Origin: a virus
Taxonomy: Duplodnaviria; Caudoviricetes
IMG/VR virus record: IMGVR_UViG_3300030104_000782
Span: 1 to 62,424 of that record
Length of the DNA: 62,424 bases
Direction: 5' to 3' (one strand)
The notes under the pieces were generated by a model, which made no database searches, was not told where the DNA came from, and saw nothing but the letters and a program-made list of their open reading frames with translations. The position numbers were made by a program, and so were the translations under genes. Positions 1 through 62,424 of the stretch are shown here, piece by piece. Positions within the stretch are counted from its first letter, which is position 1. Each line of letters starts with the position of its first letter.

Positions 1-17
1 GCCATTATTTACTCCTA

Positions 18-524
18 TTATGCGTCAGCGAACATAGTTACTAAGGTTCCTGAACCTAAAACTATGCCTTCAACAGCATACTTGGCAGAAGCCATAGCAG
101 TTACTTTTACTATACTGCCAACTAGTCCACCTTTAGTCGTGCCATTCATGGTTATTACATCATTTGATGCACCAGATATAAAAGTTTTACCTGTAGCATC
201 ATTCACACCTGTGTATAAACCACCAACGAATTTATCTGTTCCGTCAGTTAGGATATCCATATCTGTAGCTGCAGTTTCAACCACAAAGAAAAAACTAGCA
301 CCTAAGTTATTAAGCTGATTAGGGTCTTCGTCTTGTCCTGGTGCTGTAGCTACAATACTAGGAAGTGTAAACTTACCATCTGCATCATTACATGTTAAAA
401 TTTTACCTGCGTGTGCAGCAACAGTTAGACTAGTGTCTGCTGTTAAGCTAACAACTGCAGCGTTACCTGCTGAAATAAACCCAGCTAGAGATTTAACTGG
501 ACCTGAAAATGTCGATTTTGCCAT
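18..524 (-). CDS. Virion structural protein (putative capsid decoration/head fibre), copy A
   Basis: 168 aa, G/A/T-rich, MAKSTFSGPV start, directly downstream of MCP, strong SD. Confidence 0.6.
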   Translation of the reverse strand: MAKSTFSGPVKSLAGFISAGNAAVVSLTADTSLTVAAHAGKILTCNDADGKFTLPSIVATAPGQDEDPNQLNNLGASFFFVVETAATDMDILTDGTDKFVGGLYTGVNDATGKTFISGASNDVITMNGTTKGGLVGSIVKVTAMASAKYAVEGIVLGSGTLVTMFADA

Positions 525-545
525 AATTTCCTCCTTTGGAAATAA

Positions 546-603
546 GTTCTATAGTCTCGGCTCGTCTGCTAGGTCAGTCTATAGAACAGTTAATATATCC
601 TAG
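546..603 (-). ncRNA. Structured leader downstream of the capsid gene, resembling the Mu-gpT-DE RNA motif
   Basis: 9-bp stem 546-554/579-587; loop CTAGG (569-573) complementary to CCTAG (599-603); conserved in second copy 62224-62281. Confidence 0.55.
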
Positions 604-627
604 ACTTTTATTCTATACCTATTGTCG

Positions 628-659
628 AAAAAAAGAAAGGGAAGCCGAAGCTTCCCTTT
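628..659 (-). terminator. Intrinsic terminator after major capsid gene
   Basis: AAAGGGAAGC-UUCG-GCUUCCCUUU followed by U-tract on minus strand. Confidence 0.85.
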
Positions 660-678
660 ACTCTGTTCAAACGATTAT

Positions 679-1587
679 TTACGCTCCAGGGGATCCGTAA
701 ATACCACGCCAGTCACTAAAACCAAAAGAATATCTTTCTCTTGCTTTGTAACGCATGTTACCAGTTTCGAAGTCGCCTTCCATACCAGTAGACATTGGTG
801 CTCTTACAAAATGTTTTAGTCCGTTAGGTGCATCTGTCTTTATGAAAAACGCATCAGTGTCTGTTAAGAAGTGGTTAACAGTGTAACCTTCAGGGAGCAT
901 TCCCATGTTTCTTAATGCATTGATGTCGTTGTCAGATGTACTAACTCTTCCTGGAGTGTTAAGCAGTCTATCAGCTATAAACTGAAGTGCTGGTGGAATG
1001 ATTAGCTTTCTAGCTTGAACGTTAGTTTTTAAACCACGCTCATCTTTAAATGCAGCGATATCTAACATTGCATTTTCTAGAGAAGTTTCATTCAAGTCAG
1101 CAGCTGTGCTTGGCTCGTTGGATTGATCCCCAGCTGTCAAGGTTGGGTGGTCAGTTGCGAACAACTCTTTACCATCCCCTCCTGGAAAACTCGAGTTAAA
1201 ACCATTATTCAAAACATTCGCAGCTTTCACTTGTTTCGTTTGGCTCATAGATCTAGCCAACGCTTTAGTGTATCTAGCTGAAATGCTGTCATAAAGGTTA
1301 TCTTCTATAGCTTCTTCAGTAAGAGAGAAAGCTAATGCTACAGTCTCGTGTGAGTACCTAGCAGTGAAGGTCTCTTGAGCGTAGTCGTATGTGACTGCTG
1401 CCCCTTCGCCTTTCACTGGTGCTTCACCGAACCCTGATAACATAACTTCTTCCTCAAACGCTCTATCTGAGTTTTCTGTATCGAAAATCTCAGCATGTTC
1501 GTTTTCGTATCTGCTATATTCAAGTCCAAAGAGTGCATTTAATCCAGGCTCTAGTTCTGCCACTAATTGTGCTCTATTAATTGCCAT
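679..1587 (-). CDS. Major capsid protein (HK97 fold, Mu gpT-like family)
   Basis: MAINRAQLVAELEPGLNALFGLEY start and KARERYSFGFSDWRGIYGSPG end, typical of this marine podophage MCP family; follows scaffold genes. Confidence 0.9.
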   Translation of the reverse strand: MAINRAQLVAELEPGLNALFGLEYSRYENEHAEIFDTENSDRAFEEEVMLSGFGEAPVKGEGAAVTYDYAQETFTARYSHETVALAFSLTEEAIEDNLYDSISARYTKALARSMSQTKQVKAANVLNNGFNSSFPGGDGKELFATDHPTLTAGDQSNEPSTAADLNETSLENAMLDIAAFKDERGLKTNVQARKLIIPPALQFIADRLLNTPGRVSTSDNDINALRNMGMLPEGYTVNHFLTDTDAFFIKTDAPNGLKHFVRAPMSTGMEGDFETGNMRYKARERYSFGFSDWRGIYGSPGA

Positions 1588-1600
1588 CGTTATTTACTCC

Positions 1601-2140
1601 TTATGAATTACCGAACACAGAAGCTGGGAATGTTACATACACTCTAGCATATTGTCCGATTGAGTTAGAAGGTTTGTCGGGAAAACCTACCACTGTCGCA
1701 ATACCACTAGAAGTTGTTGTTGTCACACCTTCTTTTGATCGACCTGTTGATGTATCACCTGCAGTTGTTGAGATAGTGTTTGTTGTACCGATTGATGCTT
1801 GTGTAGGTGTACCAGTTGACTGGGCTTCATACACAATATCAGGGTCGACATAAACAAACGCTTTCGCATTTGCAGAACCTAGCGTAGCAGTATCAGCTGT
1901 CCACATCTTAGAAAAGACGATTTCACCTGAAGTGTTTGTGAATTCTACTCCGTAAAACACACCTAGTGGAGTACCTGTTGCAGTACCCTGTATAACCAAA
2001 CCACTCGAGAGATTGACAACGTCGCCCGAAAAAATCGAAGCATTCGTGCCACTTGCTATCGCAAACTCTGAAGGTCTGATTGTTCCACCAGACATATGAT
2101 ATGCGGGAGTGAATCCATCTGGGTCATTTACATTTGCCAT
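1601..2140 (-). CDS. Putative minor capsid/cement protein
   Basis: 179 aa, Thr/Gly-rich, immediately upstream of MCP. Confidence 0.55.
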   Translation of the reverse strand: MANVNDPDGFTPAYHMSGGTIRPSEFAIASGTNASIFSGDVVNLSSGLVIQGTATGTPLGVFYGVEFTNTSGEIVFSKMWTADTATLGSANAKAFVYVDPDIVYEAQSTGTPTQASIGTTNTISTTAGDTSTGRSKEGVTTTTSSGIATVVGFPDKPSNSIGQYARVYVTFPASVFGNS

Positions 2141-2184
2141 TGTTATTCACCTTTGTAATATGTTGTTAAAATTCTTAGTTTCAC

Positions 2185-2673
2185 CTAAGATCCTTTTCCG
2201 AAAGTAACTTTAGTGTTCCTATTAGGTTTAACTATAGGCATACGTGGGTCACTTTCTCTCATTAGATCTGTGTCGACAGCACGCATTGCGTCTGCAGTTT
2301 GAGCATCGTAATACTCATTCCGTTGATTTACTGTCTCCTCAGGTACTCTTGCCAGGATCAATCCACCTACTCCGATAACACCAGCATGTACTCCGTCTTG
2401 TATCGTCGGTGCTTCGAAATCTGGAAACTCTTCCGCACGTACAGGTTCAAAACCTTCACGTAGACGTTTAGACATATTAGTCCTATCGTCTTGTCCGAGT
2501 ATAGACTCTCTTATCCAACGATGCTTAAAACCTGGAGGTGCAGGTGGTGCATCTAGTGCAGAGGGTGGTGCCCATGGTGTTGTGCGAGTTGTTTTATCTC
2601 GTGCTTGTGCAGATCGAGGAGATCGATCCGTAGCAACAGATTCGTCTACATTGTTAGTATCTTTTTCTGTCAT
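2185..2673 (-). CDS. Conserved head-module protein
   Basis: WAPPSALDAP..PPGFKHRWIR motif; between scaffold and MCP. Confidence 0.55.
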   Translation of the reverse strand: MTEKDTNNVDESVATDRSPRSAQARDKTTRTTPWAPPSALDAPPAPPGFKHRWIRESILGQDDRTNMSKRLREGFEPVRAEEFPDFEAPTIQDGVHAGVIGVGGLILARVPEETVNQRNEYYDAQTADAMRAVDTDLMRESDPRMPIVKPNRNTKVTFGKGS

Positions 2674-2682
2674 TTTTTACTC

Positions 2683-3600
2683 CTATTGTGTTTTAACATA
2701 TTTTGCATACTCTTCAAGAGGCACATTAAGTTTTTTCGCTATAGCTACTTGACTTTGTGTTAGTTTTACAGTTCTACTGCGTGCATTTTTATTTTTAGCT
2801 TGTCTTGTAGGACTCGCTACTCTCTGCACGGGAGAGTCGGAAACTTGTTCTTGATCTTCATTATAGTTACTTATTCCAAATTTGGAAAGCCTGCTATCAA
2901 GTTCCTGATAATACTCATCAGATGCTCCATCATAACCTTCATCCATCAGTTCTCTGTGCACACCAAACGCAGCAAAAGTTAATCCTTGGTCTTGACCAAA
3001 CCAAGTGTTTTTTGCAGCCCACTCTTGTGCTCTAGGATCTGGTTGTGCTTGTGGTTGTTGAGGTTGCTGAGCTATGGCATCAGGTTGTTCTGGTGTATCT
3101 TGTTCTGTAGAATCTGGTGCTTTCTTCCTTTGTTCTGTAACACGACGTAAACTTTCCGCTTCTACAGACAAACGAGACAGTTTTTCATTAGCTTCGATTA
3201 TAGCCTCTGTGTCTCCTCTATCAAAAGCATCTTTATATTCTTGTTTAGCTGCATCTAATTCAGTGTTGATTCTACTATCATACTCAGTGAACATAGCTGT
3301 GTTTGCTGACTGAGCTTTTTTCTTGAGCTCAGCGTTTTCTTGTTGCACTTTTTGTGCCCAAGACACTGCTTCTTCGTTTTGTCTTTCAGATTCTCTAAGT
3401 TTGTAAGTAAGCTTATTGATTCTTTTTTGTACTGAATCACTATACTCTTCTTGTTCAGATTTATCTGGTTCTTGAAGTTGCTCCTCTGCAGCTTCAGTCA
3501 CTTCTAGTGTTTCTTCTTCTTTCTTTTCATCAGCAGGAAGCTCTACTTCTACTGACTCTTCTATGGCAAGATTTTCTTCTTGTTGCATGGTTTCCTCCAT
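2683..3600 (-). CDS. Putative capsid scaffolding protein
   Basis: Acidic coiled-coil with C-terminal IAKKLNVPLEEYAK helix; head-module position. Confidence 0.7.
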   Translation of the reverse strand: MEETMQQEENLAIEESVEVELPADEKKEEETLEVTEAAEEQLQEPDKSEQEEYSDSVQKRINKLTYKLRESERQNEEAVSWAQKVQQENAELKKKAQSANTAMFTEYDSRINTELDAAKQEYKDAFDRGDTEAIIEANEKLSRLSVEAESLRRVTEQRKKAPDSTEQDTPEQPDAIAQQPQQPQAQPDPRAQEWAAKNTWFGQDQGLTFAAFGVHRELMDEGYDGASDEYYQELDSRLSKFGISNYNEDQEQVSDSPVQRVASPTRQAKNKNARSRTVKLTQSQVAIAKKLNVPLEEYAKYVKTQ

Positions 3601-3608
3601 GTTGGTTA

Positions 3609-4046
3609 TTAATAGTCTACTGCTTCTGGGTCTGGTATTCTAGCTAAAATTTCATCATCGTTCAAAAGACGTAGTTCTCCTCCGTCTATCTTGAACCTAG
3701 CACCAGCGTACCTACCGAAAAGCACCCATTCTCCCTCTTTACACCAAGCACCTTCAGGAAACTTTACAGGATCCTTATATGCATCTGGTCCAAGAGAAAT
3801 AACGTATCCTACTACTGAGGATACAGTGTCTCTTTCTATTGTTTCAGAAACTAATTGTATACCACCATCAGTTACTGCTGATCTTCCTCTAGGTAGTATC
3901 AACACTCTATACCCTGTTGGTTGTGGTAGTATTTCTAATTGTGATGTGACTTCTTCGACTGTTTTGTCTTCTTTTACCTCTTCAGGTGCAGGTGTAGGTG
4001 CCTTATCAAAGTTCATTACTACATCTGGTACAACTTCTTTAGTCAT
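3609..4046 (-). CDS. groES: GroES/Cpn10-like co-chaperonin
   Basis: PTGYRVLI..T.GGI..V.GP.A..G.WVLF.RYAG..DG.ELRLLNDDEILA pattern. Confidence 0.85.
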   Translation of the reverse strand: MTKEVVPDVVMNFDKAPTPAPEEVKEDKTVEEVTSQLEILPQPTGYRVLILPRGRSAVTDGGIQLVSETIERDTVSSVVGYVISLGPDAYKDPVKFPEGAWCKEGEWVLFGRYAGARFKIDGGELRLLNDDEILARIPDPEAVDY

Positions 4047-4239
4047 CTATTTCTTTCTCCATTGTTTTTTGCAGGTCAATTATCTCTTGTTCGGCAGAGC
4101 GAAGACCTGATATCTCTCCGACGACGCGTTGGTATTGCTCGAAACTAGCAACACCTCCTGATGCGAGTGTAACTTCTAAACTGGCACGACGTTCTCTGTA
4201 CCTTTTTAGTAGATGCTCGACAACTTTTATATAATCCAC
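4039..4239 (-). CDS. Hypothetical protein
   Basis: 66 aa, overlaps both neighbours (translational coupling). Confidence 0.6.
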   Translation of the reverse strand: MDYIKVVEHLLKRYRERRASLEVTLASGGVASFEQYQRVVGEISGLRSAEQEIIDLQKTMEKEIDD

Positions 4240-4478
4240 TAATCAGTGCTATGAAAATTTAAACCTTTGGTTGCAGCACCTGTTCCTCTAGTTTTTACTA
4301 TTCTCTTTTCAGAATGTAGACCACCAGTTCCATACTCTTCATATCGACCGCCATCTTTCATTCCTTTTTTGCTCCTAAGTTTAGCAAAATCTTCTCCTTC
4401 TAACACTTTAGGATCGCCAGCCATTGCCGCAATCTTTTTCTGTTTAGGGGAATATTGTTCTGATTTACCTTTTGGCAT
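4239..4478 (-). CDS. Small basic head-associated protein with xxGG motifs
   Basis: MKDGG, YGTGG and RGTGAA motifs; SD upstream. Confidence 0.55.
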   Translation of the reverse strand: MPKGKSEQYSPKQKKIAAMAGDPKVLEGEDFAKLRSKKGMKDGGRYEEYGTGGLHSEKRIVKTRGTGAATKGLNFHSTD

Positions 4479-4487
4479 ACTTTACTC

Positions 4488-4856
4488 CTATCTAAGTTTT
4501 GTTGGTTTTCTACGTGCATTATTGACTGCGCCACAACCTCTACTCTGTACAGACATACCACCGTCAGCCATTTTAAACATTGTTCCTCCTGGCATTCCGT
4601 TCTTCATTCCACCGTCAGCCATTTTGTACATGCCACCGTCAGCCATTTTATACATGCCACCACCAGCCATTTTGTACATGCCACCATCAGCTTTCTTCGC
4701 AGTTTTGGCTGCTGCTTCAAAATCAGCTGCACTAGGTGCTCCTTTAGCACCTTTCTTTCTCATTTTTTCGCCACGTTTTCTTTTTTGATTAATGTTGTAG
4801 TAGAGACCTTTTTTAGCAGTTCTACCATCTTTTGTTTTATGTGTTGCTTTAGCCAT
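4488..4856 (-). CDS. Small basic protein with MADGG repeats
   Basis: Lys-rich; tandem MYKMADGG repeats; RGCGA motif. Confidence 0.6.
   Translation of the reverse strand: MAKATHKTKDGRTAKKGLYYNINQKRKRGEKMRKKGAKGAPSAADFEAAAKTAKKADGGMYKMAGGGMYKMADGGMYKMADGGMKNGMPGGTMFKMADGGMSVQSRGCGAVNNARRKPTKLR
4609..4691. repeat. 24-bp tandem repeat, about 3.5 copies (encodes MYKMADGG)
   Basis: CCACCGTCAGCCATTTTGTACATG-like units at 4609, 4633, 4657 and partial at 4681. Confidence 0.9.
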
Positions 4857-7279
4857 TATTCGCTATCCTCCTCTGCGTCTTTAACTTGTTTCAATATTTC
4901 ACTATAAGATTTCTGTGACTTGAGCTCAGCTTCCATTGCATCTTTCTCACGTGAAGCTGCAATTCTCTGTTGAGCAATGTCTTCATTCTTATCTGCCTTC
5001 GCTAAAGCAGTTTGTGAATCTATCTCTGCTTTAGTAAGTTCGGTTTGAGCACGTAGTTGATCAGCTTGTGCTTTTCTTTGTATCTCCATGCCTTGTAGTT
5101 CTAGCTGTTTATTAGCTAGATCTATCTCAGGTTGCTGTTGAGCAATCTGTTGTGCTTGCATAAGTGCTTGTTCTTGTCCTGTAATCTGCTGAGTTGCTTC
5201 TGCTGCCAGCATAGCGATTTGATTCTGTACTTCCATAGGTACAGGTTGTCCCTCAGGAGGTAACTGTATGCCTTGTTCAGCTAACAACTGTTGCACCTGT
5301 AATCTGTACTTCATAGCTTGATGCTCTTGTATGTGTGCCTGCAATGCTTGCACTGCAGCAGGATTCTGTTGCACCATAGGGTTTTGCATGAACGCCATGT
5401 GTGCAGCTATGTGTGCATCATGGTTCTGTTCCATAAATGCTTTCAACGGCATACCCATAAGTGCATCTTGGTTTTCTTGCACAGGGTCTTTAGGAAACAT
5501 GTCTTCTGGTGGTTCTAGTATCTCGTCTATGTTTTGTACACCTAATGCACTGTACATTTTAAAATATGCTTCTCTAAGATTGTGTAGTTGAGGTGCACTT
5601 TGTGCTAACTGTAGTTGTGTTTGTGCTAGAACTACACGCTGACTCATACTAAATATGTTAGGGTCGCTTACAGGTAAGACATCTACTTGCCCATCGAAAT
5701 CCTTAGCGTAAATTGTACGTGAGCCACCCACTACATCGTATGGATATTCTGGTGGTAACGACTCAGCGAAAACTCTAGCTAAAAGTTTGAACTCAGTTTT
5801 TTGTGCATAATGTAGACGTTTATGTATCGCCGACATTATTTTACTACCACGCTCTAGCATAGCGATAGTTGTACCAACAGGTGCTTCTTGTCCCATGTCA
5901 CCTATCTTCATATCAGCTATGTTTGCAAATCTTTGACCACTTTCTACTATTACACCCAATAGTTGTGCTAACACACCACTAGGTTCTTTGTATGGCAATG
6001 GCATAAGTGCGTCTCGTATAGTACCTCCTGGCACATCTACATCTCGCCATTCTCCTGGCTCTATAGGAGTATCATCATCCCTGATTCGCATTCCTCTAGC
6101 TTTAAAACCAGCAGGCAAGTTACTAAGTGTTCCTGCATCTACGAGTTGTCTAAGTAATGAAGTCGCTGATTTACTAAGACCACCTATCATGTGTATTAGA
6201 CCGAAGCCATAAAAACCTAGTCCTGGCAGAAACTTGTAGTGTACAAAATATTCTATCTTTCTTTTTAGAGGATCATCAGGTGAAAAGTTCCTGCGGATAG
6301 CTAATACTTGATTGCTCTCTTTTATCATCGTTACAATGTACGGGAGGGCTATACCTGTTTCCTCACCGTTTTCTGTATCTTCGAATCCTTCTAAGTCTAA
6401 GTCAACATGCATCTCCAGTACTGTGTATGTTTCTGAGTCTACTGGTTTACTGACACCAGTTATTTCATCTATCTTACTTTTGACACTTGAGTACTCATCT
6501 TCGTAAGGTTCTCCTATTTCTACATCTCGGTACAAACCTGCTTGTTGCATTTTACGGATTTGGTTCTCCGTCATCTGTATTACATGTGTCGCTCTAGGGC
6601 AATCAAGTAAGTCTGTCGTCGAATACGAGACAATGAAGTCCTCAGCCATTATAAAATTACTGACTGCTCTAGCTTTTGATGGATCGTAAAAAACTTTTTT
6701 GAAAGCAGAACCAGACAAGGGTAGATAAAACAACAGCTGGTCTAGTTCAGGATCGTACTCTTCCATGTTGTAAGTTATCTGATAGTTCATAAACTCTTTG
6801 ACTCTTTGTGATTGCTGTTCTTTTGCAGCATCTACGTTACCTAGAACTTGTGTTTTAACAGGTCCATCAGCAGGCAACAGTTCTTTGTATGCTTGTGCTT
6901 GGAACTGTGCTACAGACTCTGATAATAGTGGGTGGTGTACACCACTGGCTCCTGGAAAAGGTTCAGTTCTATCTTCAGTTTTTATCCCTAGTAAATCTAG
7001 TCCTTTCGTAAATGTGTCTAACCATTCTTTTCTTGACTCTTCGTCTTCGTCAAAGTCTGTACACAAATCCATACTAAGTGCACGAAGGTCGTCTTCATTT
7101 ATAACTTCCGCTAAATTAGAATTAAAATCTTCTATAGGATCTGGTACTATGGCGATATTAGATTCTTCTTCGCCTTCGATAAGTATGTTTTCAGGTAAGA
7201 CTGGCTCTTCTTCTTCGGGCAGTTCTATCTCTAGTTCTTCGGCAGAAACTGGTGACAATGTTGATTTTTCTACAGCCAT
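4856..7279 (-). CDS. Portal protein (P22-like, long C-terminal barrel)
   Basis: 807 aa directly after TerL; LPLSGSAFKKV and GFYGFGLIH motifs; Gln-rich helical tail. Confidence 0.85.
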   Translation of the reverse strand: MAVEKSTLSPVSAEELEIELPEEEEPVLPENILIEGEEESNIAIVPDPIEDFNSNLAEVINEDDLRALSMDLCTDFDEDEESRKEWLDTFTKGLDLLGIKTEDRTEPFPGASGVHHPLLSESVAQFQAQAYKELLPADGPVKTQVLGNVDAAKEQQSQRVKEFMNYQITYNMEEYDPELDQLLFYLPLSGSAFKKVFYDPSKARAVSNFIMAEDFIVSYSTTDLLDCPRATHVIQMTENQIRKMQQAGLYRDVEIGEPYEDEYSSVKSKIDEITGVSKPVDSETYTVLEMHVDLDLEGFEDTENGEETGIALPYIVTMIKESNQVLAIRRNFSPDDPLKRKIEYFVHYKFLPGLGFYGFGLIHMIGGLSKSATSLLRQLVDAGTLSNLPAGFKARGMRIRDDDTPIEPGEWRDVDVPGGTIRDALMPLPYKEPSGVLAQLLGVIVESGQRFANIADMKIGDMGQEAPVGTTIAMLERGSKIMSAIHKRLHYAQKTEFKLLARVFAESLPPEYPYDVVGGSRTIYAKDFDGQVDVLPVSDPNIFSMSQRVVLAQTQLQLAQSAPQLHNLREAYFKMYSALGVQNIDEILEPPEDMFPKDPVQENQDALMGMPLKAFMEQNHDAHIAAHMAFMQNPMVQQNPAAVQALQAHIQEHQAMKYRLQVQQLLAEQGIQLPPEGQPVPMEVQNQIAMLAAEATQQITGQEQALMQAQQIAQQQPEIDLANKQLELQGMEIQRKAQADQLRAQTELTKAEIDSQTALAKADKNEDIAQQRIAASREKDAMEAELKSQKSYSEILKQVKDAEEDSE

Positions 7280-7327
7280 ATTACTCTTGTCGACGATTAA
7301 TGATTTGAATCATACTTTAAAAAGTGC

Positions 7328-8836
7328 TCAATAGTAAACTCGTTTCCTTCGATACACAGGTTCCTCTTCGTAGTCTGTGTCTAGTTTTACGAAACCACCT
7401 TGCCTAAATCTCATCAATGCTTGTGTTGTGCTATCAACTAAATCGTCGTGTTCTCCGTAAGGAAAGTCCGACACTTCGTCCATCAACTGTTCTGCCCAGT
7501 TAGTTTCTGGCACCCACACGTACCCACCACTGAACAACGGAGTACAAGAGTTAAGTCTCGCAACTTTGTCTTGTCCTCGGCTCGGTGTAAAGTTTTGTAC
7601 AGGTATGCCAAGAGCACGGAGTTCTTGTGTCAATGGCATACCAGATGCTTTACCTTCTATAATCACGGACTCAGGTTCCCATGTTTTGTATTGTTCTAGA
7701 GCTTTTTCCTTTAGTTCAGGGAAAGAGAGCCTTGCTCGCACTGAGTCAAGTAGCACTATATGTGCTTCATTGCCTGCATAATTTTCTTCACCAATAGTTC
7801 CCTCAGGATAAAAGACTCCCCATGTAGTGATAGCTGAGTAGTCTGCTCTTTCACTTTTCAAGAAAGCCGTGTCGTAAGATTGAATGATATAGTCAACATG
7901 TGGCGGATGATCTCTATCCCAGATCTTGAACCAATCTCTACTTATAATCGACGCACCTTCCCCAGTAGGATTCTGCATATATTCTGCTGCCCACTTCGAA
8001 GGTGAGATCGATGCTTTTATTTTTTCTAACTCAGGTTTTGGCCAATAGTCTGGCCAGAGAGATTTACCTGACGGCAGGATAGCAGGCAGTTCAATAATCT
8101 CCCACTGGTCAGCTTCATCTGATTCCATCATCTTTTTTACAACACGACCAGTCAAATCTTTTTTAGACCAACGTGTCATAACCATTACGATGGCACCTCC
8201 TGGCTGTAATCTTTGTCTTGGTCCAGTCATGTACCATTCATAAGCATCGTCAAGAGCATTTGCACTCATGGCATCTTGTTCTGAGTGTGGGTCGTCAATA
8301 ATAAATAAGTCCGCACCCCTACCAGCTAGTGCACCACCGACACCTGACGCGAAGTATTCGCCGTTCAGCTTTCCGTCAACAGTTCTTGTTTCCCATCTTC
8401 CTGCTGCTTTACTCTCAGGGTTGAGCTCAACGTTCGGGAATATTTCTCTATATTGCTTTGTGTCTATCAGGTCACGAATCTTTCTACCAAAACGAACAGC
8501 CAAGTCTGCCGTGTGCGTTGCCTGTATAATCTTGAGTCCTGGGTTTTTACCGACAAGATATGCTGGGAACATGTAGGAGGCAAACTCCGACTTAGTGTGA
8601 CGTGGTGGCATATTAACGATCAGCCTTTTTAGTTCGCCCGAAGCTATTCTATCAAAGGCTCTTGCCATTATGCGATGATGCTCACCTTCTATGAAGTCTG
8701 ACCACATGGCTTTTACAAATGGAAGAAAGTTTGTCTGTATTGTTTCCTTTTTCTGGAGCTCCGCCAATCGTTCCGATAGTTCGAGGTGTTCGACCAGTAA
8801 CTCTTGGGGAATATGCTCTAGTTCTTTATCTTTCAT
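7328..8836 (-). CDS. terL: Terminase large subunit
   Basis: Walker A NMPPRHTKS, Walker B IIDDP, MTRW coupling motif, RNase H-like nuclease ending HDDLVDS. Confidence 0.95.
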   Translation of the reverse strand: MKDKELEHIPQELLVEHLELSERLAELQKKETIQTNFLPFVKAMWSDFIEGEHHRIMARAFDRIASGELKRLIVNMPPRHTKSEFASYMFPAYLVGKNPGLKIIQATHTADLAVRFGRKIRDLIDTKQYREIFPNVELNPESKAAGRWETRTVDGKLNGEYFASGVGGALAGRGADLFIIDDPHSEQDAMSANALDDAYEWYMTGPRQRLQPGGAIVMVMTRWSKKDLTGRVVKKMMESDEADQWEIIELPAILPSGKSLWPDYWPKPELEKIKASISPSKWAAEYMQNPTGEGASIISRDWFKIWDRDHPPHVDYIIQSYDTAFLKSERADYSAITTWGVFYPEGTIGEENYAGNEAHIVLLDSVRARLSFPELKEKALEQYKTWEPESVIIEGKASGMPLTQELRALGIPVQNFTPSRGQDKVARLNSCTPLFSGGYVWVPETNWAEQLMDEVSDFPYGEHDDLVDSTTQALMRFRQGGFVKLDTDYEEEPVYRRKRVYY

Positions 8837-8987
8837 ATGAGTTTAAATTTTTGTTGGAAAATTTTTTGGACCACAAAGACTGTGAACCAACGTAAAGTTT
8901 TACTATAGACGACGAGGCAGCAGGGGGGGTCATCATGCTCTGAGTCAATTTACCATGAGTCAACATAGAAAAGAATCCTACCAACAC

Positions 8988-9530
8988 TCAAACTCCTCCT
9001 GAACTATTGCCCTTTGACTGTTCTCGAAGATTGTTCTCGAACTCAGGCTCGGAGTCAGGAGCCTTCTCACCTTCGATAGTGTAGTTCGTTACAGGCAGAA
9101 CCCCTCCTGTCTCCTGGTGTAATTCCTTGAGTCTTTCAATTATTTCTAGTTTGGTAAGATCCGAAGTTTTGTTGACTGTTAACTCTTTGCGTTCAACATA
9201 TATACCAGCAGCTTTGCCTCGACTTACTTCGGCAGTAACGGCAGCACCAAAGGCATTGTTCTCGAGTGCTTTGTCTCTTAACTCCTCTAGGTTGTCTAGG
9301 TGCTTTGCTAATGTGAGTCCTGCTCTTGCTGCTCCTCGGTTCTGTAACTCCTGAATCCTGTTCTGGACCAGTGGTTCGTGATTCGCCAAGTATGCTCCTG
9401 CTCGTGCAGCATTCTTGTGTGAATAACCAGCCATGATCGCTGACTCCTTTAAGCTAGTTCCCGATGCTACAGCCTGTGCGAACTTCTCTTGTTTCGGTGT
9501 CAGTTTCTTTTCCTTGCGACTAGGTTCCAT
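8988..9530 (-). CDS. terS: Terminase small subunit
   Basis: LTPKQEKFA..SAIMAGYS HTH motif upstream of terL; start set at ATG 9530 after GGAGG. Confidence 0.8.
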   Translation of the reverse strand: MEPSRKEKKLTPKQEKFAQAVASGTSLKESAIMAGYSHKNAARAGAYLANHEPLVQNRIQELQNRGAARAGLTLAKHLDNLEELRDKALENNAFGAAVTAEVSRGKAAGIYVERKELTVNKTSDLTKLEIIERLKELHQETGGVLPVTNYTIEGEKAPDSEPEFENNLREQSKGNSSGGV

Positions 9531-9648
9531 ATATCTTACTCCTCCGTACACACTATATAAGGACGTGGATACGTTGTTTACACTATCATAATACTAAACT
9601 CTTGCTATCGTAAAGATAACGCATGCATTACGCATATTGCTCTCTCAT

Positions 9649-9801
9649 GCCAATAACCTACCAATAGGTCAAGCCAATACGCTGTATCCTCTTCTACAAG
9701 AGGCATTTAGCAACATCCTATTACCCTATTGGCTGTTTCGATGTTTTTGACTAACTGAAAAAGAAAAATCCATTCCTCATATATAAGGCAATAACCCAAT
9801 A
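9649..9801 (+). repeat. CAATA-box element copy 1 (inverted homologue at 30079-30230)
   Basis: Shares TATTGGCTGTTTC, AAATCC, AAGGC-n-ATA-n-CCAATA and box spacing with the reverse complement of 30079-30230. Confidence 0.75.
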
Positions 9802-9803
9802 TG

Positions 9804-9828
9804 AAAATGGCTCCCGAAGGAGCCATTT
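9804..9828 (-). terminator. Repeated early-cassette terminator, copy 1
   Basis: AAATGGCTCC-TTCG-GGAGCCATTT hairpin, short U-tract. Confidence 0.8.
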
Positions 9829-9843
9829 AACAAAAGTTATTAA

Positions 9844-10080
9844 TTAGAGACAGAGGATATAAGTACCACTGTCTTCAGCAGTTAGATGCTCAGTTTCGCA
9901 AAGCGAACCGACAGTACCTTCGGCAGATTTAGTAGACCAGCCATTATTAACTAAAGCATCAACTAGCCAAGTAATATAGACTCTGTCCCAACCTTCTTCA
10001 GCCCAGTCGGAGTGTGTAATAATAACATCGTCAAAGATATTCATCGCTTTTTGTTGGTTAGCAGTTAATTGATTTTTCAT
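9844..10080 (-). CDS. Early hypothetical protein
   Basis: Start reassigned to ATG 10080 after AAAGGAGAAAATT SD; has own promoter and terminator. Confidence 0.7.
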   Translation of the reverse strand: MKNQLTANQQKAMNIFDDVIITHSDWAEEGWDRVYITWLVDALVNNGWSTKSAEGTVGSLCETEHLTAEDSGTYILCL

Positions 10081-10122
10081 AATTTTCTCCTTTCTTGTTG
10101 TTAATAAATAATCAATACAGTT

Positions 10123-10156
10123 ATGATGCACTATTCGGCAATAAAAGTAAAGGACT
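10123..10156 (-). promoter_or_regulatory. Repeated sigma70-like early promoter
   Basis: AGTCCTTTACT (-35 TTTACT), 17 bp, CATCAT. Confidence 0.75.
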
Positions 10157-10178
10157 TTATTAAATTATTTTTGCCCAT

Positions 10179-10206
10179 AAAAAAATGGCTCCCGAAGGAG
10201 CCATTT
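10179..10206 (-). terminator. Repeated early-cassette terminator, copy 2
   Basis: Same hairpin plus U-tract. Confidence 0.85.
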
Positions 10207-10222
10207 ATTAAGAGGTTAGTTG

Positions 10223-10627
10223 TTAATCGTTATATACTTCTTTTTTGTTTTCCCTATAAAACTCTATTCTGTAATCTTTTAGTTCTTCTGCTGTAGCAGG
10301 GAACAACCAGCCACCAGTTAAAAGTTCACGAGTAGCCATAGGTAAAGAAGTAACCATCCTAAAATTAACATCATAAAGTTCCTTGTCGGTGTAACCAGTA
10401 ACATCACCGAGAAGTAAATAGTTAGACTGCGTGTTGTAGTGGTATTGGTTCTTAGAACCAGGAGTGAAAGACTCGTAGCCACTGCCAATCCACAGTTTGT
10501 TGTCGTAAATATAGAGAACATGCCTGTTACCATACATGCCTGCGTCTACTGCTGCTACAGTTTTGATACCAAGTTCCTCTAGTCTAGAGTCGTAAATACT
10601 GTTAGTTTTTATTGATACATGTTTCAT
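10223..10627 (-). CDS. Early hypothetical protein
   Basis: 134 aa with AAAGGAGAAAATTATG initiation signal. Confidence 0.75.
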   Translation of the reverse strand: MKHVSIKTNSIYDSRLEELGIKTVAAVDAGMYGNRHVLYIYDNKLWIGSGYESFTPGSKNQYHYNTQSNYLLLGDVTGYTDKELYDVNFRMVTSLPMATRELLTGGWLFPATAEELKDYRIEFYRENKKEVYND

Positions 10628-10646
10628 AATTTTCTCCTTTTAGTTG

Positions 10647-10886
10647 TTATTCGTAATAAGCTACAAACTCAGCGACAATCTTCTTAGGAAGCTGTGTAAA
10701 TAAGCACTCTATGTCGTTGAACTTTTTGGTAATACCTGTAGCATTATCTAGCAAAAAGTATTTAGCGACAGTAGATTGGTCGTCGGATATTGTAAACTCG
10801 TTATTAGCTGTATCGATAGATTCACCTTCGGCAGTATTATGCCAGAATACTTCTATAGCTAGTTCGATTAATTGATCTTTTGTCAT
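10647..10886 (-). CDS. Early hypothetical protein
   Basis: 79 aa, same SD block. Confidence 0.75.
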   Translation of the reverse strand: MTKDQLIELAIEVFWHNTAEGESIDTANNEFTISDDQSTVAKYFLLDNATGITKKFNDIECLFTQLPKKIVAEFVAYYE

Positions 10887-10918
10887 AATTTTCTCCTTTC
10901 TTAATAATCAATACAACT

Positions 10919-10952
10919 ATGATGCACTATTCTAGAGTAAAAGTAAAGGACT
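10919..10952 (-). promoter_or_regulatory. Repeated early promoter
   Basis: TTTACT, 17 bp, CATCAT. Confidence 0.75.
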
Positions 10953-10962
10953 TTTTTAAAAT

Positions 10963-10990
10963 AAAAAAATGGCTCCCGAAGGAGCCATTT
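10963..10990 (-). terminator. Repeated early-cassette terminator, copy 3
   Basis: Same hairpin plus U-tract. Confidence 0.85.
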
Positions 10991-11006
10991 AGCAAGAGGC
11001 AACAGA

Positions 11007-11390
11007 CTATCTGTTAACAGTCACAGTAACAAAGCCATATTCCTCGCAGTAGTTAGTGCCGATGCTAATACCAGTACCAAGCCTGCAAGAAGTATCGTCG
11101 TCGCCAACGTCTCTGTACCTTTGCATTTTAAGACCAGAAAAATGATCAGCATCCTCGCAAAAGCCAAGAAACTGTTTCCAAGTTAATCTAAGCACAGGAC
11201 CAAGACTGCTAAACTCTTTACCACCATAAGTGTCGCCATGTTCTACGGAAACATCGACGCGTTCTACATACGTGACAGGAGTGTAATAATCGATGTGGAC
11301 TTTCAAGCCAGACTTTCTTTTAAGGTTAGTAACATGAGCAATAGCTTCAGCGCCAGTCATTACCATTATTTCGTTTTTGTTATTTTCCAT
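11007..11390 (-). CDS. Early hypothetical protein
   Basis: 127 aa, same SD block. Confidence 0.75.
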   Translation of the reverse strand: MENNKNEIMVMTGAEAIAHVTNLKRKSGLKVHIDYYTPVTYVERVDVSVEHGDTYGGKEFSSLGPVLRLTWKQFLGFCEDADHFSGLKMQRYRDVGDDDTSCRLGTGISIGTNYCEEYGFVTVTVNR

Positions 11391-11425
11391 AATTTTCTCC
11401 TTTCTTTTTAATTAATAACAACATA

Positions 11426-11458
11426 ATGATGCCTGAGTCTACATAAAAGTAAAGGACT
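11426..11458 (-). promoter_or_regulatory. Repeated early promoter
   Basis: TTTACT, 16 bp, CATCAT. Confidence 0.7.
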
Positions 11459-11468
11459 TTTTTAAAAT

Positions 11469-11495
11469 AAAAAAATGACTCCCGAAGGAGCCATT
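11469..11495 (-). terminator. Repeated early-cassette terminator, copy 4
   Basis: One substitution gives a G-U wobble on the minus strand, keeping the stem. Confidence 0.8.
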
Positions 11496-11512
11496 TAACA
11501 AGAGCCAAGATA

Positions 11513-11851
11513 TTACCCGAGCCACCCCACTATTTCGCCATCTTCGAAAAACTTGACTCTTTCTTTTATGTCATCGACAGTTAGCTGGGAGCCGACAGAC
11601 TCGCCTTCATAATTAAGACCCAATACTAGACCTTTACCAGCAAAACTACGAGGAGGATCGCCAAGGATTCTGAAGAAATCACTATTATTCTTCAGTAAAC
11701 CTTCTTCGTCGATAAATAGTGTGTGTTCCTCGTCTATTTCAGCACATTCAAAAAGATCGAAGTCACACAGTTTATATATCTGCTTGTAGTCACCACTATA
11801 GTCTACTTCGGTTACCGATCTAGCAGTAGGATCGATAAGAATGCCCCTCAC
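11513..11851 (-). CDS. DUF3846-like protein
   Basis: LFIDEEGLL..FAGKGLVLG..GES motif. Confidence 0.65.
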   Translation of the reverse strand: MRGILIDPTARSVTEVDYSGDYKQIYKLCDFDLFECAEIDEEHTLFIDEEGLLKNNSDFFRILGDPPRSFAGKGLVLGLNYEGESVGSQLTVDDIKERVKFFEDGEIVGWLG

Positions 11852-12207
11852 GAGGCACTCCTAATTTCGACATAACCCCATTTACGCAAGTAATTAAGGT
11901 TATCTTCGCATAAGCCAAGTTCCTTTTTAACTATGCGAACAGGACGACCTTTATCGCCGATGCCGTGAACCATTTCCTTAATGTTCTGCGAACGAGGCAC
12001 ACAGGCACCCATGCGAAACTGCTCGGACTGTATGACAATATCGGTGGGCGATATACCATAGTCTCGTGTTTCGCGACTTTTTGGGGTCTTACGTTTTACA
12101 TGCTCAGAAAGTAAAGCTAGTGCCTCTTCGGCAGTAGGATTACCATCGACAGCTTTTCTGAGCGTTTTGAAAACAGTCGACAGGTTTTTGTTATATGGAT
12201 TTGTCAT
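11848..12207 (-). CDS. Hypothetical protein
   Basis: 119 aa, coupled overlaps. Confidence 0.65.
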   Translation of the reverse strand: MTNPYNKNLSTVFKTLRKAVDGNPTAEEALALLSEHVKRKTPKSRETRDYGISPTDIVIQSEQFRMGACVPRSQNIKEMVHGIGDKGRPVRIVKKELGLCEDNLNYLRKWGYVEIRSAS

Positions 12208-12428
12208 TAATATTCTCCTTTCTTATTCCATAATTTAGAATATGCTCTTTCAAGCATATATAGACGATCTAGCTTAGATTCTAAAGCATAGAACATCGAT
12301 ATAGCACCCGAAAGTAGCACGCCAATCATACCGAGAAACTCGGATTCTCTACCATAGTTGCCGTCGGCGAGTAGCATAGCTAACAGTACACCGAGGAACA
12401 GGGTTATTATAGTTTTGGTTATATTCAT
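12207..12428 (-). CDS. Small membrane protein
   Basis: Two hydrophobic segments; SD AAAGGAG. Confidence 0.65.
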   Translation of the reverse strand: MNITKTIITLFLGVLLAMLLADGNYGRESEFLGMIGVLLSGAISMFYALESKLDRLYMLERAYSKLWNKKGEY

Positions 12429-12452
12429 ATTTTTCTCCTTTCTAATAATATG

Positions 12453-12485
12453 ATGATAATAGATTCTACAAAAAAGTAAAGGACT
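12453..12485 (-). promoter_or_regulatory. Repeated early promoter
   Basis: TTTACT, 16 bp, TATCAT. Confidence 0.7.
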
Positions 12486-12945
12486 ATAGCTCTAGCTCGG
12501 CAGCTATATCGTCTAGTTCGTCGAATCTTTCTAAGTAGTCGTGATCCCACAACAATTTTTTCCATAGAGTTATGTCGTATTTAGTATCAAGAACAATAAG
12601 TTCAAGAATACCCTGTATCTGATACTGACGGAGACTATCGGAATGATAATCTTGTAGTAGTTCTTGTATGATCGCATCGTGTAAAGGTTGCAAATCTAAC
12701 TCCTTATCTACGGTACATTGACTAGCATACTCTAAGAGTGTTGCATACTGAGTTATGTAGAATACCTTGTCACTAAGACGTAATGCTGGGTCTTGAGTGC
12801 TGTGTAGATCTTCCTCATACTTAGCTGTGTGAGCAGACAAAGTGTGAGTAAAGAACAACAAACATTGGTTAGCGTCAAGATCTTGAACGCGATCGAATAT
12901 TTGTCTAATGAATATAGGTTTATTAGGTTCCCATTGTTTTCTCAT
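12484..12945 (-). CDS. Early hypothetical protein
   Basis: Start reassigned to ATG 12945 after AAAGGAG. Confidence 0.7.
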   Translation of the reverse strand: MRKQWEPNKPIFIRQIFDRVQDLDANQCLLFFTHTLSAHTAKYEEDLHSTQDPALRLSDKVFYITQYATLLEYASQCTVDKELDLQPLHDAIIQELLQDYHSDSLRQYQIQGILELIVLDTKYDITLWKKLLWDHDYLERFDELDDIAAELEL

Positions 12946-12978
12946 ATTTTTTCTCCTTTCTTCTAAAACAATAACACT

Positions 12979-13011
12979 ATGATGCATGATTGTACAACAA
13001 AGTAAAGGACT
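12979..13011 (-). promoter_or_regulatory. Repeated early promoter
   Basis: TTTACT, 16 bp, CATCAT. Confidence 0.7.
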
Positions 13012-13044
13012 TTTTTAAAGTTTTTAAACCTTTATAATTGTAAC

Positions 13045-13731
13045 ATGATCGATCTTTCTAAGATCTTTAATTATTCGCCAGATAACATAGCACCAGAGTT
13101 ATTAGAAGCAACAAAAGATTATGTTCTTGTTCCAGAAGATTCGTTTATGCCAACCGATGAGGTTCGTGAAAAAATTTTAGATTTCGTAGAGGAACCAGCA
13201 ACCGACATAATCAGTTTCCCATTTTTAACACCAAAATATTGCCGACAGCTTGTAGATACCTGCGAAGAGATAGGACAATTTAGGCATCGTCCTGGTGACG
13301 AATATCCTGCACCAGAGATTGACCTAAAAGATTTATCACCTTATGCCAATACAGCACACATACAAAAAATAGAGAAACACATAGTCCCTATAGCTGCATC
13401 ATTCTGGAATTTTCCTGTTATATGGTTGTCTTCTGCCTTCGTGGTGAAACACAGTATGGATGGACAGATTGGCAATCCAGGATGGCATCATGACGGATTA
13501 GCTGATGTAAGTTTATCGGTGCAATTAAACGATGATTTCGATGATGGTGGTGTGTATTTCGAAAGGCAAAAGTTTGCTGCTGGTCCATTACCAGTGGGTC
13601 ATGCAATATTGTTCCCTTCTCGTGTGACACATAGGCACACAGCTTTGAACATTACAAGAGGCAAACGATACTCACTCACATACTGGATGAAAGGAGATAT
13701 TCCAGAAGATTATTCTGCTAGGACTGTTTAA
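13045..13731 (+). CDS. 2OG-Fe(II) oxygenase, lysyl-hydroxylase (PLOD)-like domain
   Basis: HHD..H iron triad, GG.F, FPSRVTHRH and GKRYSL motifs. Confidence 0.85.
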   Translation: MIDLSKIFNYSPDNIAPELLEATKDYVLVPEDSFMPTDEVREKILDFVEEPATDIISFPFLTPKYCRQLVDTCEEIGQFRHRPGDEYPAPEIDLKDLSPYANTAHIQKIEKHIVPIAASFWNFPVIWLSSAFVVKHSMDGQIGNPGWHHDGLADVSLSVQLNDDFDDGGVYFERQKFAAGPLPVGHAILFPSRVTHRHTALNITRGKRYSLTYWMKGDIPEDYSARTV

Positions 13732-13928
13732 ATATAGATAATTTCGAATCGTATTTCCTGCACCGTATCTAACCAGAAAAATACAACATAAATAAACAGA
13801 GAAAACACAGCTAAACCAACTACAGAGTTAATTACTGTTTTCCATCTATATTTAACTAAGTCGATAACTTTGCTTATGAAGTTAAAAACTTTCTCTCGTT
13901 TCTGTATTTCTTTCTTTTTTCTTGGCAT
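13728..13928 (-). CDS. Small membrane protein
   Basis: Basic N-terminus and one TM helix. Confidence 0.55.
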   Translation of the reverse strand: MPRKKKEIQKREKVFNFISKVIDLVKYRWKTVINSVVGLAVFSLFIYVVFFWLDTVQEIRFEIIYI

Positions 13929-13946
13929 TATTTTTCCTATCTATTA

Positions 13947-14054
13947 CTAAACTATTCTAAAAAACAAAAGAAATGCAAAGAACACTACATAGATTATCAA
14001 TATACTTAGCCAAAACATTTCTTTTTTTAGTTCTTTTTCAAATATCTTTTTCAC
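13947..14054 (-). CDS. Predicted 35-aa membrane micropeptide
   Basis: GTG start overlapping upstream stop; KKIFEKELKKEMFWLSILIIYVVFFAFLLFFRIV; below ORF-track cutoff. Confidence 0.45.
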   Translation of the reverse strand: MKKIFEKELKKEMFWLSILIIYVVFFAFLLFFRIV

Positions 14055-14320
14055 TATCTTTCCTCTAACCAACCTTTATCAGTAAACTCTAAATATTTTT
14101 GGTCTATGAGCATCGGTTCTTCTGGTAGATCAACGATTTCATAAGTTTTATTTTCTTCTATAGTGCCATCAATAAGTCTTGGTGGGTTTACGAGTAGCTG
14201 ATAATCTGCTTGTGCTACAGCTTCTTTTAGAGATTTAGCAGTAACACTACAGTATTTAACTTGTGTAGATGTAACTCTAAGATTGTATGTTTTCATAGCG
14301 TCTTTTTCTTGCTTCAGCAC
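14054..14320 (-). CDS. Hypothetical protein
   Basis: 88 aa; SD before GTG start (ATG 14296 is an alternative). Confidence 0.6.
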   Translation of the reverse strand: MLKQEKDAMKTYNLRVTSTQVKYCSVTAKSLKEAVAQADYQLLVNPPRLIDGTIEENKTYEIVDLPEEPMLIDQKYLEFTDKGWLEER

Positions 14321-14423
14321 CTTTTCTCCTTCTATTTAACAGTTTCCAACCTCGTTTTTTAATTTTTCTTGTGACTAAACCTTGAGTTTCCTCAGGGCAA
14401 CTTTTTTGCCATTTATCTTGCAT
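14277..14423 (-). CDS. Predicted 48-aa basic peptide
   Basis: MQDKWQKSCPEETQGLVTRKIKKRGWK...; fills the gap after dut. Confidence 0.35.
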   Translation of the reverse strand: MQDKWQKSCPEETQGLVTRKIKKRGWKLLNRRRKGAEARKRRYENIQS

Positions 14424-14440
14424 GTTTTTTAAATCCATAT

Positions 14441-14884
14441 TTATTTTCCCGTACTACCGAAACCACCCATGCTTCGTTTTGTTATACCACTAAATTCTAA
14501 CACAGGAGTCCACATTACATTAATTATAGGTAAGATAACTAATTGTGCTATGCGATCACCTTTTCCTACATAATACTCTTTTTCGGAATTGTTAACAAGA
14601 TTCACAATTAATGAACCTTGATAATCAGCATCGATTATGCCGAGTGTGTTTTTAAGCGATATTCCTCTACTAGCTAATCCTGAGCGTGGGCAAATTAAAC
14701 CACATATTTCTGTATCACCTAAATATATGGCTAGACCTATGTCAAATTTATGCGACTCGTTGGGGAGTAGTTCTTTATCTTCTAACGAAACTAAGTCTAA
14801 CCCTGCTGAGCCGACAGTGGCATATTCTGGTGGGGATGGGTATGTTCCGTTTGTATGTGTTACTTTTAATTCTATTTTCTTCAT
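14441..14884 (-). CDS. dut: Trimeric dUTPase
   Basis: Motifs SAGLDL, PRSG, GIIDADYQG, GDRIAQL and R..GGFGSTG. Confidence 0.95.
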   Translation of the reverse strand: MKKIELKVTHTNGTYPSPPEYATVGSAGLDLVSLEDKELLPNESHKFDIGLAIYLGDTEICGLICPRSGLASRGISLKNTLGIIDADYQGSLIVNLVNNSEKEYYVGKGDRIAQLVILPIINVMWTPVLEFSGITKRSMGGFGSTGK

Positions 14885-15001
14885 TTATCTGTCCTTTATT
14901 TTTTTCCACACGTAATCTATCAATATTGCCCAAGTTGCGATTATAACAAACCATTGTAACAAGAACCATGGTAGTTGTATAAGAAATATTAAATTATCCA
15001 T
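14885..15001 (-). CDS. Predicted 38-aa membrane micropeptide
   Basis: MDNLIFLIQLPWFLLQWFVIIATWAILIDYVWKKIKDR; TAATG overlap upstream, abuts dut start. Confidence 0.5.
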   Translation of the reverse strand: MDNLIFLIQLPWFLLQWFVIIATWAILIDYVWKKIKDR

Positions 15002-15258
15002 TATGTTTTGTACTTGTTTTTAAATTCTTTATATTTATCAGTATTGGCACCACGCATGTTAGGTACATTGTCGGGAGTCGTGTCGGCAATCTCAAGTAGC
15101 TGAGCACCGCCACGATAACTAACAAAACCAATGTACATATTGTCAGCATCTTTTAGTAACCAGCCACCCATACGAGCGGAAGAGTTTTTCTCGCAAGGCA
15201 CACGAGTGTAGTGAGGATATTCGGTTCTTAGTTGTTGTACTATTTCGTTGAATGTCAT
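15001..15258 (-). CDS. Hypothetical protein
   Basis: 85 aa with SD and own promoter. Confidence 0.65.
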   Translation of the reverse strand: MTFNEIVQQLRTEYPHYTRVPCEKNSSARMGGWLLKDADNMYIGFVSYRGGAQLLEIADTTPDNVPNMRGANTDKYKEFKNKYKT

Positions 15259-15281
15259 AATATTTCTCCTTTCTTACCTTT

Positions 15282-15314
15282 ATCATGCCTGACTGTACAG
15301 AGAAGTAAAGGACT
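15282..15314 (-). promoter_or_regulatory. Repeated early promoter
   Basis: AGTCCTTTACT, 16 bp, CATGAT. Confidence 0.65.
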
Positions 15315-15318
15315 AGGT

Positions 15319-15446
15319 TGCTCTCGGTGGTAAATTAGCTCTGTCATTATGAAACCTGTTAAGTCGAGCATCACACACATTTACCTAGAGAATCGGCACC
15401 CAAGAGCACGTACCCATAGGAGACTTAACAGTCTAAAAATCTTTAC
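15319..15446 (-). ncRNA. Candidate pseudoknotted small RNA
   Basis: Own promoter at 15453-15485; interleaved helices 15356-65/15422-31, 15329-35/15379-85 and 15319-29/15397-408. Confidence 0.5.
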
Positions 15447-15450
15447 CCAG

Positions 15451-15849
15451 TCATGATATATCATTTAACAACAGAGTAAAGGACTTTTTTAATAAATCCC
15501 AGTCATAAGGTTTTTTAAGTGCTAGTGCTGGTCCGAGTCGTAACCCTTTATCGGCAACCTCACGAGCATTAGCACCATAGTACAAGTATATTTGTGCGTC
15601 AGGAGTTCTAACTAATATAAAACAACGACCACCATGTAAAGAGCGTTTTATCAACCACCCTACTTGCTCTGGTCGCAGTCCTATCTTTTTTCCTGCGTTT
15701 ACAACCTTTAATTCTACCCAATACTCAACACCATCGTCGCATGCGTTAAAATCTGGGATCCCACGCCCAGTACTTCCCGTCTCGATTCGCTGTACGTGCA
15801 CGTTATTGAGGTTTTTATTGACTAAACCCCAAAAAGCATTCTCTTTCAC
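15451..15849 (-). CDS. PD-(D/E)XK nuclease, Holliday-junction resolvase/VRR-NUC-like
   Basis: RIE..GIPD..WVELK..RPEQ..W motifs. Confidence 0.8.
   Translation of the reverse strand: MKENAFWGLVNKNLNNVHVQRIETGSTGRGIPDFNACDDGVEYWVELKVVNAGKKIGLRPEQVGWLIKRSLHGGRCFILVRTPDAQIYLYYGANAREVADKGLRLGPALALKKPYDWDLLKKSFTLLLNDIS
15453..15485 (-). promoter_or_regulatory. Repeated promoter inside the 3' end of the resolvase gene
   Basis: AGTCCTTTACT, 16 bp, TATCAT. Confidence 0.65.
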
Positions 15850-16133
15850 AATGTCTCAAGAACTTTTTTGTTTATACTTTTTACACCTTTATCCTTTAGC
15901 CAGTTATCAAAATTAGCTGGGTCTTGCTCTTTCTTATCAGCTTCTAGTTTATGTGCTTTATAGTAATCACCCTCACCTATCTTACATCTACGAACTATTT
16001 GGTGTATGCGTTGTTTTGACACACCAAACTGTTCACCGATACTCTCTAGTGTTTCACCTTTTTTGTACAGATTGTATATATGTTGATATTTATCTAAGTA
16101 ATCTTGTGCAGATTTCTCATCTATTCCTTGCAT
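15846..16133 (-). CDS. Sigma70 region-4-like HTH DNA-binding protein
   Basis: TLESIGEQFGVSKQRIHQI. Confidence 0.75.
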   Translation of the reverse strand: MQGIDEKSAQDYLDKYQHIYNLYKKGETLESIGEQFGVSKQRIHQIVRRCKIGEGDYYKAHKLEADKKEQDPANFDNWLKDKGVKSINKKVLETL

Positions 16134-18014
16134 TTATTTGCTCCAGTATTTATTGTGGTCGACCACAGCAGTACCCCAAGTTTCCCCTATCTCAGCATCT
16201 ACTTTTGATGGCACTACTAGATCAACACAGTTTTCCATGATTTCTACAATCTTTCTACTTTCTTGTTTATTTAAAACTGATACGTCAAGTTCATCATGTA
16301 CCTGTATGTGAGGAACTATACCCTCTTCCCACATATCCAACATAGCTTGTTTTGTCATATCAGCAGCACTTCCCTGTATCAAGCGATTAAATGCACGATA
16401 AGTAAATGCCCGACGTAAGTTAGCACCATACTCTTCGTACGCTTGTTCAAAAGGGAGGGGTGTATTTTTCTCGTTTCTTGGTTCATACATGTCGAAACGA
16501 CATTTTCTACCCAAAAGTGTTTTTATGTAACCCACGTTTTCTGCCTTACGAGAGCAGGATAACGTAAGTTCTTTAATAAATGGTACTTTTGAATGATAGT
16601 TATTGAACAATGCATCAGCTTCAAGATCATTTATGCCGAGTGCTTGTATTAATTTAGTTTTACCCATGCCATAACTTAATGACAGGTTAATTACTTTTGC
16701 ATCTTTTCTTGCTATGCCTGCCATATCAGCCACTATCTGATGAAAGTCAGCATCGTCTTCTTTATAAGCAGACACTGCTTCTTCTGATCCAGGAAGATTC
16801 ATCCTAGATGCATAATGCACAGTTAATCTTGGTTCTTGTTGCGAATAATCAAAGGCACCCCAACTATGTCCTTCTTCTGGTAAAAACAAACCACGAACTA
16901 ATGGACCAAGAACAGGATCTCTAGCTGGTACTTGTTGCAAGTTTGGTGTGCTATAACTAAACCTGCCACTAACAGTGCCCCCAGAGTCACCACGCAGAGG
17001 ATGCATTTGCCCATGTATTCTACCTTTATGAGCATGTTCTAATACCATGTTTTCTATAAACGCACTGCGTATCTTTTGATATTTTCTAGCTTCAACAATC
17101 AATTTAGGTAGTCCGTGGTTAAGACTTTCTAGCCACTTACCAGTAAAACTAGGTGCATTAGTTTTTTGTGTTCTAGGATATGTTAACCCAGCTTTATCAA
17201 ACGCTCTAGCCACACTCGCTGATGCCCAAACGTCTACATCAACACCATACTTATACTTTATTTGTTTGATACATTCTCGCTCTTGTTTTCTTAATGTTTG
17301 TACACTCTCTTCTGCTTTACTTATGTCAACACGTACACCTTTCCATCTCATTTCTACAAGCAGAGGTATTAAGCTAGACTCTAGTTCATAAATAGATTGC
17401 AAGTTTTCATCTATAAGTTTTTTCTGTAATACATCCCACAACTTTAACGTAAGCACTGCGTCCTGTTCAGCGTACTCACCCACATATTTTGCAGGTAAGG
17501 CATACATCTCGGACTTTGGGTCTATACCCCATGCACTAGCAGCATCTTTTAGTAATGTTTCGTCTTTAGTTTCATCACAATAATCTGCACCTAAAGAGTC
17601 TAATGAGTATCTTCTGCGATGCTCATCTACCAGTGGAGCAGCAATCACAGTATCATGTATTTTACCCTGTATTCTAACACCCTCTCGTTTTAACCAACCA
17701 ACATCATACAATGCATTGTGAAATATTTTATCAGCACCACCACTTAGTGTTTTATTTAGCCAGCGTAACACAAGACCTACGTCTAGATTGCCACCACCTT
17801 CATGCCTTATGGGTAAATAACCACTCCAGTTATCTGTAGCTATGGCTATGCCAGTTACATGCCCATTACCAGTCGCCCATCCTGGACCAGATAACTTTAA
17901 ATCTGGGTCTTTAGTTTCTAAGTCAACAGCTATACGTTCGGCTGAAGATAGATCAGGCAGTGTCTCAGGAGGAGTCCAGTCAGATCTAGGTGTAAATATA
18001 GGTTGTTGTATCAT
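16134..18014 (-). CDS. polA: DNA polymerase family A with 3'-5' exonuclease
   Basis: Exo DLET, HNALYD, YAEQD; polymerase DYSQQEPR, R..AK.INL...YG, QVHDEL. Confidence 0.95.
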   Translation of the reverse strand: MIQQPIFTPRSDWTPPETLPDLSSAERIAVDLETKDPDLKLSGPGWATGNGHVTGIAIATDNWSGYLPIRHEGGGNLDVGLVLRWLNKTLSGGADKIFHNALYDVGWLKREGVRIQGKIHDTVIAAPLVDEHRRRYSLDSLGADYCDETKDETLLKDAASAWGIDPKSEMYALPAKYVGEYAEQDAVLTLKLWDVLQKKLIDENLQSIYELESSLIPLLVEMRWKGVRVDISKAEESVQTLRKQERECIKQIKYKYGVDVDVWASASVARAFDKAGLTYPRTQKTNAPSFTGKWLESLNHGLPKLIVEARKYQKIRSAFIENMVLEHAHKGRIHGQMHPLRGDSGGTVSGRFSYSTPNLQQVPARDPVLGPLVRGLFLPEEGHSWGAFDYSQQEPRLTVHYASRMNLPGSEEAVSAYKEDDADFHQIVADMAGIARKDAKVINLSLSYGMGKTKLIQALGINDLEADALFNNYHSKVPFIKELTLSCSRKAENVGYIKTLLGRKCRFDMYEPRNEKNTPLPFEQAYEEYGANLRRAFTYRAFNRLIQGSAADMTKQAMLDMWEEGIVPHIQVHDELDVSVLNKQESRKIVEIMENCVDLVVPSKVDAEIGETWGTAVVDHNKYWSK

Positions 18015-18547
18015 TCCGTTGCTCCGTAAGACTGCACTAAATGTGCAAGCAATGCTTTTCCTTTTGCGTTAAGTTTCATATCGACTAATTTTTCAACACC
18101 ATTACTAAAAACTACGTTCACGTTTGTGTTGCCTAAACTACGCTGATTAACACAGTACCAAAGTAACTCAAATAAATCAGATTGTTTAAAAAGTTCTTGT
18201 TCTTGTGGTGTTAAATCATAGTCAACACCTAAATCTTTCTCTATTTTCTTTTCTACTAACGCTAACTCTAACGCTAAGTCTTTGTTGTTCCACTTCGTGG
18301 GTGCAGGCATATCACCAGTTTGCTTCTCAGCTACATCGTGTGTAAGTGCCTTTAGTATTGCATGTTTGCTTATGTGTGGGTCTAGCCAATTTAGTATAAC
18401 AGCAACACCCCATGAGTGACTGCCTACAGTTTGTTCCCCTATGGTAGCCAGAGTGTGGTAACGCTTAACTTCCCCTCCGTCTAAGACGTTTAGTAGCTCA
18501 TCTACATTAGTACGTGCGATAGTCATTGCATACTCCTGATTTACCAT
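18011..18547 (-). CDS. HD-domain deoxynucleotide phosphohydrolase (YfbR-like)
   Basis: KRY..TVGSHS..HDVAE..TGDMPAP..K.SD motifs; true start may be 18526. Confidence 0.85.
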   Translation of the reverse strand: MVNQEYAMTIARTNVDELLNVLDGGEVKRYHTLATIGEQTVGSHSWGVAVILNWLDPHISKHAILKALTHDVAEKQTGDMPAPTKWNNKDLALELALVEKKIEKDLGVDYDLTPQEQELFKQSDLFELLWYCVNQRSLGNTNVNVVFSNGVEKLVDMKLNAKGKALLAHLVQSYGATE

Positions 18548-19193
18548 AGTGGCACCACCTACAATTATCTACACTAGCTTTAGCAGGATATTCTGTTGCC
18601 TCAGTCAGTTTTAGTGCTCGATTATGGAATAGTTCTTGTCTCTCTTTTATGTCGTCAACAGTGTAGGAGTGTCGAGATATTTTACCATGGTCTAAATACC
18701 ATAACTCTGCCTGTATGTTTTCTACACTAGGGTCACGATTATACGTTGCAGCTGCATATAGAGCACACTGTTGTTCGTGAGAAGATTCGTTACCCATGTA
18801 TCTGCCTGTCTTAAAATCTATAACTACAGTGCGATCTGGTCTTTTTACATAAGCATCAATCTTATATCTGCACCAAGTTTTATCTTCGTTCCATGCTGCA
18901 GGTTGCCATTCTAAATCGAATGCCCAATCTTCTTCTACGAAAACAGTTCCTGCATCGTAACCTTCTCTAAGTTGTTCAAAACCTTCCTCAAACATATGCA
19001 AACCACGCGTCATGGGACCTTCACCCTTTATATACAGTTCGGCTTCATTATGTATGTTTGTTCCTCTGGTTGCAGCAGGATGCTGTGGTGTAGGGATCTT
19101 TTCTATATTAGCATAATAGTATCGTTTAGGGCATTGCTCAAAAACAGATAATCTACTGTATGACCAACGATTAACTATGGCATGGTCCGACAT
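18507..19193 (-). CDS. Cas4/RecB-like PD-(D/E)XK exonuclease
   Basis: SYS..CPKRY, GT.IH, KID..IDFKTG, Q..LY and C-terminal CRWC..C. Confidence 0.85.
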   Translation of the reverse strand: MSDHAIVNRWSYSRLSVFEQCPKRYYYANIEKIPTPQHPAATRGTNIHNEAELYIKGEGPMTRGLHMFEEGFEQLREGYDAGTVFVEEDWAFDLEWQPAAWNEDKTWCRYKIDAYVKRPDRTVVIDFKTGRYMGNESSHEQQCALYAAATYNRDPSVENIQAELWYLDHGKISRHSYTVDDIKERQELFHNRALKLTEATEYPAKASVDNCRWCHYGKSGVCNDYRTY

Positions 19194-20238
19194 CTTTCTC
19201 CTCCTGTTTACCTATGACTGCTTCTATGTCCTTAGTTTCTTCTGTACCTTTCAACCTTCTCTGTAACCACTCTACGCATGCTTTTTGCCAATCCTCAGCT
19301 TTGCAATATGTTTTTAAAACACCTATTGCTCCTTGTGTATTTTTATCTTTGTGCATACGCCAAGCAGTTTGCATCGGGATAACAACATCAGAGAAAAAAT
19401 GGTTTGCGAAATCTTGCTCAGCATCAGCAAAAAATGCATCTAAATCATTATCAAACTCTTCAGGGTCGTTAACCATGGGGAACACCGATAGTTCTTTGTA
19501 TGGGTTACCAACTAAAGGGTACTTAAAACTGTAGTAATCAAACTCAGGCAACTTATCTTTCATTTTATTAAACAGTTCCGTATATACATGGAAACTGTCG
19601 CTTACTTGATTATACACACCAACAGTTACACCTATTCTTGCTGCCATATATTCTTGTAACATAGAAAAATGTACAGCGTTTGCACCATACGCTCCCCATA
19701 TCATGTCATTAGACCTGCAACACACAGTCATGTTAAGTTTACCACTGCGCACTTTAAAATATATGTGAGTGTTGCAAGGAGTGTCTAGTGTAGTTCTATC
19801 TAAATCGTTATTACATTCCCACATAGCTACTACGCAACGACGATCGTCAGGATTTTCCTTTAACCTACGAACAACCACATCTAGCTGGTCTTTTTCGTAA
19901 AACTTTCGCCACCTATAGCCATATGCACCATTAAATGTTTCACCATTATCGGTGAACGCTCGCATACCTTTGTTATAATACGCAACAAAGTCTACGTCCT
20001 CTCTACCTTGTAACATCCACAAACCTTCCATAAAATGGAAAAATGGATTAGCATCCCTACCTTCCCAAAAAAGCACACGTTCACATGGGTTTTCGTATGT
20101 TGTTATAACTGGACCTTCAAACTCTAAAGTTTGTCCTGCCCTGCTATCTTGTTCTACAACATCATTATCCCACGTAAATGCGTCCATACCTAATATAAAT
20201 GCTTCATGAACATTTCTACTGTTTATAGTTTTAGCCAT
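19171..20238 (-). CDS. Thymidylate synthase-fold enzyme, probable dUMP hydroxymethylase
   Basis: Catalytic PC (DTPCN); RSNDMIWGAYGANAVHF with Asn specificity residue, as in 5-hmdU phage enzymes; SFHVY. Confidence 0.85.
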   Translation of the reverse strand: MAKTINSRNVHEAFILGMDAFTWDNDVVEQDSRAGQTLEFEGPVITTYENPCERVLFWEGRDANPFFHFMEGLWMLQGREDVDFVAYYNKGMRAFTDNGETFNGAYGYRWRKFYEKDQLDVVVRRLKENPDDRRCVVAMWECNNDLDRTTLDTPCNTHIYFKVRSGKLNMTVCCRSNDMIWGAYGANAVHFSMLQEYMAARIGVTVGVYNQVSDSFHVYTELFNKMKDKLPEFDYYSFKYPLVGNPYKELSVFPMVNDPEEFDNDLDAFFADAEQDFANHFFSDVVIPMQTAWRMHKDKNTQGAIGVLKTYCKAEDWQKACVEWLQRRLKGTEETKDIEAVIGKQEEKDVGPCHS

Positions 20239-20254
20239 TTGTTATAATCTCCAG

Positions 20255-21589
20255 TTATACCACAGCAGACAGTTTGAAAAAGTCTGTCATGATTTCGTTA
20301 GTTTTATTCGCTACATTGTCAGAAACAACACCCACTTCTAGTTTACCATAAAAGCCTGTTGGTTCATTGTTAGCCAATGACAGATACTGAAGAGCTACTC
20401 GTTCTCTTTCGAAATGCTGTAAAAGTTTTCTATTGTTTTCTTGTATGTCTTCTGCCCAGTCTTGGTTTAAGTTTACAGTTTCTGTAATAACAGAAGCGAA
20501 CTCCTGAGGAGTAGCATCATGAGGCACCATCATATAGTTTTCTGAAGGTTTGAACACTTCGCCCTCACCTTCGGCATTGGTAGAGATTCCATAGTTCCTC
20601 GCAATAGGTATTGCCCCCTCTATTATCCCATCGACGATCACTCGATTAAAATGGTCACCTATTTTTGCGTATGCAACTGACCAGGATGGGTCAATTACGC
20701 ATTTAACCTGTCTTAAATGTTCCCTAACTTGTGCTTCAGTTAAGTAGCCAAACCATTCCATGCCATACTGTAGTGCTACATCCCATATCTTTTTACCATG
20801 ATGCTCGTAACTTATATCTGGGTCAAGTTCTGGTGAAACAAAATACTTTTCCTTACATTTATCTTTAGAGGTCATGTAGTTGTGCTCAATACCACCACCA
20901 GCCATACGTTTCTCAAAAGTTTCTGGTAAATGTGGGATAGCTCTAACTAAATCGTCAACATGTTTCCAACCTTTGAACGTTTGCATAGAGATAAATCCGT
21001 TCTTACGTTGATTCCAATTAGGTTTGTTTAAGTCGCTTATGTCTTGTGGGTTAAGTATCAACGCTCTAGGTACATTTAGTACAGCAGCACCATGGTAAGC
21101 ACAAGGATGCACACAAGCTAAACCATTTAGATGATGGGATATCTGGCTTATCCAGGGATAACTTTTTTGCATATTACCATCGTGGATAACAGCTACCTGT
21201 TTAATTCTATCAGGTAAATCATACAATGCCAACCAATCCGTATTACCTTCATTGTCTCTTTGCTTTGTAGGAACAGGGATTTGCCACACAATTAAATCGT
21301 ACTCAGCCACATACTCTTTCCAACGTTTAAGATTACTGTTGCCTTTGTAAGCAAACCTACTGCTTTTAGGAAACAACCAACCTTTTCCTTGATGTACAGG
21401 TATGCCAGAACCACGCTGTTCATAGCCAGTTTTATCTTTTGTAGTTTTTTCTTTAATAGATTCTCGCCATACAAGTTCTATAAAGTCAACGTGGTGACCT
21501 TGTAGCTTAAAGCCAGAAATTAAGTTTTCATTGTGGTTTATTATGCCACCAGGACTGTTAATCCCATACATTGTTACCAATATTTTCAT
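20255..21589 (-). CDS. GT-B fold glycosyltransferase (putative DNA/base glycosyltransferase)
   Basis: MKILV..SPGGI N-terminus, IHD, K.WKHVD.L.RA, DPS..D.FNRV.VDG...GA.PI. Confidence 0.75.
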   Translation of the reverse strand: MKILVTMYGINSPGGIINHNENLISGFKLQGHHVDFIELVWRESIKEKTTKDKTGYEQRGSGIPVHQGKGWLFPKSSRFAYKGNSNLKRWKEYVAEYDLIVWQIPVPTKQRDNEGNTDWLALYDLPDRIKQVAVIHDGNMQKSYPWISQISHHLNGLACVHPCAYHGAAVLNVPRALILNPQDISDLNKPNWNQRKNGFISMQTFKGWKHVDDLVRAIPHLPETFEKRMAGGGIEHNYMTSKDKCKEKYFVSPELDPDISYEHHGKKIWDVALQYGMEWFGYLTEAQVREHLRQVKCVIDPSWSVAYAKIGDHFNRVIVDGIIEGAIPIARNYGISTNAEGEGEVFKPSENYMMVPHDATPQEFASVITETVNLNQDWAEDIQENNRKLLQHFERERVALQYLSLANNEPTGFYGKLEVGVVSDNVANKTNEIMTDFFKLSAVV

Positions 21590-21894
21590 GTATTTTCCTC
21601 CTTTCTTTTAGTTACATGTTCTTCAACTAAAAGCAGATATCTTCTTAAATCTTGTATGTCATCTAAGATTCCCTCTGCTCGTGTATCGTTTTCGTATGCT
21701 TCAAATATGTCGTAAGCAACTTTCTTAACTTGATTTTCGATGCGATCCCACTTACGAGCCAACATCATAAACGCACCTACACCGCCACGTTGTCGCCATG
21801 ATGTGCCATAAGACTTCTCTGCTGTTTCTAGTTTATCAACATCAGTTTGTGCGATCACTCGCATGTTTTCAAATTTACTAAATTGGTTGTTCAT
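21586..21894 (-). CDS. Nucleotide-modification-associated all-alpha protein (Nmad1/DUF1599, MazG-like)
   Basis: K...YG.SW..RG..KWDR..D.I.DL..Y pattern; ATGA overlap start at 21894. Confidence 0.7.
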   Translation of the reverse strand: MNNQFSKFENMRVIAQTDVDKLETAEKSYGTSWRQRGGVGAFMMLARKWDRIENQVKKVAYDIFEAYENDTRAEGILDDIQDLRRYLLLVEEHVTKRKEENT

Positions 21895-22535
21895 CTTGTA
21901 TATGCTCCTATAGTATGCCAATTATTACCTGTGTCTCTATACTCTCGCATAGGTTTAAATCCTTGATCTAGCATGCTTTGGTTTAGTTCTTTACCTTTAG
22001 CACGCCATGTAGAATCATATTGAAAATGTATTTCCATTACAAGTTTTTCAACATAATCAGGAAACACATAAGGCATGAACCCATACTCTGCTCCCTCTAC
22101 ATCTATTTTTATCTTGTTAGGTTTAGTTTGTTGTATGATATCATCAAACTTTAGTGCTAACACTTTTACTGCATCTCTACCTCTAACCTCACGAGTCATG
22201 TGTAAACCTTTGTTTTTCTTAGAGTTTACATACAGATAAACATAATCACTATCATCACCAACAACAGCACAACGTGTGTTTACAGAGTTAGGACTGTTTA
22301 CATTTAACAGTTCGAAGTTATCCTCATCTGGTTCGTAAGAATACACTTTTTTAGCACCCTCTTGTGTTGCGTATAAACTAAATGCACCAATGTTTGCCCC
22401 TATGTCTAAAACTGTGTCGCTTTCTTGTATGTCTAGCATATTGTACGAAGGACGTATTTCTTTAAACACATACTCGTCTAGTGTGCCAGGACGCACCCAT
22501 CCCCCAAATTTTTCTAAATATTCTATCCCTTCCAT
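21891..22535 (-). CDS. FkbM-family SAM-dependent methyltransferase
   Basis: VLDIGANIGAFS, YEP...NF.LL and KIDVEGAEY motifs. Confidence 0.9.
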   Translation of the reverse strand: MEGIEYLEKFGGWVRPGTLDEYVFKEIRPSYNMLDIQESDTVLDIGANIGAFSLYATQEGAKKVYSYEPDEDNFELLNVNSPNSVNTRCAVVGDDSDYVYLYVNSKKNKGLHMTREVRGRDAVKVLALKFDDIIQQTKPNKIKIDVEGAEYGFMPYVFPDYVEKLVMEIHFQYDSTWRAKGKELNQSMLDQGFKPMREYRDTGNNWHTIGAYTR

Positions 22536-23383
22536 TTATATATACTCCTCGGTTTGCCTTCGCCATTTCTTACACGTTCATACTTATCGAACTCGCAAAG
22601 GGTGTGTTCGATATCTCGCATTTCTAAATTAGGTACTTGCCCATGTAACCACTCATGACTTAACTCAAGCAATACTTGCATTTCCCCTATATTTATGTCA
22701 CTTTTTATTTGTTTATTTAATGGTCTATTGTGTATTCTGTTGAGACCACGCTTTGCTCCAGGTCCAGGATTACCCCATGTCATAATATCTGTAGCTTCGT
22801 CCCCTAAAAATGTATGTCGCCAATCGGTAACTACCTCATAAGCCATAAATGGACCCATGTAAGGGTAAGGCATGAGCACATCCCACAATGCTTTCAACGA
22901 ACCTTTAGCTTCGTGTATAGAATCTATAAACTTGTTGTTATCCTTAACTATTTGGTCAATACACCAACATACACCGTTTAGTTTGTCCATACCATTCGGT
23001 GTCTTTATGATGTATGCTCCTGTAACCCATTGTGGCTGTTCTTTCAATACTTCTACACAGTGTTCGCTATCCCAGTTTCTGTATAAATCTTCTTTTAGTA
23101 GTATTTTTCCTGTTTCTATCAAATTAAACCACCTAAATATAATCGTGGCTAATGCGACATCAATGTCATTACGCATACCCTCTCTTACATTCTCTCTGAA
23201 CCAAACAGTTGTTCTATCGTTTTCACGAAACACATTAGTAAACTTATATTTTTGTAGGATAGGGTCAGAAGTCCATGGATATTCCTCACCTCTAGATTTC
23301 CGTAAATGTATTAAATGTCTTTCGTTTAAAAAATTAAAAAACTTATGTAAATTCTCTGCTCTATACCATCCCATACTAATCAC
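22523..23383 (-). CDS. aGPT-PPlase1 / 5-hmdU DNA kinase helical-domain protein
   Basis: F..ER..I...PWT.DPIL..YKFTNVFRE.DR, FRWFN, G.FMAYEV..D, GPGA.RGL, DIEH.LCEFDKY. Confidence 0.85.
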   Translation of the reverse strand: MISMGWYRAENLHKFFNFLNERHLIHLRKSRGEEYPWTSDPILQKYKFTNVFRENDRTTVWFRENVREGMRNDIDVALATIIFRWFNLIETGKILLKEDLYRNWDSEHCVEVLKEQPQWVTGAYIIKTPNGMDKLNGVCWCIDQIVKDNNKFIDSIHEAKGSLKALWDVLMPYPYMGPFMAYEVVTDWRHTFLGDEATDIMTWGNPGPGAKRGLNRIHNRPLNKQIKSDINIGEMQVLLELSHEWLHGQVPNLEMRDIEHTLCEFDKYERVRNGEGKPRSIYKWKG

Positions 23384-24185
23384 CTCCCATTACTCTTTTA
23401 TCTAGTTTCTTACGTGCGACAATATCTAACAGTTCAGCAACATCTTTACCACTTTTTGTTTTAGGTGGTTCTATTTTAACAAAACCAAGAACATTGTCTA
23501 TTTTTGCCTCTGCTTCTGCGTCTGTAATCACTACAGGTTTGTCAGCTTCACCACGTCTTACTTTATGAAAGTCATCTAACTGTTTTTCAAAACTATGATA
23601 ACGAACACTACTTAGTTGTGGTAAACCATTTCTCCTTCTACGATGATTTCTAAGGGCTTTAGCATACCAATAACCTTTACCACTATACTTAGCTTTTGCT
23701 CTTTTTTCATACATAGCGTCCATAAGTGCATACTCACTACGCAATATCATATGTAGATCGTCTAAATCTTCTTGTATATATGCCGAATGACCACCATTAG
23801 CCTCGTCTGCACAATCAGCGTAAAGCTCAGCTTGAGCAAGTATGTCAGGAGCAACGTAATGTTCATGTACACTAGGCACGTGTTCGACAAAGCCCTCTTT
23901 ACTATAAGTTTTGTATGGATTTTTATTACCTTCATAAGTGTGTAGTTTTCTACATTCCTCAGAACAACAAGTACCTACACGATATTCTTCATTTATTGGA
24001 CCACCACAAAATGAACAACCATACACGACAGGTTTGTAAGGCTCAGGTCGTTTTATATGTTTAATTAGTTTTGGTTTTGGTTTTGGTTTTGGCTTAGACT
24101 TATAAACAGTTCGTAAAGGGTTTTGTTTTACGATATCTAATACAGGTAAAAACTGTATATATCTAACTAAATCCTCCCACTTCAT
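23376..24185 (-). CDS. Hypothetical protein with CxxC...CxxxC zinc-finger-like motif
   Basis: CSFCGGPI..CCSEEC; (PK)4 tract; apparently leaderless. Confidence 0.6.
   Translation of the reverse strand: MKWEDLVRYIQFLPVLDIVKQNPLRTVYKSKPKPKPKPKLIKHIKRPEPYKPVVYGCSFCGGPINEEYRVGTCCSEECRKLHTYEGNKNPYKTYSKEGFVEHVPSVHEHYVAPDILAQAELYADCADEANGGHSAYIQEDLDDLHMILRSEYALMDAMYEKRAKAKYSGKGYWYAKALRNHRRRRNGLPQLSSVRYHSFEKQLDDFHKVRRGEADKPVVITDAEAEAKIDNVLGFVKIEPPKTKSGKDVAELLDIVARKKLDKRVMGGD
24069..24092. repeat. (TTTTGG)4 in-frame microsatellite
   Basis: Encodes PKPKPKPK. Confidence 0.85.
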
Positions 24186-24191
24186 AACTAT

Positions 24192-24224
24192 ATCATAGTC
24201 TAAGTCATTAACTTTGTAAAGGAG
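24192..24224 (-). promoter_or_regulatory. Promoter heading the modification/polymerase operon
   Basis: CTCCTTTACA, 17 bp, TATGAT; predicted start site coincides with ATG 24185. Confidence 0.6.
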
Positions 24225-24228
24225 TTTA

Positions 24229-25737
24229 TTATAAAATAGGTCTAAAAAATTTAGAAGTACTGGGTTGAACTATGTGTAAATTTTTACGAGTACGTGTTAC
24301 AGCTACATAAAATGCTCTGTTCTCTCCGTCAGGATTTGAGTAAAGTTCGTTCCAAGTTTTAACGGATATATCTGTAAACACCACTACATTATCTGCCTCA
24401 CCACCTTTTGCAGCATGTATAGTAGACAATCGAATTCTAGGGTTAGATATTTTTTCACCTCTGCGTAAACAAGCTATTATGTATTCTCTTTGTGTTGCAC
24501 CTATCCTGTCGAGTGCTTCGTGCCAAACAGCATCTGTTAGTAAACCATGTTTTTCCTTTAACTCAGATAAGTCTAGTAAATCATCTTCGCCAAGTCCTGG
24601 CAGTTTTTTATGGCCTCGAGCGACACCTACACCTACAGACATAAAATAATATATATCACGAACTTTAGAGGCTGAGACTTTCCTTTCTTTTCGTAACAGT
24701 TCCCAGTTACCTATCGCATCTAACAGTTCTTGTTTTACAGACAGAACGTTGTTTCTAGCGTAAATGAATCCAATTTGTTGCAAAAATTTTTCTACCCTAT
24801 TTAGTATGTATCCGTTGCGAGCAAGTACCAGCCATTCGCCATCACTAAAGTCTAAATGTTCATGGGAAGTGTGAATTATAATTTCACCCTCAACAGAGCG
24901 AGGAGTCCAGGACTTAACTCTCCTGTTGACAGTTGGTATTCTGTTTAATATACCTTGTGCCACCTCGTGTACTTTTTTAGGAATACGATATGAGTTTTCT
25001 AAAACTGTTACCTCGCCGTCTAACTCTACAAAAGTTTCTACATCTGCACCTGCCCACTGGTATATTGCTTGATCGTCATCACCAGCAACATGTACATGCT
25101 TAACTCCTTGTGCTAATTTCTTTATACAATCCCACTGCAGTTTAGATAAATCTTGTGCTTCGTCAACTATAAGAACTTCTAGCGAGGGTTTAGTTTTTTC
25201 TTTTAAAAATAAATACAACATATCTGTGTAATCTTTTAAAAATCTTTCTTCTTTATATCTCTCTAAACCTGTACAAAACCAGTTGACATGGTTCCAAGGA
25301 ATATCTAAGTTAGCTTTTTCCCATTGCTCCCTAACAGTAACCTTTTTATTTCTAGCTATGTTTTCCATAAAAAGCATTTGATCACCTTTTGATAACCCAA
25401 ACACAGCACCTTCTTCTTTTTTAAGTTGACCATTTAATGGCTCACCCATTATTTTACTGAACTCTTTATAATGTGAACGAGCCATTATATCGGCTGTGCT
25501 TAGACCGAGCCAATGGTAACAAAGTGAGTGTATAGTTCTGAAATAAACTAAATCTTCTTGAGTCAAATCGAAACGATCACTTGCACGTTCTAGTGCTTCG
25601 TTTGCAGCTTTTTTAGTAAACGCTAAATAACCTATTTTATGTGGTGATACACCATCCTTTAGGTAATCCTCTGTTAGGTTTAAAAGTTTTGTAGTTTTAC
25701 CAGTGCCAGGTGGACCGAGGATTATATTCCATGTCAT
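24229..25737 (-). CDS. SF1 UvrD/Rep-like helicase
   Basis: GPPGTGKT, VDEAQD, GDDDQAIY, TIHAAKGGE and YVAVTR motifs. Confidence 0.95.
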   Translation of the reverse strand: MTWNIILGPPGTGKTTKLLNLTEDYLKDGVSPHKIGYLAFTKKAANEALERASDRFDLTQEDLVYFRTIHSLCYHWLGLSTADIMARSHYKEFSKIMGEPLNGQLKKEEGAVFGLSKGDQMLFMENIARNKKVTVREQWEKANLDIPWNHVNWFCTGLERYKEERFLKDYTDMLYLFLKEKTKPSLEVLIVDEAQDLSKLQWDCIKKLAQGVKHVHVAGDDDQAIYQWAGADVETFVELDGEVTVLENSYRIPKKVHEVAQGILNRIPTVNRRVKSWTPRSVEGEIIIHTSHEHLDFSDGEWLVLARNGYILNRVEKFLQQIGFIYARNNVLSVKQELLDAIGNWELLRKERKVSASKVRDIYYFMSVGVGVARGHKKLPGLGEDDLLDLSELKEKHGLLTDAVWHEALDRIGATQREYIIACLRRGEKISNPRIRLSTIHAAKGGEADNVVVFTDISVKTWNELYSNPDGENRAFYVAVTRTRKNLHIVQPSTSKFFRPIL

Positions 25738-26024
25738 TCTGGGTCAAGTACTGCTTTCTTTAAATCTGGATCTTGCATCACATATGCACCAGTCGGTTCA
25801 CCCTCCTCTTCAGTAAATGTACCTTTAACTATTTCTTTTACTTCTTCTTTCGGAAGTTCTTCTGGTACATCCATTGAACCACCTATTAACGAATCCTCGT
25901 TGAGCACGTCTGCTAGGTCTCCTAGAATTAACAATGCTTCCCTTATAGGTTGCTTTACATGTTCGGGAGTAACGCGAGATTCGAGCAGTATTATATACTG
26001 CTCGACATTAGATCTCATACTCAC
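25734..26024 (-). CDS. Hypothetical protein
   Basis: 96 aa acidic, coupled overlaps. Confidence 0.55.
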   Translation of the reverse strand: MSMRSNVEQYIILLESRVTPEHVKQPIREALLILGDLADVLNEDSLIGGSMDVPEELPKEEVKEIVKGTFTEEEGEPTGAYVMQDPDLKKAVLDPE

Positions 26025-26287
26025 TAGAGTCTCTCTAAAAAGTTTCTAGCGTATGCCTCTGGTTCGTGGTCAATACTAATACCACTAAAGTGTTGTGCAA
26101 TTACTTCGATGAACTCTTCGGCATCTTTTACCAACGCTTCGAAAATTTCTTCTTCAGTAGACTCTAAGTCAGAGTACTCATTACCCAATGTTGTTACTGC
26201 ATCCCAGTGATCGTGGTTAGCGTTAAAAAACAGATCGCTAGTAAAAGGATCCACCCAAGTTTGTATTTCTAAATTTTGTTTAGACAT
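26024..26287 (-). CDS. Hypothetical acidic protein
   Basis: 87 aa with AGGAG SD. Confidence 0.65.
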   Translation of the reverse strand: MSKQNLEIQTWVDPFTSDLFFNANHDHWDAVTTLGNEYSDLESTEEEIFEALVKDAEEFIEVIAQHFSGISIDHEPEAYARNFLERL

Positions 26288-26310
26288 ATTTTTCTCCTAT
26301 TTATATAAAA

Positions 26311-26407
26311 GAAGTTACTACCAACACAGCGCCACTGAGGTAGTTTTGTGAAGAGGGGTTGAAAGCGTCCCTCGTAGACCTCGTTTTTATGTATCGATAG
26401 TAACTCC
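26311..26407 (-). ncRNA. Candidate ~100-nt structured small RNA
   Basis: 18-bp closing stem with five G-U pairs that form only on the minus strand, nested stems, own promoter, U-tract at 3' end. Confidence 0.65.
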
Positions 26408-26416
26408 ATATCCATC

Positions 26417-26445
26417 ATGATACTCCTTAACTTTTTAAAAGTAAA
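26417..26445 (-). promoter_or_regulatory. Promoter for the candidate sRNA
   Basis: TTTACT, 17 bp, TATCAT. Confidence 0.65.
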
Positions 26446-26453
26446 GTAGTTTT

Positions 26454-26693
26454 TTAATGTAAAGTTTGGTACACGTCTTCGTATTCTTCCAGAGCAGATT
26501 CTGTAGCATGAGCGATAAGAAGTCTCATCACGTCTGGTGTTATTTCTGATTTTAAACCAACTGCTAATGCTGCCCAAACTAATGCGATGACAAGAGCTTG
26601 ATCTTCCTTGTCTGTATCTGACAAGACTGAGTACACTTTTACACAAAGACCTTCGGCTAGATCCATAACACGTTGTATTTCGTCTTCTTCCAC
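26454..26693 (-). CDS. Hypothetical protein
   Basis: 79 aa, GTG start just below a TATGAT box. Confidence 0.5.
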   Translation of the reverse strand: MEEDEIQRVMDLAEGLCVKVYSVLSDTDKEDQALVIALVWAALAVGLKSEITPDVMRLLIAHATESALEEYEDVYQTLH

Positions 26694-26734
26694 AGCAAGT
26701 TATCATAAGTATATTAACATGTTTTGTATAGTTA

Positions 26735-28249
26735 TTAAAAAGGATCCTGTTTCATGTTAGGTAGTTCTATGTCAGCCTCTTCATTTACAAAAGCTGAAAT
26801 CACCCAAGCATTTACACCTCTACCTTTTATATTGAAAAATGTATGTTCGGCTCCCATGTCTTTTAATTTTACCACCACCTGATTAGTTTTCATTTCCATA
26901 AACCTGTGACGCTGTAGGTAATCCATTAAATCACGTATTCTAAAATGTGTTTTATTTTCATTAGTCCAAGGTTTACCAAGTAACATTTCTTCTCGCGTAG
27001 ATGCTTGTGCTATGTCAGTACAAAAAGATTCTAAGAGTTCATTAAACTGTCCCTCTATAGATGCGTCTTCACTTACGTCTATAATTTCTAAACCATTTTC
27101 TAATAAAGACTGCACTAAACCCTGCCAAGTTTGTTCTTTCATTTTAGGTGGCATAATATTTAATGTTTCCATACAAACACGTTGAAAACGTATTTGGTTT
27201 TGTAGTTGTTCAGTTGTAAGTTCAAGTCGTTTGTCATTTACTGACATAAACCACAGTGGTGGGTCAGTGTTTAATTTAGCTAAACTAGAAAACAAAGGAG
27301 CGTCGTGACCAGCACCTACACCGAACTTACAAGTTCTGCATTTAGTGGGGTTACAATATGATTTTATAGGTTCATCACTACACTTATAGTTGTAATCTTT
27401 CTTTTTATGTTGTTGTATTAACATAGAAACTTCTTTTGCTGGTAGAGGTGGGTGAAAATATTTACGATTATAGTCCTCTAGTTTTTCTTCCCAAGACTCA
27501 GGATGTGCCTTTTGTAAATACACGGCAACATTAAACAAGCCATTGTTACGTGTACCCTCAGGAAAACCTTGTTTTAACAATATTTTTAAACAAGGTGGTC
27601 CATACTTTAAATCATCAACAACAGTCTCGATTTGTATGTCGTATAAATCTTCAGCTGTAGTTACCTGTCGTTCAATAGCGAAAGATAAAAACTCTTCTAT
27701 AGTTAATGCTTTACCTGTTGTTGATAAACCATACCGAGTAGATTCCTCACCCCCATAGTATGGCATGTTTAACCACGAACCTATATCACCTCTGTCTGCT
27801 AATACTTGTCGTTGTTTAGGAAATATTTCTAAACCACCGAAACCCAATCCTGCTGCTATTTCTCTTAACTTATCTTGCATTTCACCTGCCTCAACAGGTT
27901 CAGCTACGAATAATAATATATGTGCCCCACCACTCTTACTTCTACAAACAACCAGTGGTAACTTTTGTACCTCTATCTTGTTTACTAACTCAGCTATATC
28001 TAACGGATATACATCTACATCTATACAACCCCAATGACATTGGTTGTCATCGTCTATAGGAATAACTCCTAAACCATACTCTCCCTGTAAATGCTTTTCC
28101 CAAAGTTCCACAGTTGGTCCAGATGTTTTAATTGTAACAGCTTTTCCTTGTTTTTTACCATCGTTTCTATTATTTTTAATTTCAAAACTACCATGTGCTC
28201 TTTCGGATCCTTTGAATAGCTGACAAAACTGTTCTGCTATCTTTTCCAT
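26735..28249 (-). CDS. AEP-type primase (prim-pol domain plus PriCT)
   Basis: IDVD, SKSGGAH, EIFPKQ, PPCL and EGTRNN motifs. Confidence 0.8.
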   Translation of the reverse strand: MEKIAEQFCQLFKGSERAHGSFEIKNNRNDGKKQGKAVTIKTSGPTVELWEKHLQGEYGLGVIPIDDDNQCHWGCIDVDVYPLDIAELVNKIEVQKLPLVVCRSKSGGAHILLFVAEPVEAGEMQDKLREIAAGLGFGGLEIFPKQRQVLADRGDIGSWLNMPYYGGEESTRYGLSTTGKALTIEEFLSFAIERQVTTAEDLYDIQIETVVDDLKYGPPCLKILLKQGFPEGTRNNGLFNVAVYLQKAHPESWEEKLEDYNRKYFHPPLPAKEVSMLIQQHKKKDYNYKCSDEPIKSYCNPTKCRTCKFGVGAGHDAPLFSSLAKLNTDPPLWFMSVNDKRLELTTEQLQNQIRFQRVCMETLNIMPPKMKEQTWQGLVQSLLENGLEIIDVSEDASIEGQFNELLESFCTDIAQASTREEMLLGKPWTNENKTHFRIRDLMDYLQRHRFMEMKTNQVVVKLKDMGAEHTFFNIKGRGVNAWVISAFVNEEADIELPNMKQDPF

Positions 28250-28259
28250 AATTGTCTCT

Positions 28260-28339
28260 TATACTCTGCTGGTTGTTATTTAGGAGTAACCAGCAATCTC
28301 CTGCCCTTAGTATAGGCACAGTGCGATTATGTACACTGT
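28260..28339 (-). promoter_or_regulatory. Structured intergenic leader upstream of primase
   Basis: Three hairpins plus two loop-to-flank complementarities (AGGAG/CTCCT, TATACT/AGTATA). Confidence 0.45.
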
Positions 28340-28349
28340 TTATCAGCAT

Positions 28350-29126
28350 TTAAAAAGGTGCTTCGTCTTGTTGACTAGCTTTTACTGAGCCAGTATTTAC
28401 GTTTTGACTAAACTGCTTTGCTGCAGAGTATATGAAACCATCATCAGCACCTAGTTGTTCATCTAATGAGATATCCCAACCGAACCATGATCCTTGGTCG
28501 TTTTGCTCTACTACAGAAGTGAGTTTATATTTATGTGAAAAAGTTGGTGGTGTGAACACATTACCATCTTTCGTCCTTATTTTCAAACCTGACATTATAG
28601 AGTTCCATTTTTTAGATTTTTTTAGCTGACTACCACCGAAAGCGAGTATTGCTTGATTAAAGCCACCTTGTTCATCTAAAACTAACACATAATGGTTTGC
28701 AGTCGTTGAAAGCAAGTTGCCATTAGGTAAGTAATCCTGCCCTTTTTCACTTCTGCTTACTTCTTTGAGTATCTCAGAAGACTCATGCACGGCAGCAAGA
28801 CCTTTTCTCTCAGGCATCCATTCTAAATAGTTTCTTTTATATGCTACTGGTACAACTAACACACCTTTGTCACCTTTGTATAGTGTGTTATCGACAGTAT
28901 TAAATATGTCACCCTGTTCACAATCCTTTATATATTTACCATCACGCGAGTTCACTTGTGGACTTTGTGCTTGTGTTATACGAAGGAAAGGAATCGCTAA
29001 ATCTTCTGATGTTACGTTTTCTAAGCCAGAGTTGGCATCAGCTAACATGTCTGCTTCGGATATAGCTAGTTCATTCTTTTGTTGTTTTGCTATTGGTTCT
29101 TTTTTATTTTCTACTTTATCATTCAT
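28350..29126 (-). CDS. Putative ssDNA-binding/annealing protein
   Basis: DLAIPFLRI.Q..SP, SQLKKSKKWN, acidic-aromatic tail DEAPF; upstream of primase. Confidence 0.65.
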   Translation of the reverse strand: MNDKVENKKEPIAKQQKNELAISEADMLADANSGLENVTSEDLAIPFLRITQAQSPQVNSRDGKYIKDCEQGDIFNTVDNTLYKGDKGVLVVPVAYKRNYLEWMPERKGLAAVHESSEILKEVSRSEKGQDYLPNGNLLSTTANHYVLVLDEQGGFNQAILAFGGSQLKKSKKWNSIMSGLKIRTKDGNVFTPPTFSHKYKLTSVVEQNDQGSWFGWDISLDEQLGADDGFIYSAAKQFSQNVNTGSVKASQQDEAPF

Positions 29127-29129
29127 TTT

Positions 29130-29696
29130 TTAACCTTTTGTTATTTTAGTTTTTTGACCTACATAAACATTAAAAGTTTCGAATGGGAGGTCAGTACCAC
29201 TCTCAACTTGCTCTCGTGCAAACGCTTTGAGAGTCATAGGCTCTACCCAGCGTTTGTTTGAAGGTGAGTAACCTTGCGAAGTTAAACTTTGCAACATAGT
29301 CTCAGCAGATTCGTCTTCCCCTCGACCAAACTGTAAGGACACAACATTTTTTATAATGTCTTCGTGTCCGTTAGCTTTCAGCCAAGCGAATGCTTCCTCT
29401 TCCTTCTCTTTCCCGATACGAGCAGAATAAAACTGCTGTACAGAAACCTTTACACCATCTGCTAATTTTATCTCCGATAAATTACATTCACGCATAGCAT
29501 CTGGTAACCTTTGTTCCGATATATCTTTCAACTCTTTCTTGAGGTCGGCTAGTTTTTCTTCTGCTACCGATACCTCTTCAGTTAATCGTATTTGTTCTTG
29601 TGCCCAAAACGATACTTCTTTTAATGAGTCGTTTTTTAATTGGCTATTTATTTCTGGGTTAGAATCTTCTTCCCACATTTTTTCTATATCACTCAT
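29130..29696 (-). CDS. Conserved replication-module protein
   Basis: Coiled-coil plus AFAWLK.NGH.DIIK and MTLKAF.RE motifs. Confidence 0.6.
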   Translation of the reverse strand: MSDIEKMWEEDSNPEINSQLKNDSLKEVSFWAQEQIRLTEEVSVAEEKLADLKKELKDISEQRLPDAMRECNLSEIKLADGVKVSVQQFYSARIGKEKEEEAFAWLKANGHEDIIKNVVSLQFGRGEDESAETMLQSLTSQGYSPSNKRWVEPMTLKAFAREQVESGTDLPFETFNVYVGQKTKITKG

Positions 29697-29705
29697 ATTT
29701 TTCCT

Positions 29706-30011
29706 TTATTTGAAATCTACACTAACAGGGAAGTATTTATACTCCCTATTGTCCCATTTTAAAAACTTAACAACTCCAGAAGTTTTGGCAGCATAGTGTG
29801 TTGCGATCCCAATAGATATCGGATCGCCGACTAAAAGTAAATAATCTTCTTCCCCAAAAGTTTCTAGACCTGAACGTATTTTGTTTACAGCAGATTCTGT
29901 AGAAAACATAAGATTGGTGTTAGGTGGTAGAAGGAACTCTAACTCACCATACTTTGTAGCTGCAAGGAGATTTTTTCCTGTTGCTTCTTGTATCGCATAT
30001 ACTTTTGCCAT
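29706..30011 (-). CDS. Conserved hypothetical protein
   Basis: DYLLLVGDP..LKWD motif; first gene after leftward promoter. Confidence 0.6.
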   Translation of the reverse strand: MAKVYAIQEATGKNLLAATKYGELEFLLPPNTNLMFSTESAVNKIRSGLETFGEEDYLLLVGDPISIGIATHYAAKTSGVVKFLKWDNREYKYFPVSVDFK

Positions 30012-30047
30012 TCTTTTTTCTTTCCTCTAGTTTCTGTTAACAGTCAG

Positions 30048-30076
30048 ATCATAAACCTTACACAGCAAAAAGTAAA
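30048..30076 (-). promoter_or_regulatory. Leftward promoter of replication arm
   Basis: TTTACT, 17 bp, TATGAT. Confidence 0.65.
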
Positions 30077-30078
30077 GG

Positions 30079-30230
30079 GTATTGGCTATCGCCTTCATGA
30101 ACAACGGATTTTACGTTATAGTTGTAGTAAAAGTTATGAAACAGCCAATAAGCCAATAACATAGCAGGCAAATGTGCAAGAGTAAAGAGATTTCAGGCTA
30201 TTGTTTACTCACTATTGAGTGACTATTAAA
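30079..30230 (-). repeat. CAATA-box element copy 2 (inverted relative to 9649-9801)
   Basis: See copy 1. Confidence 0.75.
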
Positions 30231-30249
30231 CAAAAAAACTTAATACTCC

Positions 30250-30279
30250 TTTACTGATTCGTTAATATAGGTATATGAT
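30250..30279 (+). promoter_or_regulatory. Rightward promoter
   Basis: CTCCTTTACT, 18 bp, TATGAT, then AAAGGAG SD. Confidence 0.6.
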
Positions 30280-30301
30280 ATGAACAAGAAAGGAGACTAC
30301 T

Positions 30302-30787
30302 ATGAATATATTTTACGTCAACGAAGATCCCACCGACGCTGCCATCTGTCTACCAGATAAACTCGTAGTAAAAATGCCTTTAGAATCTGCTCAAATGTTA
30401 TGCACTGCACATCGTGTGCTCGACGGCGACGAGCGTGCTGATAGTTTAGGTTTGTATAAGACTGCTATGAAAAATCACCCATGTACTATATGGGCACGTG
30501 AAACTAGTGATAACTACATGTGGCTTTACGAACATTTTTACGCATTATGTAGCGAATACACTACACGTTATGGTAGAGAGCATTTGAGTTTTACTAAATT
30601 AAACGATAAACTATGCAAGCTACCTTTAAATATATCTATAGCACATAAAACTACCATGCCTCAAGCGATGCCAGACGAGTATAAATGCCAAGATCCTATA
30701 AAAGCATATCGTGATTATATGGTAAACGAAAAACATTACGCTAAATGGAATAAAATACCAGAGCGACAACCTATGTGGTGGTCTTAG
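30302..30787 (+). CDS. Pyrimidine-dimer DNA glycosylase (DenV/endonuclease V-like)
   Basis: MNIF..DK.VVKM.LESAQML.TA..NHPC.IW..EY..RYG..H. Confidence 0.8.
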   Translation: MNIFYVNEDPTDAAICLPDKLVVKMPLESAQMLCTAHRVLDGDERADSLGLYKTAMKNHPCTIWARETSDNYMWLYEHFYALCSEYTTRYGREHLSFTKLNDKLCKLPLNISIAHKTTMPQAMPDEYKCQDPIKAYRDYMVNEKHYAKWNKIPERQPMWWS

Positions 30788-30788
30788 T

Positions 30789-32231
30789 ATGAAACAAGCA
30801 TTTGTATTTAAAACTGAACCTTATGAACACCAGTTAACTGCGTTAGAAAAAAGTTGTGACACAGAAAATTACGCATATTTTATGGAAATGGGTACAGGTA
30901 AGTCTAAGGTGTTAATAGACAACATAACACATCTATACACCAAAGGAAAAATAAACGCAGTTTTAGTCGTAGCACCTAAAGGAGTCTATCGTAACTGGGC
31001 AAAACGAGAGATACCTATACACTTACCAGACTTTATAGAAAAGAACATATATCTATGGACTCCTGGAGAGTCAGCTAAGATGCTAAAAGAAAAAGAGGAG
31101 TTTATAAAACCCTCATCAGTGATAAAGTTTTTAGTAATGAACGTAGAAGCATTGAGCACACCGAAAGGTGTTAAGTATGCGTGGAAATTTATAGCTAACC
31201 ATGACACCCTTATGGCAGTTGACGAGAGCACAACTATAAAAAACCCAACAGCAAAACGTACAAAAAACATAGTTAAACTAGGTAAGTATTGTTATTATCG
31301 TAGAATACTAACTGGTTCACCTATAACTAGATCACCACTAGACATATACACACAATGTCAGTTTTTAGACCCAGCATTATTAGGGTTTAGTTCTTATTAT
31401 TCGTTTAGAAATCGTTATGCATTGCTCGTAGACAGGAGTGCAGGTGGTCGTACTTTTAAACAAGTTGTTGGTTTTCAAAACTTAGACGAACTAAATGGTT
31501 TGATGCAACCTTTTAGTTATCGTGTATTAAAAGAAGATTGTTTAGATTTACCAGATAAAGTGTACACAAAACGTGAGATAGAGATGTCACCTGAGCAGAA
31601 AAAAGTGTATAAGGAAATACAGAAGTATGCTATATCAGAACTGTCCGTAGGCACTGTGTCTGCTTCTTCGGTGATTACACAAATTATACGTTTACATCAG
31701 ATTGCCTGTGGTTTTGTTTCTACTGACGACAATGTAATTACAGATATTAAAAATAATCGTACGGAAGAATTATTACAGATATTAGAGGAAACAGAAGGTA
31801 AGGTGATTATATGGGCAAATTACCGACACGATATAAACAGGATATATAAGCTGATTGTAAAAGAGTATGGTGAGGAAAGTGTAGGAACATATTACGGAGA
31901 TACCTCCGATGCTGATCGAGAAGATTTAATTACAAAGTTTCAAGACAAAGATAGTCCTCTACGTTTTTTCGTAGGTAACACACAGACTGGTGGTTATGGT
32001 ATTACGTTGACTGCTGCGAGTACTGTTGTTTATTTTTCTAACAGTTATGATTTAGAAAAGCGTTTACAATCAGAAGATCGTGCTCATCGTATCGGTCAAA
32101 CTAATAAAGTTACATATATTGACATCGTTTGTAAAGATACAGTCGATGAAAAGATAGTAAAAGCACTGAGGAACAAACTTAACCTAGCACAAACAGTTAT
32201 GGGCGAAGACAACTGGAAAGAGTGGTTATAG
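30789..32231 (+). CDS. SNF2-family SF2 helicase
   Basis: MGTGKS, DES, LTGSP, G.GITLT and QSEDRAHRIGQ motifs. Confidence 0.95.
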   Translation: MKQAFVFKTEPYEHQLTALEKSCDTENYAYFMEMGTGKSKVLIDNITHLYTKGKINAVLVVAPKGVYRNWAKREIPIHLPDFIEKNIYLWTPGESAKMLKEKEEFIKPSSVIKFLVMNVEALSTPKGVKYAWKFIANHDTLMAVDESTTIKNPTAKRTKNIVKLGKYCYYRRILTGSPITRSPLDIYTQCQFLDPALLGFSSYYSFRNRYALLVDRSAGGRTFKQVVGFQNLDELNGLMQPFSYRVLKEDCLDLPDKVYTKREIEMSPEQKKVYKEIQKYAISELSVGTVSASSVITQIIRLHQIACGFVSTDDNVITDIKNNRTEELLQILEETEGKVIIWANYRHDINRIYKLIVKEYGEESVGTYYGDTSDADREDLITKFQDKDSPLRFFVGNTQTGGYGITLTAASTVVYFSNSYDLEKRLQSEDRAHRIGQTNKVTYIDIVCKDTVDEKIVKALRNKLNLAQTVMGEDNWKEWL

Positions 32232-32304
32232 TCATACACACAAGGACTTTACATAGAGTTATACCTTAACAACTACACAAAAACCAACGCACACACGCGA
32301 GTTT

Positions 32305-33582
32305 TTAGTCTTTTAAGGAATTAATTTGAGATCTTAGTTCGCTTATTTTATTTTGTAGTTTTGTAAGATTTCTTACAGACATTAAACTTCCTTCTTGTCT
32401 TAACTCACTTTCTAACCTATATAAATCTCTTTCTAACTCATTTATTTTTTCTTGTCTCATCAAGTTCTGAGTTTTTAATAAACTAGCTTGTTCACTTTCT
32501 GTTAATCTGTCAAACATAGGATCGTTAAGTGTTTTGCTACCTGTTTCTGTACCAGAAGTTTGCATCAATCTTTGAGTTTTTAGTCTAGATGTTTCACCTA
32601 AATCAAACAGTTGTTCATCTATCTCATCTATTTCATCTTGCGGAAATAATCTACGTGCTTGATCAGGTGGCATACGTTCAGTCATCGCTTCGTGATTTCT
32701 TATTAACTCTTCTTTTCTTCTATTGAGTTGTACTTCACGTGCTATACGATTTCTGTTTTCAAAAGTTGTTCTAGATTTTAATAGTTCAGGACTTAACTCA
32801 TTACCTCTAGCAACATCATCAGCATAATCTGCTAACCTGTCTTCGTTAGAAGCTATAAATGCATCTAACTCAGCATCGCTCATGTTTTCTATGTTTTCTT
32901 TTTGTTTTTGTTTTAAAGTTTGTGTTTGTCTCTCCATTCTACTTCCTCCGCCAGTCATATTATCTGATCCTTTGGAAAAGTAAAGGGGTATTTCTACACC
33001 CTCAGGAGTTACCATAGTAGATTGTTCACCTGATTTAAACAGTTGTCCTATTCCAGACATAGCATCTCTACCTAAATCAGCAAAAGTTTTTCTGTTTGCA
33101 GCTGCAGCAACAGCTGGTGGTAAACCTGCTAGAGCAGCAGTAATTCCTCCTGCAAGTGTTTCACCTTTATCAATCATACCCTTAGCATCACCCATAAGCA
33201 TACCTGATTCTAGTAGACCAGAACCTAATGCTACTCTAGGGAATATTGTACCACCACCTGATAAAATCATTAATGTTTTATCTGCCATACCTAAATCTGA
33301 AGGATCTAGCATAGCTTCACGCATAGGTCTAGATAAAGGTACATCTATGTTTCCTTCTTCGTCTCTAGGTAATTCTGAGCCATATGTTCGTTGCAAAAAC
33401 TCTAAGTATTTTTCTTCTTCGCTTTCGCCTAACAACCCTTCACCTAGACGTTCACCTGTTTCACCTAACGCTTGTTGTAGTCTGAACCTAGCCTCGTCTC
33501 TCCACGATCTACGTCCTCCTGGTGGTTTTAATTCTTGTGCCATATTAACAATTCCAGTCTCTACGTGCCCAGTAGTTTGCAC
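32305..33582 (-). CDS. Putative internal virion protein
   Basis: 425 aa helical; last gene of internal-protein block. Confidence 0.5.
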   Translation of the reverse strand: MQTTGHVETGIVNMAQELKPPGGRRSWRDEARFRLQQALGETGERLGEGLLGESEEEKYLEFLQRTYGSELPRDEEGNIDVPLSRPMREAMLDPSDLGMADKTLMILSGGGTIFPRVALGSGLLESGMLMGDAKGMIDKGETLAGGITAALAGLPPAVAAAANRKTFADLGRDAMSGIGQLFKSGEQSTMVTPEGVEIPLYFSKGSDNMTGGGSRMERQTQTLKQKQKENIENMSDAELDAFIASNEDRLADYADDVARGNELSPELLKSRTTFENRNRIAREVQLNRRKEELIRNHEAMTERMPPDQARRLFPQDEIDEIDEQLFDLGETSRLKTQRLMQTSGTETGSKTLNDPMFDRLTESEQASLLKTQNLMRQEKINELERDLYRLESELRQEGSLMSVRNLTKLQNKISELRSQINSLKD

Positions 33583-33823
33583 TACATCTATCAGTTGAAC
33601 CTTTTATTCCACCACTACGAGCACAGTAGCTTTTCTTTCTACTTTTGTCTCCAGGATGTTTACCTAGTTTTTTGTCACCGAAAGTTATACGTTTAACTTT
33701 ATTGCCACCACTACTACATTGACCAACGAAAACTACTTTCCGTTTCTTACCATATCCAGGTTCTCCAGGACGTATCGCTCTTGGTTTGTTTAAAGTTACT
33801 TTTTTACCTTGATATTCTGCCAC
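33545..33823 (-). CDS. Small basic Cys-containing protein
   Basis: KSYCARS..SANYWAR..W.C motif. Confidence 0.6.
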   Translation of the reverse strand: MAEYQGKKVTLNKPRAIRPGEPGYGKKRKVVFVGQCSSGGNKVKRITFGDKKLGKHPGDKSRKKSYCARSGGIKGSTDRCSANYWARRDWNC

Positions 33824-33824
33824 A

Positions 33825-33977
33825 TTATTTCCCTAGTTTTGACATAGCTTTTTTATGAGCAGCTGTAAAAGAAACACCTTTTCTCATTTCACTTTTCATA
33901 AAATTCATGTGTTCTTTAGTGTGATGTTTCTCGTGTTTTTTCAAACGCTGCATTTGTTGTTTAGTTATTTCTGGCAT
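33825..33977 (-). CDS. 50-aa basic His-rich protein
   Basis: MPEITKQQMQRLKKHEKHHTKEHMNFMKSEMRKGVSFTAAHKKAMSKLGK; GGAG SD; below ORF-track cutoff. Confidence 0.6.
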   Translation of the reverse strand: MPEITKQQMQRLKKHEKHHTKEHMNFMKSEMRKGVSFTAAHKKAMSKLGK

Positions 33978-33998
33978 ATTTTTTCTCCGTTGTTAAAA

Positions 33999-34676
33999 TT
34001 AATAACTGTTATTATACATACCTCCGCCTGCGAGTGTAGCTAAATTATCTGCTGGTCTTGTTGGTTCTAGATCTTGAACCACAGTTGATGCAGTGAAGTC
34101 TGGTAACAAAGTTTCTAAACCTGAAGGCATACCTGTCAGTCCTGTTGGTGGTATGAAATTTTGTCCCCCCAAAGGTGTAACACCTCTAACTGGTAGCTCA
34201 GCTAGAGGCATATTAGGAACTATAGGTAGATTCGGTATAGTTTCTTGATTGTAAAAATTATAGTTATCAAGTATATCTTGTACATTTTGATTGTATTCAA
34301 TAACCTCGTCCATTGGATCTATTATGATTTCGTCTTCAGGTGGTTCATCTACAGGTGGTGTGTCTACAGGTGGTGTGTCTACAGGAGGGTTAGGATCTGC
34401 TATCACACCAGCATTTACTAATAAATTTTGAAAAGCAGAAGCTTGTTGATTCGCTAAGTTTTGAGCAGGAACATTAGTTAGACTTGCTCGCAATCTTTGT
34501 GCCTCAGCTTGTTGTTGTAAATCGCTAGGAGGAGAATATGTGTTAACTAATGTTTGTATACCTTCGTTATATCTAGGAGGAGGTGGTGTATAGGCAGGCA
34601 TCTGTTCAAGTTTTTCTAAATCACCATACTGTTGGTTATTAAACCCCATTGTTCCGAAATTTACTCGTTCAACCAT
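33999..34676 (-). CDS. Pro-rich putative virion protein
   Basis: PPVDT 15-bp repeats at 34348-34388; C-terminal LAGGGMY. Confidence 0.55.
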   Translation of the reverse strand: MVERVNFGTMGFNNQQYGDLEKLEQMPAYTPPPPRYNEGIQTLVNTYSPPSDLQQQAEAQRLRASLTNVPAQNLANQQASAFQNLLVNAGVIADPNPPVDTPPVDTPPVDEPPEDEIIIDPMDEVIEYNQNVQDILDNYNFYNQETIPNLPIVPNMPLAELPVRGVTPLGGQNFIPPTGLTGMPSGLETLLPDFTASTVVQDLEPTRPADNLATLAGGGMYNNSY

Positions 34677-37600
34677 TACTCTTCCTCATCTTCATAATTA
34701 TTATAGTCTTCATCATTTAAACCTAAAAGTGCGTTTTCTAATTCTAGTTTCATTTTTTCTAATTGGTCAGGGTTTACTGTAGAGTCTTCTGCTGCAATCT
34801 GTGCTATTATGTCAGCACCCAGTTGACCAGCAGCATAACCTGTTGCTCTGACACTAGGATTCTCTATTATAGTTGTTAAATAACGTAAAGCTGTGGGACT
34901 AGACATAACTTTGGACAGTATGTTTATTCTAAGTAGTGTAGACACGTTTTGTAATGGGTTAAGTGCTACTTGAGCAGCTACTAAGCCACCCGAAAATGAA
35001 CCACTACCTGTTGTTATAAATGCAGATTTTTCTGCAAACCTTTCTAACGCTTGTGCTGTCTCAGCACCGAATGCTGCATTTAATCTTGCAGGTTCAGCAC
35101 GCACAGCTTTTAATAGTCTTTCACCATTTAGTATCACACCAACAGGATTTATCTTAGTTGTATCGTACACATTATCTATAAGGTTTACCATATATTTTTG
35201 TCTAAACTGTTCAACGATTTCAGGTGCTTCTCTACTGTAGTAATTTATAAACCCAGCTACGTCATCTGAACTCGCTTTAGTAGTGAGCCATGGTATAACT
35301 TCTTCAGGTGAAAAATTACCTATCTGTTTATTAAAATTAGCATCTAAAAATTTAAACTGTTCGTCAACAGTTTTAGTGTATTCTTTAACAACATTTGTAA
35401 ACTCACCCATATTACCAGAATCCAGTGCTTGTTGTAGTGAGTTCTTTATTCTTACAGCTTCTTCTTTAGGTATAATTTTTTGAGCATTGTTTAACTGTTC
35501 GAGTGATCTTAATAATGTAGGTGCGCTATCTTTGTATAGCGCAGGATAACTGGTGCCTAACGCTTTTATTTGTTTTAAAACTGAAGAAGCAGAAAAATTA
35601 CCTTCAACATCTGTTGCGTTAGCAACCATAGAATCAAAATGTCCACTCTGTAACATTTTCCTTGCTGCATCTGGATCGTCAGTAGCTTTTAAAAATTGAT
35701 TAATTTTTCCTGGCGAGTTTCTAGACATAACTGTAGAGATTAATTGATCAGGATCTACACCATCTTTGTTCGTAAGTCTTTTAATCAACCTGTTGTCAAA
35801 AACAGCTATGCCTTCACCATAGGCACTTGTAGCTTCTTTTAGTTTTGCCAGTCCTGCTTTTGCTCTTTCAGATTCTTGTGTTGTTAACTTTCGTTCAGCT
35901 GAAACTAGATTACCATTTGCATCTATGTAACGAACACCTTTTACACCATTGCTCACAGCTAAATCAAAACCTTCATTTGCTGCAGCTTTCAACATATTAA
36001 ATTGTTTTTGACCAAAACCAGAGAGCATTTCGTCGGAGAAACCTGCATCACCAAACATAGTTCTAAGAGCAGACATGTGTGTAGCACTGATATTGGCAGG
36101 CATATTCACTATGTCTTGTAAAAGTTGTAAAGTTATTTGACTTACACCACCTACATACTGACCATCAGCAGTTTTAGGTATATCGTTTAATATGTCTTGT
36201 GCTTCTCGTTTTAATGCACTCGTAGGCACTACTGCTTTGTTGCCTAACAGTTGGTCAGCTTCGTTGTACAAAGCAGTCGTTGCATCTTGAAACTCACCAT
36301 ATGCTTTATTTACGTTGCCTGAAAGTTCGCTACCTATGTTTTGTGGTACTTCGCCTGTACCTACTCTACCAGCTAAAGCGTCTTGTTCTGTTTTAACAGC
36401 ACTTTTTAACGCTTCTAACGAAGTGTCTACAGCAGTTTCTAAAACCGATTTAGACTTTTCTCGTTGAAACTGTATTAATGCACCTAACTGTTCTTCTCCT
36501 AGTTTCGGGAAAACTTTACCCATAAATGGGTCGAATGGTTCAGCACCAACTTCTGTTAAAAATCCATCTATCCTGTCTTGTAGATATTTAACATTAACGA
36601 CATTCTTTTGTTGATTATATCCGAATATGTTTTCTGCTAATCCTGCGAATCTACCTAGAAATGGTCTTCCTGTTGCCTTTTGTACATCGGGGATAGCACC
36701 TTCGTCTACTAATTCTTTAACTAATGTGTATGTTTCTCTGACTCCTGGACCAGAAGCTGCATCTACACGAGGAGCATACGTATATGTTTTAAAATTAAAT
36801 AAACCACGCTCACCTGTAGGAATACGTTTTTCAGCAGGAGAAAAAATCATTTTACCACCACCGACTAACGCTCTACCACCGAGTTCTGCTGTAGCACCAA
36901 GTGCTGCTTCAGCAGCAACATCTTTACCTACTTCACCTAAAGTTTGTTGTTGTAACCCAGCAAGAGTTTCTACTCCCTCTTCTACACCTTTTGCTGTACC
37001 TGCAGCTGTACCACTAGCCAAGACTGCTGGACCTAAACCTAAGTTTCGAGTAGCAATACTTGCTAGTATCGTTGCTGTTATTTCTGGTGCACTACCAGCA
37101 AAATCAGCTATATCACCACGTTCAAAAGTTCCAGGATTATCAATAGTAAGAGGCATATCTCCAGGAGTTCCTCCTAATTGTTCACGAAACTCTGGCATAA
37201 TCGCATAACGACCATATTTATCTTGAGTCCAACCAACACCTTGTGGTCCAACGTTCTTAGTAAGAAAGTCTTCTTTTTCACCAGCAGTGTCCATAAAACT
37301 TAGACCTCTGCGTAATTTATTATTTTGTAACCCTGAATAATCGAAACCCTTTTCCCGCATACCAGCGAATATTTCTTGAGCAAAATCTTGTGCTTGTGAA
37401 CCTGCTACTGGCATATCATACATTGGCATGCCTGTAGGATCTGTTGGGAAATCACCACCTAGCATAAAATCTCTTCTAGCTAGATTGTATGCGTTTTCAA
37501 ACTCTTCGTCGGGTAAATTGAACTGGTTACTTAAACGCAGTTGCATGTTTATTAACTCGTCTTCATTTAAACTAGCTAAAAATGATTTCTGGTTTGCAGC

Positions 37601-37684
37601 GTCTAAACCTATATATGCGTTGTATATGTCATCTGTTATCAGAGGTTTAATTTTTAATGCTTCTGATACAGGATCTATCGCCAT
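34676..37684 (-). CDS. Large internal virion/DNA-ejection protein
   Basis: 1002 aa, Gly/Ala-rich hydrophobic segment, position typical of podophage ejection proteins. Confidence 0.6.
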   Translation of the reverse strand: MAIDPVSEALKIKPLITDDIYNAYIGLDAANQKSFLASLNEDELINMQLRLSNQFNLPDEEFENAYNLARRDFMLGGDFPTDPTGMPMYDMPVAGSQAQDFAQEIFAGMREKGFDYSGLQNNKLRRGLSFMDTAGEKEDFLTKNVGPQGVGWTQDKYGRYAIMPEFREQLGGTPGDMPLTIDNPGTFERGDIADFAGSAPEITATILASIATRNLGLGPAVLASGTAAGTAKGVEEGVETLAGLQQQTLGEVGKDVAAEAALGATAELGGRALVGGGKMIFSPAEKRIPTGERGLFNFKTYTYAPRVDAASGPGVRETYTLVKELVDEGAIPDVQKATGRPFLGRFAGLAENIFGYNQQKNVVNVKYLQDRIDGFLTEVGAEPFDPFMGKVFPKLGEEQLGALIQFQREKSKSVLETAVDTSLEALKSAVKTEQDALAGRVGTGEVPQNIGSELSGNVNKAYGEFQDATTALYNEADQLLGNKAVVPTSALKREAQDILNDIPKTADGQYVGGVSQITLQLLQDIVNMPANISATHMSALRTMFGDAGFSDEMLSGFGQKQFNMLKAAANEGFDLAVSNGVKGVRYIDANGNLVSAERKLTTQESERAKAGLAKLKEATSAYGEGIAVFDNRLIKRLTNKDGVDPDQLISTVMSRNSPGKINQFLKATDDPDAARKMLQSGHFDSMVANATDVEGNFSASSVLKQIKALGTSYPALYKDSAPTLLRSLEQLNNAQKIIPKEEAVRIKNSLQQALDSGNMGEFTNVVKEYTKTVDEQFKFLDANFNKQIGNFSPEEVIPWLTTKASSDDVAGFINYYSREAPEIVEQFRQKYMVNLIDNVYDTTKINPVGVILNGERLLKAVRAEPARLNAAFGAETAQALERFAEKSAFITTGSGSFSGGLVAAQVALNPLQNVSTLLRINILSKVMSSPTALRYLTTIIENPSVRATGYAAGQLGADIIAQIAAEDSTVNPDQLEKMKLELENALLGLNDEDYNNYEDEEE

Positions 37685-37686
37685 CG

Positions 37687-39636
37687 TTAATCACCTTGAT
37701 TAGTCATGTTTAGTATGTTTTGACGTAACTGGTTAAGTCTTTCTTCTGAGTTATCCTGACCTCTTGTGTCTTCTTCAGTCATTCCAGGAGGCAGTTGGTA
37801 ATTTTCTAATCTGAAATCTAAAGCATCTAAGTTTCTATCAATAATGTTCATAACTTCTATGTGTCTAGCTTTTTTCTCAGTAAGGTTAGCGAAATCACGA
37901 CCTTTTATATAATCTCTTACTAGCTTTCTATCTTGATCACTAAATCTAGCTTCTTTCAGTATTTCTTCTATTAGATCGATTTCTGCTACACTAGTGTACA
38001 CTTGTGAAAGTGTGGCACCTATAGGTATGTCGAATCCAGGAACTATGTCAGCAGCAGCTCTTGCAGCATTTGTGTCAAACACAAAACCTGCAACACCAGT
38101 TAGGTCTTCAGGAGTTGCTTCGAGTATAGCACCCAGTTTAGTCATCTTATCTTTTACATTATTTAACGCACCTAATCTATTTATGTCTTCTACAGATGCA
38201 TAAGGTAATTGAGTTTTAGCTACATTTAAAATACGCATTACTTCTGGGTTATCTAACGGAATACCAATATCTTCTGCATAAGCTTCAACACTGAACTTAG
38301 CTAAAGGAAGACGTTGTTTTAAAATATCTCCTGCTGGTGTTTTCTCATTAATTTTTCGTGTAGTTTGTGAGTGAAGTAACGAATAGTTTCTAAGTTGTTT
38401 TATTTTTTCAGGTAAACTTAGTGCTTTTAATCTGTCTCTAAAATCTACAGTTTCCATGATATTTAAATCACTTTGTTGCTGTGCTTCAGTTGTGTTACCA
38501 ACTGTCGGTGTCCAACTGCCTGCATCTTTCGGTTCTAAATCAGCAAATAAACCAGATTTTGCAAATTTATCTATGCTTGTTGCTGTGTATGTTCCTAGCA
38601 GTTCAGTCATTTCTTCCGTTGACATACCACTACTACCTTTAGCGTTTGGTTTTCTTTCTAGAACACGAGGATCTTTTCTATCACCTTCTTCGTATAATGC
38701 AACAGAAGCTGGAGTAAATTCTTTTAAAAAATCTAGCGTAGTTGTGCCTTTTTCTCCTTTTCCAGGAAGTCTAACTAAATCGTTGTAGTTATCTGTTTTT
38801 TGAAATTTCGCAACTGATTCAACAGTAAATTTTTCTAATAATTTGTCTACATCTTTTGGAGCAGTTATTAACTGTAAATCGCTGAGTTTACCAGATTTTT
38901 CGTACTTAGCTAAAGATCCAGGTGTTACTTTACCAACTAACCCAACGAGACTTGTTGCTGTAGGAGAACCAGAAGCGAATAAATCTAGTGCTTTTTTCTT
39001 TATGTCTAGTTCTAGTTTATCTTTGTTCGCTTTATTTTGAACCCTTTGGTTAAACATAGTCTGAGCAGTTTTTCCTCTAGCTTTTAATATCGCTTGCCTC
39101 CAGTCTCCAGGCTCGTTCATTAAAAACGTACCGAACACAGAAGCAGGAAGTGCCCAACTAGGTATAGATTCTGTATTGTCACCATCTGTGTACACATCTC
39201 TTACAAACTGTTCAACAGCAGGTAGACCACCTGCTTGTATTAAATCTGATATACTCGTATAACCTTCTTCGACTTCAGGTGGCGTTGCTCCTGATTCATC
39301 TAATGCAAATGCTGTTATAGCACGTATGCCATCTTCCTCATCACCAGCTTGTGCGTTTAGTAAAACTTGACCAATTTCGTTATTAACTTTTTCTCTTAGT
39401 TCTGGGTCATAGTTTGTAGAGTTATATAAAAACTCTTGAGGGTCGAAACTAAGGTCGTTTGAACCACCTCCTGCTATTACGTTAGATAAATCTAAATTTA
39501 AATCTGGTAACGAACCTGCCTCAGCAAACTCGGTAGGATTAAATTGTGGTGTTAACATATCTGTAATACCACCATCTCGTTGCATTTCTTGTTCAGCTCT
39601 AAGTGCTTGTTCTAATATTCTAGGATCTATAGCCAT
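37687..39636 (-). CDS. Internal virion/DNA-transfer protein with FTxxS repeats
   Basis: Four repeats of (F/Y/V)T.xS..K.....DL. Confidence 0.55.
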   Translation of the reverse strand: MAIDPRILEQALRAEQEMQRDGGITDMLTPQFNPTEFAEAGSLPDLNLDLSNVIAGGGSNDLSFDPQEFLYNSTNYDPELREKVNNEIGQVLLNAQAGDEEDGIRAITAFALDESGATPPEVEEGYTSISDLIQAGGLPAVEQFVRDVYTDGDNTESIPSWALPASVFGTFLMNEPGDWRQAILKARGKTAQTMFNQRVQNKANKDKLELDIKKKALDLFASGSPTATSLVGLVGKVTPGSLAKYEKSGKLSDLQLITAPKDVDKLLEKFTVESVAKFQKTDNYNDLVRLPGKGEKGTTTLDFLKEFTPASVALYEEGDRKDPRVLERKPNAKGSSGMSTEEMTELLGTYTATSIDKFAKSGLFADLEPKDAGSWTPTVGNTTEAQQQSDLNIMETVDFRDRLKALSLPEKIKQLRNYSLLHSQTTRKINEKTPAGDILKQRLPLAKFSVEAYAEDIGIPLDNPEVMRILNVAKTQLPYASVEDINRLGALNNVKDKMTKLGAILEATPEDLTGVAGFVFDTNAARAAADIVPGFDIPIGATLSQVYTSVAEIDLIEEILKEARFSDQDRKLVRDYIKGRDFANLTEKKARHIEVMNIIDRNLDALDFRLENYQLPPGMTEEDTRGQDNSEERLNQLRQNILNMTNQGD

Positions 39637-39647
39637 AATTTGTTCCT

Positions 39648-41441
39648 TTAGTTAAATCCTCCAGGTCCCGTACTGCCTCCGCCAACACTACCACTAGCAC
39701 CAACATTGACACTAGCATTGTTAAACGGATTCATAAATGTTTGTCCTAATGCATTAGTAAAACCGCCAAGACCAGAACTGAAATAATCAATATTTGGTGT
39801 ACTTGTCATGTTGTAGTTAGTAGCACCAGCAAGAGGTGCGATACCTTGTGCTATGCCCGAGTACTGTCCTAATAAATTTTGTGGTAGATTGTACTGACCT
39901 ACAAAATTTTGATAAGCTAGATCGTTGATAGCTTGATTCATGTTTCTTTGAGCACCACCTACAGAACCGAGTAAACTTATATCTTGTCTTTGTAGGTTGC
40001 CTAAATTATTACCTATAGCACCCATCTGATTACCTGTTGCTTGTTGTAATCCACCAGCTATTGTGCCTGTACTTCCTAGTGTAGCACCGTATTGATTAAA
40101 TAGATTACCTCCAAGTCTACCGATATTACCTAAAGTGTTACCTAAACCTGAGAAAGCAGCACCTCTAGCAGCACCCAAACTACCTATACCACTAGCTAGT
40201 TGGCTTCCAAGTCCAACACGTTCACCAGTTAAACCTTGTATTGCTGAACCTAGACCACTCAATGCTCCACCACGGATTTGCCCTAGATTAGACAAAGTTG
40301 ATCCTAAATTACCTAATGCTGTACCACCACTCATACCGAAATTAGCTAGTTGATTAGATAAGTTTTGACCAGCTGTTGCTTGTTGTCCTGCTAAACTACC
40401 TAAACCACCTGCTATGTTACCTAACTGTCCAGCAGCACCTGCTTGTCTTCTTTGTTGGTTTTCAAAAGCATTTGCTGCTTGACCCATCGCTTCACCGTAA
40501 CCTCCTCTTCTGAGTTGTGCTACTGCATCGAGTTCTGCTAATCTTTGTGCTTCTGCTAGTTCACTAGCTTGTAGTCTAGATCTTGATCCACCAAATGCAC
40601 CACTCGCGATTGCATTTGCTCTTTGTCTTTGGTCTGCTACTGAACCCTGTTCTCTCACATCACGTAAAACTTGTTGTACAACTTGATCTTCATAAGGATT
40701 CATAAACCTAGAAACAGAAGAAGGGTCAAAACCACGTGTAGCACCTAGCGATGTTCTAGCTGCATCTTGTAGTGTGCCTCTTGCTGTTAAATTTGAACCA
40801 CCTAGTTGACTTCCTAGTAATCCATATGCACCTCTAGCTGTAGAAGTTGCATCACCTAACCCTGCTAATGTTCTTCCTGTGCCTAAACGAGAAAATAAAT
40901 CACCTCTATCAGCACCACTTAGGACAGAGCCTGTTGCTCTGCCATACAAATCTTGTGCTTGATTGAAACCTCTATCTTGTAAACCTTCTAAACCTCTTAG
41001 TCTTCGACCAGCTTCACCGAGACCTCTAAGAGTTTCTCTTGTTCCTATTCTATTGAATAATGCTGCATCTCTAAGACCTGCTAATCCCATGTCTCTTCCC
41101 TGCAATGCTTGTGCACGCTGTTGAGTCAAACCTTCTAAACCTGTAGCAAGACCAGCTTCGTTCAGTGCTGTTTGTCTATTTAAAAATGGGATGTAGCTAC
41201 CGATTGCTTGATCTGCCAAACCGAACGCTGAAAGTTCTCTAGGTGTAAACCCAGCTATACGTTCTCCTTGATATGTAAACGGAGTCGCTCCAGGTTGCCC
41301 GAGTGTGGCAAACTGATTCATCATTGACTGATTTAATAGTGGAAATAATCCAGCTACACCAGAACCTTCTCCACCACCAGCTAAAAATTGTCTTATAAAC
41401 TCAGGAGGAAGAGTGTAACTTGTTGTTTGTTGCTCTGACAC
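39648..41441 (-). CDS. Gly/Gln-rich DNA-transfer (pilot) protein
   Basis: FMNPY...V, GAFGGSR, low-complexity G/L/A/Q helices. Confidence 0.6.
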   Translation of the reverse strand: MSEQQTTSYTLPPEFIRQFLAGGGEGSGVAGLFPLLNQSMMNQFATLGQPGATPFTYQGERIAGFTPRELSAFGLADQAIGSYIPFLNRQTALNEAGLATGLEGLTQQRAQALQGRDMGLAGLRDAALFNRIGTRETLRGLGEAGRRLRGLEGLQDRGFNQAQDLYGRATGSVLSGADRGDLFSRLGTGRTLAGLGDATSTARGAYGLLGSQLGGSNLTARGTLQDAARTSLGATRGFDPSSVSRFMNPYEDQVVQQVLRDVREQGSVADQRQRANAIASGAFGGSRSRLQASELAEAQRLAELDAVAQLRRGGYGEAMGQAANAFENQQRRQAGAAGQLGNIAGGLGSLAGQQATAGQNLSNQLANFGMSGGTALGNLGSTLSNLGQIRGGALSGLGSAIQGLTGERVGLGSQLASGIGSLGAARGAAFSGLGNTLGNIGRLGGNLFNQYGATLGSTGTIAGGLQQATGNQMGAIGNNLGNLQRQDISLLGSVGGAQRNMNQAINDLAYQNFVGQYNLPQNLLGQYSGIAQGIAPLAGATNYNMTSTPNIDYFSSGLGGFTNALGQTFMNPFNNASVNVGASGSVGGGSTGPGGFN

Positions 41442-43009
41442 TATGCTCTCCTTTCGAATTTATCCATCATCTGATACATTTTTCTTGCACCTTCTTCAAT
41501 ACTACCGTTACCTGCACCACGAACAGCATCTGCTGTCATTACAAATTCATTATTAGATAGTTTTGCGTTTATTCTATCTTCTTTTTCTCCTCCTGGACCT
41601 TGTACATATCCACCACCCTCAAACACACCTCCACCTGCTGAGAACATAGGTCTAGATTGTCCTACAAAACGACCACCACCAGCTGCTGCGAAAGTTGGTT
41701 GTTGAAACACAGGGAAAGGAGTCGTTAGACTTGCGAGTCCAGGTGCACTGGGTAGTCTACGTGTAGATAAATTACCAGCCAATAGGTCTAACATTTCGTT
41801 GCCTTTTGTTGTTTGAGCAATAGCAGATTCAAAAGGACTTCCTGCAGTTGGCAACATAGCAGTATTTCCTGCTCGGTTGTCCGTTATAGTTGTCGTTCCA
41901 GTTCTAGGAGCATTTATACCTGTTTGTACAGAGGTCGGTGCGTTGATGTTCGTACCTATTGGTGCTGCACCTGCTTGTGTTCCTTGTACAGATGCCATTG
42001 GTATTGGACCACCAGATGTTAATCCTCGATTCATGTAACCTGCAGCTCCTGCTCCCATTGGTCCACCCATGCCACCTTGTTCTTGTGCTATACCTGTTGC
42101 TACATCAAAACCTGTATTTACAGCCCATTGTTCTAAAGGATTTAAACTAGCATAAGCAGAACCACCAGCAGTAAACAATCCTGGACCAAAAGTACCACTT
42201 CCTAATGACGATAAAATTGTTGGGTCAGTAATACCTATTTGTGCAGCTGCTGTTGCTGCATCCATACCACCTTGCATTAATGTTGACACTTTTGCTGCTT
42301 CTGCACTTGTTAAACCTGCATCCATTAATGTTCCTGTGCCACCAAATCCCATGCTTCGACTAAAACCACCACCGATATCTTGGAAAAAACCACCAATACC
42401 AGATGTTTCGCCAACACCCATAGGAGTCCAATTAGTGCCCTTGAAGAATGCACCTATACCATCCCATGCTGCAGCAAATGGATTACTCCAACCACCAGCA
42501 GAAGTTGCAGCAGTTTTTGCAGCACTTGCTGCATTTCCGACACCTGCTCCTTGTAATACATTAGCACCACCATAAGCGATAGCCATGTTTCTAAGTATGT
42601 CTTCTTTAGGCATAGCGGAAGTTTTAGTTCCTATTCCTGCACCTATAGAAGCACCTATTGGACCACCCACTATGCTTCCTATAATAGCACCTATTACTGG
42701 ACCAGCTTTTTTAACTGTTTTTCTTACACTTTTCCAAGACTTGCTTAACCAACCAAACTCTGGTAATCCTGTAGCTGGGTTGACTGACATAACACCTGAA
42801 CCAACAACATATTGATCCATAGGGATGTCTTCATAATCGAAAGCGTTTTGTAAATCTTTGCGTAAACCTGGATTTTTATCTAAAATCTCTTTGGGAATAA
42901 CTGTTTCACCAACAGTTGTGTGTGACAGCATTGTGTCACCATTACGACCTTGTGCAGCAAGATACTCAGCAGCACCTGCTATCCCTTGTCTTGGGACAGT
43001 TGTCTGCAT
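41441..43009 (-). CDS. Internal virion protein
   Basis: GR.GDT.L.H..GE..NP.TGLPEF N-domain; C-terminal GPG...D.I.A.LS..EFV..ADAVR domain. Confidence 0.6.
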   Translation of the reverse strand: MQTTVPRQGIAGAAEYLAAQGRNGDTMLSHTTVGETVIPKEILDKNPGLRKDLQNAFDYEDIPMDQYVVGSGVMSVNPATGLPEFGWLSKSWKSVRKTVKKAGPVIGAIIGSIVGGPIGASIGAGIGTKTSAMPKEDILRNMAIAYGGANVLQGAGVGNAASAAKTAATSAGGWSNPFAAAWDGIGAFFKGTNWTPMGVGETSGIGGFFQDIGGGFSRSMGFGGTGTLMDAGLTSAEAAKVSTLMQGGMDAATAAAQIGITDPTILSSLGSGTFGPGLFTAGGSAYASLNPLEQWAVNTGFDVATGIAQEQGGMGGPMGAGAAGYMNRGLTSGGPIPMASVQGTQAGAAPIGTNINAPTSVQTGINAPRTGTTTITDNRAGNTAMLPTAGSPFESAIAQTTKGNEMLDLLAGNLSTRRLPSAPGLASLTTPFPVFQQPTFAAAGGGRFVGQSRPMFSAGGGVFEGGGYVQGPGGEKEDRINAKLSNNEFVMTADAVRGAGNGSIEEGARKMYQMMDKFERRA

Positions 43010-43113
43010 TATTTTTTCTTAGATTTTTTATTAGTTTTTTCTTCTACGTATTGACCTTTAGACCAGTCTTTTCCTGCTCTAATTGTTTCTCTCTTACTTC
43101 TCATTCCAGGCAT
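43009..43113 (-). CDS. 34-aa basic peptide
   Basis: MPGMRSKRETIRAGKDWSKGQYVEEKTNKKSKKK; GGAG SD; TAATG overlap. Confidence 0.5.
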   Translation of the reverse strand: MPGMRSKRETIRAGKDWSKGQYVEEKTNKKSKKK

Positions 43114-43240
43114 ATTATTCTCCAATTATATGTAGTTGTTTTAAGGCAGGTTATTGCTGTACCTGAAAGCTGCAGTAGTAAACTGTACTCTTATCATACT
43201 TAAATTCTCTAGAATAATAAATAAAAAATATTTATTTAAA

Positions 43241-43276
43241 AAAAGTCCTTTACTTTATTGTACAATGTTATATGAT
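43241..43276 (+). promoter_or_regulatory. Early-type promoter copy in the late region
   Basis: AAAAGTCCTTTACT, 16 bp, TATGAT. Confidence 0.7.
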
Positions 43277-43307
43277 ATGCGTATAAGAAACAAGAAAGGA
43301 TAATATT

Positions 43308-44042
43308 ATGAGAGATAAACAAAGAAACAAAGTGTATACGTGGGAGCATCAAGCTAGTTGGCGTAGAAAAGATGAACTACTCGACGATGCTCAAGTTTTA
43401 CATATAGTTGAACAACTAGACACTAAGTTAAAATGTAGACTTAAAACTACTGTTAGGTTTACTAACAGGAAAAACCAAAAAGCAACTGCTCAAAATTTTG
43501 GTAAAATTATTACCTTACCAAGATCATGGGCATGTACTTGGGCTGTTGTACTTCACGAATATGCCCATCTGTTAGAACCTGGATATCAACACGGTGCTAG
43601 GTTTGTATCAACGTTTTGTGTATTACTAAAAAACTTTCACCCAGATAAACCTACGTTTCAAGAACTAAGTGCATCGTTGCGAGAACGTAACATAGAGTTC
43701 TCGTCACTACATGGCAACAAGTGGGAAAAACAATGTAAACGTCTATCTATTAACCTTAGTAATGTTAAAAAACCTAAAGACTACGATTTTTTAGAAAACA
43801 CTTCGGTGCGTATACCCATAGGCAAATCTAGTACATATTACACAAAAAACAAGACTACTAGAGTCGAATGGATTTTACGTGAAATACAAGATGTGGTACA
43901 GGATATAAAAGGACATACAGAGTTAGGTTGTTTTAGTTCTGTAAAAGCTAAGTATCTAATAGAGAACGTACAAGACTTAACTGTTGGGGATATAAAATAC
44001 CTGATTAAAACAGGTAGACTTATAGCAAAAAACTCCTGTTAG
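43308..44042 (+). CDS. HEXXH zincin-like metallohydrolase
   Basis: RD.QR.KVY.WE N-terminus; VVLHEYAH...HG..F. Confidence 0.7.
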   Translation: MRDKQRNKVYTWEHQASWRRKDELLDDAQVLHIVEQLDTKLKCRLKTTVRFTNRKNQKATAQNFGKIITLPRSWACTWAVVLHEYAHLLEPGYQHGARFVSTFCVLLKNFHPDKPTFQELSASLRERNIEFSSLHGNKWEKQCKRLSINLSNVKKPKDYDFLENTSVRIPIGKSSTYYTKNKTTRVEWILREIQDVVQDIKGHTELGCFSSVKAKYLIENVQDLTVGDIKYLIKTGRLIAKNSC

Positions 44043-44106
44043 AGGGGTAGTTTACCCTTAGTCAGTATAAGAAAAGTCCGTGGAAGCGATTTATGGACTC
44101 CGTTTT

Positions 44107-44469
44107 TTATGCCCAGACCTTAGTTTTAGTCCCACCCCAATATTTTACGGCATGCCCTTCGTCTATAAGCATAGCACAAATATCCTCTCCGTCAATCGTG
44201 TGGGGTATGCCTAAAATTCTACCATACTTACCTTTGCCTAAAGATTTGACTTGTAGTTTCACACCACATAATTCTTTCAATCTTTCTTTTGCTTTCAAAC
44301 CTAGTGCTTTTTCTGCCAAGTTTCTTGTTCTAGACTCTGGTGTATCTATACCTGCTAAACGCACACGTTGTTTAGAAAGTATTACATTGAATCCTAAATC
44401 TATGTCTACATCGATGGTGTCTCCATCTATGACTCGGACTAATGTACAGTTGTAATAAAATGGTTCCAT
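44107..44469 (-). CDS. Thermonuclease (SNase-like)
   Basis: VIDGDT, RLAGIDTPE and KYGRIL motifs. Confidence 0.9.
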   Translation of the reverse strand: MEPFYYNCTLVRVIDGDTIDVDIDLGFNVILSKQRVRLAGIDTPESRTRNLAEKALGLKAKERLKELCGVKLQVKSLGKGKYGRILGIPHTIDGEDICAMLIDEGHAVKYWGGTKTKVWA

Positions 44470-44471
44470 AG

Positions 44472-44801
44472 TTATAAAGTAATAGTTATATTCCCGTTAG
44501 TTTTTACAGATACTGCACCCACCTCAGCATTTGCTTGATATCCTTTTGGGTTTGTAGGTGTAGATATATCTAGCCAAAATGAACCAGTGTATACTTGTAG
44601 CACACCAACAGATGTGTTCCAAATAACTGTGCCTGGATTAAAAAACAAAGTATCACGCAATGATGTGTCTATTTGTCGAGTATTGTCAGGATCGAACTCT
44701 CCTAGATTTATTTCTAAAACACGCACTAACCTGTTGTATGTGTCAGCAGTGAGTTCAGAACCTATCGCAACTGGCAAACGTGACGAAAGAAGTTTACTCA
44801 T
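44472..44801 (-). CDS. Putative tail component
   Basis: 109 aa after tail hub gene. Confidence 0.5.
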   Translation of the reverse strand: MSKLLSSRLPVAIGSELTADTYNRLVRVLEINLGEFDPDNTRQIDTSLRDTLFFNPGTVIWNTSVGVLQVYTGSFWLDISTPTNPKGYQANAEVGAVSVKTNGNITITL

Positions 44802-46657
44802 CGTCTTCCATCACCTCTTATTTCTAGTCTAGTAGCACCTATACGCCAACCGACATCATCGTTTGCAGTTGTATCGTCATCGTCAGACTCAAAACGAATA
44901 ACTGCTTGCCTTGCTCTTGCCCTCATGTCTTTTTTATCTGTAGAACTTGTGAGTGCATCAGTGCTTTTAGTTGTCAACGAATCACCTGGATAATCTCTAG
45001 TTTTTAACACAAAATTTACTTGACCTCCTGAACTGTTGTTTAAAAACCTAACATCAGGAATTAATCTACTTATAAAAGCGAATTGATCTCCCTCACCTAT
45101 GTCTAAATCTGCACTTTCTATAAAAACATTAGTCATAGGACTACCATCGTCGTTATAGCCAAACTCATGTTCATACAAATAATTGTTAGCAGTTGCTCTA
45201 GGATAATCTACTATGCCTTGGTCTAACCATGCTGTTCTGCTTAGATTACCATATGTCCACACGTTATCTTCGTAATCGTAACAGACATAACGATCTATCT
45301 CAGAACTAGAGGAAGAAGGGTAAAACCAACCAACCTCATCGAACTCTGCATTACTAAAAGAAACAATTTTATGTGCTTGTCCTAAATTTATATCTTGAAA
45401 CACATACGTGTGTACACTACAAGGAAGTTTTTGTACATTACCGTTGTACACATAAAAATTATTAGTGTCCATCCAAAAAACTCCAGGTGCAGCATTAACT
45501 GCTGCGTTCGGTGAAATTAAACCAGTACCTTTATTAAGAAGATTTAAACCAAAAGTAAAAGGTGGTCCAATAAACTGCATACTGTACAGTGAGGTGTCTG
45601 TCCACACTAAAATCTCTTGTCTAGATTTTAAACCACCTATGATTTGACTCCCTTCTGACAGACGCAAGCTTCCTGCTGTGTTAGTAGTCAAAGGTTCCCA
45701 TTCTACTGCGTTTTCTTGGTCACTAAATGCTATGAGCATAGGGTCGATTGTACCTGACCTCGCTTCTCCTTCTATTGCATCTGCACCTAATACTACTACA
45801 TGTCTATCCTTTTCGGATATCAAAACCTGTAAACCAACTGTAGGAACTAAGTTAGCACCACTAAGTGAACTAAGTTCAACTGCACGAGTGCCGAGTCCAC
45901 TAGTTTTATCCCAATAGTATAAACCACCTGCCCTTACATTGATTATTAAATCCTCACCGAAGTGATCGTGTGTCCACAATCTAAGCTGATTATTTGCAGA
46001 CAACGCAGAACTAGAACCCCATGTTCCTGCTCCCCACAATCCTGCTCCGTAACCTGTACCTTGTACATAATCATCTAGACCTATGTTAATTTGATATGCA
46101 CCATCTACACCAGAACCACCATTACCACTGTCACTAGCGTTTGCTGTTACTGTTGCTCCTGCTGTGTTTTTAGCAATAAACGTATATGTATTTGCACTAG
46201 GAACTGTTGCTATTTTATATTCTTGGTTTAACACTGCAGCAGTTACGTTGCCTCCTAATGAAACTGCATCACTAAATGTTACAAAATCACCTTGAACTGC
46301 TCCGTGGCTAGAATCTGTTGCTGTTATCACAGAAGATCCGTTTGTAGCAGAAAAAGTTATACTGTTAGTTGAAGTTTTACGGATAGGTGTTATGTCATTG
46401 AATGAACCTTCTTCTATGTAATATTTACTTGTGGTTCCTAAACCTAAATATCTTGAACCATCTAATGCTACCCAACCATGCAATGCTCTACAAACACCGT
46501 TAAATGTTTCGCTGTTGTCTTTACGCCAACCACCTATTTTTTGTGGTCTACCTCTATTAAAGCGAACTAAATTACTGTCGAACCAACCTCCTTCACTATC
46601 GTAAGATGTTCCTTCTCTGTCTATTCCAGGTCTAAAAATAAACTTAGCTAATGGCAT
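44798..46657 (-). CDS. Tail hub/nozzle (packaged-DNA stabilisation) protein
   Basis: 619 aa beta-rich; KIGGW, FSDQE, W.G.L.RTAW.D motifs. Confidence 0.65.
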   Translation of the reverse strand: MPLAKFIFRPGIDREGTSYDSEGGWFDSNLVRFNRGRPQKIGGWRKDNSETFNGVCRALHGWVALDGSRYLGLGTTSKYYIEEGSFNDITPIRKTSTNSITFSATNGSSVITATDSSHGAVQGDFVTFSDAVSLGGNVTAAVLNQEYKIATVPSANTYTFIAKNTAGATVTANASDSGNGGSGVDGAYQINIGLDDYVQGTGYGAGLWGAGTWGSSSALSANNQLRLWTHDHFGEDLIINVRAGGLYYWDKTSGLGTRAVELSSLSGANLVPTVGLQVLISEKDRHVVVLGADAIEGEARSGTIDPMLIAFSDQENAVEWEPLTTNTAGSLRLSEGSQIIGGLKSRQEILVWTDTSLYSMQFIGPPFTFGLNLLNKGTGLISPNAAVNAAPGVFWMDTNNFYVYNGNVQKLPCSVHTYVFQDINLGQAHKIVSFSNAEFDEVGWFYPSSSSSEIDRYVCYDYEDNVWTYGNLSRTAWLDQGIVDYPRATANNYLYEHEFGYNDDGSPMTNVFIESADLDIGEGDQFAFISRLIPDVRFLNNSSGGQVNFVLKTRDYPGDSLTTKSTDALTSSTDKKDMRARARQAVIRFESDDDDTTANDDVGWRIGATRLEIRGDGRR

Positions 46658-47101
46658 TTACACATTCTCCCACTCTTTAGCTTGAAAAAGCAATGCTTCA
46701 GCTTCCCTTCTTCTAACTAACCCTTCTAACACTTGTCCTCCTGCTTTGTTCCACCTTTTTATTTGTGTAGGGACTTCGTTATATTTACCTTCGTTAAGAA
46801 CTTGCAAAAGTGTAGATTCTTTTAGATTTGTAGGTCCAAGATTGTACACCCATGAACAGAGAGCGTCAAACTCACATTGGCTCAATGACACTTTCACTAA
46901 ATCTTCTATGTAACCTTCATATTCTGGCATTTCTTCTGTTAATAAATTTTCAGCTTCGTCTTGGTTTATTTTATCACCCTCTTTGACATCTTTTGTGTGT
47001 CCATAACCTATTGTCCAAACACCAACACTGTCTTGATACGCTTCTAACTTACAACCTTCAAATTTTTTAATTAATGCTATGCCTTCTTGCGAAATTTTCA
47101 T
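46658..47101 (-). CDS. Endolysin, GH24 lysozyme
   Basis: FEG..L.AY.D..GVWTIGYGHT catalytic E-D-T; GL.RRR.AE. Confidence 0.95.
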   Translation of the reverse strand: MKISQEGIALIKKFEGCKLEAYQDSVGVWTIGYGHTKDVKEGDKINQDEAENLLTEEMPEYEGYIEDLVKVSLSQCEFDALCSWVYNLGPTNLKESTLLQVLNEGKYNEVPTQIKRWNKAGGQVLEGLVRRREAEALLFQAKEWENV

Positions 47102-47478
47102 TTTTCCTCCTCTTTAGTAGGAACTGTGACTTTTCTGTAATATACTACTACTTCTTTTAATTCATTTATATAGCGTTTTAGTTCTTGCATATTGTACGCC
47201 ATTATTTCGTAATCTGGTATTGACATGGCTACAAACACTAACTGCCCATGTTCTTTTTCGACTCTAGCTATAAACTCATCAACATTTTTATCAGAAACAA
47301 CGTACCAATATGGTTCTTTTAAATCGATTTCTCTAGGCATGATCGGTTGTACGATCTGTCTTTCTATAGGTTTAGTTATGATGTCTACTTGTTGCCTACT
47401 CGGTAGTAGACTGCAACTGGAGACCATCATCGAGATCATCAATACTGCGACTGTCTTCTTCAATGCTATCGAATACAT
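47098..47478 (-). CDS. Lipoprotein, putative o-spanin
   Basis: Lipobox VSSC; overlaps i-spanin 3' end; adjacent to endolysin. Confidence 0.6.
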   Translation of the reverse strand: MYSIALKKTVAVLMISMMVSSCSLLPSRQQVDIITKPIERQIVQPIMPREIDLKEPYWYVVSDKNVDEFIARVEKEHGQLVFVAMSIPDYEIMAYNMQELKRYINELKEVVVYYRKVTVPTKEEEK

Positions 47479-47797
47479 TTCTAGTTCCTTTGTTTACTCT
47501 TGGTTCTAATAATCCAGGTTTTGCTGCTGCAAGTTTTGTTAAATCGTGTCTTTTAAATATGTCTAAGTATCTGTTCATCTCAGCTTCTATTTCTTGATTT
47601 CTAGACTGTATCGTTAACAACCCTTCTGTTTGCAGTTTAAAGTCATTTTGTAATGACTCTATCGCAGCTTTTTGTTCTTGATCTCTTAACTCAAATGCTG
47701 AGTTAAGTGCAGCTAATCTGGCATTTTCGTTCCATAAAAAATATCCTGCTATCAACAAGACACCTATCACACCAAACAACACTTTGCTCATAGCCAA
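47396..47797 (-). CDS. Putative i-spanin
   Basis: N-terminal TM followed by coiled-coil. Confidence 0.6.
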   Translation of the reverse strand: MAMSKVLFGVIGVLLIAGYFLWNENARLAALNSAFELRDQEQKAAIESLQNDFKLQTEGLLTIQSRNQEIEAEMNRYLDIFKRHDLTKLAAAKPGLLEPRVNKGTRNVFDSIEEDSRSIDDLDDGLQLQSTTE

Positions 47798-48033
47798 CTA
47801 CTGATTAATGTAATACCTATTGAAACAAAAGAAGTCGCAAGAAAAGCTAAAGTGCCGATCAGTAAATTTTTAGTTTCTTTAGCTTGTTGCTCTAAGTTTA
47901 ATGTGACGTTGAGTATGTTATTATCTATTGTGTCGAATCTGTTGAATGCTGTTTTCCAGCGTTCAGTACACTGTATTTCATGTTTAGCTAAATCATTAGC
48001 TACGTCTTGTGCTGTTGCTTTTTTAGTTGCCAT
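47788..48033 (-). CDS. Coiled-coil plus C-terminal TM protein (holin-like)
   Basis: HE..C.ER motif and one TM; in lysis cassette. Confidence 0.5.
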   Translation of the reverse strand: MATKKATAQDVANDLAKHEIQCTERWKTAFNRFDTIDNNILNVTLNLEQQAKETKNLLIGTLAFLATSFVSIGITLISSWL

Positions 48034-49771
48034 GCGTTGTGTATACCTCCAATTTTGTACTTTTACCTTTTACTTGTAAAGGTTCTAGTTTTATTAAGTT
48101 TTGCTCACTTTTTACAGCAGTGTTGTGCCCGATCACTATATCTTTACCAACTTCTTTCGTTGAACTTTCTAGTCTTGCTGCAACATTGACTGCATCACCT
48201 ATAGCAGTATAATCGAATCTTGTAGCACTACCCATGTTGCCCACTACAGCTTCTCCTGTGTTGATTCCTACCCCTATCTCTACACCTAGCGAAGACTCTT
48301 TAAACTGTTTCTGTATGTCAATGGCTGCAAGTATGGCTTGATTCTCATGGTTTTCTAAATCCAAAGGTGCATTAAATATAGCCATCATGGCATCGCCTAT
48401 GTATTTGTCGACCATACCACCATATTTTTTAACTGTTTCAGATTGTATAGTCAAAGCTGCATTCATAATGGTAGTTACACTTTCTGGATCCATACTTTCA
48501 CTCATAGCAGTAAAACCACGAACATCTGTAAATAAAAAAGTACAGTATTTTTTCTCCCCACCAAGTTTTAAGGAAGCAGGATCTTTCTGTAATCTTTCGA
48601 CTTGACGTGGGTCTAAGTAATGTTCAAACTGTTTTTTAATTTGTTGTCTTAACTTGTATTGCTCTCTAAATCGTAAATAAAACGCTACTGTTGTTGTGAC
48701 AAACTGAGAAATCAACGACCAAGTTACATCTATTAAAATGTTTTGTTGTATAGTCCAGTATCCATATACCATAGTACATAATATTACACTTGTTGCTGTT
48801 AATACACCAAATGTTATACCTAAGTAAGAAAGTAACAACCAAACTACAGAAACAGTTAAAACTAAAATCAATAATTCTACAGCTAAAGCATAGTCTGGTA
48901 TGTATGGACTATTTTCTATTAAAATAGACTCTGCTAATGCTGTTTGTATTTTGTGTGGTTCTAACAACCCTGCAGGTGTGGCTATCTGTGGCATAATACC
49001 TTTTGCAGTAAAACCAACAAAAACAAACTTGTTTTCTACATCCATCTCTCGTAAATCAGTCTGTGGTGTATCTACCCAACTTACCCATTTACGACCTAAT
49101 GAATCTACAGAAACAGCTGGTAAACCTTTTACTCTTATTTCTTCTAGTCCGTTAGAATTAGTTTTTAAAACATATGTATCAGCATTAGCCAATACTTTTA
49201 ACACTTCTGTGCCATACGCAGGAACCCAACCTTCTGGTGTCCGTAATAATAATGGTAGTCTACGAACTAAACTATCAACATCAGTTCTTGCAACTGCTAC
49301 ACCTTGATTAGCATTAGTTTTTAATACATCTATGTTTTGTACCACACCTTGTGCTAATATGCCACCTGTGTCTTCACCTAAAATAACAGTTCCTGTAGTT
49401 TCAGGGTATTCGTTAGTGTTGTTTTCATACATGGCTAATACACTTGGTGCAAAACTTAATGCTTCTGAAAACTCAAAGTCGCCACCGAATCTATCTGGCT
49501 GTGGAAAAGCTAATACCCATCCTACACCTATAGCACCTTTCCTTAATAAATTTATTTGTATTTGTGCTAATGTTTGTCTAGATAAAGGATAACCACCCTC
49601 ATTAGCGATATCTTCTTCAGTTATGTTGAGTATTGTGAAATATCCTGAAGGTTCTTGTGTAGGAACAAATGCGTCGAAAGTTTTAAGTTTTAGTGTTTCT
49701 AAAATGTTGATTTGATTCAATAGAGGAACTACGAAAACAAACAACAAAAACATAAAAATTAATTTTTTCAC
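48023..49771 (-). CDS. CHASE2-domain membrane class III adenylate cyclase
   Basis: N-terminal TM, CHASE2 (D.D..VRR.PL), three TMs, FTDVRGFT, DKYIGDAMMA, YTAIGDAVN.AARLE. Confidence 0.93.
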   Translation of the reverse strand: MKKLIFMFLLFVFVVPLLNQINILETLKLKTFDAFVPTQEPSGYFTILNITEEDIANEGGYPLSRQTLAQIQINLLRKGAIGVGWVLAFPQPDRFGGDFEFSEALSFAPSVLAMYENNTNEYPETTGTVILGEDTGGILAQGVVQNIDVLKTNANQGVAVARTDVDSLVRRLPLLLRTPEGWVPAYGTEVLKVLANADTYVLKTNSNGLEEIRVKGLPAVSVDSLGRKWVSWVDTPQTDLREMDVENKFVFVGFTAKGIMPQIATPAGLLEPHKIQTALAESILIENSPYIPDYALAVELLILVLTVSVVWLLLSYLGITFGVLTATSVILCTMVYGYWTIQQNILIDVTWSLISQFVTTTVAFYLRFREQYKLRQQIKKQFEHYLDPRQVERLQKDPASLKLGGEKKYCTFLFTDVRGFTAMSESMDPESVTTIMNAALTIQSETVKKYGGMVDKYIGDAMMAIFNAPLDLENHENQAILAAIDIQKQFKESSLGVEIGVGINTGEAVVGNMGSATRFDYTAIGDAVNVAARLESSTKEVGKDIVIGHNTAVKSEQNLIKLEPLQVKGKSTKLEVYTTHGN

Positions 49772-50889
49772 TAGCTTCCTTGTTTAATAGTTATTGTGTT
49801 GATTGAACCACCATTTACCTTGACCACATTCTCTACACCATCTTGAAACAATATTACTGTATATGCGTTAGAACCATCTAAATCTAGTCTGACTGATTGT
49901 CCTACGTTTCTACGCAAACTAATCATCTGTCCTGTAACTATAGTTGTTATCTGTGTTGTTTTATCCTGACCGATCTCCGTTCCTGCTATACGTATGCTCG
50001 TAGCTACTTGACTCAACGTGTCTTCTTCCTCAGATACATCTAAAGCATCGATAATACTTAATAAATCTTCTAAAAAATTAACATCAAGATAGTTTATGTC
50101 AAGTTCTGTAAACTCTAACTGTGCTTCGTTATCTAAAACATCTTCAGCTAAAAAATCTACATCAAGGTCGTTAAAGTCTAGATAATCAATTGTGTTTTGT
50201 GACTGTGTTTCTTGTAAAACCTGTTGTGTTTCTCTAGGTGGGTTTACTATCAGCATGTTGTCTATAAACTCTAAACTTATGTCTAGTATAACTGGTTTAG
50301 AAGGTGGTTGATTATAGGTAAGCGTTGTTGTTGCTTGAAATGCTTGATTTAGTAAAACTTCACCCATAGCTGTTTTGACTAAAATCTCACCTGATGGGTT
50401 ACCATACTCGTCAGGCAACAAGATGACTAAAGAAGATCCTGTTTCTGGTGTAGTGGTTATGGTAAAATCTGTTCCTCTCACAAACACATCAGCACTTTGT
50501 GTTTTTATGTGTATAGCTTTTTTATTATTAAATTTACCTGTAACGAAACGAGCAGTGCCACTTGCAAAACGTAGTGCCATTTCAGATTTAGTAGGATTAG
50601 CATCGTATATATACGAGTCTATAACCAATTTACTGTGTGGCATAACTCGAACTATAGTTTCATCAACAAATGTTACTGCAAGTTTACCACCTTGTGTTTT
50701 TATGTTGTCTAGCTGTTGTATAGGGAACTGTAGCTCAGCACCATAAGGTTTGTCTCTGACAACCTGAGCGATACCGTTAAGTTCGCTAATACTACCTATA
50801 TCAACAGCTTGTGCTAGTACCTTGGTCGTTTTGAATGATGCAAACAGTGCTAGTAGTAGTACCAACACTTGTAACTTTAAGCCAGTCAT
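49771..50889 (-). CDS. Periplasmic FecR-domain protein
   Basis: Signal peptide; F.D.T.V....S.L.ID, G..RF.TG, I.T.SA...VRGTDF; start likely 50889. Confidence 0.8.
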   Translation of the reverse strand: MTGLKLQVLVLLLALFASFKTTKVLAQAVDIGSISELNGIAQVVRDKPYGAELQFPIQQLDNIKTQGGKLAVTFVDETIVRVMPHSKLVIDSYIYDANPTKSEMALRFASGTARFVTGKFNNKKAIHIKTQSADVFVRGTDFTITTTPETGSSLVILLPDEYGNPSGEILVKTAMGEVLLNQAFQATTTLTYNQPPSKPVILDISLEFIDNMLIVNPPRETQQVLQETQSQNTIDYLDFNDLDVDFLAEDVLDNEAQLEFTELDINYLDVNFLEDLLSIIDALDVSEEEDTLSQVATSIRIAGTEIGQDKTTQITTIVTGQMISLRRNVGQSVRLDLDGSNAYTVILFQDGVENVVKVNGGSINTITIKQGS

Positions 50890-51514
50890 TGTCTTGTGTA
50901 GATGCCTGTGTAATGTTAAAAGTACGATTAGAACCATCATGATCTAACCAAAAATAGCCACCTGCATAACCAGTGCCTGCATAAGTCACAGCATTATCAT
51001 TACCATCTAGATTCATGTAGTTAGTTGCACCGTCTACGTTGACTCCAGCTGTAATGGTGTTGCTGTCACCACTAACAATCCAGTCTAGATCTAGTGTTCC
51101 TGCTAAAGCTGTTGTTGCATGGTTTAGAGTAAATGTGTTAGTGTTACCTGTTACGTCTACGTTTACGTTTGAGCCATCTGCACCATACGTGTTACTAGGA
51201 TCAGTTTGCATGTTAAAAGTGTTAGTGTCACCATCGAACTCAAAAAAACCTGTGTAGTTATCTGCCCAAATATCTCCTAAAAATTTATTTGTGTTTCCTA
51301 TTTGGTTTATGTCTAAATTCATGACTGTACCATCTAAATCTAATGCTGTCATAGAACCTGCAGTAGCATCAGAACCACCTATAATGTTGCCTGAACCTAA
51401 CTGTTCTAAATCAAAATTTGAGTTACTAGCACCTGAACTTTGATCTATAAATATTTCATTGTCTGCTGCATACAATGGAGCAGATAGAAATAATATTAAT
51501 AAAAGTTTTTTCAT
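50801..51514 (-). CDS. Secreted curlin-like beta-solenoid protein
   Basis: Signal peptide ending YA-A; repeated Q/V-x-G-x-x-N units; terminal Cys pair. Confidence 0.65.
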   Translation of the reverse strand: MKKLLLILFLSAPLYAADNEIFIDQSSGASNSNFDLEQLGSGNIIGGSDATAGSMTALDLDGTVMNLDINQIGNTNKFLGDIWADNYTGFFEFDGDTNTFNMQTDPSNTYGADGSNVNVDVTGNTNTFTLNHATTALAGTLDLDWIVSGDSNTITAGVNVDGATNYMNLDGNDNAVTYAGTGYAGGYFWLDHDGSNRTFNITQASTQDNDWLKVTSVGTTTSTVCIIQNDQGTSTSC

Positions 51515-52326
51515 TCTTTCATCCTCCAATATCCGTTCTCTACACCCTCTCTTATAGTTTCAAGAACTGCTGTTTCGATTGCCATTTGCAAAGCAATACT
51601 AATAGGCTCATTTTTAACTGAACCACCTTCTAGTTCAACTAACTCAGTTCCTTCCGTAATAAACCTAAAGACGTCATTGTCTAAAGAAGCAGAAAGAATA
51701 GTTTTAGTTACTAAAACTTCCATAAGAACTTTTCCTGTGCTTACTGAAACAGTCCTTAATCCAACAGTAAGTGTATCTGATCTATACTGTTTTGACAAAC
51801 CGATTCCTAAATATCTGGCTCCTGCACCACCACTAGAAGTATTAGCTTGATAAGAAAGCACTCCTCCCGTCATTATCATGTCAGCAAATTTTAAAGGTAT
51901 AAGTTTTTTATCCTCATCAAAACTTTCTCTGGTTGATCTAATCAACTGTCGCTCTTTTGTAACTGCGTCTAACGACACACGTTCAACTACTTCGAAGAAT
52001 CCATTATGCTCAGAACCTGCTTGTTTCAATGCTCTAATTAAATAAGCATGTGGTGCTTGTGTAACAGCACTACTGAATGTCGCATACGTAGAGTTCGACC
52101 TACGTTGTCCTGTTTCGTCTTTGAAAGCGTCCGCATACACTGCTATAACTGGCTTCCTTATAGGTTCTTTTACATAACGCAAATCTGTGTACAATGTGTC
52201 GACCACTGGTGACACAGTTCTTTCTGTTGGTGGAAAGTTGTTTTCTAGAGGGTCAATCATTAATGTACAACTAGAAAGTAAAACTGCCAACAGGCACAAC
52301 GATTTCTGTAACTGTTCCTTCTTCAT
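51511..52326 (-). CDS. csgG: CsgG-family outer-membrane lipoprotein
   Basis: Lipobox LSSC; F.D.TGQ, FS.AVTQ, F.VVER..L....KERQLIR, GG.GARYLGIG. Confidence 0.9.
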   Translation of the reverse strand: MKKEQLQKSLCLLAVLLSSCTLMIDPLENNFPPTERTVSPVVDTLYTDLRYVKEPIRKPVIAVYADAFKDETGQRRSNSTYATFSSAVTQAPHAYLIRALKQAGSEHNGFFEVVERVSLDAVTKERQLIRSTRESFDEDKKLIPLKFADMIMTGGVLSYQANTSSGGAGARYLGIGLSKQYRSDTLTVGLRTVSVSTGKVLMEVLVTKTILSASLDNDVFRFITEGTELVELEGGSVKNEPISIALQMAIETAVLETIREGVENGYWRMKE

Positions 52327-52876
52327 CTGTTATAGTAACTCTTACTGTTTCATCGGTAATCTCATATTCTATCACATTTCCTTCTAGTTCCATCGAACCA
52401 AAGTTAGACTTAGTCTCACCGAACAAGTTGTCTTCTATCTGTCTAGCTAAGTTTGCATAAATCCTAGATGTTAAGTTCCTCATAAACCTAGCCTCTACAG
52501 TATTGTCTTTTTCACGATCGATTTCGTCTTTTAACGCTTGTATTTCGTCTTTTATAGCTTGTTTACGATTAGTTTCTTGATTTTCTATAGTAAGGTAGTG
52601 ACTAGAAGTTCCTTGTCCACTAAACGATGGCGATTTAAATTTATGCACCATCTCATCAGCACTTAAATAAGTTGCGAACACCATTCCTGTTACACTTAAA
52701 ATTATTAAAGCTGTGCATGACCTTTTAATTATTTTATCTAGATGTATATAGTCTTTTTCGAATTGAGTGTTTGTACATTCATAAAAATACTTGTCTCTAG
52801 GTATAGGTTCAAATATAACATTGTCTATTGAAACAAGTTGATCTCTTTCTATTTGTTTAATTTTTTGTTTGTTCAT
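52271..52876 (-). CDS. csgF: CsgF-like protein
   Basis: Mature N-terminus ADEMVHKFKSPSFSG resembling CsgF FxNPxFGG; ITD..G..TEI.VP end; precedes csgG. Confidence 0.75.
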   Translation of the reverse strand: MNKQKIKQIERDQLVSIDNVIFEPIPRDKYFYECTNTQFEKDYIHLDKIIKRSCTALIILSVTGMVFATYLSADEMVHKFKSPSFSGQGTSSHYLTIENQETNRKQAIKDEIQALKDEIDREKDNTVEARFMRNLTSRIYANLARQIEDNLFGETKSNFGSMELEGNVIEYEITDETVRVTITDEEGTVTEIVVPVGSFTF

Positions 52877-53111
52877 CTTTTTCTTTTTCTTTTAACTCTA
52901 AAACAGTATTAACTTTTTGTTGTAATCGAATCATATCTTGGTCTAATAAACGTAATTGATCTGTTAGTCTTATTGTTGTTGATTTCATCTCCTCTACTGC
53001 AGGATCGATCTTGTTGGTTATCGTTTGCCAGACAAAATAAACAAAATAACCTAAACCTACAACCATGACTACAGGAAAACCAAAGTCTGCTATAAGTTGA
53101 GTTATATCCAC
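52857..53111 (-). CDS. Small membrane/coiled-coil protein
   Basis: GFP..TM..D.IR motif. Confidence 0.65.
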   Translation of the reverse strand: MDITQLIADFGFPVVMVVGLGYFVYFVWQTITNKIDPAVEEMKSTTIRLTDQLRLLDQDMIRLQQKVNTVLELKEKEKDEQTKN

Positions 53112-53404
53112 TAGTCTCTCCTTGCATCGATTTTTCCATCTTCTACAAAGTTTTCAGCTCTAGCTATTCTATTCAAGTCGGGTGGAATGCCTAACGCACT
53201 AGAAACACTAACATCTATACGAATCATGTCGTTATTCATAATAGATGCTCTTGTAATTAACATTTTAGATATACCCTGTACAGTTTTTATCTCGTCTACT
53301 AAACCATCCATAAGTTGTTTCATAACTAAAAAGATAAAGTATGCCATAATCAAAGCACCAGCTATCGGCAGACCTAACTCAGCGATAAGGTCAAACACCT
53401 CCAC
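53111..53404 (-). CDS. Small membrane/coiled-coil protein, paralogous to neighbour
   Basis: GLP..TM..ND.IRID; DARRD end. Confidence 0.65.
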   Translation of the reverse strand: MEVFDLIAELGLPIAGALIMAYFIFLVMKQLMDGLVDEIKTVQGISKMLITRASIMNNDMIRIDVSVSSALGIPPDLNRIARAENFVEDGKIDARRD

Positions 53405-53796
53405 TACTTATCTTCGCCTTTGAAACTCTTAGACGCTCCTGACGTACCAGCGTACAATCCGAACCACGCAGCACCTGCACCAACTATTATAGAAATTAGT
53501 CCTGATTGCTCAAAACTTGGTTCAGGTAATGCCATGAACCACATAGTTGAATAATATAGTAAAAATATGTAAACACTTAAAAATACTCTAGGAAAGATTC
53601 TCCAACTGTCTACTGCTTGTGCTAAATATATCCATTTTTGATGTGGGTTTCTGTTACCCTCATCCTCAAGTTCTCTTATCCTATCCTTTAGTCTCGACTG
53701 CTCTTGCAGTAAATCCATAAACTTACTAAGGTCGATTTCTACCTCATTTCTGTCCATGTCCCCACTAAAGTTACCTGAGGATGGTCTATCGTTCAT
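53404..53796 (-). CDS. Two-TM membrane protein (holin-like)
   Basis: D.WRIFPR motif followed by two TMs. Confidence 0.6.
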   Translation of the reverse strand: MNDRPSSGNFSGDMDRNEVEIDLSKFMDLLQEQSRLKDRIRELEDEGNRNPHQKWIYLAQAVDSWRIFPRVFLSVYIFLLYYSTMWFMALPEPSFEQSGLISIIVGAGAAWFGLYAGTSGASKSFKGEDK

Positions 53797-53948
53797 TTAT
53801 CTTTTTTGACCTCTACTGTCGTGTATGCTTCGTTTACGTCAGGTGTAGATTTGTCATCAGCTACAAATTTGCCATCTTCATCTCTTGCTCTTACAACTTT
53901 TTCCTCTACACCTCTAAGTTTTTGCCAGAACCTTTTTATTAAACTCAT
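53793..53948 (-). CDS. Small protein with RD..GKF..DD..TP..NEA motif
   Basis: Start reassigned to ATG 53948 (ATGA overlap). Confidence 0.55.
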   Translation of the reverse strand: MSLIKRFWQKLRGVEEKVVRARDEDGKFVADDKSTPDVNEAYTTVEVKKDK

Positions 53949-54112
53949 TTTTCTTTCGCCCTTCCAACGTTTATTGCACACCAATCTATTAGTTTATAAA
54001 CTTTACCAATTATTTGATCGTCTCTTGGTGTTGGTGTCAAAGCACAAATTAAAGATGCTCCTGATATTACCCAAGGCACTAATTGTATTATTGTTAATAT
54101 TGTATCTAACAT
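53945..54112 (-). CDS. 55-aa membrane protein (TPTPxDD motif, holin-like)
   Basis: AAGGAG SD; MLDTILTIIQLVPWVISGASLICALTPTPRDD; below ORF-track cutoff. Confidence 0.6.
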   Translation of the reverse strand: MLDTILTIIQLVPWVISGASLICALTPTPRDDQIIGKVYKLIDWCAINVGRAKEK

Positions 54113-54127
54113 AAGGCTCTCCTTTTA

Positions 54128-54433
54128 TTAATTCGCTGCAATATATGCTTTACCTGTATTAATAGCATTAGTACAGTCTGTTTTCTTACTACTAGATGAA
54201 CCTTTTACGTTAGGTGTGTCATCATCTGAATCAACAGGTTCGTACTCTAGTATAGTTTCTAAATGATCAACATTTTGTTGTACTCTTGCATTTATCTCAG
54301 CTTGAGTCCAAGTTGTATCAGCTTCTGCTGAACCATCGACATAAATTGATTTTTTGCCGTTAGTGTTCACATCATTGATAAGTGTAACGCTGTCTTCTGC
54401 TGCTGTTAAACATTGTGCTACTGTTTGTGCCAT
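54128..54433 (-). CDS. Putative tail-fibre-associated protein
   Basis: Follows tail fibre gene; NVDHLE motif. Confidence 0.5.
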   Translation of the reverse strand: MAQTVAQCLTAAEDSVTLINDVNTNGKKSIYVDGSAEADTTWTQAEINARVQQNVDHLETILEYEPVDSDDDTPNVKGSSSSKKTDCTNAINTGKAYIAAN

Positions 54434-54445
54434 ATTATTCTCCGT

Positions 54446-57211
54446 TTAATGTTTCTCTAATTCTTCAACTTTAGCCGAAAGTTCTTGCACTGCTTTTACT
54501 AATATCGGTACAAACTTTTCGTATTGCAAAGAATACTGTTTACCATCACCTGACAAGTTACTAACCAAATTAGTTTTATCAGATAAGTTATGGTTTATTG
54601 ATTCTTCTAAAGCAACAACATCTTGTGCTTTAAAACCAACATCCATCCAATCTTCTTTATGCGAACCATCATGTGTAATACTGTTTAAATCTGCATCAGG
54701 GTTTGTATCCCAATCTATGTAATTATGTCTTTTGTCCCAATAGTAAGTATATGGTATTAATTGATTTACAAAATCTAACCCAGCAGATAACGGTTGAAAG
54801 TCCGTTTTGTCTCTTTCATCAGATGCAACAGTTATTGATACTTGTGCATTTATTTTTGAGTGATCGCCATTACCTATAGTCACTTCGTTATTACCACTTG
54901 ATATTGCACCTCCAGGTGAGCCTGAGGTACCAGAACTCGTGCCTAGTAACATGTTATTAGACCCTGTACTTATAGATCTACCAGCGTGCTTACCGATTGC
55001 TACAGTATTGTTACAACCTGCTCCATTTTCTAGTGCTTCAACTCCTAATGAGGTGTTACCAGAACCACTTGTTTGATCAAGTGAAGATGCTCTACCTACT
55101 GCTGTGTTGTCAGTACCAGTAGTTAGTTTACCCATAGCTTCGTATCCCAAGGCTGTGTTATTTGTACCTGTTGTACAAGCATCTAATGATTGAGCACCTA
55201 CTGCTGTGTTTTGAGCACCTGTTGTATTCACTAACATAGCATCTTTACCTATTGCTGTGTTATTAGAAGCTGAAGTGTTGGCACCTAAAGCATTTGTGCC
55301 AACTGCTGTGCAACTTTCACCTGTTGTCAAAGCATCCATTGAGTTTGCACCAACAGTAGTGTTTTGATTGCCTGTTGTTTCAGCAAATAACGCTTTGTAC
55401 CCAACTGCTGTGCTATTTACTCCTCCAGAATTAGTAGTGTTATGATTATATAAAGATTGATAACCTATTGCTGTCATGAACTTACCAGTGGTGTTTGTAT
55501 ACAACGCTTGTAAACCTACTCCCACGTTATATATTCCAGTAGTGTTGTTTTCCATTGCACCTTTTCCTAGTGCTGTATTATCATCACCTGTGGTAGTATT
55601 AAACAAAGCATTATGTCCTACTGCTGTGTTATTACCTGCTGTGGTAGCACTATACAATGCTTGAAAACCTACACCAACTTGGTTTGCTCCTGTGGTGTTT
55701 GTATGCATAGCAGACTTTCCAACTGCTGTGTTGTTAGAAGCTGTGGTGTTTGCTCCTAAAGCATCTCTACCCACTCCCACGTTACTGCCCCCTGTAGTGT
55801 TTGCATCCATAGCTAAAGTTCCTATGGCAACATTGTTTTCACCAGAGGTGCTTAATTGCATTGCTCTATCACCTACAGCTACGTTGTTTCCCGCAGTTGT
55901 TAGTGTTGATAAAGCTAAGTGTCCGATAGCTATGTTATCACCACCTGTAGTTTGCGCCCCTAGAGCATCTACTCCAACAGCTACGCTATCTATCCCAGTT
56001 GTGTTGGCATCTAAAGCGGATTTACCCACAGATACATTATTAGTGCCTGTGGTGTTAGAACCTAAAGAACTTTTCCCAACTGCTGTGTTATTAGAAGCTG
56101 TAGTAGTGTTTGCTAAAGCACTATAACCAAGTGCTGTATTTTCAGCACCTGTGGTGATTGATTGACCTGCGGCAGAACCTACGGCTACATTTTCTGTTCC
56201 TGAAGTGTTTGCTGTCAATGCTTGATAACCAACTGCTGTATTATCATTTGCGGTGGTTGAAGCATCTAACGTAAATGAACCAATAGCAACATTTCTTGTA
56301 CCTGTTGTTATGCTTAGTCCAGCATCATTACCAAAAGCATCATTAGAAACTCCTGTTGTAAGGTCGCTTAATGCCTTATGTCCTACACCTGTGTTATTAG
56401 TTCCCTCTGTGCAGGCATCACCTGACCTTTCGCCTACGAATACATTTTCAGCACCTGTTGTTATTGCTTCACCTGCAGCTTTACCGATAGCTGTATTACT
56501 ATGTCCTGTGGTTGCTGCGTTTAGAGCATTCTTACCTACAGCAGTATTATCGTCTCCCGAAGTTAAAGCTGCAAAAACATCTGCACCTAAACCAGTATTA
56601 TTATCAGCAGCATCAATAGTGCCTGTAGCATTATCCCCAATCATAAGAGAATTTGTGCCAAAAGTTTTACTTGTGATGCCGTTATAACTTGCTGCTGTAG
56701 AAGCACCTGTTGTAGCTAAATCACCACCTATAGAAACATCATCTGTAACTGTTAAATCGTCTTGTACTTTTAGGTCTACTGTAGAAAGACTAGCAAAAGC
56801 GTCTACTACTGCTGCTCCACTACCAGCACCATCTAGGTAAACTGCCTTTGTGTCGCCAGCTGGTATGGTTACGTTAGCTCCAGAGCCTTGTGAAATTATT
56901 ATGTTCTGAGAACCTGAAGTTCCATTCTCAATAAACTGCATTCTGCTTATAGTGTTCGGTCCAATAGTTATTGTGCATGCACTGTCTAGTGTGCCTGTGT
57001 ATTTAAGATACATAGCTCTGCCAGGATCGGCAGCACCATCAGCCACGGTTGTAGTGTGAGTATCAGCATTTGTTGTTATTGCTTCTGTACCGAAACTAAG
57101 AGCTTCTCCTATTAATTCTAGGTTTGTATTTGTAACATCGCCCCAAGTTCCTGACGCATCACCTGTCGCCATTTCATTCAATCTTAGATCATTTACGTAT
57201 GAACTTGCCAT
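54446..57211 (-). CDS. Tail fibre with 14-aa beta-roll repeats and C-terminal S74 intramolecular chaperone
   Basis: Many NTAVG..AL..NTTG repeats; SDERDK cleavage motif; GF.AQ, LVKAVQELS. Confidence 0.9.
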   Translation of the reverse strand: MASSYVNDLRLNEMATGDASGTWGDVTNTNLELIGEALSFGTEAITTNADTHTTTVADGAADPGRAMYLKYTGTLDSACTITIGPNTISRMQFIENGTSGSQNIIISQGSGANVTIPAGDTKAVYLDGAGSGAAVVDAFASLSTVDLKVQDDLTVTDDVSIGGDLATTGASTAASYNGITSKTFGTNSLMIGDNATGTIDAADNNTGLGADVFAALTSGDDNTAVGKNALNAATTGHSNTAIGKAAGEAITTGAENVFVGERSGDACTEGTNNTGVGHKALSDLTTGVSNDAFGNDAGLSITTGTRNVAIGSFTLDASTTANDNTAVGYQALTANTSGTENVAVGSAAGQSITTGAENTALGYSALANTTTASNNTAVGKSSLGSNTTGTNNVSVGKSALDANTTGIDSVAVGVDALGAQTTGGDNIAIGHLALSTLTTAGNNVAVGDRAMQLSTSGENNVAIGTLAMDANTTGGSNVGVGRDALGANTTASNNTAVGKSAMHTNTTGANQVGVGFQALYSATTAGNNTAVGHNALFNTTTGDDNTALGKGAMENNTTGIYNVGVGLQALYTNTTGKFMTAIGYQSLYNHNTTNSGGVNSTAVGYKALFAETTGNQNTTVGANSMDALTTGESCTAVGTNALGANTSASNNTAIGKDAMLVNTTGAQNTAVGAQSLDACTTGTNNTALGYEAMGKLTTGTDNTAVGRASSLDQTSGSGNTSLGVEALENGAGCNNTVAIGKHAGRSISTGSNNMLLGTSSGTSGSPGGAISSGNNEVTIGNGDHSKINAQVSITVASDERDKTDFQPLSAGLDFVNQLIPYTYYWDKRHNYIDWDTNPDADLNSITHDGSHKEDWMDVGFKAQDVVALEESINHNLSDKTNLVSNLSGDGKQYSLQYEKFVPILVKAVQELSAKVEELEKH

Positions 57212-57258
57212 TTTTTATCTCCGTACTACTTTGATTATACTTATTTTTTCGGGAATAG

Positions 57259-58125
57259 TTAAGCAACTTCTTCCCACCCTGGATTCTGTGTGTCAGATAC
57301 TGTCTCCCAGTTAGGTGTTTGAGAATCATCGACCAGCCCCCAAACTAACACAGTAGGTTCTCCTGTTGTGCCTGAAAGACCTGATATAGAAACAACAGCT
57401 TTTGCTACTGGTGTTACAGTTCCTAATGCACTAGTTCCTGCTAGTCCTGTAACTTGAACTGTCATGCCCAATGCTATAGTAATCGTTCCTAACGCACTGG
57501 TTCCTGCTTGACCTGTTGGTGTTACATTTGCTTTTCCTATAAATGTAACAGAACCGACAGAACCTGTAGCTTCAACACCAGAAACACTTGCGTTAGCTTT
57601 AGCTATTGGTGTTACAGTACCTAACCCACCAGTTGCTGCTAAACCACTTACATTTACTACAACATTGTGGTGTACTGTGACTGACCCTACACTAGCTGTT
57701 GAACTTAATCCTGCAACTGGAACATTAGCTTCTCCGTCTACATCTACTGATACAGAACCAACTGTGCCGACTGCACCTTGTATGGAAGCAATAGCTTGTG
57801 CATTTACACCAGCTACAGGTGCACCTGTTGTTCCTGTTTGTCCTGTAGGTGTAACATTCGCAGCAGCATCTGTACTTACGCTTCCTAAAGCACTTGTAGC
57901 AGATTGTCCTGTGAGTGTTTGATTAGCTTCTGCGTCTACACTTACAGTTCCTAGTGCAGATGTTGCAACTAAAGTTGAAAGTGTTTGATTAGCTTCTGCA
58001 TCTACACTTACAGTTCCTAGTGCAGATGTTGCAGTTACACCAGATATGGTGAAACTTATTGGTATTGATGCTGGTTGTCCCCATGGACCTTCGCCCCAGC
58101 CAGCTCGACCCCACCCTGTCGACAT
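57259..58125 (-). CDS. Ser/Thr/Gly/Val-rich tail or collar fibre protein
   Basis: GWGR..WG...WG start; ~22-aa repeats. Confidence 0.6.
   Translation of the reverse strand: MSTGWGRAGWGEGPWGQPASIPISFTISGVTATSALGTVSVDAEANQTLSTLVATSALGTVSVDAEANQTLTGQSATSALGSVSTDAAANVTPTGQTGTTGAPVAGVNAQAIASIQGAVGTVGSVSVDVDGEANVPVAGLSSTASVGSVTVHHNVVVNVSGLAATGGLGTVTPIAKANASVSGVEATGSVGSVTFIGKANVTPTGQAGTSALGTITIALGMTVQVTGLAGTSALGTVTPVAKAVVSISGLSGTTGEPTVLVWGLVDDSQTPNWETVSDTQNPGWEEVA
57914..58033. repeat. Near-exact direct repeat, 66-bp period
   Basis: 57914-57967 matches 57980-58033 with one mismatch. Confidence 0.85.
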
Positions 58126-58133
58126 AGTTTATA

Positions 58134-58565
58134 CTAAGCTATTCTTATAATAGCTGTGCTTGCTGCTGCTGCAGGAAAAACTATTGTAAAATCACCTGCT
58201 GTTGAAGTTTTATCTCCACCGAAATCTATGGTAGCCACTGATGGATCACCACTAGCAGAATCGTTGTATATTAAACAACCTCTTGCTGTAACTGTTGCTG
58301 TACCAAAAGTGAGATCAGAAAAGTCTGTAAAACCTGTTGTTCCACCACTTGTTGGAGCGACGTTAGTTAGAGCAGCACCAGCTGCAGTGTAGTTAGTTCC
58401 TGAAACCTCATTCGTTGTTGTGTATGCTGTTGTTGTAGCACCCATAGTCGCCGAACTTGTGTACAAAGCTAACTTAAAAGTATTCCCACCAGATGCTTTA
58501 AAATTATGAGTTGCTTCTAACAACTCTTTTTTAAAGCTAGTGGTTAATGTTGATGTAATTGCCAT
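58134..58565 (-). CDS. Virion structural protein
   Basis: SFK.ELL..H.F..FKLALY..LIYN..DFG.DK motif. Confidence 0.65.
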   Translation of the reverse strand: MAITSTLTTSFKKELLEATHNFKASGGNTFKLALYTSSATMGATTTAYTTTNEVSGTNYTAAGAALTNVAPTSGGTTGFTDFSDLTFGTATVTARGCLIYNDSASGDPSVATIDFGGDKTSTAGDFTIVFPAAAASTAIIRIA

Positions 58566-58858
58566 TACTTTAACTCCTTTAGTATATTTGCTAAATCATT
58601 ATCACCTTGAGAAATCAACATGTTACGCATTGTACAACGTTCACTGTTAATTGCTTCCTTGATATAATAAAGTATTGTCGAATAAATCGCAAGCCTGTAT
58701 GCCTCTGCTTGTTGTCTAATGTGTGGTTCTGCATCTTCTGATATACCACATATTCTAGCAGTGCATTTTTCTGCCCAAAACTCAGGACTGTGTCCTCTGT
58801 TCTGTTGGGTGGCTACTTCTATTAATCCTAAACTGGAGGTTCCGTTATCTTCTATCAT
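58565..58858 (-). CDS. Hypothetical protein
   Basis: RG.SPE..A motif; coupled overlaps. Confidence 0.6.
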   Translation of the reverse strand: MIEDNGTSSLGLIEVATQQNRGHSPEFWAEKCTARICGISEDAEPHIRQQAEAYRLAIYSTILYYIKEAINSERCTMRNMLISQGDNDLANILKELK

Positions 58859-59589
58859 TAGTACCTTTTTGCTTCTGGTGGTGTGTTTAAAACAGGAACG
58901 AGTTCTGCTTCTGCTCTTTGTTTTTGTTCTAGTTTTTCACAGTACTCGTTGTGTCCTATAGTGTAAAACTCATCTTCATCTATAAGTATCAACAGTGGAT
59001 TTTGTAAACGATGATAACCGTACAACTTTTCTTGTATTGGTGTATCTGTATCTAATAATCCTGATCTAGGTGCTACACTTACAATCATGTTGTTTTCTGT
59101 GCATTTAGCTAACCAAAACTCTACACAAGATCGACCAGCTTCAGCAAAGTGTAGGTTGCCTTTATATGTAAAATCTAACCCAAACAAACTAAGTTGAGCA
59201 ACTTTATGATACAAAGCGAAAGCTATAGCAAAAGGTACAGTGTTGTTAAAATAAGAGCATCTAGTTTCTTTCACTACATCTAACAACGGAAACTCAACTA
59301 AATTGTCGCATCTATGGTCGAGCTCACATGTGTATATTGGTCCAGGATGTGACTTCAAAACTTTACGCATTATGCCTGTTTGACTACCTGCTGCGTCTGA
59401 GTCTAAGAATCGAGAAGCTGGATCCATCATAAACACTCTATCACAGTCAGTAATTCCTGCCATAGCATTTATACCCCAAACCTCATCGAACTCTATACTG
59501 TGTGATTTAGCTAAGTGGAAATCTAACTGACTTTCTCCCATAGCAACTAATGCTATGTGTGCACCTTCAAGAGATTCTATACGACTCAT
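58858..59589 (-). CDS. Rossmann-like enzyme, possibly glycosyltransferase-related (GT29/Maf-like)
   Basis: VAMG.S, VW.IN, F.MD and NTV..AIA.A......LFG.D pattern. Confidence 0.4.
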   Translation of the reverse strand: MSRIESLEGAHIALVAMGESQLDFHLAKSHSIEFDEVWGINAMAGITDCDRVFMMDPASRFLDSDAAGSQTGIMRKVLKSHPGPIYTCELDHRCDNLVEFPLLDVVKETRCSYFNNTVPFAIAFALYHKVAQLSLFGLDFTYKGNLHFAEAGRSCVEFWLAKCTENNMIVSVAPRSGLLDTDTPIQEKLYGYHRLQNPLLILIDEDEFYTIGHNEYCEKLEQKQRAEAELVPVLNTPPEAKRY

Positions 59590-60236
59590 GACTGTGGTTC
59601 TCTTCGTACTTCTCCGTATCTGTATTGATCTCTAGTCGACTTACCTTCACCAAGATTTTTCAGCAGTATTAACGCTTCTTGTAACTTTGATTCATAGGCT
59701 GGCATTGCTTCATAGTTTTTTAAATACATACAAGCTTCGGATAAAGAACCATACAGCATTGCATTTATGGCATTTGTAGATAACCACGTTGTGTCTGTAC
59801 CTGTTGTTGCTGTTAAAGATGTAGGTCTATAAAAATAATGCAGTTCAAAGTTATAGTTTGAGTCAGGTGTCGGTGCTATGATAAAAGTGTTATCATCGAA
59901 CTCAGCATAATACTTAGATTCTCCTGTTGTTGCTTCTGCTGGTGTATAGTCTCTAATGAAAGATACTTGTTTTTGTAATAAATAGTTGTAGTTATTACTG
60001 CTATCTATCAATGCTAAACTAAACGATGATAAGTAGTCGTTCGGTGTAGCAAGATAAGGTGAAGATGCAGTTCCTGTTCCTGTCACATTTTTTCTGAACA
60101 CATCTAACTGCACACTTTTGAGTATTTTCTCTTCTGTAGCTTTTATAAAATTTGGTATGTTGTTTACAAAAGAAGTTTCATCGCTTTCAAGGTAGTCTTG
60201 TATTGCTGTTGTTAATGTCGTATTAGTCCAACTCAT
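59586..60236 (-). CDS. Tail adaptor/tubular protein
   Basis: L...IQDY.E..FI..AE..I..APTP..TWLS..LLYG.L.EA pattern. Confidence 0.6.
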   Translation of the reverse strand: MSWTNTTLTTAIQDYLESDETSFVNNIPNFIKATEEKILKSVQLDVFRKNVTGTGTASSPYLATPNDYLSSFSLALIDSSNNYNYLLQKQVSFIRDYTPAEATTGESKYYAEFDDNTFIIAPTPDSNYNFELHYFYRPTSLTATTGTDTTWLSTNAINAMLYGSLSEACMYLKNYEAMPAYESKLQEALILLKNLGEGKSTRDQYRYGEVRREPQS

Positions 60237-60592
60237 GATGTAGTTATTGTAACCTCCCCTAGTTCAGATGTTGCTTCTCTTAAAGAAAAACTAGAACCTA
60301 TTGTGTTGCTGTTTAATGCAAACATTATAGGTGAACTAACACCTGCAGCATTCTTAGGGTTGCTAACCTGTACTGTACCTAAACTAATAGTAGACTTTAC
60401 GTCTGGTCTAGGGTTAAGTAAAGCTTCAGGATCTATCGTGTTTCTGTTTACTCTTAGTTGTGGGTGTTTTGGGTCGAACATGTCAGGTCCAACTAATAGA
60501 CCATTCCATGTTTTTTTCATCTCATTTAGCTTATATCTAAAACCACTTATGTCACATATTCCGTATGCGTTTTTACCACTTGAGTATGCCAT
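60233..60592 (-). CDS. Conserved head-tail region protein
   Basis: GK.A..ICD.SGF.Y..W.GL.V..D.KHPQ. Confidence 0.6.
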   Translation of the reverse strand: MAYSSGKNAYGICDISGFRYKLNEMKKTWNGLLVGPDMFDPKHPQLRVNRNTIDPEALLNPRPDVKSTISLGTVQVSNPKNAAGVSSPIMFALNSNTIGSSFSLREATSELGEVTITTS

Positions 60593-61272
60593 TAATAACT
60601 TATCCTTGGTGTTAGATGTATACTAGCTCTATCTCTGTCTTCATCTGCTGCTCTATTAAAACTTTCTTCATAGTCTACTTTTAACAAACCAGCTTTTTGT
60701 GGGTTTCGTTTTAAACAAAGTTGGTATGCTAGTCCTAGTGTCATACACTGTATGAATCTGCTAGGAACTTCTTGATCTTGTGCTGATGCAGTTGCATCGT
60801 CTATTCTCTGCACTCTATAGCTTATAAATTGATATCTTGTAGCATTATCAGGTGTGGGGTATAGATTTAATACTGGTGTTTCTTTTCTTTCTACAAAATA
60901 TTGTGAAGGTCTTCCTGTAGTTGTTTTATCAGGAATGCTTAGATATTCTGAACGACTAATCCTTTCTATTGTTATGTCACTAAATGTTGAGCTTGACACA
61001 CTATCGTAAACTCTGACGATAGCTTCAAGCACATCTACATCAAATGGGTTTAAGGTATATGTAGATGTACCTGAAGTTAAGTCGAGGGAGACTTGTTCTA
61101 CTGTCCAAAGGTTTATGCCTCTGTTTGCCCAGTCTGAGAACATTATGTTAAGGGATCTTCTGGCAGTTGCTGCGTCGTAACCTGTTCGCATCTCTAAACC
61201 TGCAAGTTCGTATGCTTCTTCGATTACTTCTGCTGTGTCTAAACTAAATGATTTAGTGCCAGAAGTTGCCAT
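60592..61272 (-). CDS. Head-tail adaptor protein
   Basis: IEEAYE..G..ARRSLN...WANRG.NLW..GRP.QY motif. Confidence 0.65.
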   Translation of the reverse strand: MATSGTKSFSLDTAEVIEEAYELAGLEMRTGYDAATARRSLNIMFSDWANRGINLWTVEQVSLDLTSGTSTYTLNPFDVDVLEAIVRVYDSVSSSTFSDITIERISRSEYLSIPDKTTTGRPSQYFVERKETPVLNLYPTPDNATRYQFISYRVQRIDDATASAQDQEVPSRFIQCMTLGLAYQLCLKRNPQKAGLLKVDYEESFNRAADEDRDRASIHLTPRISY

Positions 61273-61274
61273 GA

Positions 61275-61682
61275 TTAATACTCTTTGACTACTGTTAGAA
61301 CAATAACGTATGAGTCGCCACTAGCATGCCCAGTAGTTGTTAACTTGATGTCACCTGTTTTACCACTGGCAGCTGCAGTATTTTGCAGTCCACCCATGTA
61401 CGAAAAGTCAACATAATCACTGTAGTCAGAATTTAAATCCCAACATATAGTGTTCGTGCTAGCATTCCATAACAGTTTGACACTCATGCCGAAAGTAGAA
61501 TAATTTATGTCGTAAAGTTTACAACCAGTGCAAGCAGCACCATCACTTTTTCTAGGAGCAAGTGCACTTACATCTACTTTTGTTACTGCCGATTCACCAG
61601 TTCCGTCAGATGTGTTAGTCAGCTGTATTACAGCTTTCCTGTCATCATCTACAATCGTTGTTGAAGTTACTGCATCAGCCAT
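61275..61682 (-). CDS. Virion structural protein
   Basis: SDGTGESAV.KVDVS motif; its start codon also appears at window positions 3-5. Confidence 0.6.
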   Translation of the reverse strand: MADAVTSTTIVDDDRKAVIQLTNTSDGTGESAVTKVDVSALAPRKSDGAACTGCKLYDINYSTFGMSVKLLWNASTNTICWDLNSDYSDYVDFSYMGGLQNTAAASGKTGDIKLTTTGHASGDSYVIVLTVVKEY

Positions 61683-61695
61683 AGTTTACCTCCTA

Positions 61696-62202
61696 TTAAG
61701 CGTCAGCAAATGGTGTAACTATAGTGCCTGAGCCTAAAATTATACCTTCAACAGCATACTTAGCAGAAGCTATAGCAGTTACTTTTACTATACTGCCAGC
61801 TAATCCACCTTTAGTTGAACCGTTCATGGTGATTACATCGTTAGATGCACCTGATATAAATACCTTACCACTTGCATCATCTTTACCTGAATAAAGACCA
61901 CCAACAAACTTATCAGTTCCGTCTGTTAGTATGTCCATGTCTGTAGCTGCAGTTTCTACTACGAAAAAGAAACTAGCACCTAAATTGTTAAGTTGGTTAG
62001 GATCATCATCCTGTCCTGGTGCTGTAGCCACAATACTAGGAAGTGTGAACTTACCATCCGCATCGTTACATGTTAATACTTTACCTGCGTGTGCAGCAAC
62101 TGTCAGACTAGTGTCTGCTGTTAAACTTACAACTGTCGCATTACCTGCCGAAATAAAACCAGCTAAGGATCTAACTGGTCCCGAAAATGTCGATTTTGCC
62201 AT
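61696..62202 (-). CDS. Virion structural protein, copy B
   Basis: About 15 aa differences from 18..524. Confidence 0.6.
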   Translation of the reverse strand: MAKSTFSGPVRSLAGFISAGNATVVSLTADTSLTVAAHAGKVLTCNDADGKFTLPSIVATAPGQDDDPNQLNNLGASFFFVVETAATDMDILTDGTDKFVGGLYSGKDDASGKVFISGASNDVITMNGSTKGGLAGSIVKVTAIASAKYAVEGIILGSGTIVTPFADA

Positions 62203-62223
62203 AATTTCCTCCTTTGGAAATAA

Positions 62224-62281
62224 GTTCTATAGTCTTGGCTTGTCTGCTAGGTCAGTCTATAGAACAATTATTTTTACCTAG
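62224..62281 (-). ncRNA. Second copy of the Mu-gpT-DE-like leader
   Basis: Stem and pseudoknot strands conserved, linker diverged. Confidence 0.5.
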
Positions 62282-62305
62282 AAATTTATTGTATATCTAT
62301 TGTCG

Positions 62306-62338
62306 AAAAAAATAAAGGGAAGCCGAAGCTTCCCTTTA
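62306..62338 (-). terminator. Second copy of the capsid terminator
   Basis: Same UUCG hairpin and U-tract. Confidence 0.8.
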
Positions 62339-62356
62339 CTTATTCTAAACGATTAT

Positions 62357-62424
62357 TTACGCTCCTGGGGATCCGTAAATACCACGCCAGTCACTAAAAC
62401 CAAAAGAATATCTTTCTCTTGCTT
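62357..62424 (-). CDS. 3' fragment of the major capsid gene (truncated by window end)
   Basis: Matches 679-746 with one mismatch. Confidence 0.8.
   Translation of the reverse strand, partial: ARERYSFGFSDWRGIYGSPGA

What the first reader, a model, noticed from the sequence alone, without database searches (positions are those of the whole stretch)
19171..23383. Candidate new thymidine hypermodification pathway: hmU plus glycosyltransferase plus FkbM methyltransferase
Seen: a tightly coupled run of aGPT-PPlase1/HMUDK-helical protein, FkbM methyltransferase, Nmad1, GT-B glycosyltransferase and TS-fold enzyme, continuing into nuclease, HD hydrolase and PolA. The TS keeps the catalytic Cys and the dUMP-type Asn (RSND..WGAYGAN), unlike the Asp of dCMP hydroxymethylases. 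Established: phages M6, ViI and phiW-14 incorporate 5-hmdU, pyrophosphorylate it on DNA and add amino acid or amine groups. I see no amino acid:DNA transferase, PLP decarboxylase, radical SAM enzyme or P-loop kinase here. Inference: the product is a sugar-bearing hmU (base-J-like, or phospho-linked) that is further O-methylated. I am not aware of this base having been characterised.
Basis: partly seen in the sequence, partly recalled or inferred. Interest (0 to 1): 0.92.

Follow-up and report, generated by a model that had tools for sequence, protein, structure and literature searches.

The report
Kinase-free sugar-and-methyl thymine modification operon
An uncultured marine phage carries a tight gene block that most likely swaps thymine for hydroxymethyluracil and then puts a sugar, and probably a methyl group, on it in the DNA; the gene type recurs widely but its chemical product has never been measured.

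Summary
Confirmed: a PF18723 (aGPT-Pplase1/HMUDK_hel) protein, an FkbM methyltransferase, a GT-B glycosyltransferase, a thymidylate-synthase-fold enzyme, a PD-(D/E)XK nuclease, an HD hydrolase and PolA. The 'Nmad1' label was not confirmed. No P-loop DNA kinase, amino acid:DNA transferase, radical SAM, TET/JBP or TAGT was found in the record.

The TS clusters with the dUMP hydroxymethylases of hmU phages. The GT family sits beside a hydroxymethyl-pyrimidine-making enzyme in 78 of 83 phage loci: 19 TS, 59 TET/JBP. That is strong context evidence that it glycosylates hydroxymethyluracil in DNA.

In 72 of 72 next-closest relatives the module is only PF18723-TS-102-aa protein, so GT, FkbM, nuclease and HD are lineage-specific additions. 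PF18723 keeps the catalytic-cysteine motif of the solved glycine:DNA transferase, so it is probably an enzyme.

The FkbM target is unresolved: the sugar, or the hmU hydroxyl directly (FkbM relatives sit in ParB-TET/JBP cassettes without a GT).

This scan has already noted at least 21 kinase-free sugar-on-thymine operons on other DNA, and the gene set is in print. All chemistry is inferred.

The parts
24229..25737 (-). UvrD-type helicase. It is the conserved upstream neighbour of the module.
   Evidence: PF00580 E 1.4e-31. It precedes the PF18723 gene in 68 of 72 related loci.
23376..24185 (-). 269-aa protein of unknown function with a Cys-rich zinc-ribbon-like stretch. It is variable among relatives and is not a kinase.
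   Evidence: No Pfam or PHROG hit. It is 35-69% identical, or absent, in close relatives. The printed sequence shows no Walker A motif.
22523..23383 (-). PF18723 protein (aGPT-Pplase clade 1 / 'HMUDK_hel'). It has the helix-hairpin-helix DNA-glycosylase-like fold and an invariant Cys263, so it is probably an enzyme acting on flipped-out hmU. The start is probably the ATG at 23374.
21891..22535 (-). FkbM-family SAM-dependent methyltransferase. It is an accessory tailoring enzyme. Its target is the sugar or the hmU hydroxyl.
   Evidence: PF05050, 51.1 bits, cut-off 22.7. In the GT survey it is present in 9 of 19 TS-linked GT loci and 0 of 59 TET-linked loci. It is present in 0 of 72 GT-less relatives.
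21586..21894 (-). 102-aa, very strongly conserved small protein of no Pfam family. The ORF runs up to 21921. It belongs to the core trio with PF18723 and TS. A role as a nucleotide hydrolase is only a guess.
   Evidence: 3311 homologues at E<=0.001. 2018 representatives at 50% identity. 37 invariant columns in 21 sequences. It lies next to TS in 69 of 72 related loci. There is no Pfam or PDB sequence match.
20255..21589 (-). GT-B glycosyltransferase, retaining GT4/GT72-like. It is the predicted hmU-DNA glycosyltransferase.
19171..20238 (-). Thymidylate-synthase-fold enzyme, the predicted dUMP hydroxymethylase. It is the only TS-family gene in the record.
   Evidence: phrog_5131 E 3e-114. It is 45% identical to PaMx11 gp51 and 42% to PhiJL001 gp24. 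tblastn ranks M6/PaMx11-type first, then SPO1-type (2e-40), then ViI-type (about 1e-26), then T4/RB69 td (about 1e-6). There is one PF00303 match and no ThyX.
18507..19193 (-). PD-(D/E)XK, Cas4-like nuclease.
   Evidence: PF12705 E 2.7e-20. It is present in 10 of 83 GT loci, all of the window's lineage, and was not found in the 72 GT-less relatives.
18011..18547 (-). HD-domain YfbR-like 5'-deoxynucleotidase. It is a candidate dTMP- or dNMP-depleting enzyme.
   Evidence: PF12917 E 8.9e-13. The same family lies next to TS in PaMx11 (gp52) and PhiJL001 (gp25). It is in 15 of 19 TS-linked GT loci and 0 of 72 GT-less relatives.
16134..18014 (-). Family A DNA polymerase with 3'-5' exonuclease, the PhiJL001-type replicase that must copy the modified template.
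   Evidence: PF00476 E 1.7e-55 and PF01612 E 3.5e-14.
14441..14884 (-). Trimeric-type dUTPase, which supplies dUMP for the hydroxymethylase.
   Evidence: PF00692 E 1.2e-25.

Best explanation
This is a kinase-free thymine-hypermodification operon built from two layers.

Layer 1 is an old core shared with many marine phages: the TS-fold dUMP hydroxymethylase, the PF18723 protein and the 102-aa protein. dUTPase and the HD nucleotidase feed and bias the nucleotide pool. The hydroxymethylase makes 5-hmdUMP. After phosphorylation by kinases that were not identified, the PolA puts hmU into phage DNA in place of thymine.

Layer 2 was added in this lineage. The GT-B glycosyltransferase flips hmU out of the duplex, as T4 alpha-glucosyltransferase does with hmC. 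It transfers a sugar from a host nucleotide-sugar onto the 5-hydroxymethyl oxygen, probably in alpha linkage. No prior phosphorylation is needed. The FkbM methyltransferase then adds an O-methyl group. I put it slightly more likely on the sugar (about 0.4) than on hmU hydroxyls left unglycosylated (about 0.35).

The PF18723 protein is a base-flipping cysteine enzyme of the same superfamily as the amino acid:DNA transferases. Its reaction is unknown, and the GT family does not need it elsewhere.

Shown here: gene families, folds, gene neighbourhoods and absences. Inferred: every chemical step, the sugar, the linkage and the extent of replacement.
For: TS:
- It has the catalytic Cys and the uracil-type Asn.
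- Its nearest relatives are the TS homologues of phages that are known to make hmU-derived bases. PaMx11 gp51 is 45% identical over 332 residues. The SPO1-type and ViI-type enzymes outrank T4 td by 20-35 orders of E-value.
- It is the only TS gene in the record.

GT:
- Of 83 viral loci with a family member, 19 have the TS homologue and 59 have a Tet_JBP dioxygenase. None has both and 5 have neither, 2 of which are cut at the GT. The TET-GT gap has a median of 4 nt.
- TET-linked and TS-linked GTs fall on opposite sides of one branch (quick tree).
- One pattern scan of 185,579 species' genomes gave a single locus, and it carries phage genes.
- PhiJL001 has an unrelated TAGT glycosyltransferase in the same slot.

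Kinase-free design: there is no PF18748, PF13671 or PF18724 in the whole record.

Modularity:
- 72 of 72 next-closest PF18723 loci have TS and 69 of 72 have the 102-aa protein.
- None of the 72 has the GT, FkbM, HD, TAGT, or a relative of the PaMx11 kinase or ADDT.
- 0 of 59 TET-linked GT loci has PF18723.

FkbM:
- It occurs only with the GT in this lineage: 9 of 9 FkbM loci.
- Its three closest relatives (53, 42 and 38% identical) lie beside this GT family or beside TAGT.

Published work, passages read:
- Phage 5mYOX-associated GT-A and GT-B enzymes glycosylate 5hmC in DNA, and mined GT-B contigs go with ThyS (28%) more often than with 5mYOX (10%).
Against: - No chemistry, expression or virion DNA data exist for this phage. 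Only assembled contigs of marine metagenomes hold it.
- The Pfam GT hit is below the curated cut-off. The fold match to T4 AGT is tied with cell-wall and small-molecule GT4 enzymes, so it does not by itself point to DNA.
- Some sequence homologues come from long contigs, or carry source names such as 'glycosyltransferase involved in cell wall biosynthesis' or an archaeal MAG.
- The TET-linked GTs are a separate clade, only 41-46% identical, and their acceptor (hmU or hmC) is not known.
- No dNMP kinase for hmdUMP and no dCMP deaminase was found among the ORFs that I scanned.
- FkbM relatives occur with an hmU-making enzyme but without either GT family in 21 of 80 FkbM loci. That argues against a sugar target.
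- 44 of 80 FkbM loci show none of the markers I searched for.
- The genome survey used two peptide patterns only, so 'phage-only' is a lower-sensitivity statement.
Confidence: 0.6

Rival explanations
1. Two parallel caps. GT and FkbM each act directly on the hmU hydroxyl. The DNA then carries a mixture of glycosyl-oxymethyl-uracil and 5-methoxymethyluracil, and the sugar is not methylated.
For: - The closest FkbM homologues in cultured phages sit in three-gene ParB / Tet_JBP / FkbM cassettes with no glycosyltransferase. These are Pelagibacter phage HTVC112P gp17-19 and Prochlorococcus phage MED4-117.
- Of 80 viral FkbM loci, 16 have TET/JBP. 13 of them show ParB+TET and none of the other markers.
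- L206 has PF18723 - FkbM - TS with no recognised GT between them.
- The GT family works next to TET/JBP without any FkbM in 59 of 59 loci.
- Each enzyme family is therefore found alone with an hmU source.
Against: - In the window's own lineage FkbM never occurs without the GT: 9 of 9 against 0 of 72 GT-less relatives.
- The three closest FkbM relatives are GT- or TAGT-linked, while the ParB-TET ones are only 27-34% identical.
- The 240-aa proteins next to FkbM in L199 and L205 have no Pfam family and could be unrecognised transferases.
- No paper in the library reports methoxymethyluracil in phage DNA. None of the 10 listed papers (11 held a term) concerned DNA.
Confidence: 0.3
2. The PF18723 cysteine enzyme, perhaps with the 102-aa protein, is the primary modifier. 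It replaces the hmU hydroxyl by another group without a kinase. GT and FkbM then decorate that product rather than hmU itself.
For: - It keeps a Cys in an L-C-[EQ]-aromatic motif in 17 of 17 diverse homologues. The proven nucleophile Cys247 of gp46 sits in ILCKWK.
- 60 invariant columns in 24 sequences suggest an enzyme.
- The trio PF18723-TS-102-aa stands alone in 72 of 72 related loci with no kinase or transferase, so it probably does something by itself.
Against: - Profile comparison of PF18723 with gp46 is not significant. The residue-level structural equivalence of the two cysteines was not checked.
- M6 gp55 was not needed to form glycinyl-thymidine in lysates (passage read). That it is the PF18723 homologue of M6 is my inference from gene order.
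- Hydroxide is a poor leaving group.
- The GT family works with TET/JBP in 59 loci that lack PF18723, so the GT does not depend on a PF18723 product.
Confidence: 0.12
3. GT and FkbM act on something other than DNA, such as host surface glycans, a virion protein or a small molecule, and sit in the replication module by accident.
For: - The GT fold is equally close to wall teichoic acid, mycothiol, bacillithiol and PIM glycosyltransferases.
- Source labels of some homologues say 'cell wall biosynthesis'.
- 44 of 80 FkbM loci show no DNA-modification marker that I searched for.
Against: - 78 of 83 GT loci put the gene next to a hydroxymethyl-pyrimidine-forming enzyme, with gaps of a few bases, in two unrelated phage types.
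- The gene is translationally coupled inside the early DNA-metabolism operon.
- An unrelated DNA-type GT (TAGT) occupies the same slot in PhiJL001.
Confidence: 0.08
4. The TS-fold enzyme is an ordinary dTMP synthase, or acts on dCMP. No hmU is made and the DNA is canonical.
For: - Sequence alone cannot prove hydroxymethylase against methylase chemistry.
- The best solved relative is a CMP hydroxymethylase, MilA, E 4e-23.
Against: - The specificity position is Asn, as in dUMP enzymes, where MilA has Asp.
- The closest phage relatives are all from hmU-type phages, and true td genes are far weaker hits.
- The gene always travels with PF18723, a family tied to hmU pathways (passages).
Confidence: 0.05

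Closest known systems
Thymidine hypermodification pathways of phages M6/YuA, PaMx11, ViI, PhiW-14, SP10 and SH-Ab 15599 (Lee et al. 2018 and 2021; Wen et al. 2024; NAR 2026 dapT paper). I read passages only.
   Same: Both have a pre-replicative dUMP hydroxymethylase, 45% identical to PaMx11 gp51. Both have a PF18723 gene beside it (PaMx11 gp50, 44% identical), an HD nucleotidase and a PolA, in the same order. Modification is post-replicative, on hmU in DNA.
   Different: This phage has no P-loop 5-hmdU DNA kinase and no amino acid:DNA transferase (PF18724). It also lacks a PLP enzyme, radical SAM enzyme, flavin lyase and acetyltransferase. A glycosyltransferase and an FkbM methyltransferase stand in their place.
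Kinase-free PF18723 / glycosyltransferase / TS / HD module of Alphaproteobacteria phage PhiJL001 (gp19, gp22, gp24, gp25), and the TS + aG/PT-PPlase1 'partner genes' of HTVC023P-type pelagiphages (PMC9599517, passages read).
   Same: It is the same phage type: PhiJL001 gp19 is the best cultured match, at 49% identity. It has the same order of PF18723, GT, TS, HD and PolA, and likewise no kinase in the stretch examined. The pelagiphage paper notes TS, PPlase1, a 5'-deoxynucleotidase and a putative glucosyltransferase together.
   Different: The PhiJL001 GT is a TAGT (PF20691, GT-A type) with Nmad5. Here the GT is an unrelated GT-B and FkbM is added. PhiJL001 gp20 is not similar to the 102-aa protein. 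No product is known for either phage.
Phage TET/JBP (5mYOX) plus glycosyltransferase pathways (Burke 2021; Pyle et al. 2023 preprint / Cell Rep 2024; T-dioxygenase paper PNAS 2026, PMC13229309). I read passages only.
   Same: The window's GT family is the immediate neighbour of a Tet_JBP dioxygenase in 59 of 83 loci. The published GT-B enzymes of such clusters glycosylate 5hmC in DNA, and their best PDB matches (MshA, PglH, T4 BGT) resemble mine. Those papers also list O-methyltransferases among co-occurring genes.
   Different: Here the hydroxymethyl base is made before replication by a TS homologue, so it should occur at all T positions rather than at sequence motifs. There is no TET/JBP in the record. 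I could not compare sequences with the published GT53, GT66 and GT94, because supplements are closed.
T4 alpha-glucosyltransferase and the T-even hmC glucosylation system.
   Different: The base is uracil, not cytosine: Asn stands at the specificity position. Sequence identity to AGT is only 12%, and the polymerase is family A, not B.
Base J of kinetoplastids (JBP1/2 thymidine hydroxylase plus JGT).
   Same: The predicted product class is the same: a sugar on the hydroxymethyl group of hmU in DNA.
   Different: hmU arises from dUMP rather than by oxidation of T in DNA. The GT is a retaining GT-B, not the GT-A-type JGT, so alpha rather than beta linkage is expected (inference). A methyl group is added, and replacement is probably genome-wide.
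ParB / TET-JBP / FkbM cassettes of Pelagibacter phage HTVC112P and Prochlorococcus phages MED4-117, MED4-184 and P-HS2 (uncharacterised).
   Same: An FkbM of the same family (28-34% identical) is coupled to an hmU-forming enzyme in phage DNA-metabolism regions.
   Different: Those cassettes have no GT and no TS, and hmU comes from a ParB-dependent dioxygenase. What their FkbM methylates is equally unknown.

Membership tests
Canonical thymidine hypermodification pathway (Lee et al.) | dUMP hydroxymethylase of the TS family | tested here: met
   PF00303 89 bits. It is 45% identical to PaMx11 gp51. It has the catalytic Cys and the uracil-type Asn. The activity itself was not assayed.
Canonical thymidine hypermodification pathway (Lee et al.) | P-loop 5-hmdU DNA kinase (5-HMUDK) | tested here: not met
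   There is no PF18748 or PF13671 match in the whole record at E<=1. The control PaMx11 gp49 does hit these families.
Canonical thymidine hypermodification pathway (Lee et al.) | Amino acid:DNA transferase (ADDT, aGPT-Pplase clade 2, PF18724) | tested here: not met
   There is no PF18724 match in the record at E<=1. The control PaMx11 gp46 scores 97 bits.
PF18723 (HMUDK_hel / aGPT-Pplase clade 1) | Full-length match to the family profile above the curated cut-off | tested here: met
   162.4 bits against a cut-off of 25, profile positions 4-278 of 281; repeated.
HhH DNA-glycosylase-like superfamily with ADDT-type catalytic cysteine | The fold, and a conserved Cys equivalent to PaMx11 gp46 Cys247 | tested here: inconclusive
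FkbM methyltransferase family (PF05050) | Profile match above the cut-off | tested here: met
   51.1 bits against a cut-off of 22.7, profile positions 1-172 of 173.
GT4 (Pfam Glycos_transf_1) | Profile match above the gathering score | tested here: inconclusive
T4 alpha-glucosyltransferase family (GT72) | Sequence or fold kinship, with DNA hydroxymethyl-pyrimidine as acceptor | tested here: inconclusive
TAGT / JGT-type DNA glycosyltransferases (PF20691) | Profile match | tested here: not met
   There is no PF20691 match in the record at E<=1. PhiJL001 gp22 scores 181 bits.
Base J-type pathway | TET/JBP thymidine hydroxylase | tested here: not met
   There is no PF12851 match in the record at E<=1. 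The only oxygenase-like ORF, 13045-13731, is a weak PF13640 hit below the cut-off.
Nmad1 / DUF1599 (PF07659). The equation of the two names is recalled, not checked. | Profile match of the small protein | tested here: inconclusive
   There is no hit at E<=10. 0 of 21 and 0 of 40 family members match it. There is a language-model lead only: the second-ranked cluster has DUF1599 on 25% of its members, and 24 of 30 named hits share that set.

The most novel reading that the evidence does not exclude
The virion DNA of this phage lineage carries thymine replacements not yet described in any virus. One would be an alpha-glycosyl-oxymethyl-uracil, with either an O-methylated sugar or 5-methoxymethyluracil alongside it, made with no phosphorylated intermediate. 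In addition, the very abundant PF18723 cysteine enzyme, with its 102-aa partner, catalyses a kinase-independent reaction on hmU in DNA. That would make the minimal trio found in most relatives a complete, still unknown modification pathway of ocean phages.
Probability: 0.3. Interest if true: 0.8.

Novelty: new variant of a known kind. Interest (0 to 1): 0.55.

Why it matters
- Modified thymines decide which restriction, CRISPR and glycosylase defences a phage escapes. They also yield enzymes used for DNA labelling and sequencing.
- Every characterised thymine pathway goes through a DNA kinase. This operon, and the many like it, would show a second, direct route: glycosylation, and perhaps methylation, of hmU.
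- The comparison here makes the question testable with four small proteins on hmU-containing PCR product.
- It singles out PF18723 and the 102-aa protein, each with thousands of relatives in marine metagenomes, as the least understood and most widespread parts.
- It gives a clean natural series for assigning functions: trio only, trio plus GT, and trio plus GT plus FkbM.

Tried and rejected
- DNA-level search of the cluster against 50,697 phage records found no match. tblastn of the GT against the same records also found none.
- A PDB sequence search with the PF18723 protein gave nothing at E<=1. Foldseek gave no row at E<=0.001. Only the full VIA-align scan showed the fold.
- hhalign of the PF18723 alignment against PaMx11 gp46 gave probability 0.2%, not significant.
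- Small protein: BLASTP against PhiJL001 gp20 showed no similarity. A profile search against the PDB gave only a chance-level row at E 0.6. Pfam on 21 and on 40 family members gave nothing meaningful. PF07659 was absent from the window and from five large TET-type phage records.
- Complex prediction of the PF18723 protein with the 102-aa protein returned 'no answer' (score 0.00). It is neither evidence for nor against binding.
- Sequencing runs: 20 rows, all assembled contigs of marine or aquatic metagenomes, and no RNA holder listed. I did not use read laying, because contigs cannot show base modification.
- The idea that the 269-aa upstream protein is a hidden kinase was rejected: it has no P-loop and no family, and it is variable among relatives.
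- A phospho-linked sugar was rejected for lack of any kinase.
- The GT tree is the quick version. The careful search did not finish in the time allowed. Rows shorter than 380 aa and identical sequences were dropped, leaving 61 of 83 loci plus the window.
- In one search I left out L004, L005 and L007-L013, which are the same contigs as L019-L027. I also left out L015, L017 and L018, which I took to be near-duplicates of L014 and L016 (gene content and identities as). In one search I left out L100-L107, which are contigs already counted.
- Iyer et al. 2013, the source of the aGPT-Pplase and Nmad names, is not held. What I say about those names is recalled.
- Supplements of Pyle et al. and of the PNAS 2026 paper, which hold the GT sequences and co-occurrence tables, were closed and may bear on whether this exact GT family was already tested.

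Full report
What the window is. The 62,424-base window is a whole virus record from IMG/VR, rated 100% complete by CheckV. About 38% G+C and a steady negative GC skew fit genes that lie almost all on the minus strand. The closest cultured relative of the key protein is Alphaproteobacteria phage PhiJL001 (Mesyanzhinovviridae, Keylargovirus), at 49% identity. The Pseudomonas phages of the PaMx11, Ab18 and M6 type follow. Near-identical DNA is held only in assembled contigs of marine metagenomes.

The observation. Reading the minus strand from 25737 down to 16134, the genes are as follows.
- UvrD helicase.
- A 269-aa protein without family.
- A 286-aa PF18723 protein (E 1.9e-47, whole profile).
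- A 214-aa FkbM methyltransferase (51 bits, cut-off 22.7).
- A small ORF.
- A 444-aa glycosyltransferase.
- A 355-aa thymidylate-synthase-fold protein (phrog_5131, E 3e-114).
- A PD-(D/E)XK nuclease.
- An HD YfbR-like hydrolase.
- PolA.

Neighbouring genes overlap by 4 to 41 bases or are 16 bases apart, so 'tightly coupled' is right.

One label failed. The small protein is not recognisably 'Nmad1'. It has no Pfam hit even at E<=10, and its relatives have none either. A search of the record with DUF1599, which I recall as the Pfam name for Nmad1, found nothing. Only the protein language model points to clusters in which a quarter of members carry DUF1599. Its true start is probably Met10, giving 102 residues.

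What is absent. Searches of the whole record at E<=1 found no 5-hmdU DNA kinase family (PF18748), no AAA_33 kinase, no amino acid:DNA transferase (PF18724), no radical SAM, no Tet_JBP and no TAGT. As controls, PaMx11 gp49 and gp46 do hit the kinase and transferase families, and PhiJL001 gp22 hits TAGT. Among the 30 ORFs of the replication half that I scanned with Pfam there is no PLP enzyme. There is a dUTPase at 14441-14884. I did not Pfam-scan the structural genes.

The TS-fold enzyme.
- It is the only TS-family gene, and there is no ThyX.
- It is 45% identical to PaMx11 gp51 and 42% to PhiJL001 gp24 over nearly full length.
- In a tblastn of 50,697 phage records, M6/PaMx11-type genes rank first. 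SPO1-type (E 2e-40) and ViI-type (about 1e-26) follow. Ordinary td genes of T4-like phages reach only about 1e-6.
- The higher ranks are all phages whose DNA is known to contain hmU or bases derived from it (passages of Lee et al. 2018 and 2021; SPO1 is recalled).

I therefore read it as a dUMP hydroxymethylase. This is homology, not assay.

The glycosyltransferase.
- Pfam alone is weak: Glycos_transf_1 scores 22.6 bits, below its cut-off.
- A model built on 20 homologues is confident (pLDDT 94.9) and is a GT-B fold.
- This says 'retaining GT-B'. It does not by itself say DNA.

The gene neighbourhoods are what point to DNA.
- The family has 437 relatives at E<=0.001 among the candidates scored. 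270 stretches encode it in IMG/VR.
- A pattern scan of one genome for each of 185,579 species gave one locus, an 11.9-kb MAG contig that carries the same phage genes.
- I examined 83 loci. 19 have the TS homologue and 59 have a 449-aa Tet_JBP dioxygenase (PF12851, E 3.6e-26 for the representative). None has both and 5 have neither. Two of those five are cut off at the GT.
- The dioxygenase is immediately upstream, with a median gap of 4 bases.
- Those loci are T4-like marine phages, with UvsX, UvsW, a clamp and a clamp loader. No C5-cytosine methylase appeared among the neighbour clusters I scanned, 20 of the 24 commonest neighbour clusters.
- In a quick maximum-likelihood tree the TET-linked enzymes form one clade (support 100) and the TS-linked ones lie on the other side.

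A GT family whose only constant companion is an enzyme that creates a 5-hydroxymethyl pyrimidine, by two unrelated routes, most simply acts on that hydroxymethyl group. PhiJL001 carries an unrelated TAGT-type GT in the same slot, which fits. Published experiments show that phage 5mYOX-linked GT-A and GT-B enzymes glycosylate 5hmC in DNA, and that mined GT-B contigs are more often ThyS-linked than 5mYOX-linked (Pyle et al. preprint, passages). I could not test whether my family is theirs.

The PF18723 protein.
- Its Pfam name calls it the helical domain of the DNA kinase, yet here, as in PaMx11 gp50 and PhiJL001 gp19, it stands alone.
- The family is huge: 3569 relatives at E<=0.001 among the candidates.
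- 24 sequences at 50-85% identity share 60 invariant columns.
- gp46 uses Cys247 as the nucleophile that attacks C6 of the base (Wen et al. 2024, passages). That cysteine sits in I-L-C-K-W-K.
- The PF18723 proteins keep a cysteine in L-C-[EQ]-aromatic, at a similar distance from the C-terminus, in 17 of 17 diverse members, some only distantly related to the window's.
- Profile comparison is not significant, and I had no residue-level superposition. The equivalence is therefore a well-motivated inference, not a result.

If it holds, PF18723 is an enzyme in its own right and not a kinase accessory.

Modularity.
- The 72 next-closest PF18723 loci (48-56% identical) all show UvrD - PF18723 - TS - small protein - PolA. 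TS is present in 72 of 72. The small protein is present in 69 of 72, and the three misses end just after TS.
- None of the 72 has the GT, FkbM, HD, TAGT, or a relative of the PaMx11 kinase or transferase.
- Conversely, none of the 59 TET-linked GT loci has PF18723, the small protein, FkbM or HD.
- The operon in the window is therefore an old trio into which GT, FkbM, the nuclease and HD have been inserted. The GT does not need PF18723.
- The trio by itself must do something in a great many ocean phages. The pelagiphage study already noted TS and aG/PT-PPlase1 as partner genes (passages).

The small protein. It has 3311 relatives and 2018 representatives at 50% identity. 37 columns are invariant in 21 sequences. 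Some relatives are tandem duplicates. Paired acidic motifs on predicted helices made me think of an all-alpha nucleotide pyrophosphatase that would remove dTTP. That is a guess from the sequence, and nothing I ran supports or refutes it. The complex prediction with PF18723 gave no answer.

FkbM.
- In the GT survey it is present in 9 of 19 TS-linked loci, always with PF18723 and GT, and in two divergent forms.
- It is absent from L006, L014 and others that keep the GT, so it is an optional tailoring step.
- This scan's earlier notes suggested that FkbM might cap the hmU hydroxyl itself, and I tested the lead. The nearest homologues in cultured phages (31-34% identical) lie in ParB / Tet_JBP / FkbM cassettes of Pelagibacter phage HTVC112P and Prochlorococcus phage MED4-117, with no GT.
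- Of 80 viral FkbM loci, 16 have TET/JBP, 17 ParB, 14 PF18723, 9 TS, 6 TAGT and 1 this GT. 44 have none of these.
- 21 loci have an hmU source but neither GT family.
- Against that, the three closest relatives of the window's FkbM (53, 42 and 38%) are linked to this GT or to TAGT. Some 'GT-less' loci also hold a 240-aa protein of no family beside FkbM.

I cannot decide between sugar and base as the methyl acceptor. I give the sugar about 0.4 and the base about 0.35.

Mechanism proposed.
- dUTPase and host enzymes supply dUMP.
- The TS homologue makes 5-hmdUMP.
- The HD nucleotidase, and perhaps the small protein, deplete thymidine nucleotides.
- Unidentified kinases make the triphosphate.
- PolA incorporates hmU.
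- The GT flips hmU out and glycosylates its hydroxyl directly from a host nucleotide-sugar. No sugar-activation gene was seen among the scanned ORFs.
- FkbM adds a methyl group.
- PF18723 performs an unknown cysteine-dependent step.

Only the gene content, the folds and the neighbourhoods are shown. Everything else is inference.

Novelty.
- In three searches of the paper library, none of the listed titles or abstracts, nor the passages I read, reported a measured glycosyl-hmU from a TS-type phage, apart from the different SP-15/YerA41/Carin-5 chemistry.
- None of the 10 listed papers in the methoxymethyluracil search (11 held a term) concerned phage DNA.
- The gene set itself is known. PhiJL001 was annotated with a glucosyl transferase beside a hydroxymethylase-like TS. 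The pelagiphage and GT-mining papers describe the association.
- This scan holds at least 21 earlier 'kinase-free sugar-on-thymine' findings in at least 20 other genomes, several of them with FkbM.

What this case adds is fourfold: the particular GT-B family with its TS/TET split, the natural series from trio to trio+GT to trio+GT+FkbM, the cysteine motif of PF18723, and the open question of the methyl acceptor.

Limits.
- The loci are the best 80 of each scan and include close relatives, so the counts are not independent events.
- The genome scan used two peptide patterns.
- The tree is the quick version.
- Supplements were closed.

Noticed in passing
window 13045-13731 (+): A 228-aa ORF on the opposite strand gives weak 2OG-Fe(II) oxygenase hits (PF13640 E 3.7e-5, below its cut-off). 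It is not Tet_JBP. Its role is unknown.
   Followed up: partly
window 30302-32231 (+): A T4 endonuclease V-like pyrimidine-dimer DNA glycosylase (PF03013 E 4.4e-9) is directly followed by an SNF2-type helicase. This is the only sizeable plus-strand block.
   Followed up: no
window 28350-30011 (-): Three genes match the cyanophage Pam3 gp34, gp33 and gp32 families (PF23977, PF23984, PF23992). The gp34-like gene is conserved upstream of the AEP primase in 63 of 72 related loci.
   Followed up: partly
L108-L179 (72 viral loci): All 72 carry the bare module UvrD - PF18723 - TS - small protein - PolA, with no transferase or kinase of the kinds searched. What this trio makes is unknown, and it is the commoner form.
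   Followed up: partly
L047, L055, L056, L060, L061, L063, L064, L067, L068, L070, L075: In 11 of 66 loci a 143-aa cytidylyltransferase-like gene (PF01467 E 1.7e-12 for L064:566-997) lies directly upstream of the TET-linked GT. This hints at a CMP/CDP-activated sugar donor in those phages.
   Followed up: no
L246:3265-4461; also L215 and L257: A longer (about 349 aa) PF18723 homologue sits directly next to FkbM. In L246 a myo-inositol-1-phosphate synthase gene (PF01658 E 7.5e-23) lies two genes upstream of FkbM.
   Followed up: no
P0362, P0363, P0364, P0365: Some relatives of the 102-aa protein contain two copies of the domain in one chain of 225-345 aa. That would fit a protein that works as a dimer.
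   Followed up: no
L199:5677-6399, L205:894-1613, L190:5609-6325: A protein of about 240 aa with no Pfam family lies next to FkbM in three TS-type loci, two of which lack a recognised GT. I did not test whether the three are related. It could be an unrecognised transferase.
   Followed up: partly
window 18507-19193 (-): The PD-(D/E)XK nuclease also matches the Cas4 family (PF01930 E 6.7e-6) and ends in a Cys-rich stretch. In my samples it appears only in the GT-bearing lineage.
   Followed up: no

Follow-up and report, generated by a model that had tools for sequence, protein, structure and literature searches.

A covariation-supported RNA rod behind a family promoter between the replication genes of a marine tailed phage

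Genome, locus and promoter family

The window (the whole stretch of DNA that was analyzed, 62.4 kb, 38% G+C) is a complete tailed-phage genome in which the minus strand carries nearly all genes. By large terminase, its closest isolates are a lake phage (58%), a phage of unknown host (57%) and the Pelagibacter phages HTVC027P (54%) and HTVC023P (52%), and its close relatives are marine metagenome sequences. No tRNA or tmRNA was found within the window, and a scan of 60 ORFs detected no gene for a phage RNA polymerase. A 300-nt direct repeat (82% identity) lies at both record ends (12-311 and 61690-61989) and spans two paralogous ORFs of ~168 aa (18-524 and 61696-62202). Further repeats occur in the tail genes: a 921-aa tail-spike-like gene (54446-57211) contains a 51-nt-periodic array of at least 14 copies (55116-56563), and a tail-region gene (60592-61272) contains a perfect 18-bp hairpin with an 18-nt loop (60985-61085, minus strand; z −5.15).

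The rod-like RNA hairpin studied here (26311-26407, minus strand, 97 nt) lies between replication genes, with an archaeo-eukaryotic-type primase gene upstream and a UvrD helicase gene downstream. Along the minus strand, a 79-aa ORF of unassigned function (26454-26693) ends in a TAA stop (26456-26454) that overlaps the A-tract of a promoter (26417-26456), made up of this A-tract (26456-26450), TTTACT (26445-26440), a 17-nt spacer containing AAGGAG, and TATCAT (26422-26417). The rod begins 10 bases after the −10 element and is directly followed by a U-rich tail, UUUUAU (26305-26310). The Shine-Dalgarno sequence (SD) GGAG (26297-26294), 13 nt past the rod, and the ATG at 26287-26285 belong to an 87-aa gene (26024-26287), the first one behind the rod, after which come a 96-aa ORF (25734-26024) and the UvrD-type helicase (24229-25737), all on the minus strand. 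Neither the 79-aa nor the 87-aa ORF has a family match in Pfam or PHROG. Both evolve fast, with amino-acid identities to relatives of 40-62% and 42-84%, respectively, unlike the primase and UvrD of the same relatives, which are ~84-93% identical. In the nearest annotated phage, DSL-LC04 (L052), a single small ORF (5512-5769, 85 aa) lies between primase and UvrD and is annotated as 'RNA polymerase sigma-G factor', a label that seems doubtful given its size.

The promoter upstream of the rod belongs to a family that we obtained by repeat finding (repeat families D5 and D7) followed by regular-expression listing. The family form is an A-rich stretch, GTCC TTTACT, N16-18 and [CT]AT[CG]AT, and 12 sites are present in the window, 10 on the minus and 2 on the plus strand. 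Besides the rod promoter (26456-26417, in D7), the minus-strand sites are 30090-30048, 15494-15453, 15323-15282, 13020-12979, 12494-12453, 11467-11426, 10961-10919, 10165-10123 and 7352-7309; the plus-strand sites are 30236-30279 and 43235-43276. At 10 of the 12, AGAAAGGAGAAAAnnATG follows within ~10-40 nt downstream. The count of GTCCTTTACT is 8 against 0.21 expected, and 8 was reached by none of 100 shuffles. The rod promoter is one of the two exceptions to such short leaders, the next ribosome-binding site (RBS) being 110 nt away. It carries CTAC where the family has GTCC; its orthologue in loci L025-L027 has GTCC, and the orthologous site in relatives with 79% primase identity displays the full consensus, GTCC TTTACT..TATGAT. 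The rod promoter is 97.5% identical in all five rod-bearing relatives compared. A first-pass annotation of this DNA, made from the sequence alone, had placed a promoter at 26417-26445; the hexamers are where it put them, and both the repeated family and the conservation of the site make this call well supported. Judging from the position of the −10 element, transcription would be expected to start at ~26412-26409.

The phage's evident terminators consist of a 10-pair stem with 4-5 G-C pairs, a 4-nt loop and then 7 U. A compact repeated terminator (AAATGGCTCC TTCG GGAGCCATTT and a T-run) occurs on the minus strand at 10183-10206, 10967-10990 and 11473-11496, with a similar copy near 9800-9830, and several family promoters are located just after compact terminators of this kind. 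The repeated terminators close small cassettes of one gene each, and every cassette restarts with a family promoter. The interval 30.05-30.28 kb, across which two family promoters face one another, is a likely early control region. Lastly, the family promoter at 15494-15453 is separated from the next one by ~130 nt in which no ORF or RBS is convincing (15283-15452, minus strand). This stretch is possibly a second promoter-driven non-coding transcript; it yielded no significant structure (z +0.26), no tRNA and no Rfam match.

Fold and covariation of the rod

Minus-strand RNA of the rod region (26420-26305, 116 nt) has a minimum free energy (MFE) of −35.7 kcal/mol, compared with −22.57 ± 3.21 kcal/mol in 200 dinucleotide shuffles (z −4.09), none of which was equally good. 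Neither the plus-strand RNA of the region (z −0.08, equalled by 90 of 200 shuffles) nor the minus-strand single-stranded DNA (z −0.88, equalled by 42 of 200) folds significantly. The MFE structure comprises, in order, an 18-bp outer helix, a 5 x 5-nt loop, a 7-bp helix, a 4 x 11-nt loop, a 5-bp apical helix and an 11-nt loop. Helix 1 pairs the 5' arm GGAGUUACUAUCGAUACA (26390-26407) with the 3' arm UGUGUUGGUAGUAACUUC (26311-26328); four of its pairs are G-U in the window. In helix 2 the 5' strand is ACGAGGU (26378-26384), which pairs with 26341-26337 and 26335-26334 (ACCUC.GU), and helix 3 (26353-26373) joins GAGGG (26373-26369) to CCCUC (26357-26353) around the 11-nt apical loop (26368-26358). 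The 11-nt internal loop on the 3' side, UUCACAAAACU (26342-26352), is conserved, UCACA and AAC being invariant in all seven variants of the rod described below. In a longer fold, a small alternative hairpin, UUCUUUU/AGGAGAA, involves the downstream SD region.

Most of this architecture had been anticipated in the first-pass annotation. Its 18-bp outer stem (26407-26390 with 26328-26311) is borne out as the MFE structure, its bubble and its inner stems GAGGU/ACCUC and GAGGG/CCCUC all lie within that structure, and the UUUU that it noted after the stem is present at 26310-26307. Two details need correction: the outer stem was said to hold five G-U pairs and holds four, and a proposed pairing of an apical CGCU with GGCG in the bubble fails in most relatives, since the loop has CGC only in the window and locus L031, and AUCU or UUCU in five of seven variants. 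By genome-wide, GC-corrected energy, the rod ranks ~28th among ~8,300 windows of 120 nt, so energy alone has no power to single it out, and the case for it is one of covariation and context.

Homologous loci were collected with the neighboring primase as query (8 viral and 28 metagenome loci), and a 231-nt region around the rod served as BLAST query against them; a blastn search of an isolated-phage collection with 1.3 kb returned no match. The entire rod was found in 10 loci (L012, L013, L031, L030, L023, L015, L002, L017, L001 and L014). The rods of L012 and L013 are the window's own, and those of L023, L015 and L002 are identical among themselves, giving seven distinct rod sequences including the window's, all from marine phage contigs. 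A contig from a DNA run (X10) also bears a variant like that of L030 and L023. Identity of the rod to the window's own is 88.7-92.8% in four of the five relatives compared and 76% in L014. Identities nearby are 65-82% for the 79-aa gene, 73-84% for the 87-aa gene and 81-89% for UvrD, the rod being higher in four of the five comparisons. Besides the 3'-side internal loop, with UUCACA(A/G)AAC, the loop sequence CUUUCA is conserved.

RNAalifold on a plain MAFFT alignment of the seven variants recovered the same three helices, with three pairs altered on both sides and with every one-sided change in helix 1 keeping its pairing through G-U. We also aligned the variants with a covariance model (29 pairs in three helices; 203 pair cells over seven sequences); in this alignment, which is fitted to the model, 99.5% of the 203 cells are paired and six pairs (seven cells) are altered on both sides. 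Column shuffles gave 1.4 ± 0.9 double-change pairs, with the real values reached in none of 500, and sliding the 3' partners by 1-3 columns left 38-61% of cells paired and 0-2 double-change pairs. Among the 17 modeled pairs of helix 1, seven are invariant, seven changed on one side with pairing kept and three changed on both. In helix 2, three of seven pairs are double-changed in L014 and 100% of cells are paired, again in the alignment fitted to the model. All five pairs of helix 3 are invariant across the seven variants, which makes this helix uninformative for covariation, and its apical loop varies in length by 1 nt. Five of the six double-change pairs sit on the L014 branch of the seven sequences. 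The homologue covariation that the first-pass annotation had named as a check is thus present as compensatory changes in six pairs, G-U intermediates included, and we are highly confident that the rod is an RNA structure kept by selection.

The window contains a second rod-like fold of ~100 nt (12215-12330, minus strand; z −4.10), which lies within a 73-aa ORF (12207-12428) and ends at the next RBS. It was considered as a sister element and rejected, and it serves as an internal contrast to the rod: the one relative recovered (85% identical) alters the 3' strand without compensation, and given these changes and the position inside an ORF we do not take it as a related RNA.

Presence and absence of the rod among relatives

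Ten loci (L020, L019, L039, L018, L016, L032, L021, L022, L029 and L003) are without the rod. They keep the promoter, their alignment to the window skips from ~26415 to ~26307, and the RBS of the downstream gene stands 20-30 nt behind the same promoter. The rod is a discrete cassette of ~105 nt with 18-nt inverted ends. We built a midpoint-rooted maximum-likelihood tree (20 rows) from the 3'-terminal 597 nt of the primase gene; as a tree of one gene segment, it could be blurred by recombination. All seven rod-bearing rows fall in one group of nine (support 92/97), and the rod-less L016 and L018 nest next to L001 and L017 (99/98). On this primase tree the distribution is best explained by one gain and one loss of the rod, a minimum of two changes. 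L016 and L018 retain all four neighboring genes; the rod is therefore dispensable, at least there, and the same observation led us to reject a partner gene co-varying with the rod. The leader of the rod-less sister clade (…ACATAAACAAAACGAGGAAAAATTATG) has a 14-mer in common with the 5' internal loop and helix 2 5' strand of the rod (…ACATAAAAACGAGGU…). Either the rod would have grown around an old leader and its SD, or that leader would be a rod remnant.

A covariance-model search found one copy of the rod in the window and one in each of the 10 rod-bearing loci; the 251,624 bases searched contained no further copy. In viral contigs, pattern scans, both exact and gapped, returned only two known relatives and an unrelated GC-rich contig (L042). 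A pattern scan of prokaryote genome contigs gave nine matches in unrelated taxa, the best two with covariance-model E values of 0.27 and 0.98; these are weak and extend over the seeded apical part only, and we attribute them to chance.

These distributions bear on whether the element acts as DNA, either as a hairpin for replication or priming on single-stranded DNA or as a palindromic, MITE-like insert of no use to the phage. Its location between the primase and helicase genes and its presence or absence as a discrete cassette with inverted ends would fit such an element. However, the single-stranded DNA fold is insignificant, as given above, and the G-U pairs, four in the window plus the intermediates, would be mismatched both in a cruciform and on the other strand. 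The compensatory changes, moreover, indicate selection on pairing, which an inverted repeat bound by a transposase does not need. A mobile repeat would also be expected in multiple dispersed copies, whereas a single copy is present in the 62-kb genome and one in each relative, and the scans beyond these loci returned only the two known relatives and chance matches. We reject a MITE-like mobile repeat on this count and regard a DNA-level role as a whole as highly improbable.

At locus L025 (79% primase identity), an unrelated hairpin, CUCCCCCUUUG ... CAAAGGGGGA, occupies the same leader position (1905-2020) and buries the SD of a different downstream gene. As read from the sequence, it is also spanned by an ORF that starts in the −10 element and ends just after the next ATG. 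The leader behind this promoter would thus have acquired structure twice, once as the rod and once as the L025 hairpin.

A comparable ORF of 49 codons crosses the rod of the window (26269-26418, minus strand): it starts in the −10 element, at an ATG (26418) 4 nt after the AAGGAG of the promoter spacer, and its stop lies beyond the rod, 16 nt past the following ATG. On read-through mRNA of the primase operon, it may act as a translation device, in which ribosomes would melt the rod and terminate just past the next start codon, coupling translation, or it may encode a peptide of 47-49 aa with a hydrophobic tail. In favor of such a role, 15 of 17 sequences, some of them rod-less with an ORF of 4-13 codons, have the SD and ATG; in six of seven variants no stop interrupts the ORF within the rod, and its stop lies 5-16 nt past the next ATG; the different hairpin of L025 is spanned by a similar ORF; and a majority frame, YLSGAVLVVTSFII-NRRK, can be read. 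However, one-base indels split the frames, the window and L014 reading FQPLxTKL and the other five variants SPSSQNYLSG, and the ORF of L014 ends after 27 codons. Two of three frames are free of stops over the 3' two-thirds of the rod in six of seven variants (L014 has a stop in each), so that an open ORF carries little weight. Changes in the arms are mostly non-synonymous yet preserve pairs, ATC replaces ATG in two relatives, no Pfam or PHROG match was found, and a search of 5.8 billion proteins returned only two matches, both near-identical (84-91%). A conserved protein across the rod was therefore rejected, as its frame is not conserved, L014 is cut short and the only database proteins are these two. 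Translation of the short upstream ORF on read-through mRNA is possible and would melt the rod, but as an account of why the rod exists we consider the ORF an unlikely candidate.

Function of the rod and comparison with known systems

The first-pass annotation had inferred a functional phage small RNA (sRNA) or riboregulator. Its core stands in so far as a selected, strand-specific RNA lies behind a family promoter; a discrete transcript of ~100 nt is a candidate, and the predicted trans targets of the rod are no better than those of shuffled sequences. Such a stand-alone phage sRNA of ~100 nt would be terminated at the U-tract or cut from a longer RNA and would act in trans, possibly as a riboregulator that base-pairs by its conserved loops, or as a decoy for a protein or an enzyme acting on double-stranded RNA. 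Consistent with this, the promoter is directly upstream, 3-6 U follow the stem in seven of seven variants and are absent in rod-less relatives, the two loop sequences are conserved, the rod is more conserved than its flanking genes, and a fold predicted to be this stable would persist as a discrete species. However, the short U tail (four U in the window) and an A/U- and G-U-rich stem base, with the pairs G-C, G-U, A-U, G-C, U-A and U-A, are unlike the phage's own terminators with their 4-5 G-C pairs and 7 U, and a strong terminator would sever the conserved promoter from the operon that it drives in all rod-less relatives. Release of a discrete sRNA would need an intrinsic terminator, for which a G+C-rich stem directly ahead of ~5 or more U is expected. 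A consensus terminator scan was silent at the rod, but it takes loops of 3-8 nt only and is an unfair test. Against 79 translation-initiation regions of the phage, the best RNAduplex energy was −36.3 kcal/mol, compared with −36.4 ± 2.9 kcal/mol for shuffled rods, 46 of 100 of which scored as low. The Rfam search that had been suggested as a check gave no family for the rod: cmscan with Rfam 15 found no match in the whole window at gathering thresholds, and at E ≤ 10 the region 26200-26520 matched only psRNA6 (10.8 bits against a threshold of 60, E 0.75), at 26432-26520 and outside the rod. Contigs from RNA run X20 cover 26058-26262 of a relative, a span that leaves the rod outside. We regard a free trans-acting sRNA as possible but doubtful.

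A special form of this idea, drawn by analogy with adenovirus VA RNA, is that the released rod would be a stable double-stranded decoy of ~100 nt for RNase III, an RNA-sensing defense or RNA polymerase. We think this very unlikely; if true, the rod would be an RNA-only phage counter-measure in an abundant marine bacterium, recently gained by one sub-clade.

The best explanation in our view, to which we give an even chance, is that the rod is a cis-acting structured 5' leader of the operon of small genes and UvrD helicase, serving as a 5'-terminal stabilizer or a processing site. The promoter at 26445-26417 (minus strand) would start transcription a few bases before G26407, in which case the first ~97 nt of the RNA would fold as the three-helix rod. 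With the −10 element ending at 26417 and the rod starting at 26407, a predicted start 5-8 nt past the −10 would leave ~1-4 unpaired nucleotides. After the rod would come a U/A-rich spacer and then the RBS of the 87-aa gene, with the 96-aa and UvrD helicase genes behind it; on the expression of this operon the rod would act in cis. In 10 rod-less relatives the same promoter directly drives the downstream gene, which makes a 5' leader the simpler reading; since the promoter drives the same operon there, driving that operon is its ancestral job. Given this conserved role, the rod is in our reading an insertion into the transcript of the 87-aa/96-aa/UvrD operon, of which it would form the structured 5' leader.

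The likeliest mechanism for such a leader would be a 5'-terminal hairpin that protects the transcript from decay dependent on its 5' end. The rod may also be a double-stranded processing site of the RNase III type, and cutting there would part the operon mRNA from RNA that reads through from the primase gene. If some transcripts ended at the U-tract, this could throttle the promoter, and a stable rod RNA of ~100 nt could come off as a by-product. Direct translational occlusion is weak as a mechanism, because the downstream SD lies outside the rod.

Irrespective of mechanism, the rod is a new, narrowly distributed, covariation-supported RNA structure that is absent from Rfam 15. To our knowledge, hardly any structured RNAs are known from uncultivated marine phages, and the library of papers searched contains none that names pelagiphage together with sRNA. 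A term search of a study of HTVC023P-type genomes gave no occurrence of promoter, small RNA, sRNA, hairpin or terminator (PMC9599517). Leaders that occur in nature with and without the rod, and are otherwise near-identical, provide a ready-made test of post-transcriptional tuning of replication genes, and the rules by which promoters and terminators are arranged in this phage group emerged from the same analysis. General importance is limited by the occurrence of the rod in one sub-clade, as seven variants, and by its loss in one lineage.

Several known systems can be set beside the rod. The phage's own cassettes at 10-15.5 kb use the same promoter family; unlike the rod locus, they have a short plain leader, are closed by compact 10-pair hairpins and 7 U, and contain no rod. 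6S RNA is a rod of ~180 nt with a large central bubble that mimics an open promoter. The rod resembles it in having an internal loop, and the first-pass annotation had seen in it a loose likeness to an RNA polymerase decoy. This likeness does not survive comparison: the rod has 97 nt, about half the size of 6S RNA, its 5 x 5-nt loop is no large mimic of an open promoter, and it has no Rfam match at E ≤ 10. The put RNAs of phage HK022 are promoter-proximal, cis-acting antiterminators that form two separate stem-loops. Like them, the rod would be a structured RNA that comprises the first ~100 nt transcribed from a phage promoter, ahead of a long operon; unlike them, it is a single rod. Terminator prediction found no convincing terminator in the operon from 26.3 kb to ~11.5 kb, and there is thus no evident need for antitermination.

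Parallels also exist for a 5' leader that stabilizes its mRNA or is processed. In Escherichia coli, mRNA is reportedly stabilized by 5'-terminal stem-loops (Emory, Bouvet & Belasco 1992; Bouvet & Belasco 1992; both cited in PMC3997798). Like the stabilizers of the ompA and papA type, the rod is predicted to lie ~2-5 nt from the 5' end and before an unstructured A/U-rich spacer and an RBS; it differs in being far longer (97 nt, three helices), and its 5' end is a predicted one. RNase III processing hairpins are found in phage leaders, among them the lambda N leader and, in T7, the early sites R0.3 and R1.1, and the substrate of RNase III is about two turns of coaxial double-stranded RNA; the helices of the rod measure 18 bp, 7 bp and 5 bp, with internal loops between them. 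The rod differs from these sites in having no sequence or Rfam relationship to them, and its cleavage is a prediction. Like them, it is long, irregular and double-stranded with internal loops in a stem-bubble-stem arrangement, and it has a promoter or an upstream cistron on one side and, on the other, the RBS of the following gene of a polycistronic phage operon. Overall, the rod belongs to a known kind of element, the promoter-proximal structured phage RNA.
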